A stretch of 64,000 bases of DNA. Source: Chrysomallon squamiferum (Eukaryota > Animalia > Mollusca). Below are positions 1 to 64,000 of this stretch, piece by piece. Below the pieces are notes generated by a model. The model searched no databases and had not been told where the DNA came from. It saw only the letters and a program-made list of their open reading frames with translations. The stretch is taken from positions 13,454,001 to 13,518,000 of the forward strand of contig CM022671.1 in NCBI GenBank assembly GCA_012295275.1. Reading direction: 5' to 3'. A program made the position numbers and the translations under genes. The stretch's first letter is position 1, and each line of letters opens with the position of its first letter.

Positions 1-916
1 AAACAATTCAAACAAACATGTTGTGTAGCAACTGAATTAAATATAATACTTTATTTATTAAAAATATAAAGTATTATGAAAGATGCAACATCTAGAAGTG
101 TGACACTGGAGAATTATTTATTTTTTATTTTTTTACACAACAGAATATACAGTATAAAACATAGTACAACTAGTATATGCTAATATAACAAAATATAATG
201 TAAATTAATGTGTTAAATAATAGAAGTCTCCAGATGATCAGTAGAAAAAACAAACACCCAAAACATGAAAAAAACCTATAAACATGTTCAACATATTCCT
301 AGTAGTAAATATTTGTCATATAAATACAAAGTGTAAGATAAAATATCGACTTTCAAGAATTTATGGAAATGCACTCTATATCAAACTCTAAAGTATTATT
401 CAAAAATGAATGATACATGTTTAAAATTTAAAATTACAGAGTTTACATTTAGCATGAATTTGATTACTACTGAAACATCAGGCTATACAATTTTTTATTT
501 TTTAAAAATATGTGAACAAATATTAATACAATAACTTGTATAAATTAAATATATAGGAATATTAAAGGAACTTGGTGATGATTTTAAGATGACAAATGAA
601 CGAATGTGACACATCATCAAAAACAAGAATGTTTCTGTCTCAGTAAATAACTTGATAAACTGCTCACCAGTTTACATTCTAACATGAAAAGTTTGATACT
701 TAGTAAGTACTTCATTTGTTATTATCAGCTTTGTTAGTAAAGACTACATTTAATATTAAAAGATTAGACAACTGTGATAAATAACAAACCAATTTTATGT
801 TCTAAATGAAATTAAGAAAATAACAGAACAAAGTAAAAATATTAAAATACTATCTCTGCAATGAATAACATCATAAAAGATAAACCATGCAATATAATAT
901 TATGTAAATTAATCTA

Positions 917-1709
917 CCGTATATACTTGTGTACAAGGCGACCTTATGTATAAGTCGATGTGTATTTTAAGACCAAAAATTGCGTCATTTTAGGTATTAC
1001 TTGTGTATAAGTCGACTGTAGATTCCAGGCACCGTCACTATTTTTAGACCAGTGTGACAGTGCCATGAAGGCCTACATTGTACGCCTACTGTAATATAAC
1101 TTGCACGAGCTGTAACTTGCACGAACATACCATAATAACGTAAATGCATGTATTACACGAGCTATAGCCTAAATGTATCATAAATAGTATCTCTTTAATG
1201 TAATAGGTCTAACATGGAGACCTAACTTACCGTTATATTTAGTTGATTTGTCGATAGTGGATATTAATGATGATTGCAATATTATTTCACCAAATTCTTT
1301 ACAATTACACAAGTGAGTTTTGTTTATGAAATTAGGACCGATATTTAGTGCAATTTGGCAGAGAAGTCTGCATTCCTAGATCACTGCAAGACGCCGTAAG
1401 GCATAATGCCGTACTGACAGTTTTCTCGCTTTAAAATGTATTTTTATGTCATTAAACGGAAGAATATCATGTTTTACATTCATATTTGGTTTTGTTATTT
1501 AATTTTTCCCAATTTTTTATATGATAAAATTATATTTTTGAAAAGCTGAAAGACCGCGATTATTTTAGATGCATCCCGTAGCAAAAAATAGTCAAAATGG
1601 CGACTCTACAGCAACAGCTACAAATGCATTACCTATGTATAAGTCGACCCCCAAAATATTACCTTAATATAGTCTCCCAAAAATTCGACTTATACACAAG
1701 TATATACGG
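917..1709. mobile_element. Non-autonomous Tc2/pogo-type DNA transposon (MITE)
   Basis: Left end CCGTATATACTTGTGTACAAGGCGA matches the reverse complement of the right end (CCGTATATACTTGTGTATAAGTCGA). Both ends are flanked by TA. Subterminal repeats TGTATAAGTCGA occur at ~947, ~1004 and ~1636. No transposase ORF. Confidence 0.85.
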
Positions 1710-2003
1710 TAATACATTTATTGTAACAAGCTTTGCATTTATGAGCAATCTAATGTTTGTCTTGTGTGCTGATTAAACTGAGTTTTGAAATTAATTTTAT
1801 CAATAATTCTTTAAAAGGCCTTTTCACAAATAAATGGAAAAACCCAACCAAAACAAATAATAATAAACAAAAAAATATTTGTTGAAAATTATTATCCATT
1901 ATCAAATGAACACTTGTATTGTAAGATCATTTAGAAATATGTAAACAAATAACAACAGCATGAATTCCCTCCTCCAATAAAAGACTGTTTGTTGATTCTC
2001 TCC

Positions 2004-4421
2004 TCATAAAGTCAGTGACAGGTAACTTCTCAAACTATTGCTCTCAGTTAGTGGTGTTATCTCACTAAGTGTTTGACGAAAACTTGCTCTTTTCCATCCA
2101 TAAATAACAGAATTAAGAAAACCTTGCAATGGTCCAAATATTGCCTGAAAAACAAAAATCCATTACACAAAAATATTTTATAAAACTGAAAGTGATCAAG
2201 AGTTTTTGGTTCATTTGGTTTTTCATTTCAATCATTAATCTGTAATCTATAATCAAATTTATTTTTGCCATAGAGCTCTGAAAAATGTTTCTGTATTTGA
2301 AAAAATAATAATAAGAAGAATAATAAAAATAGAACTTTCAACATGATGACTTACCAAAAACAATATAAAAGATAAACAATGTGAAAAAAAGAAAGATTTA
2401 AACTGTATCCACAACAATATTTTAACATGGATAAGACGGTTTCTTTGAAAACAAAATATTATTTCAAAATAATGAAAAAATGCCTTGAACATAATGGCTA
2501 AAAAGCTCATTTATAATAATAATATTATTACCTGTAAAATGTAAAGCCAGAAAAAATTTGTCATATGAAAACTTGGCACAAAGGAGGCTATACCTAACAC
2601 TAAGGCTGAAAAATAAATTCTTACATATATTATTTTCTTATATTGGACACAAAATAATCCTGCAGTTTTTCTCTTTAAAAGTATGGACGAAAAAAAAAAG
2701 AGCTTTTCTTAAAGAATTCAATTTCAAAATTTAGAAATGCAATGGTAAGGACATTTCATTCAAGTCCTTTATATATTAATTTTTATACTATCTGATTTGA
2801 TTAGATATATTTGTCTATCTTAAAATCTTGCTGTTAATTTTTCCTAGGAATTATGTAAATAACTAAAATAACTGTTTCTCTTATTCCATTCTTTTTAAAA
2901 AAGAATTTGGTAAGAAATAATATTCAGTACTTGGACCAATCAGACACAACAAGATATGAAGGTCAATGACAAAACTTACTTGGTAACCAGGTGATTACAA
3001 ATACCGACTGATACAAAATGGCCTTTTTTCTGAGTGAATGCTCCTCCTGATGCTCATGAACATCAAGGAGACCTATAACAAAAGGTGTAAATATTTCAGT
3101 AAAAAACACAACAGAAAAAGAATAATGAAACATCATCCCTATAACTAATCCACCAAATGGATATTTTTTGGAAGACAAGTAGTATTTAGACTGTCCTTCT
3201 GTAATGTTAGTCCCAACTGTTATTTTTCTTTTATTTAATTATTATTATTTACATTTATTTATTTATTTATTTTTTATTTTATTTTATTTTTGGGGGGGAT
3301 CAATTTTGACTTAGTTAAAAAGACTTCGTGGTACTTATTAACATAATAAAACAAAAATAAATTTACAGAGATCATGTTAAAAAGTTATTTTCAATATTTT
3401 GTGCAAGAATCAAAATTCAAATAATTTCATAGTACCTCTTCTAATGAAAACCTGTCTGTAAACTTTACCAATAAAGACGTACAGTGACTGAAAGATTAAT
3501 AAAAGCAAATAAACAGTAAAACAAAAGTAAATAGTTTAACATTAATAAATAAAAAGAAAAGTTAATTGGAAATAAATATTAAAAACACTGAATTCTTACA
3601 ATAATAATTTTTTTTTAAATAAAAATAAAAATGATAGTAATAAAAAAAATTAAGAAAATAGATTTAATAAAATTCACAGAAACTATTAAGTTTAGAATTT
3701 CTAATGAATTCAACCCTGGCCTAGCTCACATATATATGTTTTAGGTCTCTGCTATAATGCTACTTAAATTATTTTGAAGATTACTCAGTAGAAAACAACA
3801 GTAATGATATCTGAAAAATTAAGTTTACTATTAATTAATATTATCGGTAAGTTAGATGTAAGAATCTAAATAAAATAAGCAGGAACATACCATATTAACG
3901 AGAAACACCAAAATAAGAGGAATCAGAAAAACTACTTTGTAAGCTATATGCCATGAAATGCCATTGTGAACCAGACTCTGCAAAGAACAGACATTTTTTT
4001 AGTCGGATAAAAGAGGAAACCTGCCACCAAATTCACTGGCTATTAAACTCTTATCACTGAAGAAAATCAACATTGTTATTAAGCTACTTACCATTTTACA
4101 CTTTATTTATTAGCAGAGTTTGTTATCTTCAGAATAAACTCAAATTTGTAAAGATGGGCTCCTCTGGTGATTATGAATATCTAAAATATTATCCTGTGAA
4201 TCTCTCAATCATATATGCTATACCTAACAAAACTTTGAAGAACAAGAAAAGAAAAGAAGAGAAGAATTACTTAAGAAAGATAATTCTTTATTGAAGACCA
4301 TTATAATAACTGTCACAGGGTACAAGCTTTTTCAAACATAAGTAACTGCACAAGAAAATCATAATTACAGAATTCTCTTACATAAAAACAGCAAAGGTAA
4401 TTAAGTAGTTTATCTTTACTC

Positions 4422-4457
<36 letters not shown>

Positions 4458-7400
4458 TGGCACCGTGACTTACAAGTTTCATTCGTTCTGTGACTGAGCT
4501 CGTAACTCAATTTGTTCATATATCAAATCAATTTTCCTATATGAAATTAACTGAAATATCATTAATTCACTCCAGCGCCCCAAAAACCACCCCAATTTGT
4601 GGTGGTGTGTTTTTAAATAAGATAAATGTATTTATAAATAACAAATATTGTATAAAACAACACAAAAGAGAATGTAAAGAAATAAATTGGTTTGGTAGTG
4701 TACTGGGTTAGGGTTTCTCCATCTTTTCATGGACAGAGGTCTGCAGCTTGTACATTATTTTAACTCCTTTGGCTGGAGTTATAACCTTTATGAACTCCTT
4801 CTGCTTCAGTATGGTACATATTGCAGAAGTACTATGTTCATACTACCTAGCCATGTTGACTAAATACATGCATGCTCATGTTTTTCTATGATTTCATGCT
4901 TTAATTCAATGGACATCATCTGCTTCTTCTTCTCAGGACTGTCATTTGCACTTACTTTCTTAGGATCCATGGAAATTTGGCAAAATACTGCACAAAACGT
5001 TAGCACAACACAACAGAGATGCTTCCATGGTGAGGTAACCATGCGAAGCAAGCGAGACACGGGATGCTGTGCAGATGTTGTGTTTTTCATTGTGCCAACA
5101 GCGGCAGCATATCTGAAGCCTGCTTGTAACTCAGATTCTGGCTCGCAACTCAAAGCAAAAAACTGACCAGGTGATTACTGATAATTCGGAAAAAAACACA
5201 TAAGTTGAGGTACCACTGTATATATATTTTAAATTACCCCCAATGTGTAAAACAAATATTGAAATATTTCATTTACCCAGCAGCTGTTTTCAGTATAATG
5301 GAAGATGGGCAAACATCTGAAATGAAAGAATTGAATATCAGTGCATTCATTATTGATAAACTGTAGCAATTAATAAACAGATATAATAATAAATAAATAA
5401 TATATATAAATCTACTTGTTGTGAATGATTGCACAGAAAGTTACAGAAATAACAATTTTTATAAAATAATCCTTCTTGCTAATCAGTTTCAGAATATTGC
5501 TATGTATTTCAGAAGAGAGATTATTTGTACACCACTCATTCACATGCCCAAACAGATAAATTTTAGTAAAGCTGACTAAAAATTGGGTCAGGTAATTTTT
5601 CATGTTGTTTTGTGTTTCTAGCAATATCAATGCCTGTAATGAGCAGTCAGCAGCAATATATGCAGATGTTAAATTCTCCAATTTTGTATTCATTGTTGAA
5701 GCAGGTTGATGTGCAAAATGTTACTCCATCCTGGGCAATCACTTTGGCAATCTCAATTCATATTGCAGATAAAAGGTAGATGATGTTTCTAAAACATTAC
5801 ATAGATCAGAAACAGTAGAGGTGAAAACTCTTGATTTTGAAAAAGAATTGCATAATTTAAGACTTGAAACAAGTCAAAGCAGAGTTAAAACTGAGGAAAT
5901 AATAAATGCTCTGATTGACAGAGTACTACATGCTGAATTACAGTTTGGCTGTTTAACTGACAGTTTGGTTCTAACAGAAGAGGAAAATAAAGCACTTAAA
6001 GGTGAAAAGTCCTGTTCAATGAGAAACAATTTCATTTTCTCCAATATACAAGAGAAAGAGAACAAAACTCCTGAGTGGACATTTTACGAGAATTTCTAGA
6101 AGTTAATTTAAAAATGGGAAAAAAAATGAAGTCATAAACATCAATTTTTTTTCAAAAAAGAAATATTATATTTGACAATTCTTCTAAATGTAATACATAT
6201 AAGCATTTAATAAAAGACTGTACTTGTAATACTACCTAAGGATATCTTTGTCTAATTCTTTTACTTTTCTTGTTACTACATTTTTTGAGTTTCTCATTTC
6301 CTGTTGAAAAAGACAGAAATCATATATTGAAAGATCAAACCAGAAATTTCAAACGTGTAATGGGAATGTTGTGGAAAATGAATACCATTTTATTATAAAA
6401 TATCTTTTGTATATGAATTTAAGATTGTTATATATATTAATGAAGATTATTTGAAACTGTCTGTATTTAAACCAGTTGAGCTATTGTCATTTGAAAATAG
6501 AAAATAATTATATAATTTCTTTAAAATGCCTTAAATATTTGCTCTTGATGTATATAACTATCCATCCTCCAATTTTTGTACCATTTCTCACCTGCTTATG
6601 TTTCTTTATTTTTTATATGAATTGTAAGCTTAAAGCTATTAAACAATAAACAATAGCCACTGAAAAGCCTGCTTATTACATAAAATGGTTTATGTAACTG
6701 AGAAGTTTTAGTCATAGCTATAATACAATTAAATCATAGAGTGATCAGTATTATGCTGGTTGAGAAACAAAAAAACAAAGAAAAAGTATTTTGGTCATCA
6801 CATTAATAAATATATATGCATTTCTTGCAGTGCTGGGATGGCACATAATTTTTATATGGCATTAATTTCATGTTTTACAGTATATATATGTATATCAATG
6901 TACTGAAATTAAACAAAAATCTTTTTATCTTACTGCAGTATTCAGAACATACTTGAAAAAGTAAAGATTCACTTACGTGGAACAATGAGTGAATATTATA
7001 TCAACTGATGAACCATTCTGAATAGGAATGCTATCTCTGTCAACAAAATGAGTGAAGACAAGTAGAACAATACCAACAACAAGAGGGAACACCCTGCAAC
7101 AAACAGGTTAAAAAAATAATTATAAAAATAAGTAATTTAAAATAGAATTTCAGAAAAATGTTTTTTGGGGTTTTTTAATGTCTCTTGAATATAAACTGAA
7201 CTTTATGTATTGAAATTATTGTATTGAACTGTTAAAGTGATCACAATTAAGGATATTTCACTAATGAACACAAATGATGAGGTATATATCATGTTCCTTT
7301 GCGAAAAAATAAACAATAGTGAGTATTTAGCTGAACTTTTACAAATGAAAATATTACACTACCAAAATGCTATACATACCAACAGATTACATAAACAAGA

Positions 7401-9651
7401 TGCATGAACTGGTAACTGACTGGTCTTTTCTGAAAACAAATAAAGCCATAATGAAAATATTGTTTAGAAATATTACATTATGATTACATAAAACAAGAAG
7501 TACAGGTAAAATCCCTTTATCTAAAAAACTCTAACATCCTAAACTTTTTTGAGCAACCAAGATTGCAATATAGTATTGTTTTCTAATAATGTAATATTAA
7601 TAAATAATAAATATTTAAAAATATGATATAATATACCTGTAGTCTATCTGTACAAGCTATATACAAAAATACAAATGAGTTTAATGTTTACACTTTTATC
7701 ATATTTTAAGACCATCTCCTCATACACTAAAATCCAAAACATTTTTGGTCTCAGGCATTTCAGATAAGAAATCCTCAACATGTAATTAAAGAAAAAACTA
7801 ATTTTAATCTGTAAAATTACCATTTGTAAAAAAATGTAGTATATGCAGATCTCTTTATTGCTTATAAATAATTGCACTTGATGCTAAAAGTGAGTTCTCA
7901 CTCTGCAATAAGTTATGATGTAAGAATCCTACATCCAGGAAGAGGCAAAACAAGATTTCTCTTTCATATTATATTAATGAATATTATTTCAGTCTTAAGC
8001 TTTAAAATATTAAAAAATTATTTTATTAAAATATAACTAAAATCATATTTTGTATCTGATTTAAAAAAAAAGTTTTAAAATTATTACATTAAAAAACATA
8101 AACCTACAATTCTAGAGTCACTGTTGCCAGTGTTGGTTGATTGACTACCAAGGTGTAAGCGAATCCTAAGATAGGCTTCCAAAGCATAGGCCATCGTTAG
8201 AAAAAATGTACTGATAAAAAAGCTCTGAAAATATATTAATTAAATTATTAAAGCATTGTTATATATTTATCTTGTATGGCTGAACAATGGATTAGCATAT
8301 GTTTTCCCAAAAATAAAGATGCATAAATACATTATGACAAAAAAGTAAAATAAACTGAAGGTATATCTACCAGTCATAAATTATCCTTGTAACAAGCTAC
8401 AAAAAATATATAGAAGTTATGACAAAACTTTAGAAAAAAAAAATTAAAAATTAAAGTAGACTTGAAGAAAATTATAATAACAAAATACCGTCATGACTGC
8501 TGAAAGATAATCACAAAAACCAACTGAGCCAGGAAAGCTGACGGTATTCAACATGAATAAAATAGTACTTATTCCAAACATAGTTGATGCAAGTAGATCT
8601 GCAACTGACAACTGGAACAATGGATATACCTGAAAAACAAAACATTTTGCATCAAAGAAATAATTATTTAAAAAAAATAAATGGAGGTTAAAAAAATTAT
8701 AAAATGGAATGCTAACTTTAGAAAATTTGTATACAACTGTGTTGTTGCATCCAGATAGTGGATTTAAAAAATATTCTACCTATGACACTGACATCATACT
8801 CAATTTCGTTTTTAGTTGTAAACCACCGAATACTGACAGTCCTATTTATCCCCACAAACTGTTTACAATTATTTCAGTTATTTTCGTAACTGGATTAGCA
8901 CATATGACTTTATGTCCATAATAACTATAAAATTTCATTTTACTACAATCAGTTATTATAGTCCATAAGAGACAAAAGTCTTTACCTCTGAAACACACAT
9001 CTTATACTGACAAAGTGAGCACATAATTACTGAACCAGATCCAAGAAAGCTGAAATACAGAAACATTAAATGAAACATTTAAAATTATTTTTATTCCATA
9101 ATCAATTAATATTAGTAAGTAAAATATAGGTCTGACCTCACTAATCTGGCAGCATTAATGATTTATAATAGCAATTTGAAACTACTGATCATTAGATAGC
9201 ATGAATGCAACTAGGTTTGCAGTAGCACCATCAGTACCTCATATTGTTTATGTTTGCCAAAGTTTATTTACAGTAATTGAAGCAGCTATAAGCAGCACTG
9301 ATATTTTAGTGTTAAATATATTATCCCAGCAAGTAGTGCTGGTAATGCATCAATATGTATTCATGTGACATTAAGACTGCAAAAACTAGGACAGTCATTT
9401 AATCATAAAGAACTCCAGAACAAAGTTTCTGCCTTTATAAGCTGTATCAGTATCAGTAATACTGTACTGTAAATTCATTATTTTGTCATTCTTTTACCTT
9501 AAGTTTCACTGGTTTTAAAAATCAGCACCTATTTTGTTCCACACTTGCCAGATTAACGAGGTCCAACCTGTATATACTCTGTAATAAAAATTTAACTTAA
9601 CAGAAATAAATACATGAAAAAAATAAAGTTTATAATTTAATACCTACAGAT

Positions 9652-9692
<41 letters not shown>

Positions 9693-9715
9693 TATGGCTG
9701 AAACTTAATGACCAT

Positions 9716-9746
<31 letters not shown>

Positions 9747-10324
9747 TAGAGAAGACAATCAGAAACAAAATTGGAGAATGAAAGAAATGGATAATAGAGA
9801 AAGAAAGAAAAAACTGACAAATCTAAGGAATAATTAAATTACTAGATAAAAAATATTTTTCTAGTACAGTTTTTACCTTAGAGAAGACGTAATCATATTC
9901 AAAATGCTTATAATGTTCATCTGGAATGAAACAGTAAAAACTATTTCATTTGATGGTCTAAATAACATGGAAATTAAAGTAACTGTATTATTAAATTGTG
10001 ACTGAAACAATTCATTGAAATTTTATTAAAAGTAAACAAAATTAATTAGAAATACGTATTGATGGTTTTACTGATATTGATAATGGTATTAATATGATGA
10101 AACCTACATTGCAACACTGCACTGCTGAGCTGAATATAAAATATCTTAAAAGTAAATGAAGAACGATAGTGACTACCCACAATATTTTGTTTTCATTCAT
10201 TTATTTATTTTATATTTATTAATATTAGTATTATTATTTTAAATCTCAAAATGTTATTATTCTCCTTTATTTAATAAAATACATTTACCTCTTCTTGAGT
10301 TAGTAAATATTTATCATCATTCAT
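2004..10324 (-). CDS. TMEM116: TMEM116-like 7-TM protein (cAMP-receptor-like GPCR fold), 13 coding exons
   Basis: Phase-consistent GT-AG exons (approx.): 10289-10324, 9877-9920, 8986-9049, 8489-8629, 8108-8224, 7380-7429, 6978-7093, 5277-5316, 3891-3977, 3436-3487, 2980-3072, 2532-2605, 2004-2144. Translation: MNDDKYLLTQEEMNIISILNMITSSLSFLGSGSVI...VYPLFQLSVADLLAS...FFISTFFLTMAY...YQSVFVITWLPT...LYILQAIFGPLQGFLNSVIYGW. These motifs match TMEM116 as recalled (RPLFYLSFCDLL; QALTATSQGLLNCGVYGW). Confidence 0.8.
4455..5218 (-). mobile_element. Tigger/pogo-family internally deleted DNA transposon, copy 1 (TMEM116 intron)
   Basis: TIRs CAGTGGCACC... and ...GAGGTACCACTG with TA on both sides, next to a (TA)n tract. 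Minus-strand remnant MDPKKVSANDSPEKKKQMMSIELKHEIIEKHE resembles the CENP-B-type HTH N-terminus of Tigger transposases. A homologous copy lies at ~51 kb. Confidence 0.85.
5700..6650 (+). mobile_element. Degraded non-LTR retrotransposon (ORF1 piece joined to ORF2 3' end)
   Basis: ORF 5821-6099 is coiled-coil-like and ends SMRNNFIFSNIQEKEN, resembling the LINE ORF1/Tnp22 motif SMRxNLIFxGIPE. At ~6300-6440, PVEKDR...CNGNVVENEYHFIIKYLLYMNLR resembles the C-terminal zinc knuckle of LINE ORF2. AATAAA at ~6645. Boundaries are approximate. Confidence 0.55.
7503..7782. mobile_element. Tigger4/MER46-like MITE
   Basis: Imperfect TIRs: CAGGTAAAATCCCTTTATCTAAAA and, on the reverse strand, CATGTTGAGGATTTCTTATCTGAAATGCCTGAGACCAAAAATGTTTTGGATTT. 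TA-flanked and similar to Tigger4-type termini as recalled. Confidence 0.6.
9127..9570. mobile_element. TA-flanked MITE (Tc1/mariner-pogo superfamily)
   Basis: Left end TAGGTCTGACCTCACTAATCTGGCA pairs with the reverse-complemented right end CAGGTTGGACCTCGTTAATCTGGCA. TA on both sides. Confidence 0.65.
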
Positions 10325-10587
10325 TGTCAAACACTGAAAACAATCCAATAACAGGTGTCAGTGTTTCTGATGTCTAACATTCGCAGAAATCAAGGCTGGA
10401 CTGAAATAAAAACACTTTCAGTCTTCCGCTCGTGACGTAATTTCGAATTTTACCGAGAGGGTATCGAATCGGAAACCTTCGGAATGGTTGAACTTTGACC
10501 GTCGTCATAACGACCTAATATTTATCGTATATATATATACATATTTATTTTTATACAGGATTTGTAGTTACGCCGAAAAAGAGCAAA
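10325..10587. promoter_or_regulatory. Bidirectional promoter between TMEM116 and PIERCE1
   Basis: 263 bp between divergent ATGs, locally rich in CpG. Contains CRE-like TGACGTAA (10433), DR1-like TGAACTTTGACC (10489) and X-box-like GTCGTCATAACGAC (10501-10514). Confidence 0.7.
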
Positions 10588-12716
10588 ATGTCAACTACAC
10601 AAGAAATGGAGCAGGTAATATTTTATGTTTCTGTATAATATATTGTAATATATTTACCACACCACGTTTTGTTTTGTTGTTTTTTTAATTACACAGTAAC
10701 TGTCACAGTGCTGCGTCCAAAGATGCTACAGCCATATTTTCAAATTAAAATGTGAACATATTGCAAAACGTAAACATGTTTCATCATTCTAGTTAGCTGA
10801 TGGCTAAGATTAAAATAAAATTCCGTGGGTGTTAAGTATATGAATAATAAAATTATAATCTGATAATATTAAAACAGTTTTGTTTATAAGTATGCATTTT
10901 ATTGAAAATAAGACGATAAACTGATAAACATTTTTTATCATTATTCATTTAATGTACATTCTGTATAACATCGTATTATGTTACTTTCTTGTTAATTAAT
11001 TTTAACATTTACACGTCATTTTCTTTGTAATAAATGTGTCTAGAGAAATAATTTTAATATCATCTGACTGAAACATTTTGGTAAATAACTAAAAATAAAT
11101 AAAAGTAGCAGAAAAAAATTAAAGAACAATTTTATAAGACATACGGTTTCTGTTTCATATTTTACATTATGTTATTATCAAAGGACATTCACATACTTTT
11201 TGTAAAAAATATGGAATACTGTTATCCAATAGAGGGGTATTTAAATAATGTAATAAATAGGATAAAAGATAATTAGCAACAGTTGTTTTTACTATGTTAA
11301 ATGTAAATGTTGATCACATATATTTATATCACTGACATTGTTTTTATTATTTATTTTAATTAGGCAACCTGTCAAGGTGATGTTGAACTTGGACCTGGTG
11401 GAGTACCCAAAGGTGCAAAAACATCTGATTATTACAGAACCAAAAATATACCAACTCGATTTGATAATCCAGGTATGTAAAATTGAAAAAAGTAGAAAAG
11501 ATAAATAACTGAAATAATCTGGTACATGTTTCAGTTTTAAATTTGTAACTGTTTTCTGTATTTGAAATAAAAAAGAAATAAAATTAGTTTTTTAATTTTT
11601 TTATTGTTATTACTATTATTAGTTATACTTTTTTGGATTTCATTTTTAAACACAAATTGCTGTACAAAATTATTCCATTTTTATTTAACTTGGCAGAATG
11701 GTTCAAAATACCGGCAACTAAACCACAGCATCCAATGTACAGAACAACTGCTCAAGAATATGGATCAAAAGTTCCAACGGTTCACACCATGCCAACATGT
11801 TTTTATGCAAAATCTCAACAGTTTTCTAAGGTTTGTTATCTTGTTAACTCCATTAACTGACTTGCCTTTCTCTTTTATTGCCATTAGAATAGTATGTGAT
11901 AAGGGAAGTTTCATAGCTAGTTAATCACCGACAGTTGTAGAATAATAATCAAATATAATATATATTTATTAAAGTATATTTATTATAGCACATAAATGAA
12001 ATACATTTTGTTTACATGAATGTTTTATTTGACAACACACAACATATGGTTACTGGGCAAAAAAGAAATTAATTGTTTATATATATTTCCAAGTGAAGTT
12101 ATAAATTTGTCCATTATAGTGTATAAAATAACATTACATAAAATAGGAAAATGGCAGACTTTATTCATGCTTATTATTTTATTGAATGTTTTCATTAGCA
12201 TAGATGTTTACTATTGCACAATAATAAATAAATAAATAAATAAATAAAACATTTTAAATCACAGTAAATATAATATACATAAATTGATTATATATGCAAC
12301 GCTTATATTATTACAGATACATTTTAATGTTTAATTTTAGAATGAGCTATGTGATTTGAAAATATATAATATAATTCATGTTTTTTGTTCTATAAAAGAA
12401 AAATATATCACCCACATACACTTAAACAAACAAGAAAAAACAAAATGAAGGAATATAATCTTCATATACACAGAAATGTGAAAAAAATAATTCAAGAGAA
12501 AAACAAAATAATAATCCAAATATAAAAAAATAAGCATGGAATAGTAAAATTTATTGTACTATACGCTGTAACTATGTTCTTAACAGTTATCAGTTTATTG
12601 TATTTAATACTTTTAATTATTCATTTCTTTACTTATGTATCTTTCAGCATCTTGGAACATGTGGAATGTACAGAAATCATTCTCTGAACACAGCACTTGA
12701 TGAAAGTGTAATATGA
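10588..12716 (+). CDS. PIERCE1: Piercer of microtubule wall 1 (C9orf116/UPF0691, ciliary microtubule inner protein), 4 exons
   Basis: Exons 10588-10614, 11364-11472, 11697-11830, 12648-12716 splice in frame: MSTTQEMEQ...KTSDYYRTKNIPTRFDNPEWFK...MYRTTAQEYGSKVPTVHTMPTCFYAKSQQFSKHLGTCGMYRNHSLNT. This matches C9orf116 motifs as recalled (TSDYYR, RFNNP, YRTSNQAYGSRAPTVHEMP). Confidence 0.9.
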
Positions 12717-13179
12717 AAAATTAATGCATACATAAGATATTTAGATGTGCAGTTAATATCATAATTTGTGAAAAAGTAGTTGCCTTCTGATTAATAGTGC
12801 AAACAGTTCACATGCCATTTTGATTAACTGTGCATTATTGTTTTACAGTTTGTTACAAATTATTTTACTTTATATGGAAAACATATCATCAGTGTACCTT
12901 TTTGTTATTTTTAACATAAATTATTACATGTGAAGTTGTATATTGTGAATGGTTATTTTGCTTATAACAAAAATAAAATAAAATTTTATTTGAGACCGTT
13001 TTTGTTTTTTATTGATACATATGTATTAAACAATTTCAGAAATTTATTTATTTATATATTTATAATTAGAAAAAATCATACAGTATATTGTTCCCTTTAT
13101 TTTACAGGATAAAGAAGCGAGATATATAACACATAAAGACATTAAAATTAATTTTAATAATTCCTATCCTTTGTTAATT

Positions 13180-13470
13180 ACAGTTTTATTATCGAAACAT
13201 ATTTGCGACCCGAACGGAAAGATAATCTAGTCACCTTTCGGCAGTAGTCGGATATATTCGTTACACGGTCGGAACAATTCGGTAAACTATTTCCATTCCG
13301 GAGAGTATTGATCGCATTATTCGGATCATATGACTGGTCATAAGATGTGTCAAAATTATTTAGCATGTGAATGTTGATATCGAATGCACAGTTTTACTCC
13401 TGATTAGCGGATAATATTAAATTACAGAGTAGAGTGATTATTTATTTATCAAGATAGATGTAGTAACAAC
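13180..13470 (+). promoter_or_regulatory. CpG-enriched promoter of the Slob/PXK-like gene
   Basis: Dense CpG cluster in otherwise CpG-poor DNA, directly upstream of the first coding exon. Confidence 0.6.
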
Positions 13471-15385
13471 ATGACCAGTAATGTGCTGTCGTGGATTCAA
13501 CATCACATCTATGTAAGGAAAATGGTTATTTTGGTATTTTGGATAAAAACAACTAGTAAACAATCTAGAGATAACTCAGATAACATCGTTTACGCATAAG
13601 AATTATAAAAGAAATTGATGACCACCTGATTCTACAGACATTAAAAACTCATTATAATCAATAAAAATTAAGGGAAATAAAATAATGATCGTTGAATTAT
13701 TACTATTAATAGTGTTGTTGTTGTCTTTTAAATGAAATGTCTATAAAAAAAAAAAAAAAAAAAAAGATTGCTACCTTTATTAATGTGTTACATATTAAAA
13801 CTTATTTTCTTGACTGATATTTACTCCATATACAGATTATAAAACAGATTAGTTATATTTCCATTCACTTGAAAAAAAAAAAAAAAATTTGACTTTTTTA
13901 ATGTAAACAGAATAAAAATGTTTTTTAATTAGTCAGTGATTTTAAATCGTGAAGTCATTATTATTCACCAAAATCTTATCAAAACTGTTACTCTTCTGTT
14001 ATTAAAAAAACTATTAAAATAATTCTGTATAGTTTGTTTCATTTTATTATTATTATTTCTTTATTTTTTTAAATTTATTTTCTTTTAGATCTTGATTAAT
14101 GTTAAAATTAATTTGTGGTGAACTGAATTAATAACTAGAATGTTTTTTTTGTAAACTTCCAAGTAATAGTTTTAGTTATAACTGGCTATAACAAAAGCAC
14201 TACAGCAATAAAGAACAAAAAGATTGAGCAAATGACTGTAAGATAAAACTTGATATTAAATTATATTTCTTGTAAAAATTATATGACAGGTTCCAGTACT
14301 GATTGGTATATTTCTTCTGGCTCTTCTGACTTTTATTCTTTATTGTGTTTATCAATTCAGGTAACAGTTTTTATTTTATTTTATTTATTATAAATAATTT
14401 ATTAGTTTGTTGTAAATATAACTGATTGTTAATTTATGTATATATAAAAACAAATAACTTGGATTTTTTCTTAATTTATACAGTAATTTTCTGTTTACTT
14501 ATTTTTCCATTACTAATGTATATTTGTGGGACATCATTGAGTTTAATCATTGAGTCATCAGTAATTAATTAAATATTTTATCTTACATACATGTTACATT
14601 TTTGTAAATAAAAAACACTGAAAAACATTTGTATTAAAAACAATACTAAAATTATGAAGATGAATTTTATATTCTAAACATTTTTTCTCTCCCTCTGACA
14701 TGGTAAAATTTGTTGAAAGACATTTATAAAGTTAAAGTTTACTGTTTTCATGTTTAATAATTTGTATTTTGTAACTAGAAAAAAGTATAGGTTTCCTTAT
14801 GAAAGAATTGGAGAATATGATGTAGCTTTAGCTGAACAGCTGGAAAGGGAGAAAGCTGAAAAACAAAATGCTGTTCGAGGTAAGTAGCTCATATATTAAT
14901 TTAAGTATTAGTTACGTACTGTGGCATGAACAAATAGTCTTTGTATATATTTTGTACTTTGTTTTATTTTATTTATTTATAATTGGTAAAAATCTTTATT
15001 TGTGACTCTTTTAAGTAAAGAATTTTATTATTTGTTGTCATTTTCAGTTAGTAAGACATATTCAGTTTTTAAGACATAGTCAAAAATAAATAAATGTTTG
15101 AAGTTGACTGTAAAATTCTTGCATTACAACATGATTTTTATAAATTATATAATCAAGTTATCATTATTTAAGTCTAAGTCGTATTAAACTGTGGGTTTAA
15201 AGTAAGTTGTAATTTGCCTCTTGTATTTATAAATTCTATTTCTAATATTACATCTGTTTCAGATTCAGTGTATATGAAGTGTCAGTTTTATCTGAGATCA
15301 CATCCACAATATGTCTGTGTGCAGCAGTTTAAAGAATTAGGTAATAATTGACCATTTATTTTGTAAATTTTATGCATGGTCTATG

Positions 15386-15430
<45 letters not shown>

Positions 15431-18400
15431 CACACACACACACATTATAAAAATAAAGAGAAAATTGTTAGAATCCAGCAAATTTCCAAAAGTGTCTTTG
15501 TAGATTAATTTCAAACAAAAGTAACTGTTATACATAGGTATTGTTGTTGTTTTTGTTTTTTTTATCCTTTGTTGTTTGATTTAAATTCTGGTTGAAAAAA
15601 TGTTAAGTGAGATTAATGCCTGAACCTGTTTGATTTTAGGTAGCAGAATAGATAAACACTGGTTTCGTGTTCAAGACAAACACTTGAAGATGGAATATAT
15701 TCTCAGCATAATGCCATACAACCCTAAAATGATTCTTCCTTTCACACCAGCCACCAGTAAAATACTTAAAGATCTTTTTTCATTACTTCAGGTAGTTTTT
15801 TTGCATATATCTTCATGAATTAATAATTCTGAAGAACTGTTTTTTTTGAGGATACGAAATCAAAATATATTACTGAAAGGGCCAGCAGCATTTGATGATT
15901 AAACACAATAGAAGAGAAAAAGTTAGCTCTAAATTCATCTATACATAGTTACTTCTTAAACAAAACTGATGTACAAAATACTGCTTTCTACTATTGTTAT
16001 TTTATTATTATTATTTTTTTTCTTTTGTTATTTTTATTTTTTTTGACCCAAAATACTGCTTTCTACTATTGTTATTTTATTATTATTAATTTTTTTTCAT
16101 TTGTTATTTTTATTTTTTTTGACCCAACATCAGTAATTTATATGTGATTGGTTGCTGAATCAGTCCTTTTAAATATCATTTTACAACCAGAGAATATTCA
16201 TACATCAGCTTCAGTGATAGAACAGTTAATACAGCACGTAAAATATGTTACAAATATAATCACAATGATAAAGGACATATGTAATTATGTTATATGAGCT
16301 TGCTATTTTTTTTTTTTTTTTTCCCAGGCCATGCTGGGAAATGGTCAACTGACATATTATCAGTATTATATTACTGTTAGTAATTTCAGTTATTCAATTT
16401 CTTTGAAATATATTTTAAAAAAACCACTATTGTTTCAGTTAAATTCTTTAAACATGATGATAAAGTTGCTTTTTTGTTGTTGTTTTCCAGCATCCTTACA
16501 TTTTTCCTGTTCATGATTTTGATTTTGCTGTTGATCAGCAGTTTGTTGTCACTGTCCAGCCAATCAGTATTAGAGGATCTCTTAAAGATATAATATATCA
16601 AGTAAGTCCATATGTGCATTGTGTGTGTGTGTTTCTTTGTGTGAATGTCATTGTGCATGTATGTATTTATGTATGTGTTCATGTAGGTATTTATTGATGT
16701 ATGTATAAATATATGAATGTATATATGAATGCATAATATATTTGTTATGTATATTTCTGTGTTTGTAGTGTGTATGTGTTTGTGTGTGTGTGTGTGTTTG
16801 CTTATACAGCAATCTATTTTTTAATACAATATAGATATGCATAACACATAACATATCACACACTGTTTAAATTGTCATCTTATTCAATAATAGCTGATTT
16901 ATTTTATTCAGATTTTATAGGGATAAGATCTATCAGAATTTGGAAGATGTATTTAAAAGGTTATGGGTGTTTTGTTTTTTCAGAGAAAGTTTGCAGAAAG
17001 TTGGTATGAAAAGTATACCCAGCGTAACAAAGGTTTAACACTGTCGCAAGTTCAGATTTATGGAAGACAGATATTAGAGGTAAGAGTTGCAGATTTAGAA
17101 TTTTGTAAAACCATATTGCGAAACAGTTTTAAGATCATATACAATTCGTTAGACATTTTTGCATAATATTAATAATCATTGTCTTTATAATTTTGAATTA
17201 ATTTTCATTTTAAAATGTCAGGATTAATAAAGTAACTTTACACATTTCAAAAATATACCCAACTGTGATGTATAAAATTGTTGTTGAAATTGATAATGAT
17301 GAAATGAGTTTTTATTATGCTAAATAAAAGTATTAATTAATAAATCATTGAATGATGGGCAAATGCCAAGTGTGTCATTCTTGATTTGCATGTGTGGTAT
17401 GATGAAGATTTTTAAATTGTGTTCTTCTTGTGTCATAGTCAAGTTTTATTTTTATAATTTACTAAAGATTAATTTTGTTTATTTATCCTGCAGCATTTGT
17501 TTTCCTTTTTTCCTTTCAGGCTTTACTTTATCTGGAAGAAAAAGGATTTCCACCAAATAGAAATTTACATTCTGGAAATATTTTGTTCGATAATGGAGTT
17601 TGCAGGTCATTTAAAAAGTTTTTAAATGTTTTGTTTTTTAATATTGATATTTTATTATTAACAAATAAGGTAATCCTTGGAAAAATGCAAAAATCCTTTA
17701 ATTAAAATATAACTAAATTAATTAATTTACATATTTATCATTTTAAATGATTATTTAAATAACCACAGTATTTTACTTTATTTTGTTAAAAGGATTGGAG
17801 GCTATGAAAATTCATTTCTTGGAAATACATCTCGGATTTTGCCTGTAATAAAGAAGAAAGTCAAAGGGGACAAAGAAGCTTTAGATGTTTTATCATTTGG
17901 TAAGACTTGAAACTTCAGATGAAAATACCATGAAATATATTTTCATTACACAAGTAAATAATAAATTTGTCTCTGATTTGTAATCTGTGAGAGTCTGAAA
18001 TATCTTATTTAGTTATTACAATTATTACTTTTTATCTTCTTTTATTATTATTATTATAATTATTATAATTAGACATATTTACTCAGGATTTGAGTTCTCC
18101 ATTTTGTTTTATTTGTTGTATAAGATATTACCAGAACCAAATGTTGTTCATTAATCTGTATTTCTTTAGTCCTGCTCATTTGAAAACTAAATATCAGTTT
18201 ATTTATTTTTGTTATTCATATTTTCTTGAAGCAATCTCTTAAATATTTGTCCATACAGATACCCTATTTAAATTTTATACATTTACACTTGTTTTATCTT
18301 TTTCTGACCAATCTTTGCCAGTAATGAAGGATAGTATAATATTATGATAAGCACATCTGGGTGGATGGGAACTGATGTTTTCCCTTCTCATTACGTATTT

Positions 18401-21400
18401 TACACATAGCTGAAAACAGTTTTTGATAAGTTCAGGATTTTCCAACTTTGAAGTGATATACAGTCTGTTAATTGTGGATATTTGTATTTTCATAGAAGAA
18501 GAAAAAAGAAAATTATGGCTATTATAATCTCCCTTAACTTGTTATTTTAATGTTATATTTTAGTAATAGCAATGATGTATGACCTAAAACAAAATGAAAC
18601 GGTCATTTGAAAGCATTCAAAATACTTTTCTCTGTTTATTCAAAGTACCAAAAGTATATTTTAAATAACGATTTACAAAATGTTTATAAAACATCTGAAA
18701 AAAACATATTTCATGGTTTCAAAGATTATAATTTGCAATATATATTTTTAGTTATATGTTTATTTAGTTTATTTGTTTACTTCTGTTTATATGGATATGT
18801 TGACAGGCCATCTCTTGTTTGAGATGTGTTTTGGATATGAATTGGATGTACCACAACCTGAACCTCAACATTTAGTAAACAACAAATCTCCAAAAATAGT
18901 TGAAGTAAGTTTTAATAAATTAATATTTGTTTTGGTGAGGGGTTTTTTCAGAAAATTATTATTTACTTATTTGAATAAAAATAAATTTATAAATTCTTTA
19001 ATGATGTAAAATTGCACTAATTTCTGTCACTAATAAAAAGTTCATACATAAAAATCAATTATAAAATGTCGGTTTACCCTGTTGCTTTTAATGGTTTTTA
19101 TTTAAGAGGCATCATTAATAATTGTCTTCAGTATTTTATAAATTTGTAATGATACTAAAGGATATTTTCTTTGATTATACTTAATACTGCAACATGTATG
19201 TGCATGTGCATATGTGTGTTTGTGTTTGTGTTATTGTATTAAACTTGTGGAAATTTGTATTCATATACTTTCAGAAAGTACTGTGTTTTGACATCACTTT
19301 CATAATTTTTTTTCTTTTTCAGATTTTAAATTATATTTTTGAAAATGAAAGTGGGAAATACCCAACAATTAGAGAGGTATTTTGAGATGCAGTGACAAAT
19401 TTAGTTACCTCCAAATTGAAAATTTATCTTGGGCACAATTATGAACCAACTTTTTAAAATATATTAAAAAGAGTTATACCATTATATTTTATTGGCTTAT
19501 TTTATTTTAAATCAACACTACTTAGACATTTTTAGAAAGAATATATAATCATAAATTTGAAAACAAAAATCCATCTGTATTTTTTTTCTGTTCTTGTTTC
19601 TTTTTATTCTTTTGTTTGTTTTATTCTTCTTAGATCTCACAGCATTCATTCTTCTCCTCTGTACATTTAGATGCTCTGCTTATGTATAATCCAGCACCAG
19701 TAAGTTAATACCATCAAAAATACACTTTAAATTTTATAAATCATTTGTGTTATATACTTTTATTATTTCTGTTTTGGTATTGGTTTAATAAAATATTATT
19801 ATTATTATTATTAATAACAAAAAACAGTTATAGTGCATGACATATTTTTATATACATAATGACAAAACACTTTTTTAATGTGTGAAATACAGTTTATTAT
19901 AATTTGTATATATTTTGTCTTCATAAGAAAATACACATCAAAACAGTGTTAACAATACTTTATTCATTTGTGTTTTTCTGTATATTATCATCATCATTCA
20001 TTTTGTTTTTGTTTTTTACATCATTTGATTGCATTGCATTGTTTTATTTTATTATTTATAACTAAATAATTTTATTTTATTTATTTATATATTTATTTTT
20101 CAGATTAATTTAACTTCAGCAATGAAGACGTTGTTGAAAAATGCCAAAAAATGGAAACCTATCAAGTGAGCAATAAATCATTTTGTTTTCTTTATTGTGT
20201 TATCAATAACTTACCAAAATTACATGTCTTATCATAGTATGAGGTGCAATCCATAACAGAGTTTATATTTCCTTGAATGGTTGTTTATTTATCTATTTAC
20301 AGAACTAATCATTTCTGATAATCCAGAAACATGTTTGTGTTATTTAAAATATCATAGTAAATATTTTTATCCTATTTGTTTGTATCATCATATCTTTATC
20401 TACCATTAAATATAAAAGAAAAGTGATTTTCTGTTTGGGAAATACAAGGTTGATTATTGACTATAATTGAATATCTTTTTATCTGGATTTCAGTGAAAAC
20501 AATTTTAAGCTATCAGTCAAATTGTTCCAAAGTATTAATATTTAATTTTTTCACGCCATCTGCGCACATTTACTATTTCAACTAATCTTAATTTGAAGCA
20601 AAATTGTCAGTGATAGAGTTTATTTCATAAGATATTCAAACAAACCTGTGTTTAATTAGTGGAGCATTGTTGAAATTTGACAAGAAATCGTTGAATTGAA
20701 AGTTGTTACAGTCTGACAAGAAGCTGCACAATGGAGCTTCACTGAACAGAGCTTTGTTAAATGGAACGTCATTATACAGTCTGGGGAGAAATTGAAGAGC
20801 AGAGTGTTGTCAAAATCTGATCAGAAGTCATTAACTCATTCTTGTGCAGAGGTTTGATGAAAAATTGTTTGTTCATTCATGTTTTTCAGTCAAAATTCTG
20901 GGATAAACAAACATTCTGGGCTCTGTGAACTTTAACTTTGTAATATACTGGCAGTATAAAATAATTCCTAAACTCAGACTTTTGATAAACCAACTTTAAT
21001 TTTAACTTTAAGTTTATAAAATAAAAGATATTAAGTCTTTGTACAACTTGTTCTTTTGTTTTGGATATATGAATTCCTGTAACTGTTTAGTGGATTGGAC
21101 CTAAAGTTAACTTCATACTGGGTTTACAATGCCTGAAATCCAAATTGTTTAATATTTGGTGATGGGACAAAGTTAAATTACATTACTATGTATTGCATTC
21201 TAAATTTTTTCATAATGTTTGCAAAGTAAATTTACAATGAAATGTGAAGCAGAAGTTGATACATCATTCATTTGTGCTAGACCATTGAACTCTTTGAAAA
21301 TCCATATCTCTTCTTCTACTTGTAATGCATAGTTTTTATACAAAATTAAGAGTGAAAAGATCTAGATGATGAAATACATTTAGAAAGAATAAATTAAAAA

Positions 21401-22258
21401 GTCTGATGTGTTAAGTTTTTCATTTTAACAAGTAACAGTTTTCTTCAGCTTTAAGATACTATATTAGAGCTAGTAAAGACTCTATTTTAATAATAAAGAT
21501 TACTTGCTGAGTGCCCTTTCTTTCAAAGCAGTTTGTAATGAGATTATATCAAGAACACGAAAACTGAATGGATAATGTACTTAAAAAAGTTGCATGCAGT
21601 TTATGGTAATGTGAATGTAAATAGAATTTAAATTTCACTTGGATAAGATTTAAGAAGTGACTTTGGAAAAAATGTTTTTTGGAGAGCCTGTTTGAATGTG
21701 GGAATGGACTTCATGAAGCAAATGACAAACAAAAGAGGCCACTGAACAGTGAAATTGTATTGAGTGATCTACTGTGTTATTTATTATGTATGTAGACTCC
21801 ATAATTTTTCCCACTGACATTAGTTAACCACATTTATTCCATCATCAATTCCATTATTTATTTTCAAGGCTTTGCCACAATTCACTGAACAATCAAATAA
21901 AAAGGTAAATACTACTGAATAAACAAATAGCAGAAACTGTATCACATAACTGTTAATGTTTTGCTTTTTAGGGCTTCCTCAACACAGCCTGTAAATAAAA
22001 TATTCTTGAGAAATGATGTGCTTAAATAATTTTGATCATTTATTAACCAAGATGGAGGCACTATAGACAATCCAATATCATTCCAAAGCAGATTTAATCA
22101 CTTAAATCATAATTAATGCAGTTAAATCAACATCTTATGAAAAGAATGGTTATTTTGCTAAACAACTAGAAACTTTCAAACATAATTCAAGAGGTTCTGG
22201 TTGAGGAAAATGAACATAATCAAATGTAATTAAAGGATCGTTCCAATGTAAACAATTA

Positions 22259-22312
<54 letters not shown>

Positions 22313-24216
22313 GTTATATTAGTATTATTATTATTTTCAAACTTGTCCTACATTTCATTTTAGGAAAAGACAACAAAATGGAAACAAATTGGGATTCATG
22401 TAACCAATGGTGTCTGTTATTAGCAAGGATTAATTGCTTGTACAAAGTGATCACTTGGAAATAAACTAAATATATTTAATCTTTTTTATTTAAGGCACAT
22501 TCTGTCCTTGTCTGTTCTGTTAAAAAAATCAGTTTGAGATACTATTTGTTTCCACAACTGCAAGCACTCTGGTAAACCTTTCATTGAATGGTACAACAAC
22601 ATACATTTTCAAAATAATAGTTTGTTATATTGTTTTACAGGTTTAAAATTAATGTTGTGAAAGTATAGTTGTAATGTTTTTTATTTTACTTTTGCAGGAA
22701 CAAAATAAAACATGACAGGTAAAAGTAATAGTACTGTTATACATTTATTCTGGGCAGTTTGTTAATATATCTTTATTGTGTCATATGATTCCAGTAAATA
22801 TTAAATTACATTGTAAATTTCAGTTTTTGTAATAAAAATATCTTAAAATTCTGCCTCCGAGGTTTTTCAAACTCTCTGAAAATAAGAAATAGAAAGAAAA
22901 TGCTTTGTACCTGAAAAATATCACATAGTTAACGATGAATGATAATGGGATGTAGGATATAAGCAGCTGGTCCAAAATTGACAAAAGGCCCCCATCAATA
23001 AATTTGCAAGGTAAGACAAGAGCCCCCCAAAATAAAATATATTGCAGGAAAAAAGCACCCCCATAGATATAAAGCATATTTGCAAACAATCACTTTATTA
23101 AAACATACATGCTACTTATCTTTATCGAAATTAGCATAATATGATTATCAGTCAATTTAATGAGGTGGTTTTTTTCATAAACACAATTAATTACTATGTA
23201 ATAACTGATAATAATCAATTAAGATAAAGGAGACAATTTGAACAGAGAATTTACATCAAAGCTACACAGTCACATGACTCAAAATGAAATAACATTAATT
23301 TTGGGTAATTTCACTGTTTTGAATAATGAATATAATTTCTGAAAATAATAAAAGCTGATGCAGATTCCAGATGTAATAGTACAACTTCATATTTTCTTAG
23401 CTCTGCTGTCACATACGCCTCATATTATTATTATTATGATAGGAAAAAAGTAGCACACTAATTATGTTGCACTTTTCACTAAAATTACAAATAAATAATG
23501 CATAGATTCTCACTGGCATTTGGGGCATTCCCAGTGGAGATACAACTCTTCCTCTGGGTGTATGAAAAGCCTTTATGTATTATCTTGTCAGACCTTTTAC
23601 TGCCCTTTATCAACTCCATTGTGGTACAAGATGTGCAAAGAAAATCCATGCCTTATATATTGGCTGAAAACCTAATTTGTTTTACTCAATTCTCATAAAT
23701 TGTTTTACTTTAATAATTGATATCTAATAAATCCATTTAAGTGTTTTACTGTGTATGTGTACACTTTAACCTGTAAACATATTCATTACCTGTTGATTCC
23801 AAGCATCCAGCTGATATCAGTTCACTCATACTCTGTTTATGTGGATAACTTTTAAAATTGCTATAACTTCTGTGTGTTATTATAACTTCTTTAGGGGGTA
23901 ACATTATGGAAATATTATTTGCTTGATTTTTTAAATTATAGGTTTTTTTTCCAGAAAACCTGATTCTTCAAGACATGAATCTGAACAAACAGCAGACAGT
24001 AATACAAATTTATCTTCAACTGCTCCAAGTTGTTCCAGCTCAGTACTACCATCCACACTGCCACCTCCATCAGCAATGACAACAGTGGTACAGATAGAAA
24101 GTCCAGTTCTTACAAAAAGACAGGCTCTGCTGGGAGAAATTCACAAAGGAAAAAAACTGAAAAAAGTTGTAACTAATGATAGAAGCAATCCAAGAGCTTT
24201 TCAAACTGTTTTTTAA
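13471..24216 (+). CDS. Slowpoke-binding protein (Slob)/PXK-like pseudokinase with N-terminal TM helix and C-terminal WH2 motif
   Basis: Exons (approx.): 13471-13512, 14290-14360, 14779-14879, 15263-15340, 15640-15791, 16491-16601, 16984-17079, 17520-17605, 17792-17899, 18807-18904, 19323-19376, 19634-19699, 20104-20165, (22698-22718), 23954-24216. Motifs LGSRIDKHWF, HPYIFPV, RGSLKDIIY, YGRQILEALLYLEEKGFP, NLHSGNIL and FGHLLFEMCFGYEL fit the Slob/PXK family. It ends with RQALLGEIHKGKKLKKV (WH2). Confidence 0.85.
15389..15444. repeat. (CA)n microsatellite
   Basis: Directly visible dinucleotide run with one interruption. Confidence 0.95.
15974..16125. repeat. Tandem duplication of a ~75-bp intronic unit
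   Basis: CAAAATACTGCTTTCTACTATTGTTATTTTATT...TTTTTTGACC starts at 15974 and again at 16049, nearly identical. Confidence 0.9.
22259..22312. repeat. (ATT)n microsatellite
   Basis: Directly visible trinucleotide run. Confidence 0.95.
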
Positions 24217-27200
24217 TTTTCTTTACAGTAAGACGGCTCCAATGTATGATAACTTAATCAGCTATTTTGTTCACTACTCAAGTCATTGCTACAGTGCTTT
24301 GTATTATTGGTTTTTAATCTGAAAGTTTGTGTGAGAGATGGTATTAAACTTTGATCCTGGACCTATTGCTGCTTAAAACAAATTGTCAACAAGTGAGGCT
24401 GAAATGTGTGGATGGAAAAGGAGTCTTGATACAATGATGATGTATACAAATAAATAAGATTCTATATATTGAGATCTTTAACAGACTAAATGAATCAAAA
24501 TACTGTATATCAGGTAATCTAGGTTTGACACTGATAACAAAGACTTATAGTAAATTATATTTTTGTTTGCATTATGTCTTGTAACACTGATATTAAGAGA
24601 TTCATTATATTACTGAATAAATTTAATGGTTACATAAATTATGACCTAATTCTCAACCAATCATTTTAAGAAATGCAATTTGTGCTAAATATCTGTATCA
24701 ACCATTTATACCATTTGTATTTCAGTATAACAGTTTAGGCATTCTTTGTAGAGAAATTTTATTTTTAAATATTTCTGTTGCTGCTTTTTTCAAATTTTGT
24801 ACGATGTAGTGTTTTGAACTGTTAATTTTCCATATTTTTGGCTTATTCATGTGTATTAGGGACATTTGGATATAGATTTTGTGTTAAATACACAAAAGAC
24901 GTTATTATTGTGCTCTTATTTATGCTTTCTATATCAAAAATTTGATATTTTTCTCAAGGTTGTTCACAATGTAATTAGTGTAAAATGAAAATTCACTTTT
25001 AGTTACTATCATTATTTTATGAATTTATTTATTCATTTTTACTGTTAATGTGTTAATGCTATACAGTTTATAATTTTTACTGATGTCCAGATATGTTTTG
25101 ATTTCTACAGTGCACTTGTTTGTTTGAATCATTCTTTCTAGATGTTTCATAAAACATGTTTGAAAGTTAAGACACGTTTTGAGGTGTTTGCTTCTTATTT
25201 CTTTGTTGTTTTTTTAACTTTTATTTAACTGCTATAAATTATTTCATAAAAAAATATTCCATTGCAATCAGTTCTTTGTTTGTATACAAGAGTATTACTA
25301 TGGTACTTTCTAGTCTTTTGAAGGCATTTCTTTAAATTATAATTTCTGTGTTTCAAAATTATTTAAGAAAAATACTACTTATATGATTAAAAAAAAAAAA
25401 AAAAAAAAGCCTGATGCAAAAGACTTCATATAATATTCATTACTTAAGGTTGGATCCTGCATTTAGCAAGAGGAAAATTTGCAACAGAGGTCATCAAATA
25501 TTGCATGATATAAAAAATATATATATATCAACTGAGTATCAAAGCTGAAATATGCAGTATGAATATGTAGAACAGAGAAATAATAACCACTGTTTCCTAT
25601 TCTATAACAGTCAGTATTTAATGTTTTTAAAGTAATTAGTTCATAAAAGCAAGATAGGCTAAGATGTCTGCCTCCTGTTAGCACTGGAAACAACTGCATG
25701 ATTACATGACATGACCATATATGGCAACTGCTGCCTAGAGTTTAAGGAGAAACACTAATAGAACAAGGATTGAACTCTGACCCTTGACATGACAAGGGTC
25801 AGTGAAGGTAAGCATCTTTATATTTAGTTAATAATGATTTCATTTATATGTGCTGCAGATCAGCTGAGGTCAGTAATTAATTTAGGCTTATTCCCATATA
25901 TATCTACTAAAAAGAGTAATTAAGATATATATTAAAGAAGAGACAATCATTATATTTTACTGGTGGCCTGACATTTATTTTGAATGTGCTAGCACACAAT
26001 TTATTAAATGTCTTGACATAACTTAATGTATCAGTAGTTACAATTTATAAGAATTAATGTGATTAGTTTTAAAAATAAACATAACTGATACACAGTATTT
26101 TCTCAGTAAATGCAGCTCATACATATTATTTCTATTAGGTGTTGACACTGGTTGTGTGGGGTGTCACTGAGAGCATTACTTACACCGTAAATTTACATTG
26201 CTGGTATTTGTATCTTTATGATAGCTATTGTTCTTTTCTTGGTGATATTAGTTATTTTCACTGCAGCCACAATACGAATAATAATTATAGACATTTTATA
26301 TGTTTATATATGTATTTGAAAGGCTTATGGTTCAGTTGTTGTCTTATGAATGTATTGTGGCCAGGCGCATACAGAACCCTCACACAAAACTACACAAGTT
26401 TTATTTCAATTACATCTTTATTTCCTCTGCCCATTTATACATGATATATGATAACATTCTTATAAAAGTATAGTAATTATATACAGAGAATTGGCTCAAA
26501 TGTCTTTCTCATTTGCCTGATATTCTCTCTTCTCTCTTGAACTCTTTCACCACAGTCACACAGATAACATTTCACACCCTTGACCAATACTGGCTGACCA
26601 TTACTGTCCTGGAACCCACCAGTGACAGTGTTTACCTTATTTTAATGTACTAGATGTTTTGGAGGAATTTCCCAAGTAATTTACGTTTAAACCTCACATG
26701 TTAATGGTGTTTGTGTGTCTTTAGATGTGCTTTTAGTTCAGTCCCTCACAGTATAAAGGAGTTTTATACAGATTTTTTTTACAGCATAATTGATTCTAGT
26801 TAACATAAGCAGTAGAAATTATTACAGGCAGATGTACTGTATTAGTATTAGTATGCCAGGAGTCTAAGTGCAAGAAATACAAAAACATGAAATCACATCC
26901 ATTAATCTCATGTTGGCTAGGTATTGATGTTTTCCTACAAAAGACAGCATAAACAATGGACTTAAAATTGATGTTAACTACTTTTGTTAAAAATTACTTC
27001 TAACACATAGGACTGGGTTAAACTGGTATCAAATAGGATTGAATGAACTTCAAGAAAATCTTAAGTGATTTAATTATCACCTATTTTATACTGATAGATT
27101 ATTTCATTAGTATGACAGTGAGTGGGACTATATTAATGGAATTACAAGCTTCGTATTATATCACTTCTACTTGAATATGTGATTCTGATATCATGTAATA

Positions 27201-28124
27201 ATATGGATAGAGAATGTTGAACTGTAGCAGTTTTATTCATGGATAATTCCTTACAGAAACCATGATTAAAGAACTCTGACAATTGATATTAATATTTAAA
27301 TGCATGTAATTGACTTCTCAGGTTTGATTGTTATGAACTATATTATATATTTGATAATATTTTTGTTGAATGTATTTGTTTATAATTATTTTATTTTTAT
27401 CTAAACAGAGTTTTTTAGTTAGGTTTTTGTTTATTGTTTGATTTATTCTTATTTTTTTATGCTTATATTAATTAAATTTGTGTTATGATCCTGGTCAGTT
27501 TGCCTTGGAAATGCCACTTACACAGTATTATTTTAATATTTCTATATCAGGGATTATCTGTTACTAAACCCTTTGATTTGTTACCCTGGCTTGGCTGTTT
27601 GTTCATAGGACAACTTATATTGTGAAACTAACTAGTTACATATATATTATATATATTATCTACCATACCACATCACATTATCCGACCCACCCCACTGCAA
27701 ATAGATCAAGTTTTATAGATGTCTTTCTACACTTATTAATGTTTACCTCTAGATAGGAACAATAGTATTCAAAATTCATTGTCTAAGTAATCAATAATAA
27801 TGATTATCAAAATGTTTTAAAATGTATCAGAAAAAAGAAAATAGTTTGGAATGTGTCATATAAAATACATTTGTTTATGATTTATTTGGTATAATATATT
27901 TATAAATTTTATGTTCAAAATCCTTCTAAAGCTAACAATTTGAGATTTATATATGGCATCATTTGCACAATTGTGTAATATTAGGTATGATTAATTTGAA
28001 AATAATTATTGGTTTTATCAATGTTTTCACCACAAATAAACCTCTGTAAACTATATTAATAATTTCTGTCTGCAAATCAGGATTCTGGATAGTTGATGTG
28101 CATAAATATATATTAATGTTAAAT

Positions 28125-31100
28125 TTAGATGATTGGAAATGATTGCACTCCCATGCTTTCAAAAGCACACTCATCAACTCCTCGCAGGATTCTGAAATAA
28201 CCATCTTCTCCCCAGCCAGTACCCCAGCTGTTCTTTACAATCCAGTACTTATCTCCAGACACTCTGTCTACACCATAACCAACTAACAACACAGCATGGT
28301 TTGTCTGCTCAAAAGGGTTAAATGTATCTATAAGTTCAGTGTGCCGATAAACACCACTTCTGTAATGCTTGAAATCTGGGTAGACCTCAAAGCCAACTGC
28401 TATTGGTCCATACTTCACAAGGTTTATCATTAACACTGCTTCGTTGCATCTGGAAGTAAAATCTGATAAATCTTTCTGTTTGTTTTGAAATATTATGGAG
28501 GTAGCTTTGATTTCAAAAAATGTTCAGTACATGTTTCTCTGACAAATATGCACAATTCTGATAAATAATTTAATGTCTAAAGAAATAAATGGATGTTTTT
28601 TCTGTAAAGCAAATCTCTGTCTTGTGAAACAGACATAGGTGATTATATAATGCTAATAAAACATTTGAAATATTCTTTGGTTCTAGTTCAAACTGAGTTG
28701 CCATGTGTAATTAACCAGCACACATAACAAAAAATTGAAAATTTGTTTTTATATTTTAGTCCTAAAATCAATCCATTTTGGGAATTATATATACAAAATC
28801 TAACAGTTCATTAGAATTTCTAAAAACAAGCCCTATCCATAAACAGTAGATCTCCTTCTTCTAGTTCTATTATAGGACACACATATTTATCATTTTAAAA
28901 AAATGTGGAAGAACATACGCTCCATAGAATCCTCCAGTGTACTGATATTTGGTTGAATAATGTCTCTTGCAGCCTGGGTCAGTGGAACATTTGCTGTCTT
29001 GACCTTTGTATGGATTGCATTTTTCATTTACTAGTCCAAAATCTTCCGCATATTTTCCTCCAATGAGATATGGAAAACCTCCAGAACAGCCTAAATCATA
29101 TGATTAAAAATAATCTGAATAATAAATTATAGGAATATAATAATAATAATAAATGATTTAACAAGATCCATCAGTAACAGATAACAGATTAAATTTAATT
29201 TTGCTATAGCATTTTAATTATTCTATACTAATAATAGTTAATGTAAATATTATTTTATGATTACTTTTTCTTTTTCATATATTAGATTGTGGAGTGAAAC
29301 GTTTTTATATTTGATATTAAAATAGGAAACGAAAATTATATTATAAATATTAATTATGTAAATCATTTATTTATTACATTTACATCATTTTTTCTTATTG
29401 TACAACAATAATGAATGAAAATCTGTTTTGAACAATTACTGATACATTAAAACAGATTTAATTTATTTTGAAGAGTTACTGAATGGTTAATATAAATATT
29501 TATTTTACTTTTTATTTTGCCTCAGAATAAACAGAATTTATTTGAATAATGATGTTTATACCCTGTGAATATTCACTACATTCTACAATGTCTTGAGGTG
29601 AAAATACAGGTCTCTCTGTGTTGTTTGTCATAATCCTTACTCGAGCTTCATTCATTGCCATAGATGCAAAAGCATAACAACTGCCACAGGCTCCTGTAAT
29701 ATTAAAAATATTAAAACCTAATACTCTGATGCAAAGAAAATCATGTATAGTTATTTTCTATAAGTGGTACATCGATGGTTTTCTTATCAGGCCTTGCTAA
29801 AAGTGTTTTTATAAGTGACTTTATCAAGTCCATTGAATACATCTAATGATTTTTTACAATTTAGAAATTGTTTAAATTTTACATATTTGTTAATAAAATG
29901 TAATTAGTTTTGTGAAAAAAACAGTTTCTTTAAATGAAAATATTAATTTACATGAAGTCAAAACATACAATCAAAGAACAAACTGAATTCCTTTTAAAGA
30001 TGAATTTAATTAACTTTGTATCATTTAGAAATTGTTTACATTTTATGTATTTGTTAAGGAAAAACCTGTTATGTCTGTTTCTGAAAAATGCAGTATTTTT
30101 AAATTAAACTTTATTCATTGACATGATGTCAAAAGATGCAGAATTATTGATAAAGAACAGTTGAAATAAAATAAATGAATGATTAATGGCAACAAACCCT
30201 GATTTCTGACAGGAGATACAAATGAAATTCCGTGTTGATTTCTCCAATCAAAATTGTCTGGTAGCTGTTTCATTTTCATTTTGTCTTCTTCTGATACTGT
30301 TGCAGCCTTTGGAATTCTACAAAAACAAATATTTTTTTAAATTATTATTATTTTTAATTTTTGTATAAAGAACAGCAAAATTCAGTGTATATTAAAAATA
30401 CTAAACATGAGTGTCCTGACCAGTTAAAACTTTATGAGGTTTTTGGGAAGGGGATTTTATTTTGGAGGCATTTATTTATTTATTTATTTATTTATTTTTG
30501 AGCACACAGTAGAATTTTATAGAATTTTCAGAGATTTTCATATATGACTGCAAAGTTATCTGATAATCTTATGCCATTAAAATATACATAAATCATACAT
30601 TCAAATGTATGTGGCAACAAATAATTATTCTTACCCAACAACACGAGAGTTTCTGCCTCCAGCATGCTTAATTAGATCTTCTATGGACATTCCCTCATAT
30701 TCTGGATAAAATGTGGCTTTCCATGATGACTGGACTTTGTTTATTCCATTGATAAAATCTACACTCGTCTTGTACAAACTTGTTTGTGTTTAGTAGAATT
30801 TTTTTTTTTTTTTTTAAATGTCAATAATATTATGAATATATATAAACTTGAAATAAATGAAATTTTCAAAACATACATAAGGTATTGTATTTAATATTAA
30901 TATGCTGCTGTTCTCTTTTCAATTAAAACTCAATGGTTATTATTTTTACAATATTCAATTCTAATGAAAAAAAATCACTGCACTTCCCTGAAATTAATCA
31001 TATAAATTCCGCTAATGGATATTTCTCTATTATTAAGGTTGGTATAGGGAAATGAAAAACAAATTCCTAATGCATATTTATTAAAAATATTTTACATATT

Positions 31101-34100
31101 TTCTTATTAGAAAATAATTCGAGCAGAAGATTATTTTTTTCATTAATTTATTAAAATTAATAACATTAATATTATAAAAAACACATTTTATATTTAAATT
31201 TATTTTCTGTTAAATAAAATGATTAATAAAATATTACTGAAAAAGAAAAAAGGAAGAAAGGAAAGGTTTTATATAATGACATACTCAACACAATTTGTTT
31301 ATTGTTATATGTGTCAGACTTAAAATTATATATAACAATAGAAGAAACCAACTATAGCTACTTTATTATTAGCAGCAAACGATGTTTTACTCTGAATAGT
31401 ACAAATCACAGAATATGAAAAATAAAGAATGATAAGTGTATGAACATTTAACTACTTCACACTCACCTTGAATGATAAACTGCAACTGTATCAACATGAT
31501 GTTTAAAGAGATTTCTTGATTTGATCTTCACCCCCTGGTAACACGCCCAATCCCTGTCAAATATATCATGTGACCAGCCTGGAAAGGTTTCGCTACAAAT
31601 ACTAGTGACATTTTTGCCTGTCTTCTTATACTTAGAAAATGCAAAATACTTTCTATTGGTTACTACTACTTCAAAACCCTGAAGAACAAAAATAAAAAAA
31701 ATATTTTTTGGTTGTCTAAATTTATAAAAATGAATATTTTTGTTAAGAAAATTAAAACATGAAATTATTACTATCTTAGCTGAAAGTTTTAAAAGCATAT
31801 TGGACAGTTAGTTATAAATGAAATATTAAAGGTATTCATATACCTTACTGGTCTAATCAATGTTATGGTCAGACCGTACAAAATCAAGAAAGATAATTTT
31901 ATTATTTATATGATATTAATAATGCCTGGTCATTTATGTCAAATAAAAACAATTAACAATATGTGTCATATGTATGTGAGTGTGTGTTAGTTTTTTCTTC
32001 TGTATATGTGTGTTTCAAGGTAAATTTAATTCCAAGGACATAATATTCAGTATGTGCTCAGCTCCTATTTTTATGGTTACCAGTACTGTAATGTACATTT
32101 CTTGAAAAATGCACCATATATTTACTGACTACTCACATGTTTTGCAAACTTTTCAGCCTATATGACTTACACAAAAATCTTTATTTACTTTTTGGTTGGT
32201 TTTCTTATTTTGCTTTGTTCCATATGTCAGAAATGAATTTATATGGGAAACTGAAAAATCTAATACTCTAAATATATACTACTTAGCTATTAACTATAGC
32301 AATATGAATCATATAAAGAAAAGCAAAACTATTAATGAAATATACGATGAATGAGAGTCTCTCTGATAACCTACTTTACATTTGCAAATGAATGTTATTA
32401 AATTCGACACTTGTATAAAATATTATAATTGTGACACCATAATGAAAGAGGTATTTAATAGCAGTGTAATTATTACTTGAATATGAATAATAATTATGGA
32501 TAATAATAGATAATTTATTGGGTGTTTTTTATTATCCATAATTGGAGGGATTCAACTAAATCATCCACCACAGTATTTTATTGTAATAAGGATACATAAA
32601 CAGCACTAATGCATTCAAGTTTTATTTCTCTTTATTTGAACTTCAGATACTTGGGAAATTCCTCCAAGACACCTGTGACATTAATATATAGTAAACAGTG
32701 TCAATGGAGATATCTTAAAGACCCCAATACAAAAATGATCCATCAATATTGATCAGATAAGTCATCAGTCAGACTGTGTTGAATGATAGTACATTTATAT
32801 ATATATATACAGAGAGAAAGAGAAAGATAATATCTGGCAAGAAAGAAAGGTGCATACATAATTAGATATTTGCATATGTGTAAGTGTGGGGGATGTAGGA
32901 AAAAAATGGCACTGGAAAAAGGCATTATGCAAATTTGGAAAAAATGACACCCTACTTTATTTTCTCTGTAAAGTTGCATAAAAAAAACTTAAAAGTACTT
33001 TTGAAAATACAATTTATTCATGGAATATTGCTACTTATATATATATTAATATACAGCATCACTCAACTACTTGGTTTTGCTTAACGAAGTACAGTATTGT
33101 ATCAGAGTTTAATACTACAATTATCACATTATTATCACATTTAAAAATACAGTATACATAGCATCACTCCATCATTTGATTTTGTGTGTGTGTGTGTGTG
33201 GCGGAAGGTGCTAGACTTGGGTCTTACTCAGTGGCATGATGGATTCATTGGCTTTTCTTTCGATCGAAGATCTGCCAGTAGGCCTTGAGTTCCTTCCCAA
33301 CAATACACCAAAAGGGATGGAACCTTGAAGAATTCCTTCAAGGAGATGGTCACAACATCTGCTGGAAACCTCATGGTAACCAAAATCAAATGAAGGAGTG
33401 ATGCTCTGTATTTTTTATACTGTATTTTTAAATGTGATAATGATGCGATAATTGTAGTATTAAACTCTGATACAATACTGTACTTTGTTAAGCAAAACCA
33501 AGTAGCTGTGTGATGCTGTATATTAATATACATTTAAGTAGCTATACTGCATGAATAAATTATGTTTTCAAAAGTATTTTTAAGGTTTTCTGAACGCAAC
33601 TATACAGAAAAAATAAAGTAGGGTGTCATTTTTCCAAATTTGCATATGCCTTTTTCCAGTGCCCTTTTTCCCCCACATCCCCCCAGATACACACATATGC
33701 ACATATCTAATTATGTACAAAGACACATACACCAATAAAACACATATCTTAATTTAATTTGCAAACCTGATTGTAAATCAAAGTCCAAAAACCCTTGTTG
33801 CCATATTCATCTATGGCTAAATCAGGAAAATACAGCTGTATACTCAGAGTTGAAACGACTGGTGCTAAAACTTGTGTAAAAGACAAATTTAATATAACAA
33901 AGCTCTAACAGAATTTTAAATTATATGCATATGCATCTACCACATATATACGTAAGAAACTTCATCAGTTCATTGTAATATCTTTATCATGCTAGGATAA
34001 ATTTGTAAATATTATTGTTTTTTGGAAACAGCTTTTAATATATTATTCAGAAGATAATCAAGAACAACAATGGCAACAATACATTAACAATTACTAGTCA

Positions 34101-34384
34101 CTGTAACTGTGTAAGTGTTATTATTATTTTTATTAAAATTTGTGTTTATCAATGCATAAATCGTTATAATTATTAATTCAGTTTTATAAGTGACAAAGAA
34201 AGCTGCTATTACTTGGTAACTCACTCGTATTTGTACAACTGATATTTCTGTCGTGTCCCCTACTTCCTTCATAAAATGTCCACGATCCTACTATCTCTTC
34301 GTAAGTACAGTTTGCTGGTGTATCGCATAGAAATGGTAAAATATTTAAAGCTAACGTCTGCAGACAAAATATTAACAGTAACAT
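28125..34384 (-). CDS. CTSC: Cathepsin C (dipeptidyl peptidase I), 8 exons
   Basis: Exons (approx.): 34225-34384, 33767-33864, 31467-31678, 30635-30778, 30198-30317, 29562-29694, 28919-29091, 28125-28449. Signal peptide followed by DTPANC and the exclusion domain ([19 protein letters not shown]). The papain domain has [20 protein letters not shown] and KNSWG, so the catalytic Cys/His/Asn are intact. Confidence 0.97.
29858..30170. repeat. Diverged tandem duplication (~165-bp unit) in a CTSC intron
   Basis: ATTTAGAAATTGTTTA...TATTTGTTAA...GAAAAA...ACATGAxGTCAAAA...AAAGAACA occurs at ~29859 and ~30023. Confidence 0.65.
32855..33717. repeat. Long inverted repeat (~330-bp arms, ~195-bp spacer) in CTSC intron 2
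   Basis: 32855-33184 is the reverse complement of 33381-33717 with scattered mismatches, e.g. TACTTGGTTTTGCTTAACGAAGTACAGTATTGTATCAGAGTTTAATACTACAATTATC versus GATAATTGTAGTATTAAACTCTGATACAATACTGTACTTTGTTAAGCAAAACCAAGTA. Confidence 0.92.
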
Positions 34385-34860
34385 GTTTAATTAAAAATGT
34401 TTATCGAACACCCTGCTAAATTCTGAATACCTTATGTGGTGTATACTGAATTGTGATCATGTGATAAATAATCACATGATACTATGAAGTATAATTATAG
34501 TCACAGTAGTATCATAGTGATTTAATGGAGTAGTGTGACAGAATATATTATTAATATTTTCAGGTGGTTGGGAAGTATCCCAGAACAGTTTTCTGTTGTA
34601 AATAAACTTTATTTATTTGCATTCTTATACAAAAACAAAATAATCATTTCATTACATTCACTTCAGTTTAGAAGTAAAGGAAGGAAAGAAAACACGTATT
34701 ATCATCTAATTTAGCGTATGGTCTTGAAACCGTAACGGAACTTTAACTTGTTTTAACACAAAGTCATGTGATTATCAGAAAGGGTCTGGATGTACTTCCT
34801 GTAATCAGGAAGAAGAAAGAAGGCGTTCGTTCTATCATTCTTTATTATCACAAAGCCATC
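34385..34860. promoter_or_regulatory. Bidirectional CTSC/ARL8 promoter with three TCATGTGA (M-box/CLEAR-like) sites
   Basis: 476 bp between divergent ATGs. TCATGTGA at 34457, TCACATGA at 34472, TCATGTGA at 34764, and ETS-like ACTTCCTG at 34794. Confidence 0.75.
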
Positions 34861-37800
34861 ATGTTTGCGTTTTTCCAAAGAATATTAGATTGGTTTAGAA
34901 GTCTTTTCTGGAAAGAAGAGATGGAATTAACTTTAGTAGGGTTGCAGTACTCAGGAAAGACCACATTTGTAAATGTTATTGCGGTAGGTCCCGAGTGCTT
35001 CCTACGAATCCTTTTATTTGTGACTTTGTCATACGATTTAACGTGACATCATCGTAAAACCGCTTAATACGCAGAAATCTTACATATACCTATATTTAAT
35101 GATTTTTTATATTTATTTTTTCACTGAAAATCATACAATTTCAAAATAATAATAATAATAATAATAATAATTTTATATATAATAATATACTATATAATAG
35201 TATATATAAAATAAAGATGACTATAGACCACTGGTTTTCAACCTTTTTCATACCGCGACTCCTTGTGAGCAACTCAATATGACCGATGACACCCTTTAAG
35301 AAAATTTATTCAATAATATCTAGGGCTACCATATTTTCATCAATCAAAGACAGTTCAAAAGGAATCTGTATTCACTATGACGGATCCCAAACCTATCTAC
35401 ACGTTTTTATTTATTCCTCCTTCCAAGAGCCTCGCTCAGTAATGATCTCACGACCCCCAGAAAAAAGGCTGACACCCTTCTGGGTGTTATGACCCATAGG
35501 TTGAAAACCTATGCTATAGACTAAATTAAATTTTAGGCAAAACTTCAAAAATATGTTATTTTCCTATAAATTTAAAGAGAAAGAGAGAGCCCCCCCCCCA
35601 AAAAAAAAAAAAATCCAGATTAAAATGACCTGGAGGTTTCTTTGATAACATAGAAGTTATAGGTTTTTATCAGAATAAATTTTGCTGGTATTTTTCTTTC
35701 AGAAACTGGAAGAATTAAGTTGTTTCAGTGATTTGGTTATATAAATATGTAGTTACAAACCAGTATACACATATACTGAAGCTTTTGATGAGGCATGAAG
35801 CTGCATAGTATTCTTAAAACTTTCTTCATAATGAATATTTTTATCAGAAAGAAGTATCTAAAAGTAGTAAACTGGAACATTATGCCACATAATTACTAAA
35901 TCATACAATAAAAATAAACGAATCATCATACTTGTTAGATATCCATAACAACTGCAGAGGCTATGGCTGAGAACACCACATATGCCACTAAGTGACTAAA
36001 TCATATTAAGTATCTGCTGCCTCACAAATCTGAATGAAATTTGGCAGACTGAGAGAAAGGCATTTAATATGCTGAATAAGCTTATCTTCACCACAGATGA
36101 TCAGTTTGAAACAGTAAGCTTGTCTGTTATTTGTCTGTAGTTTATCAATGATTATCTGTTAAGAAACAAATTCAAAAACAAATATGTATACTGTGTATAT
36201 ATGTATATATATTTGTAGTCCTGGAAAATATATAAATTTAATGACAAAACAGAAACTTGAATGAAGGAACCCACTTCAATAAAAGCAATTATGTGTCACA
36301 AAAACAGAGACAGCTGTTGTCATATACATACAAATTCAGAACAAAGGTACAGTTATGCAATATGTGATACAGATTTGTCTTTATAGACTATAGTACTGTG
36401 AATCTTATTTTAAGTATATGCTAGATTTAAAAATAGTATAATTAGGCAGAATATACAAGTACATCAGAAAAAGGTACTTTAAATGATATAATTCATAATT
36501 GAATAGAAATAATTAACAAATTAATAATTTAATTAATTTTGTAAACACCCTTTTATTAAATAAGGAATGCTATGTATCATATTTATTTATTTTTACCCAA
36601 ATTTAATTAGTAAAGTTGAGAATGTAAAAATTATCACGTTTTTAATGTTATTACCTCTTGTATGTAAAACATATTTAATAAATTTAATTGCTAGATATTT
36701 TAAATTATTTAACACACATACACACACTTAATTTTAATTAACATCTAGATATTGGTTAAACTATTACCTGTTGTGTTCAGTTATCTTACCTGCTTTGATT
36801 CACTGGAATGGAAATCTTGTATATCCACTTAGTTGGCGTATAATATAACCAATAGTAATTTCTGAGTTTGACCAGTTTTCAGTTAATTTTTACTAAAAAA
36901 TATAAAGTGTTTGTTTTGAATATTTCTATATAGCATATAAATGTGATATTTTGTTTAAAATTAGCTTTTTTTAAAAAGAAGGGTTAACTGATTTATAAAA
37001 TTTGAGTTTTAGTTTAATTTCATTTTTAGTTATTTTCTTTAACTATAATTTAATTTTCCTTCTGTAATTATTGTTTTTCAGTCGGGTCAGTTCAGTGAAG
37101 ATATGATTCCTACAGTTGGCTTTAATATGCGGAAGATTACTAAAGGAAATGTAACAATCAAGGTAATTTTTATATTGAGCACATTTACTGTATTTATGTG
37201 TATGTGTGTATATATATATAATTATATTTTTTATTTATTTTTACCCATCGGTCATAAATTAATCTGTACGCTTTTAGAGAAATATATTTCTTCACATAAA
37301 TTTAAATGTTACTTTTTAAAAATATTTTTTATTATTATTCTATTTTTAAAAATATTTTATGTGCTTTATAATTTTATTTTAATTTTTGTTTTAACTTAAA
37401 TAGTACCATTTGCAGTTTTCAAACAGTGTAAAATGATTATTTTTTATGATGTTTTATAACTCTTATAATTAATAAAAGATTTAATGCAGTAATGGATATA
37501 AATTAGAGAAATTACAGCAGTAATAATAATTAACATATGAACAATTTCACGTAGACGAATATTTGTTTATGTTTAGCTGTGGGACATTGGTGGCCAGCCT
37601 CGTTTCAGGAGCATGTGGGAACGATACTGCAGAGGTGTAAATGCTATAGTGTGAGTAAATTTCCATATTTATCTATTACTTCAATCCATAATACTAATTA
37701 TTAATTAAAAGATAATAGTTTAACATTAACTTCACTGTCCTTTATAGCAACTGACATAATCCATTCTAAATAGATTGCTGGTGTATAAAAAGCGACAAAA

Positions 37801-38622
37801 ATAATATTTAGTTTCTATGTAAAAACTACCAATAACAACCAAAAAAATGTTTTTAAATGTTTGGTGCATAACATTCATGATTTTTTTTTTACTTTAGATT
37901 TATGGTTGATGCAGCAGATCATGACAAACTGGAGGCATCCCGCAATGAGCTACACAACCTGCTTGATAAACCACAGCTGCAGGGCATTCCTGTACTTGTG
38001 TTGGGAAACAAAAGAGATTTATCTGAAGCACTTGATGAAAAGGAACTTATAGAGAGGATGTATGAAATATTATTACCTTTCTACCATTTGTATGTTTTGT
38101 TAAATTATATAAAATGATTCTAAAAGAACTGAACATTTTCAGGTGTTTGTTAAGAAGTCTGTAAATTACTGTAATGGCCATTATAAGAAATGTAAGAGTA
38201 ATTCTGCATGCTCATATATAATTACAACTACACAGGAATAACTGGTTACTTTCTTAAGATATAGTTTGTAAAAGTAAGAATTGCAAAATGCTCTGAACAT
38301 AACACAGTAAGACAGTAACCAGTTATTTCTTTTATCCCTCAATGCTAAATAATACAAACACTAAATTGTTTGAAACCAAATATTCATTTTGTTTTTACCT
38401 ACAAAAACTTCACATAAAAACAAAGTAGTTCTTAAATAACAACAATTTATTTTTCTTTTAAAGAACTAAACCAGCATTAAATGCTAAAGAAGTAACATTG
38501 AACAACATGTATATGTAAATAACCAATAATTTATTAAAGTAAAAATAATTCTGATCCTAAAAAGCTTTACTTTTGATTAGTGACTGAAATTATAGAAGTT
38601 TATCTAATGATCAGATCTTGCC

Positions 38623-38653
<31 letters not shown>

Positions 38654-40344
38654 TTGAAACTTGGATAGCTTGAGTGTTGATTTGTTGAGAACTTTGATCT
38701 GTTGAACTAAATGTCTTGTCCTGGCTCAGCTTCTGTAAAAGTCTGTAATATTTTGTAATAATGAGCTTCAAATAATCAAAATGTTAAAAAATTTCCTCAA
38801 AGTTGTATACTGACCAAAACTACTAATTTAATAGAAATTAACCTTTGAATGGTCAAGCTATTCTTTCCCTTGGTAAACATAGAACAATGGGTCTTTGATT
38901 AAGTGGGGAAAAAAATACATACCTTTACAGTATCTGTTTTCATAGTAGTTAAATGATAAAGTTCACTGATTGCCAATTAAATCCCTGTTAATGTTTACAC
39001 ATGTTTTAATCCGTGAATATTCATATTCACATTTGTGTGCAATTACAGACACTAATGAAAAACAATTAATTTAAAAAAAAAACATCTTTCATTACTAACT
39101 TTATTTTTTGTATAATGATATTTTGAACTGTTGGTTTCTATTGATAATTGATATATTTCTGGCAGAAATAATAATTGAAAGTATACTTGTATTAATTACC
39201 AATTTATACTGCTTTTCTTTTTCTTAGAAGTGTTTGTTATTTTGAATATTTGTCAAGTACAGCTAGTGCTATTAATATTTCAGTATGAACTGATTATGTT
39301 CAGTGAAGTTTAGAAATCAAAATCTGTTTTTTTTTTCTCTTTCATACATTAGTAAAGACATTTTCTTACACATTGATAAGCTACAAAGTTGTTAGGGTTT
39401 TTTTGTTTCATCTTTTATTTATTTTGTTTCCTTAGTTCACCAAATGTGCAATAGTATGTTTCGTGCAGTATTAAATGTACATCATTCTGCCATCAGTACC
39501 ACAGCAAATATTTGAAGTTTGAATATTCAAATACAATGAAATGTGAGCAGTTTTTGCTGACCCCTTCTATTTCAACATAACAAAGTTTGGTGTGTGTGTG
39601 TGTGTATGGATATATTTAGTTTTCTGCTTTTTACATTTTTATATTTGAAAAGATAACACAAAACAATGGAAAATATATTTTTTGGCATGACCTTGTTTCT
39701 TATTTTAATATCTGTCATATTCATTTATTAGAGAATCAGAAGAGTCATTGGAAAAGTTCAAGATGTGATTATATTTCCTTGGACCGTCAAAGTTTCATTT
39801 TAATAGCAGTTAGGATTTGTATTTTAAAAAATCACTAAACATGTGTTTTTATTTCAGGAATCTTTCAGCTATCCAGGACAGAGAAATATGTTGCTATTCG
39901 ATTTCATGCAAGGAAAAGGAAAATATAGGTAAAGGAATATATTTAAAAAGTGTAATCATTTATACTGATACACTAGCTCTCTAGATAATGTTTTATATTA
40001 ACACACTTTGTGAAGAAAATTTGCACACCAGTTATTTCTTGATTACTGTTAATAAACTTATAAAAAATTAAATTTAGTTATTTTAAAATATTTATGTATT
40101 ATTTTTGTGTTTCTTTATACTTATAATTTATTAATTTAAACTTGCTTATAATTTGAATTTTTTAAGGTATATGCAAATATGTAATTATTCAGTACAAAAA
40201 ATGAGTTTATGAAAGACTTATAAGTTTATAAATATGATTTATTAATTATTATAATTTTCTTTTTTCATTTTTGATCCTTTCTTCTTTTTTCACTTAGACA
40301 TAACTTTACAATGGTTGATACAGCATTCCAAGGGAGGTCACTAA
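34861..40344 (+). CDS. ARL8: ADP-ribosylation factor-like protein 8 (lysosomal small GTPase), 6 exons
   Basis: Exons 34861-34983, 37082-37162, 37577-37650, 37898-38059, 39858-39928, 40298-40344 give [35 protein letters not shown]...[12 protein letters not shown]...[20 protein letters not shown]...GNKRDL...[24 protein letters not shown]. This is the canonical ARL8 sequence, with no Gly2. Confidence 0.98.
35229..35513. mobile_element. hAT (Charlie-like) MITE in ARL8 intron 1
   Basis: TIRs CACTGGTTTTCAACC and GGTTGAAAACCTATG. Perfect 8-bp target-site duplication CTATAGAC at 35221-35228 and 35514-35521. Confidence 0.9.
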
Positions 40345-40904
40345 AAGTTATACTGGCATAACAGTTTCTGTATATTATGAATGACTCTTGTGAACATACA
40401 CTCACAGAAAGTATGAAATAAACTAAAGTACTCCTGCCATAGACTAAAACTGTTTTCGATATTGGCTGTGTGTTGTAGTCTTGGTAGTGAGTCGGTCAAT
40501 GAGTGAAATAATCACTCAGGTTAAAAAAGCTTTCTAGACAGGCTAAAATTTGACATTTTCTTTTGTCAGATTAAATTTTTTTGCAAGTTGTTTTTCTTTT
40601 TCTCAGCATGTGTCTGTGTGCATGTAACAGACTTGTGTGAACAGAATGTATATGAGTATAAATGTTAAATGTTTCATAATGATCTAAATTATGATTATTT
40701 TTCTGATAATTCATGGTACATACATACATGCATATATAGTTTATTTAGGTGACTTAAAAAAGTGTTGATCTAAAAATAATCATTTCAATAAGTCTCAGTT
40801 ATTAGATGAATTTTCTCTGTAGTATTCATATTTTGTCATTATACTTGGATGTTGCTTATAATTTATATATCTGTTGATTCATTGTATTCTATATAATACA
40901 CGTG

Positions 40905-40906
<2 letters not shown>

Positions 40907-40962
<56 letters not shown>
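40907..40962. repeat. (TTA)n microsatellite downstream of the ARL8 stop
   Basis: Directly visible trinucleotide run. Confidence 0.95.
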
Positions 40963-40963
<1 letters not shown>

Positions 40964-42065
40964 AATAAAATGTCTTTAATAATTGATATCCATACAGTTG
41001 CAAGAGAAAATAAAATAATTAAATATTACATAAATTAATTTAGTAAATAACAGTGAAAAGAATATAAATGTTTGATTTTGTCTAATGTTAATTTGCCTGA
41101 TATATTTATGGATCAATTAAAATAAGCAAAAATCACTTATAAATGTTTGGGTGTTCTTTTTTAGGGGTTTTTTATTTGTTATTTTAGTTGTTGAATTATT
41201 TATTTATTCACTTACTTATTTTATACTGAATTACAGATTATTGTTTATCAATTCACAATTCTAAAATGGTAAAACATCAGTTCACATTTGAGAGCATTTG
41301 ATCAAAGAAAACCTAATGACTTAAAATAATTTTTGCCAGTAAAATAAGTTGTTTACCATAATAAATTTTCAGTCTAGTTTTTATAAGTGTTGGTTTCATT
41401 TACTGTTTAACAGGTATATTTCATCAAAATAAGCCTTGGCAAAAATTGAGAAATAATTATCCTATCTTTATTTGACAAAGTATATTTGTTAATTTAATTG
41501 TATTGTGTATATAGTTAGTGTTGTTATTTACTTAACTGATACACTTAGATGTGTGATATGTTAAATAATTGTACTTGCAGAAAGGTTTTGAAAATGTAAT
41601 TTCCATTTTTTGTTTTCTTTCTACATGCATGTATCTATAGACAAAAATATATGTATGTGCTGTGTTTTATATTAGGTTAATTAAGTAATGGTTTGGTGAA
41701 ATAAAAATGCAATTTAGCAAATATAAATTAAATTATTAAAAAAAGATGTATATTTACTAAAAAAAATTATTGATAATGGAAAAGAGTAAATAAAATTTTA
41801 GAAATACAGAATTATTTCTTAATTTACGGTGAAATTGAAATATTATCATTCTCTTCATTCATGCTGTTATTTTGCATGTGGTGTAATGTCTTTACCTGCA
41901 AGCCTTTTTATTGTTGCATTTGAAGCTCAACATTCTTCACTTCTAGTCTCAAAATTAAAAAAATAATAATCTCTATTACTAAACAGTGTTATGTGTTTTT
42001 TTTCTTTATGACAAAGATAGATTTTATAGGATATTAAAGAAGGAAATACACAGATTTTAATTAAT

Positions 42066-42098
<33 letters not shown>

Positions 42099-44381
42099 AA
42101 AACGTGCAATACATGTAATAAATAGAGAATGATTATGAGGAAATAATATCTTAATGCTGAAAAGATGTTTATTTAATTTTGTTCTAAACAAAAAAGAACT
42201 TAAAGAAAAAATTACTGATAATATTTATAACATTAAATGTTCTTGAAATTCAGTTTATGGTTTTTCTTTTTTTAATTTTTATATGGGTTTCACATCTGTT
42301 TTCGTTATTTTATCAAATAATTACATCTGTATTGTTTATTTTGTCAATTACAAAATATTAAAAAAGTATTGTCTTAAAATGCATAGAACAATTGTAATAA
42401 TTAATAAAATACATACATATAAATATTTGTTACGTATTTTTTTTAAGTGAAATCATACGTATGAAATATGTTACACGTAAAAGCCATAACCTCCATTATG
42501 TATACAAATGTAATTATTAGTGTCGATATTAAGAGCTTAATTTATAAAGTAAAATGCATACGATTATTATTGACTATACTATACAGTTGTGTTTCCCCTT
42601 TTATTTAGTTCTTTGTATTTCATGAGTTATTTTCTGAATGAAACGTTATAAGAATACTGCAATTAGTTCAGCTTTGGCTGGAAATCTTCTACACTTGATT
42701 ATATGAAAAATGTGATATTGTTACGTTACTTTAAAATTAAATTGAAGATAAGCCATACATCTCTCAAACTTGAGATACTTTTTAGCATACCTCTATCACA
42801 AAACATTATTCAAACATGCTGTTTATGTGCAATATCTGACTCCATGAGGATTCTGACCAAATCTGTTGCTACAATAATATAATGTTCATCTCAGCTTGCT
42901 TTGAATAATTCAATACAGAAATTGGTTTGATTTTTGGGGGTTTCGATTTGTTATATATCAGATTTTACTTTTATTAGATGTTCATAAAATTTGAAACAAA
43001 CATCTTTCAGACTTAAGGTAAGTTATCGGATATTTGCAACAATCTGGTTTTGTCATTTTTTTTTTCTTCCATATTTGCTGTGAAAATATCTACTGATGAA
43101 ATCAAATTTTAAATGAAGATTGCTCCATTCCTAAAATATAATAAAAATATCTAATAAAGCTAATAAATATTATTGTTTGTACACATTTTTAATTAATTAT
43201 CCTTACACTAATGGTTTATACATTTCATTAAGTACCAAAGTGACTTGATTGTATTGTTTTATGCATAAGATCAGATCATGACCCAAGAAAACTGTTGAAA
43301 AGTCTGGTTTCATAATGCCGGCAAAGAAAAACGTATGCCAAAGTTATAGTAATTTCTAATATCTTATATAAGTCACAGGTACCATTGTTTTCTTATTAAG
43401 TGTTAAGTTTTTATTATACATTTTATTTCATTAAATTCTTACATTATAGTCAGTAAATAATAATCATAAATGTATATATTTTTTTAGGATATTTTCTTGT
43501 TTTTGCATTTATTTTTTAAAGCATTATTTAGTTCGGTTTTCCTTTTCAGAAATCCAATTAAATTAATAACAATCTGCAGGTATTAACTTTTAATAATTTT
43601 ATTCATACATTTTTAACAGTTTTCATGATTGCCAGACATCTCATTTTTTACAAGACTAACATGTAAAAACTAAATATTTGTCAGTATGCAGTATTCACAA
43701 AATGAATAACAAACAAAAATAGATGACCAAATATTTAAAGTTATTAGTATTGTGTAACAACTATTTAACAATAATATATCTAAGTATAAAATCATTTCAT
43801 TTAATTTTTAATTTTTTGTGATTAAGCATATCATATTTAATTTTACTGTCAGCTGCAGTGTATCATTTAAGTAACATATAAATTAATTATGGATCTTTGT
43901 TAATTTTACAAATAACATTTCAAAACACAGATAAAATAAACTTGTATAAGATGGTGTGCCAAGTCAAATATTAATTTGATACATATAATCAATCAGACTG
44001 GAATGATCAACAAAAACTGATGACAGGACGTTTTTGTTGCTTTTCAACTTGTCTGTATATATATATATTGTCTATTCTTGAGGTTATTGTTATTTTGTTT
44101 TCTTGGTGACCAAATATTTAAAAAAATTTTAGTAACAAAAAATTTACAAACAAATCAAACATTCTTTGGCCCCGTGTACTCATTATTTACAATTTATAAC
44201 TGTTTAAATCAATATCATTTTCTGATTAATAAACGAGATATTACAGTATCCCATTGCTCTGCTGAAAAGGCTGTAAAACCATTAAAGGATGATTTTATTG
44301 ATTGATATAAATTATAATAAACAAAATAACACTAATTTGTTTCCGTTTTCCATCTAAGAAAACTTCTTATTTTGATCTTTT

Positions 44382-44834
44382 TTATTCTTTTTTCTCTTCC
44401 TTGTGCCGGCATACAAGCACTGGAACGTGTGAATGGTGGATTATGTAGTCGCTGACGCTGCCCATCAAAGTTCGTCGGATTTGTCCAAGGCCTCTGGTTC
44501 CTGTTACAATCAATGTGGCGCCTTCTTCTTCTGCGACCTTCACGATTACCTCCCCTGGAGATCCACCCACACTCTTCACCTTTCCGCCAACCTGTAATTA
44601 TAACAGACTGATGTCTTTAATTTTAATTTCTTGATGTACGTCAAATGCACCACTTACAGATAAAGTAATTTACTCTGTACTGCACACGGCAAATATTATC
44701 AGTTTATTTCTTATGTTTATATTTTACAGTATTATTAAAACAAGTAAACAAACATTATTTTAACTAGGTAATTTAAAACAACACATTCTTAGATTCTATT
44801 TCATGAACTCAAAATCAAAATCATAATCAAAATC

Positions 44835-44867
<33 letters not shown>

Positions 44868-46926
44868 AATAATAAACTGATAAATGTTTCTACAGTTAAA
44901 TATTCTGATAAGCATAATTATATAAATGAAAATGATGAACATCTTTTGTTGTACATAGTATTATATTTTTGAAGTCAAAACATGAAATCCTACTTACTTT
45001 GTGCGATTTTAATTTCCTACCCAAAACCTCAAGATACTGTTTTATTTCTTTTTCTTCTTGCTGGAGCATATCAGTTACAACTGTGACGTCCGCCATTACC
45101 ATCGCTTTGTAAAATAAAATAACTTGTCACAAAATCATCTTTTTTAAAACACATCAACATCCATATACATAATTTCAAGTTTGTTCGAATATAATTATAT
45201 ACTGAGAATCAATTCTGTCACATGAAAATACAAAAAAAAAAGAAAAGAAACAATTATAATGAAATGAAATGATATTAGAACTATTATTACATGAATCTTT
45301 ACATTTTTTGTGTATATGTGGACAAACGTAATTTACTCCGAACCAGCATGCCCCATTTCGGTTACCTTCATAATATTTATCACTGGTAGGGAAGAAGTCT
45401 AAACTTCTGTCACTGGTGGTGTAAACGAAAATGGTGAGAAAATAAATAAAGTCTTCAAATTCCGGTTTTTATTAATCTTGAAGTGGGTTTATAAACATCT
45501 GTAACCAAAGTAACTAACAATTTATGTTATGACATATATCAATAATAATTTCTCCTTTATGTTTCATTGCTGGAATAACTAAGTCTTTTTATTTATTTAT
45601 TATTATTATTTTCAATATTTACAGATACTGCTTATGTAACGACTTATCTGCTTAACGACCGCGCGGACTCAGTCCGTATTGATGAGGAAATTTTGGCCAT
45701 TGAAAGACAGCTTGCTCTGATTAGCACGTTAATTTTTTACAGTTTAAGATTCGTTTAAACGCTGTCTGTATTTTTATGATTTGAAATTTGTGAGGCATGC
45801 AAATTAAAACAAAGTTAATACGATTTTGTATTTACAGTATCCAAACTTAAATAAAGTTTACTGGGCATATTCCTAAGTATTATAAATGATGCTGAGGTGA
45901 TATTAAAAAGGTATCTAAAGATAGTTGACATAAAACGACTACCGGTACTGCATGCTTGAAATACCGGTAATGGGCAGCTTCTCACTTATCGACCAGTTTG
46001 ATCAACACCTACCCATTTACATATACACACAAATTTTAATTTTAACTAGTAATCTGTGCGTTTGTTTTCAAGAATAACAGTATAAAAGTTTAAGACATCT
46101 GTCCTTCACAAATGGTGAATGAGACTGTTCGAAAAGCCACACCAGAAATTTCTGTCAAATTTCAATCATCGTGCATTTGTCTTTTATTTTGCTATTACTA
46201 ATATAAAAAAATTATAATTTTCAAGAAACCTGCTATAATTTCCCATTTCAAACGTGCCAAAAATACAACACTGTATCCGGTGAAAGTGTTAGCAAATTTG
46301 GCCGTTTCAGTTTGTTTGTTGTTTAATTGTACCAGTTTTAATGAAACAGTTAAAAGTGTTCATTTAAATCAAATATTTGTTTCCACGTGCTTGTGAATGT
46401 AGTTATCTCCACATGAATAGACACACACGAACTTTGACCTGCCAATGGTCGTTAACAATACTCACGTGACTGGATGATAGCATGATACTCGGGACTGTGC
46501 AGTAAGATGATATGGTCACCGGACTTGTAGACGTTATCCATGTACCCTGGAATGTGGAAGAAAGACAATAAACCTATCTACTGTGATTGCACATACTCAC
46601 GAGCTTGCATGGTGATACTCTGAAATTCGGGAACGTAAACCAAGATTATGTGATCATTCGATCGGTGTATTTCTTTGAGAAAGTCTGAAACAAATAAAGG
46701 TGCACTTGAGACTGGGAAATTCTGGGATACTCCTCATCCAACGATTTAATGTGAACATTATTATTGTTCCATAGCTTATTTAATTATTCATGTATTTAAC
46801 ACTAATATAAACGTTAGCAAAGGGGGGGGGGGCGTATTCTTTATATATACACTACTCTGTTAATTTTGTTTCATTGTGATAGCTTGACCTCGCTGATAAC
46901 TGAAATTCATTATTCAATCCCTGAAA

Positions 46927-46968
<42 letters not shown>

Positions 46969-49671
46969 CAACAAACAACAAAAATTCATAAGAAATTAAA
47001 ATAAATAAATAAATAAATAATAAAGCTGCCTCCACCCTGTAATTTGCTTATACATATTTTGCTCCTTTTCTTTCTTTTCTTTTCCTTTTTATTTATTCTT
47101 GTTCATTAACAAAGGTTAATTAATACTGAACATAGATAATACCCTAATATGCATTCACACACTCACACACATACAAACACACAGTGAAACAACAAAAAAA
47201 ACATAAAGAAAGACTCGGCGTGGAATTCGCACAGTAATAATAGCTTGGCACAGATGAAATATGAAGAAATGTAATTTAGTATTTAGCACACACTGCCGCG
47301 TGTTTGTCAATACACTTAGCTAAATAATGATATAATTACATTAACTCAATACTGAGCATGCCCTATTTTCCGAAAGCACTGAAGACAGACCTATCGGATT
47401 AATTCAATGAATTCCTAAAATGTTTAGTGAATATGTTGATTTATTGTGTATATTATGTATACTTTAAGATTTAACTCTTAATTTTTTTCATCAGTTTTCG
47501 TTGATTTTTTTGTTTTTCTTTATGTTTTCTTGGTTATTATGATCGCAAAGACAATGTGTACACATTATATACTCAGTAACAACACGTTTCACGAATTTAT
47601 GAACTTACTGATAAATAACGTTTTAGTTGTCTCACACACACACACACACACACGCGCGCGCGCTATTTGTAAAAATAAAAACGGAAAAGACAAAGCTTTT
47701 TCAGATCGAAAATATCATATTTCTAAATAAACTTGTTGTTTTCTTTTTGACGAAGCGGAAGTATTCATTTTCATAAGATATAACATTACTCTAGAACTGA
47801 TTTATAATTATTTGAACTTGCCAAAGAAGAATATATGATCGTTTTGATACAGTCTGTAAATTATTTGACAGCCTTCATTAAAATATACTTTCGTTGATCC
47901 AACGCGGTCTGACAGCCCGATTATGGCTCGTAACATAGTAACACAATAAAATAATTCTGCTACAAATGAACCGCCATTTTACTCCATAATTGGAGTTGTG
48001 AAGTCATTACGTATGAAGCAGACTGGTGGGTGTATTAGTTTTATTTATTTATTTATTTTTAGACGTAACTAGAGGAAAATTTGGAGAGCCCTGTCTGTAT
48101 TCATTTAATATTAATATAGATTATTAAAACTGGATGGCACAAGAAAAAAAAAAAAAAAAAAAAAGAAAAAATGGATGACATATGATATAAAAACAAGACC
48201 ACTGCTGCATATTTACCGGTAAATATGATTTTCAAATAATAGTGTATCTCAGGTGTTCGTGTTTATGGGATGTGAAATATTTTCCAACATTCTGGTTTGC
48301 TTGTAATGTCTAAAAGGCCATTGTGGAAAAACTAAAGAGAAAAGAAATTTAATAGAATAAATAACAGAAGCAAAAAGCAATAATGTTATTATTCCTCTGC
48401 TGTGATTGACTTATGAGCTAAGAAAGGAAAATGGTGTTGACAATATTCATACATAAGAGCAAAAATAATTAACAATCAGCTTATTCTAATTTATGAATGA
48501 TAACGGCCACTAGGGGCGCTCGCTACCATTTTTTTCAGAAATGACGAACCTCAAAATGTTATGCTAATTTATTACATGCTTTAAACCAGAATGAGATCAA
48601 ATATCAGTTTATTTTGTTTGGCGAATTTCTTATAACGACGTAACTGAAAACCTGAAACTAAAATTAAAAAGATTATTAGATAAAAATGACAACCGAACGT
48701 TGCGGAAAAAATCGAAAAAAACGAAACAGTCGATTAGTTGAATAGATTATTTAAATGGAACATTTAATCTTCTTTTACATTCTGCCTTTTATTTGACAAA
48801 TTACTCCTGTATTTATTGTTTAACAGCCATTTGAAATGAAGCTACTGTGCCCTATTATTCATGAAAAATAACCCCTCACGAACGACAGCTCTCACTCAGG
48901 CATGATCTCACGTTCATATATCTATTGAAACAGGCCTAAAACATAGTATTTCATTCAGTTAAATCTATCTCTGTTAAGATTATTATAAAGAGGACACTTT
49001 ACTGTATAGAACATGCAATTTTAGTAAAGATATCTCTTGAAATAAAGTTTTTGTGACTTAATTACGGTAGACTTATTTTTCTTCAAAACTTTAAAAATAC
49101 TTGTATTCGGAGTGTGGATTTTTTACAAATTAGAAATACGATTTTTTTCATTTTTTAACATATCAATTAAATCTTTTAGTTTTTCTTCTTCTTTCTTTCT
49201 TTTTTTTTTTTTTTTTTATATCTGAGATTGAATGTCTTTCGATTCATATAAAAAACATCTTTATTTGACAATAACAAAAAAATGCGTTAGACATTTCCTA
49301 TTGAATTTTTTAAAACTTGTTGCGCGATATAATTATATGTTAACATGAATGAATCAATTATTATTTTTTACATACATATATAGCTAAAACTTCTGACAAA
49401 CAAAAATAAATAAATAAAGTAAGATAAAAGTGTTATTCTGGCAACATTGGCTGAACAGCATTTTCCAATACTAAATGAACGGTTTAGAGCATTTACGGTA
49501 ACTACGAGACTAAAACGTGCAAGGTCCACATATTAAAAAGGATGAAATGTACGGTAACTGTTTTACTTATTACACGTTACAGTATTACTCACATTCAAAA
49601 GCATAGTCCGAATATTCACTGCGGTCCATTGCAATTACAATAGTCCGGTCTCTTTTAGCTGTATCAGCCAT
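44382..49671 (-). CDS. Universal stress protein (UspA domain) with two alternative versions of exon 2
   Basis: Exons 49593-49671, [46601-46684 or 46466-46546], 44998-45104, 44382-44591 give [46 protein letters not shown]...[51 protein letters not shown]. The USP ATP-binding motif G-2x-G-9x-G(S/T) is present. Confidence 0.93.
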
Positions 49672-50153
49672 TTTAAGATTTCAATCAGTCAGTCTTTGCT
49701 GAAAGTGTTAGTGCAACAGATGGCGAAATTCGACAACCGGGAACACAACGTAGCCTCGTCTTCTGGGTCAAGTAAATTTGGGGTCAAAGGTTATTATGGG
49801 GCCTTCAAAAGGAAAACAAACAAATTACTGTAACAGTAATGTAAAACAAACAAATAAGTAAATAATAATAAAAGAAAATTGTGTTCGCAATGAGTAATTA
49901 ATTTTTTAACAGCAACAATAGCAACGTATAATAATAATAATAGTTCTGAATAAATAAAATATAAATCAAATGTTTATTTATTTTATTTTATTTTTTTATT
50001 ATAATTTGTTTCGTTAAATTGAACATTTAATTAACTGTTTTAGCAAGATTTCATAGACAGTTAATATTAATAACCATCCTTCCAGAATAATACAATTCCA
50101 ACTAAAAATTTAGTATTAATTTCATTAATTGTAGCAAGTTTTTGGTTGTTTGG

Positions 50154-50157
50154 TTAC

Positions 50158-50214
<57 letters not shown>
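50154..50214. repeat. (TAT)n microsatellite
   Basis: Directly visible. It produces the spurious poly-Leu and poly-Tyr ORFs in the ORF track. Confidence 0.95.
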
Positions 50215-50215
<1 letters not shown>

Positions 50216-50772
50216 TAAATATTACACTAAATATGTTTTTAATCAATCAACTGCTCTTAAACGAAGTGCATCTCCTAGGTTTGTGCCTCAAGCCCACCGG
50301 ACAGTATCTAGTACAGACTGTATTCAAATATAGTTTACCAAAGGCTTTTGTTTGTTTTTCAGTATATGAAAAATATCCCCTACTGCTAATGAGAGAGAGA
50401 GAGACAGAGATTTTTTATATATATATATATATAAAGTCATCTAATAGTATAGTTAAACAAAACAACTTTAGTCCTATAGCTTTATCTTCTCTCCTTTTAT
50501 AAATCGTAGTTATATGTACTGCTATAATACATAAGTTCTACTTTTATTATATTAGTGGGTTGTCTAAATGTTTACCCTGACCAAACTGAAGGTAACTAAT
50601 AGAATCATTATCATAAATAATCATAAGTTTCTATCTTCTGTTTCAATTACTTGGGTCACATTCCTGTGTTGGTATTTATTCCAATAAAGCTTTGCGACAT
50701 GTAAATTCAGTTACTGTACCGTTATCGCAAGGATCAGAAAAAAAGAAAGAGTATAATTATGAGAGTGTAAAA

Positions 50773-50777
<5 letters not shown>

Positions 50778-50844
<67 letters not shown>
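50778..50844. repeat. (GA)n microsatellite
   Basis: Directly visible dinucleotide run. Confidence 0.95.
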
Positions 50845-50846
<2 letters not shown>

Positions 50847-50994
50847 ATTTCAGTTATGTATTTCTAACTTTTATGTAAGACTTATGCAAATTAAAACAAA
50901 ATGATGAACTTGGAGTTTTGTTTAAACTTTTTGTTTATTCCAAATATTATATAAAAACGATTACCTCTATTTAAATAAAGCAGCATATATTAGT

Positions 50995-51673
50995 GCTTGC
51001 AACTCAATTTGCTTGTATATCTAATAAATTTTTCCAACTGAAATTAATTGAAAGACCATTAATCTGCTCCACCCCCAAAAACAATCCCATATTTTATTTA
51101 TTTATTTATTTTTTGTAACGTGTTTTTAAATAAGAAAAAATTATTTATAAATGACAAATATTGTTAAAAAAACAAAATATAAGAGAATGTACACAAATAA
51201 ATTGGTTTTGTAAAATGTATTTATCTTGGAGATCAGATTATTTTAACGCCTTTGGCTGGAGTTACACCCTTTATCGACTCCTTCGGCTTCAGTATGGTAC
51301 ATATCATAGAAGTACTACACTCATACTGCCTAGCCAAGATGACTACATGCACACCTTGCTCATGTTTTTCTATTAATTCAAGCTTTAATTCAATAGACAT
51401 TATTCACTTCTTAATCTCAGCACTGTCCTTTGCACTCACTTTCTTAAGATCCGTGAAAATTTGGCAAAATACGGCACAAAATGCAAGCAAAATGCAACAG
51501 AAATGTTTCCGCGACCATGTAACCACGTGAAGTAAACGAGTGAGATGAAGGATGCTGGCCGGATGTGTTGTTCTGAAGCTCGCTCGTAACTCGGATTTCG
51601 GCTCGCAACTCAAAGCAAAATCGCCCAGGCAAATGCTCATAACTCGAAAAACTCTTAAATCGAGGTACCACTG
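50995..51673 (-). mobile_element. Tigger/pogo-family element, copy 2 (left TIR lost)
   Basis: Colinear with 4500-5218, sharing TTTGGCTGGAGTTA, CTTCAGTATGGTACATAT and GGCTCGCAACTCAAAGCAAAA. The right TIR GAGGTACCACTG plus TA is intact. Confidence 0.85.
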
Positions 51674-53876
51674 TATACTAAAAATATTATAAATGGTACA
51701 AAGGTGACATTAAAACAGTAAATGGTTGACCATACCTGCTAACAGTATAGTATTCTTGAAATATCTTAAGGGGTGGCTTTTCACTTTAGACTAATTCATT
51801 GAACAACCTAATTTTACGAAAGGAACTTTGTTGTTATGTGAAAAATGCCTGTGTATGCACATGCTTGTAATTATAAAACGGTATATATATATATAAGTGT
51901 GACAGACATGCTGGTTGCTGCTCCATTATCTTTGTACAAAACTTGTACAACAGTGATCAGCTTGGGATGAGCATTCAGCCAAATACCTAAACGTTTATGT
52001 TAGCACACTCAAATTGTAGAGCATTGATAAATTAACATATGAAGTTTATATACATTTATATTTTTATTATTATTTGTATTTTTCTAAAAATCAGATTATA
52101 AATTTATTTATTTATTTATTTATTATTTTTTTAAATCAGTAGATAAGTCTTTATATATTTAAACATTTATCTGTTGGCAAAACACTTAATATTTCATATT
52201 GTTGTGTTCTATAATAATAATAATAATAATAATAATGTAAGCTTTTAACAGTTCTCTGCATGTTATTAATAAAGAGATAACGAATTCTTAATTATTGTCA
52301 CACAAATAGTTCCTAAAATATACAATATTTATAAAAAGAACATAAATACATACATTCAACTGTTATCATTTTTAAAAAATGACCAGAAAGTAAACAACAC
52401 TCCATCCCAATAAAAATATGTATATTTAAGTAGTTACAGTATCCAAAACACGTTCTGAAAAAAAACACCCCAAAAACCCTAAAAAGAAATTATAAAGAAT
52501 ATCTCTCCCGTCTTAAAAAAAAAAAAAAAAAAAATTCCCCAACACAATAGCAGCAAAAAAATAATAGAAATATGAATTCCTGCAACAATAAGGATAAAAA
52601 CAAAATGAACTGTTAAGTGTGGTTTAAAGAACTGAATTAAGAAAAACAAAGCAGAAAATAAATATAATATGTTATTGCACATATAAAATACTTAAATAAA
52701 TTGTTGATTATTTATTGTTGGCCCATTCTAGGCAGATTCTCCTTCTACTGTAAAGAATTTCTTTTAAAATGCAAAGGATATTGAAATGCATCATATATTA
52801 ATGATTTAGTAGATGAAAATATATGATCTGTGATTTTTGATAATACACTTAATTATTAACAACAATAAAATAATAATGGTCATTTCTTAAAAACATTTGA
52901 GGGGATCTTTGGTTTTTTGATAGGTTGTAACATAAAATTCAAGTAAAACAATGGGTGCTTAAATGCTGTGGTATTACATTTTTCCAGCAAAAGTTTTTCA
53001 CCTTATTCTTGAACTAACTGCAATATATGTAAACAGTAATTGTTTATAATCTTCCAAGATCACTGTAAAAACCGTTTCAAAGTTTTATTATTAAAATGTA
53101 TAAGTGCTGTAATATAAAGCCTGTGATTCATTACTTATTATCAGTGTAGGCCAAAATATCTGAGATTTAATAATGTTGATATTCACTAATCATAGCTACA
53201 ACAGCAATACCTGGCTTACCTTTTACTGGATGTTTCATATCAAATTCATAGTATAAGAACTGCTTGCCATTTTCATATTCACAAATTTGGTTTTAAACTA
53301 ATTTTTTAATGATACCTATACCTAGTATTTTATTTCATTTCATTCACTAACAATATATGACTTTTAGTACAGTCTTCATCTCTTTAACCTGTTTTCCTAG
53401 ATTCACCAGCAAACTGACAAAACATTCTTATGTTGTTTCCATAATCACTGATATTTCCAATTGTAAGTATGTCTGACTTAGTATTCTTAAGAGGACAGGC
53501 TATGTAAAAAAGACAAAATCTGAATAAACAAAATTGTTTTTTTGTTTCAGGTGTTTTCGCAAAAGGAAGTGCACATAAAAAGATTAAACAATGCATAGCA
53601 TCACCCCTTTATCCATAATAAGTGGAAATATGGTTTAAAAAACTCCATTTTATGTTGTTTTTTATTTTTATTTTTTTGTTATCACCTATCTTTTTTTTTG
53701 TACTATCCTAATGGTGTATGAAAACTATTTGTGCTACAATTTCCAAATTTGGAATATTAGAAAATTTAAACATTAAAATTTTAAACATTAAAAAATGACA
53801 GAAATAAAATCTTTCAAAAAAAAATCTTTTGAAGTGTGTAAACAAAGACTAATTTATTTCTGTTATTTTGTAGAAG

Positions 53877-53918
<42 letters not shown>

Positions 53919-53943
53919 CATGATATATATATTACACAAACAA

Positions 53944-54260
53944 AAACATTCAAATTCTTAGGTGTCACATTCACTGGTCAACTTAGCTTCGGATGCCACA
54001 TACAGAACAAAATCACATCTTGTAAAAAGACACTCAACTTTCTGGTGTTAGCTAGGGAGCACACAAAACAAACACACTAATTCTAAAATGCAAAGCTTGC
54101 ATCCTCTCAAGACTTGATTATAGAAACACAACCAAACATTTTATGAAAAAAACCTCAATATAATACAATCCAGCACCTTAGAATAACTGGAATTTACAGC
54201 ATCCTGTCAAGAAACAACATACAACCATTAAAATAAAATGCTATCTTAAAATCCATGCTG
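53944..54260 (+). mobile_element. Degenerate I/Nimb-clade LINE reverse-transcriptase fragment
   Basis: TFKFLGVTFTGQLSFGCHIQNKITSCKKTLNFL followed, after a frameshift, by GA...TLILKCKACILSRLDY. This resembles the RT C-terminal pattern KFLG..FD..L.W..H / WGA...L..Y.A.I.S.LDYG. Confidence 0.6.
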
Positions 54261-54624
54261 TCAGCAACAATCAACCCATCAAGGATCTAATCCCTGATCA
54301 ACCAAAAATAGGAACAACCTTGAAAACTCACTTTCACTACACTCTAATTTTGCAACAAAAGGCAGCCATACTGAAATGGAGACTTTAATCAAAAATGAAA
54401 CAGATGAAAAAAGACTTCTCACTTTTTGAAAAAGCTATATTCTTAGTCTTGAACAACTAAAACTTTAAACTAATATCAGCCAAATGAAAATTTATCACCA
54501 CATGTAAATACACTGATCTAATAATCTCCACTTTCAGAAAGATTATTACTGTGTCATGTTGTTATAGTTATTAATATTTATTTCTTATTATTTTTTTTTA
54601 TTATATATATATACAAAAACATGA

Positions 54625-54960
54625 AATGCTTTGACAAGTTCCCATGGTGAAGTTCCATATGCTTGAACTGTCTCACCCTCTTCTTGGTCTGTTTTGTTGA
54701 AGAGAAATATTTCATATATTTCATTGGCTCGGCCTATGCAAAACTGCTCAAATTTTCATTGCATCTTCATTTTGTCCAAAAGAAAATCTATAGTATATGT
54801 CAATGCCTTGTTCACCTAAGCATGCTATGACAGAAGTAATCTGTTTAGTTGACCTTTTCTCTAATCATATTTCAATTTCTTAACTGCTCCATTGGCTTTT
54901 GAACTTTCTCTTTGCTATAACGATATTTTCAATATTTCATGTTTGAACCTCTGGTTCCCT
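54625..54960 (-). mobile_element. Degenerate Ty3/Gypsy gag fragment
   Basis: Minus-strand translation with stops and a frameshift: KFKSQWSS*EI...IACLGEQGIDIYYRFSFGQNEDAMK / FEQFCIGRANEIYEIFLFNKTDQEEGETVQAY. This fits the Mag-type gag pattern FE..C....NE.YERF.FN.R.Q..GET...Y. Confidence 0.7.
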
Positions 54961-57544
54961 TTGAATATAAATATTATATTGAAAGTGGTGTCTCAACATT
55001 TGTTCAGCTACTTCTTCGTTCTAATTTTCAGCCAAAAACCAGACAAATGGATCAAGAGGAGAAAAGTCTGTTTGCCCGTCTAAGATAATTACAAATACGG
55101 TTATTTCCTTGATTCGTTGAATCTTTTTGTCTTTAACGATTTAACACCAAACTAATTTTGCTAACTAAAATGATAAAACGAAGCCGCATTTTCCTGTTTC
55201 TCTCTAATCTTACAATACTGATTGACACAGCAGGCTTTAAAAGCTTTAAAACAATAAATGATCAATAGGAAACAAGAATAACACATGATATCTTATAAGT
55301 TTAATCTGTTTATTCAAACTGTGATCTATTTGTTTGAAAGAACTGACGTCTGGGATTATCACTGGAATTGTCTGCCACCTTTATTTCAGTTAAACAAGAA
55401 TAAATAAAACCAAAGTTGAAATGATAATGTATTATATAATAAAACCAGAGATTGCCCTTATCAGATATGACATCATAATTATTCAACTCTTTAGTCATTT
55501 CATCTTGTACACTGTCATCTCACAACTAAGAAGTTCTCTAAAGATGTTATATCCAAAGTTACCATGATTCCACAACTGTAATGGCACCTGATGTCACGTG
55601 TTTGGTACCTTGAACCATCGCAATACATACTGCCCTTTGATTCTGTTGTTCATATTTTTATTCTTGGCAGTTGGCTCGGACAGGTAGAGGGTTTTATCGT
55701 GAAGTGAAGACGTGAGGTTGAACCCAGGCGTTCCCTCTCTCCAGATGGCTTTGGTTGAAGAAATGAACCGTCCACTAGTTTAATATGTGAAAGGCTGTCA
55801 CTGGTAATTGTTTGACAAGTGAAGGTAATACATAGGCAGCCCTTTTATGAGCAAATTCATGGAGCTGAAAATTATTTGGTTAAAAAAATGTACTTGCGAA
55901 TGTGAAAGAGAACGATTATTTCTTCATTTATCTAAAATGGAATTAAAATGTGTTTGTTTTTGTAGCAATAAAAATAACCCTGTCTAAACTGTTACATTTA
56001 CAAGCATTATATATGATGTCGGCATTCATTATCATAAAATAAAACTTCAATATTGTAATATATAAACAATAAATTGTCTAAAACATGCAATTAATCAACA
56101 GCCAACAAATGCATGATACTATTCTAGTTACACTTGTTTGTTCCTCTATGAATGGTACAGGAATACATTTAAAGTTAGATAAGCTAATTAATAAAACAAA
56201 TTAATTGGAAGACAATAACTGAAAACACCTATTACAGCACAAATCAACATTACATGAGTTTATACTATAATTGATGCAAATGCACACACACACACACATA
56301 CATGTATAAATTGTAATTCAAAAATGTATCATTGTTCATGTTAAATCCAGGAATGCTTTCAAAGAATATTATTAATAACCCCAGGATTTGGCATTAGGAT
56401 GCAATGCATAATACAGTTAATTTTTAGAGAGAAGGGCAGAGTTTTTTGAGGCTGAGTTATTTCGGACCGTCTAGGGAAAGTTTTGGGCTGAAGGGAATTG
56501 TTTAGGAGCTGATGGGAGTGGTTTCGGGTTTAAGAATGTGATTTCTGATTGACCGGGGTGTGCATTGGGGCTGAAGTGAGTTAATTTGGACTGACCAAGG
56601 CAGTGATTTGGAGATGAGGGTAGTGAAATAGACTAGTCTGGGCGTGTGTTTCATTTCACCGATGTCTGTTCTTCACCTTTCAATGGTATAAGAATATAGG
56701 ATTATGAATGAAGACAAATATCACATGTTAAATTTGTGACACATTATCTTGTATTATTAAAAAAAAATTGTTTTGTTGTTGGTTTGCATTTTTATTTTAT
56801 TTTTTAATGTTTTTAATATTTTAACAAAGTCTTTGACAAACATATTTGTTTTTAAACAGCCTTTTATCATTTTTATATTCCATTTCTTTACAGACTGTTT
56901 TAAGAATTTAAATCCCACACTTTGACTTGAATTAAAAAACAGGAAATTATTCCAAATATTTATTTACATGCTGATAACCCTTAGAAAGATTTAAATCAAA
57001 AGTGTAAATAATAATTTAGGTTTGAATAAATTCAGTTCTTTAGTTGATGTATTTATTTTATTATTATTATTGATGTTGTTGTTGATAGTAGTTTTTTCTT
57101 GTGTTAATATTACTGTTGTCACTGTGTTTTTGTTTCTGTTGTTATTATTATTGTTTTGATTTCACTGTTGTTTTATTTTATTTTATTTTGGTGGGTTGTG
57201 GGTCGTTTTTATTGTTCTTTTTTTTAAATTTTGTTTTTAATGTGTTGCTTTAAAGATAGTTCTGCTCTAAGAATGAACAACATTTTACAAAGCATGCAAT
57301 ACAAAACTAAAAAGTGAAAGGTTAAGCAACAGACTTCCACTGACATAACTAGTAGTTTAATTTTAATTACCAAAGATAATGGGCAAGACTGTTAAAGATA
57401 TTAGAGCAGCTAATCTGTAACCAGTCTGCTCTATCTTCAAACAATATTTATGAATAACCCGAGTCTTTTATATATATTATAAGAGTGTGACGAGAGTAAC
57501 AAGTCTGAATGAATCACCAAAATATCAATAATATCATGAGTAAT

Positions 57545-57731
57545 TGTTATGTTTTAACATTAAAACATAAAGTTCATTTAATTTCCAAATAATTTATTTC
57601 GTTTCAAAAATTGCTACAAACAAAAGTGACGCATGCTCCCGGTGGCTTTATATAATACTGTCCCTTCTTCCGGTTCCCTTAAACATCGTAAACTGTAACA
57701 ATGTTAACTATAACACCATTTAAATACAACA
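57545..57731 (-). mobile_element. Candidate 3' LTR of the Gypsy element (187 bp)
   Basis: On the minus strand, polypurine tract GGAGGGGAGGAAG (57732-57744) directly precedes TGTTGT, and the segment ends ...ACATAACA. It contains TATATAAA and ATTAAA. The distal end cannot be confirmed without a second LTR. Confidence 0.7.
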
Positions 57732-58044
57732 CTTCCTCCCCTCCAAATTTTCAATTTACCCACAAATTATGTTATATGTAAATTTCTAAAATAAATTTGT
57801 GTGATTTACTAATTAGTAATAATTAAACAATGGAACTTTGAACTTAAAAAATAAACTTTTTTTTTTTTTTTTTTTGAACACCATAATAGTTCAATTACAG
57901 TTTATCAAGTATGTTCATTGGTCACATATGGAACTTCAAATCACATATATTATTCTGAAAACAAAAATATATAATAAAAAAAATAACACTAATTCTACAA
58001 TCTTTCAATGAATTCCGTATTACACATATTCAGATTAAATCACT

Positions 58045-60699
58045 TTAAATAGTTTCTATCAGTCTTTGAGGTGTTTTTCGAGCACGTCTAGGATATCTTG
58101 GGGTAGACGGTATTGGTAGTTGCGGTACATCGTCAACAGTATCGTCGATGGCATTAGAAGCATCCTCTACGGCATTAGAAGTAACCGTTCTATTTTCGAT
58201 CTCAGTCTCTTCCACCTGAACAGTTGGTTCAACAAATTCCATTTCAGACTCCGTACCAATTGCAGACAGTTCTGGGAACGGGTTCCTATTATCCTCCAAA
58301 TGCACACATTTACGAAGTTGATCCACATGTCTTTTACACACAAAATCTCCAATTTTCACTCTGTAGGTAACAGGCCCTAGCTGACACAGTACTTTTCCAC
58401 TCAACCACTTGTCAGATCCTCTGTAGTTCCTCACTTGTACTGAATCTCCAACATTGAACACCCGTGTTTTACTTGCTTTTGGAATAGTTCTTTTTTTAAC
58501 AGAGTTCTCCAAACTTGGACGCAAAATATCCAATCTCGTTCGAACACGTCTGCCAAGAAACAATTCTGATGGAGTACATTTTGTAGTACAGTGTGGAGTG
58601 TTCCGATACGCAAACAAGAATGATGAAATCTTCTGGTTCATGGTTCGTGACTCATGTTCAACTGTTTTCATTGCAGTTTTGAAAGTACGAACAGCTCTTT
58701 CTGCCTCACCATTTGAACTTGGATGGTATGGAGCTGATTTGATGTGTTTCACTCCATTTTTCTTAAGAAATGTTTCAAATTCCTCTGCAACAAACTGAGG
58801 TCCATTATCAGAAATCAACTGCTCTGGCATTCCATAACTTGCAAAGAGATTTCTCAATGTCTCTACTGCATGCGTTGCTCTGGTACTGGACATTCGAAAA
58901 ACTTCCATCCATTTAGAATGTGCATCCACCACAATCATGAACATTTCTTTCATAAATGATCCAGCAAAATCAACATGTATTCTTTGCCATGGTTTGGTGG
59001 GCCAAATCCATGCATTAGCTGTACTTTTTGGCATGACTGTTTGTTGTAGTTGGCAACACTTACACTTGCTAACTTTCTTTTCTATGTCAATATCCATATG
59101 AGGCCACCACACATGCAATCTAGCCAAAGATTTCATTCGCACAATTCCAGGATGATTTTCATGAAGATAATACAGAATATCTGTTCGATATTTATCGGGA
59201 ATAATCACTCGCATTCCTCTGAGAAGACAGTTTTCCTCCACGGTTAATTCATCTTTCACTCTGAAATAAGGTAACAGCTCTGGTGAAATAGAAGACTCTT
59301 CTGGCCATCCATACATGTTATAATGTACAACCCGAGATAATACTTTGTCAACTGCAGTTGCTTTAGCAATATTTCTTGCAGTGATAGGTAATCCATTGAC
59401 TTGATTTCTCATTGCTTGCTTGTCTTCATGCCAAAACACACTTTCAGATATTTCTTCAGTTTGCAGAAGTGGTAGTCGGGACAGTGCATCAGCATTTCCA
59501 TTTTTGGTGGTTTTTCTGTATTTAATGTCAAACTGATATGCGGCTAACTGAATAGCCCAACGCTGTAGTCGAGAGGCTGTCAGAACTGGAATATTCTTTT
59601 TAGGTCCAAGAATCATTGTCAGTGGTTTATGATCTGTGAACAAAGTAAATCTTCTACCATACAGGTACTGATGGAACTTGTGTATTCCAAAAATTATTGC
59701 CAGTGCTTCTTTCTCAATTTGGGAATACTTGCGTTCTGTGGATGTCAGAGTTCTAGAAGCGTATGCTATTGGCCTATCTGATCCTTCATTTCCATGTGAT
59801 ATTACCGCTCCAAGACCATGCGCAGATGCATCTACTGCCAACATTACTGGTTTCATTGGGTCATAGTGCACAAGAATTTTAGATGATGCTAACAGTTTTC
59901 CCACTTTGGAAAATGCTTGCTGACAATCATCACTCCATTTCCACTCTGTATCTTTGGTTAACAACGCTGTTAGCGGTGCCACCACTGTTGACATGTTGGG
60001 TACAAACTTGCGATAGTAATTCACAATACCTAACCAAGATTGCAACTCACTCTTGTTCTTAGGTTCAGGCACTTTCAGAATAGCTTCAACTTTTCTTTCA
60101 GAAGGTTGAATCCCATTTTTGTTCACAATAAATGCAAAGTACTCAACTTCATCTTTCATCAATGCACATTTTGACCTTTTCAGTTGAATTCCATATTTTT
60201 CTAGGCGTTTCAAAGTGTTTTTCAAATGTTTCAAGTGTTCAGTGTCATCCTTTCCAGTGACTATGATGTCATCCAAAATGTAACCTACACCTTTTAGCCC
60301 TTGAAGCACTTTGTCCATAGTTTGTTGAAAAATAGCAGGTGCTGCAGCAACTCCAAATGGCAACCTTGTATAGCGATAAAGTCCAAGGTGAGTATTGATT
60401 GTGACATAGTTCCTCGACTGTTCATCAAGCAACACTTGCTGGTATGCATGTGACAAATCCAGTTTGGAGAACTTTTGTCCTCCATTGAGTTTGCTGAAAA
60501 TGTCTTCTGCAGTGGGCAAAGGGTACTCAGGCACTTCCAACACAGGATTTATGGTAACCTTGTAATCGCCACAAATGCGAATGGTATTGTCAGGTTTTAA
60601 ATCAGGTACAATAGGAGAAGCCCATTCAGAAAAATCTACCTTTTCTAGAATTCCTTCTGCTTCAAGTCTGTGAAGTTCATCAGCTATCTTTTCCTTCAA
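58045..60699 (-). CDS. pol: Gypsy pol polyprotein (RT - RNase H - integrase), N-terminally truncated
   Basis: 884-aa open frame. RT: WASPIV, RICGDYK, KLDLSHAYQQ, RLPFG, ILDD. RNase H: DAS, EKEALA, TDHKPL, NADALSR. Integrase: HENH...CKCC, HVDFAG, SDNGPQF, NGEAER. Confidence 0.95.
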   Translation of the reverse strand: MKEKIADELHRLEAEGILEKVDFSEWASPIVPDLKPDNTIRICGDYKVTINPVLEVPEYPLPTAEDIFSKLNGGQKFSKLDLSHAYQQVLLDEQSRNYVTINTHLGLYRYTRLPFGVAAAPAIFQQTMDKVLQGLKGVGYILDDIIVTGKDDTEHLKHLKNTLKRLEKYGIQLKRSKCALMKDEVEYFAFIVNKNGIQPSERKVEAILKVPEPKNKSELQSWLGIVNYYRKFVPNMSTVVAPLTALLTKDTEWKWSDDCQQAFSKVGKLLASSKILVHYDPMKPVMLAVDASAHGLGAVISHGNEGSDRPIAYASRTLTSTERKYSQIEKEALAIIFGIHKFHQYLYGRRFTLFTDHKPLTMILGPKKNIPVLTASRLQRWAIQLAAYQFDIKYRKTTKNGNADALSRLPLLQTEEISESVFWHEDKQAMRNQVNGLPITARNIAKATAVDKVLSRVVHYNMYGWPEESSISPELLPYFRVKDELTVEENCLLRGMRVIIPDKYRTDILYYLHENHPGIVRMKSLARLHVWWPHMDIDIEKKVSKCKCCQLQQTVMPKSTANAWIWPTKPWQRIHVDFAGSFMKEMFMIVVDAHSKWMEVFRMSSTRATHAVETLRNLFASYGMPEQLISDNGPQFVAEEFETFLKKNGVKHIKSAPYHPSSNGEAERAVRTFKTAMKTVEHESRTMNQKISSFLFAYRNTPHCTTKCTPSELFLGRRVRTRLDILRPSLENSVKKRTIPKASKTRVFNVGDSVQVRNYRGSDKWLSGKVLCQLGPVTYRVKIGDFVCKRHVDQLRKCVHLEDNRNPFPELSAIGTESEMEFVEPTVQVEETEIENRTVTSNAVEDASNAIDDTVDDVPQLPIPSTPRYPRRARKTPQRLIETI

Positions 60700-61135
60700 A
60701 GCATAAGGTACTGGTCTAGCCTTGAAAAACTTTGGAGTAACATTATTGATGTCTCTTCCATTTAAAATTTAAGAAAATTAAGTTTCATAATACCCCTGAT
60801 TTTCATTTCTCCTTGCCAGCAGTTGGAATTATATATGTTGCTTTTGAGATTATGATACAAAGTGCTAATATAAATTAAATAATTGTAACTGTTTATTCTA
60901 TTTTTCAGTAGTTTCTTTTATTATAAATAAATACAAATGAAGTTTAAAACATTGATACAAGTGATTTATTTATTAACTCAGTCTGGTTTGACTTTTTGAA
61001 TCAGTTGTTTCGTAATTGGTGCAATTTTAATCATAAAAATAAAATTAATGTATTAATTACAGCTATTATTTAGATTAAAGACTGCTATCAGTAAGTTCCT
61101 TGTTTTCTTTTTTTAATTATCGTAAATCAACTCTA

Positions 61136-61168
<33 letters not shown>

Positions 61169-62013
61169 ACTTAATTGACATTGCTTTGTTTATATACTAA
61201 TCTTATATTGGTTTTGTTAATTTTTTCTTCTGTATTAAAAATGATTTCTCCTGATTTCTGGATTAAATTCGTAGCTCGGATTGGAACGTATTTTCAACAT
61301 AATATGGCTGTAGACTACAGATTTATGAAAGAATTTTCCTTCTAGAACTCATGAAATTAAAAGTATGTGTTGTAAGTGAAATGAACTGATATTATTGATA
61401 TTTGAGTTTCCTTTATTAGTGTTGTGTGATTACAAGTTAAAACATATTTCTATGTAATTGCTGAAACAATTATTTATTTATTTATTTATTTACCATATTA
61501 AAGAGTAAAAACCCACTTCAGCTACATTCCAAGGCTTTGTACCATTTAGAAACATAGAAATTAATGATAAACCATATTTCTTCCAAAGTGGGGGGAATAC
61601 AATACATTTTGAAGTTGATATCTATTTTTCTTAATTTAACTGACCCTAAGAACAATTTTTACTACAATTTTCAATTTGTAATACAGGACATAGCGATATA
61701 ATTAAATAGCTCTGCCAAATAACAGCAGCAGATTTCACATTTCCTGTTTAAGTAACTATATATATATAAACTTAGCATTGTAAAAAAATGCTAACAATAA
61801 AAATGTTTACAGTAAAAAAGGAATGCAGGCATTTTTATAAAAATTTATAAAGATTAATAAATAAGGAGGATTACTTGTGATAAATGGTAAAAACCTAGAC
61901 ACTTTAAAAAATCCATAATATTAATAGCCTTTGGGATATTTAATTACTGGAAATATAAAATTATGATATTATTATAATTATTTCTTTATGAAGTGTCTGT
62001 TGCATAAGCTGGG

Positions 62014-64000
62014 ATGATCATCAAGCAGCTTTTCTCAGTCTCCATTCTGGTGAGATTTAGACAACTGAGTGCAGTCTGCTGCTCAGTTCAGGAAAATATA
62101 TGGAGCTTTAAACAACTTTGTTCTAGTTCTCAAGGTATTACAAACTTCAGATTTATTTATTCTTAATCATAAAAGTAGACTGCATGATTCTTTTCAAAAA
62201 GAAGGTTTTAATTCTAAATGATTTTGAAAACAAATACTTATCATAATCAATTAATACAATTTTTGTTTTTAAATTGTTATTTAGATCAACTGGATGATGA
62301 TTTTCTAAATGATTCAAAACAAAACCAGTTTTTACATGAGATTTGTAGCATCCCTAACAATGGTCATCAAGTGTTTGTCATTCAGCCACATATGTTTACT
62401 TGTTAAGTATAATTTGTATGGTAATCAAAGCAACGTTTAACCACTTTCTAGTATCCAGTTCAAGTTATTTACAGAAATTAACATTTGATATGAAATATTT
62501 AGTCTTAAACTTTTTGAAGTTTCCCATAAAAATATTAGTGCATTATCTGGTTTGGAATCTTTTGTAATGTAGGTGACATTTTGCAACCAATAAAAATATT
62601 TATAATCGTAAATCGGTTGTTGTTGTTGTTGTTGATGCCATTACAATTCATGATACAGCATTCAATAATTTGAAATATGATTGAACACTGTTATGATATA
62701 GTAAATAATGTTTTGGGATAATTTTTTAAACAGTAAACTAGCAAGTCATCAGCCAGCTATTGTGTGAATCTGAAATCATGGCAGTAGACTTTGTCACCAA
62801 ACTCTATCGAAATTATCAGTGAGATGATTCAAAAGCACATTTTTCATGTCCTGCATATGAAAATGTTTTCCTAAATTTCTGTGGTACATATATAGAAGAA
62901 CATACATAAATATAAGAACTGGTGCTCTTTAATAATTTAGTATTTATTACTTTAGACTGTGGTGCCACTGAAGCTGCCAGTTACAAGTCAAATATTTTCA
63001 CCATTGACTTTTTCAAAACTAACAGAACAAATCACAGCTACTCCCAGTATTAGTGCAGTTCTGATTGGTGTTGATCAACTAAAATCTGATCAGTTTCTCA
63101 AACTACAGCAGGTGTGGGCTGTGCCTGTATTTGACAGGTTGGATGACAATCTTTACATATTTAACTTTTTAATAATAGTAATAATAATAATAATAATAAT
63201 AATAGTAATCATAAATAAGTAAATTTTACTTGTCATTATTATTATTTTTTTTTTACACTATTCAGTTATCCCCAAAGACCCAAAGACCAGCTGTTTGCAA
63301 CACTTGATGTTACAGCCCATGCAGGCAGATTACCCAATAAGATGACAGCTGTTTTCATTGACACAGTTGGATTTATTTCTGACATTCTGCTGGATTTGAT
63401 CAATGCTTTTGCTGCTACTCTAGAAGATACTGTTCTTGCTGTAAGGAACTAAATAGAACTAACACACATTTTTCATCTCATATCTACTTCTCTCTAAGAC
63501 AGGGCCTATAAATGTGTTGGACAAACAATAACTTAAAAATATCCATTTTTAGGTAAGAACTTTAAAAATCCAAGCAAATCCAACTTTATAAAAGGATATG
63601 ACTGCTAATTCCCCAGTTATGTTTAAAAACAAATGAAAATGATTTGTTTTATGCCAGAAGTAACATTTATTGATGTTAGCAATTATTATAAATATTTTGA
63701 GGAATTCATATTCAACTAGTTAAAATGAAAATTACATGCATTATCACATTAAAATATATTTTACATTAATATCTTTACACCAGTTTATCCAAATAATTTA
63801 ATTTGAAGGCATGATTTAATCTATGTAGTTGTTTTTGCTACTTGCTTATTCTCTTCTTGCATCAGGATGCTATTGTACATGTATGAGACATAAGCCATCC
63901 AGACCCAGAAGCTCAGCATGATAATGTTATTGGGACGTTAAGGATGATGCTATCATCAGCTCAGATGTCAAATATTATAAGTCTACAATAAAGTTGATTT
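62014..64000 (+). pseudogene. GTPBP6: GTPBP6 (mitochondrial HflX GTPase) unprocessed pseudogene, runs off the window end
   Basis: Exon remnants at 62014-62134 (targeting-peptide-like), 62285-~62390 (GHQVFVIQP, then broken), 62957-63137 (...QQVWAVPVFDR), ~63270-63440 (PKDQLFATLDVTAHAGRLP...DTVGFISD) and 63866-64000 (HV*DISHPD). There is a TGA at 63884 and a frameshift before VYNKVD. The exons for the helical domain and G1 P-loop are absent. Confidence 0.85.

Follow-up and report, generated by a model that had tools for sequence, protein, structure and literature searches.

Tandem homologous exons in a Chrysomallon squamiferum universal stress protein gene and their counterparts in isoforms of Gigantopelta aegis

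A universal stress protein (USP) gene in Chrysomallon squamiferum carries two homologous copies of its second exon, here called 2a and 2b. In the RNA examined it is 2b that is spliced; exon 2a likely serves as the minor partner of a mutually exclusive pair, maintained by selection, a reading to which we give a probability of about 0.7. The anatomy of the gene, the mRNA containing 2b and the same exon swap in gene models of a relative, Gigantopelta aegis, are observed; we infer the use of 2a in C. squamiferum from its conservation and from the G. aegis X1 model.

Anatomy and conservation of the exon pair

The gene lies on the minus strand of the window, by which we mean the whole 64-kb stretch of DNA analysed. 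The coding part of exon 1 (49593-49671) runs from the ATG to a phase-1 GTGAGT donor and encodes strand β-1, with Asp16, and most of helix 1. Intron 1 extends for 2,908 nt as far as the 2a acceptor (46685-49592) and is followed by exon 2a (46601-46684, 84 nt), a 54-nt spacer (46547-46600) and exon 2b (46466-46546, 81 nt). Exon 3 (44998-45104, 107 nt) encodes the long helix 2, and the coding part of exon 4 (44382-44591) supplies the G-2x-G-9x-GS ATP-binding motif and the stop codon, with a match to Pfam Usp at an E value of 2.9e-20. A sequence-only reading had drawn the exon pair with these coordinates and lengths, with CAG acceptors, GTGAGT donors, phase 1-1, no stops and a 54-nt spacer, and each of these details was confirmed. 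Being adjacent, homologous, of the same phase and of nearly equal length, 2a and 2b belong to the class of tandem-duplicated exons. Inclusion of 2a alone or 2b alone yields a full USP of 159 or 158 aa, and the frame is likewise kept, without a stop, when both exons are included (186 aa) or neither is (131 aa). Since no combination disrupts the frame or brings in a stop, exclusion cannot be enforced by nonsense-mediated decay. A tblastn search of the window detected no second USP gene.

The two exons have diverged strongly from each other. Their peptides share 10 of 26 residues and their nucleotides 39-43 of 78, the range being set by gap placement; synonymous sites are saturated (pS 0.73-0.91) and pN is 0.35-0.40. 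That this likeness is more than chance follows from G. aegis, in which each exon has its own counterpart in isoforms X1 and X2, and the proposed tandem duplication is upheld. These isoforms, XP_041350432.1 (X1) and XP_041350433.1 (X2), bear consecutive accessions and are the two best of 111 matches; their first 26 and last 105 residues are identical and the exon-2 segment is their sole difference. The G. aegis gene is the orthologue of the window gene (90% identity over 117 constitutive columns; support of 100/98 for the two together), with the same swapped segment and the same one-residue difference in length between isoforms. Window 2a is identical to X1 at 18 of 27 residues and window 2b to X2 at 21 of 26. 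In an exon tree of 46 rows and 27 columns, from which 11 distant rows were left out, the 2a exons of the two species group together (support 98/92), as do the 2b exons (99/92), indicating that the pair is older than the split between C. squamiferum and G. aegis. RefSeq isoform models usually rest on RNA alignments; the G. aegis pair is known solely as automated RefSeq protein models. At the level of those models, in which X1 carries 2a and X2 carries 2b, either/or use of the exons is borne out, and so is conservation of both exons in a relative, which the sequence-only reading had put forward as a check.

Elsewhere among molluscs a single exon of the 2b type prevails. Each of 28 other close mollusc homologues has one exon-2 peptide, mostly 2b-like, in protein records in which second exons could be unannotated, and all three metagenome loci have a lone exon with 2b boundaries and no second copy in the 360-1740 nt upstream or the roughly 670-1060 nt downstream. 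Together these observations identify 2b as the ancestral-type exon. When G. aegis 2a served as the query of a region search, the single candidate (1/1) was that sequence itself, and no further 2a-type protein was present among 51 sequences taken from lists that included the best 120 of 154 matches of a word-based, insensitive profile search. A screen of 232 proteins for isoform pairs likewise gave no further 2a-type protein and no partner with double inclusion of 2a and 2b.

Window 2a has 16 residues in common with the single exon-2 segment of an Octopus orthologue (P0148), more than the 10 that it has in common with window 2b, a likeness to Octopus that is probably convergence. Approximately unbiased (AU) tests on the 27 columns rejected none of seven groupings, among them 2a with the octopod clade (p 0.45), 2a with 2b (p 0.12) and window 2a with window 2b (p 0.13). 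In a neighbouring Haliotis paralogue (P0009, P0010 and P0234 versus P0018 and P0116; consecutive accessions) the end of exon 2 is 2a-like, and the best tree places 2a with the Haliotis 'MQA' paralogue at weak support (77/91). Capture of 2a from a neighbouring paralogue is possible but unsupported: exon 1 is slightly nearer the direct orthologue (12 of 18 versus 10 of 18 residues), and the AU tests reject no grouping.

Constraint, transcripts and splicing of exons 2a and 2b

We assessed constraint on 2a against a profile of mollusc exon-2 peptides. In simulations that start from present-day sequences and disallow indels, 2b was decayed neutrally to matched identity, and 0 of 28,351 stop-free copies attained the profile score of 2a (76.2, compared with a mean of 26.8 and a maximum of 67.3 for the copies); 11 of 14,543 drifted copies of window 2a attained the score of G. 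aegis 2a. Asp37, Pro45 and Glu46, which do not vary in any of the 28 homologues, are present in both 2a peptides, and 2a has kept its frame, its canonical splice sites and its length of 27 codons, the same in both species. The earlier suggestion of selection on both exons thus survives, since 2a beats simulated neutral decay and holds the invariant columns, with a weaker constraint on 2a. The path length between the two species is 0.76 for 2a, 0.28 for 2b and 0.12 for the constitutive exons, corresponding to a rate for 2a about 3-fold that of 2b and about 6-fold that of the shared exons, and the 2a peptides (76.2 and 74.8) score at or just below the bottom of the range of the 28 homologues (minimum 76.8). 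A BLOSUM-only test on the nine 2a differences was not significant (1,772 of 14,543), and the survival of 2a fits neutrality if the neutral distance is merely 0.1-0.2 (P 0.40-0.10). From these comparisons we read 2a as probably a functional exon under looser constraint than 2b.

RNA was represented by four runs from a single study, as contigs; a fifth run, X5, also covers the stretch. Joints between exon 1 and 2b, between 2b and exon 3 and between exon 3 and exon 4 were found in four of four runs, the first of them also supporting exon 1. Among the joints listed for these contigs of one study there was none with 2a, none between 2a and 2b and none between exon 1 and exon 3. Closer re-alignment of three runs and X5 revealed loose ends at the two ends of 2b alone, matching exon 3 and exon 1. 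Exon 2b is therefore the form shown in RNA. Contigs drop rare variants and so cannot show the absence of a joint, and because contig depth cannot rank parts of a gene, contig cover over 2a carries no evidential weight. That cover includes one contig of run X1 that crosses 2a and the spacer, from upstream into 2b, with nothing spliced out, and one contig of run X4 whose end coincides with the 2a donor (46601) and is not loose; 2a is uncovered in run X3, and run X2 is uncovered in the bin 46613-46813. Run X5, possibly the source sample, covers both exons in a DNA-like manner. We also ruled out a cryptic acceptor at 46920, as the unaligned contig ends there fall in a skipped repeat. Intronic stretches at about 45707-45738 and 49402-49418 are common to many unrelated RNA contigs, as loose ends, which suggests that they are dispersed repeats.

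The short spacer makes steric exclusion of 2a and 2b plausible. A motif scan predicts one YTNAY branch site in the spacer, the A of which sits at +32 counting from the 2a donor and at 23 nt counting back from the 3′ end; no AG lies between this predicted branch A and the 2b acceptor, and the spacer adenines before the last 8 nt are all at +46 or less. The predicted donor-to-branch distance is thus below about 50 nt, a recognised steric criterion from vertebrate work (PMC5740500, PMC7969005), with a threshold for interference that PMC5740500 reports for 9% of human clusters. With the predicted 2b branch point only about 32 nt from the 2a donor, U1 and U2 could not both assemble on the spacer, and 2a and 2b would not be joined. 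Frame and decay would not police the choice, double inclusion being in frame, and 2b would win by default through its stronger acceptor. The 2b acceptor has 17 pyrimidines in 20 nt, compared with 14 for 2a, and no competing AG, whereas the 2a acceptor has three AGs within 40 nt upstream (at -22, -29 and -39, with no YTNAY from -12 to -67), differences that fit 2b as the default. α-Tropomyosin, α-actinin and OGDH 4a/4b likewise have homologous neighbouring exons and a donor-to-branch distance below 50 nt, a distance that is predicted in our case; those three genes use distant branch points, whereas in the window gene the whole intron is 54 nt and the branch candidate is normally placed (PMC7969005). 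The steric reading is weakened by the median intron of 57 bp in the spiralian Capitella (bioRxiv 2020.05.07.078311) and by the vertebrate derivation of the 50-nt threshold. Within the window, 25 other introns from four genes, hand-mapped with open reading confirmed, measure 187 to 3046 nt, a small sample in which hand mapping could miss very short introns. We found no RNA structure over the exon pair (z +1.55), and the 25 longest of 171 inverted repeats were all low-complexity or chance-like. How short an intron a gastropod can still splice could be tested cleanly on this spacer.

The swapped segment in the USP fold and competing readings

Predicted models of both G. aegis isoforms adopt the USP fold with β-2 intact (pLDDT 83.7 and 82.1), and 1MJH is the top structural match for both. 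In these models exon 2 corresponds to the end of helix 1, strand β-2 (38-43) and a low-confidence loop, agreeing with the placement originally proposed from sequence. The protein shows the features of ATP-binding USPs: the domain (Pfam on exon 4) and fold (in the models of the G. aegis isoforms), the G-2x-G-9x-G(S/T) motif in exon 4 and equivalents of Asp13 (Asp16, exon 1) and Val41 (Val or Ser44, exon 2). MJ0577-type USPs (PF00582; 1MJH, 2GM3) have the same fold, an Asp at the end of β-1, Val or Ser at the end of β-2 and G-2x-G-9x-GS; the window USP, known from sequence, is about 27-29% identical to 1MJH. Flatworm and Hydra USP genes are mostly intronless according to PMC5793430, whereas the window gene has four exons. 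The residue following Asp16 (exon 1, window 49593-49671) is Arg in both C. squamiferum and G. aegis but Gly or Glu in most homologues; it adjoins the nucleotide site and is common to both isoforms.

The sequence-only reading had also envisaged a swap of nucleotide-pocket residues, LLHS against LVYV. Part of this stands: at residue 44, which aligns with MJ0577 Val41, 2a has Val and 2b has Ser in C. squamiferum and G. aegis alike. The His/Tyr part is not kept, as G. aegis 2a has His where window 2a has Tyr, and the idea is weak overall because both Val and Ser position adenine and Val and Tyr are common in single-exon homologues. At residue 44 the 28 homologues have Cys in 13, Val in 11, Thr in 3 and Ser in 1, and at the His/Tyr column 7 of 28 have Tyr. 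A true ligand switch, with the Ser and Val isoforms preferring different nucleotides or only one of them binding ATP, could draw on the listing of MJ0577 Val41 as ATP-related in Table 1 of PMC3673472, on the Val/Ser difference kept in both species and on a Val/Cys difference in a Haliotis isoform pair described below. We nonetheless consider it improbable. The same paper describes USP adenine as positioned by either Val or Ser and finds Val, Ser and Ala all at this site in USPs solved with adenine nucleotides; the single-exon homologues vary there; Asp16 and the entire G-2x-G-9x-GS motif reside in the shared exons; and human duplicated exons retain 80.6% of ligand residues, as given in PMC9741552. 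The variability of the pocket, the shared Asp16 and phosphate motif and the human retention figure make fine-tuning of surface or affinity likelier than a change of nucleotide specificity. The two isoforms made by the gene would then share fold and ATP motif, and both would probably bind adenine nucleotides. They would differ at the end of helix 1, at the Ser or Val that adjoins the adenine and in the flexible loop following β-2, which is longer by one residue in 2a. The most likely effect of the swap is to adjust affinity or surface interactions in some tissue or state.

Fine-tuning by two isoforms presupposes that both exons are used, one at a time. If 2a was once functional and is now rarely or never used in C. 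squamiferum, it would be decaying in a gene that is effectively 2b-only, in keeping with the exclusive listing of 2b joints in all four RNA runs, the roughly threefold faster rate of 2a, its weaker acceptor context and its GC content of 0.39, which 12% of intronic 84-mers equal. Such decay is unlikely, given that 2a retains its frame, its 27 codons in both species, its splice sites and Asp37, Pro45 and Glu46, that the profile tests reject neutral drift and that the G. aegis X1 model carries 2a; rare variants, moreover, drop out of contigs. Strict exclusion could also fail, with 2a acting as a cassette exon joinable to 2b to give a longer protein, or spacing may not be what achieves exclusion. 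Including both exons keeps the frame and introduces no stop, and introns near 57 bp are ordinary in Capitella (bioRxiv 2020.05.07.078311), yet the four RNA runs list no 2a-2b joint, the 232 proteins contain no double-inclusion partner, the other mapped introns of the window are at least 187 nt and inclusion of both exons would be expected to duplicate a core strand. We regard this last alternative as very improbable and favour mutually exclusive use, with 2a as the minor form.

Exon swaps in other mollusc USPs and further features of the window

The same segment is swapped in a different USP paralogue at five loci in four Haliotis species, as RefSeq isoform pairs (P0161/P0168, P0169/P0216, P0217/P0221, P0172/P0223 and P0222/P0226). 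These pairs came from the screen of 232 proteins, which sought pairs with identical ends, and the species were assigned from names and accession series. In a pair such as XP_071093686.1/XP_071093687.1 the exchanged segment is that of the window gene; the Haliotis gene belongs to a separate gastropod paralogue clade (99/97), its variants are of equal length and they are known from proteins alone. At the position of residue 44 the Haliotis variants have Val and Cys. Several of the pairs also vary by one residue just after the segment, in a tandem-acceptor-like manner. In the free exon tree both Haliotis variants stay with their own clade (97/88), which favours independent duplication; AU tests, however, did not reject a common origin of 2a and Haliotis A (p 0.53), nor a grouping of Haliotis A with B (p 0.42) or of 2a with both Haliotis groups (p 0.23).

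Splicing also alters the adjoining loop. Micro-exon insertions at the exon 2/3 junction are present in Mya, Ruditapes, Mercenaria, oysters and another G. aegis USP, and RefSeq isoform pairs of bivalve orthologues and other paralogues have 6-17 residues inserted there; the spread of these insertions across bivalves and paralogues marks the loop as a recurrent splicing target. One Biomphalaria USP isoform is without the exon-2 segment. Mollusc isoforms with insertions at the junction or without exon 2 comprise P0004/P0112, P0011/P0113, P0022/P0115, P0043-P0051, P0060/P0063 and P0098/P0099. Taken with the bivalve micro-exons, the swap in the abalone paralogue suggests that this region of the fold has been adjusted again and again in molluscs. 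A bolder view, which we offer as a tentative conjecture, is that mutually exclusive pairs arose from this USP exon on two or more occasions among gastropods, in the paralogue of this lineage and in that of abalones, each time with a Val variant against a Ser or Cys one at the adenine-contact position, as a recurrent regulated switch of nucleotide affinity or partner binding.

This mode of splicing is well known, and the exon pair is already present in the automated RefSeq annotation of G. aegis; the Haliotis swap of the same segment is new here and is the most interesting addition. A search of openly accessible literature, supplements aside, found no paper on a mutually exclusive exon pair in a USP, and in a term search 'USP', 'splic' and 'isoform' were absent from the main text of the G. 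aegis genome paper (PMC7895826); novelty could be affected by isoform tables in the supplements of the genome papers on the snails and abalones. For USPs in animals few functions are known, and two naturally occurring isoforms that are alike except in the strand and loop next to the adenine pocket provide a ready-made comparison for the role of that region.

Several other features were noted in the window. A cathepsin C gene (28125-34357, minus strand) and an Arf-family gene (34861-40350, plus strand), which we take to be ARL8-like, stand head to head about 500 nt apart. The plus strand also carries a PIRC1/2 exon (11588-11860) and a multi-exon gene with a C-terminal WH2 motif (14779-24216), presumably PXK/Slob-like. 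Two similar degenerate frames (4860-5174 and 51201-51709) are likely copies of a dispersed repeat or transposon remnant, and on the minus strand 58045-60768 holds an uninterrupted 907-aa pol frame of an LTR retrotransposon, with reverse transcriptase (RT), RNase H and integrase.
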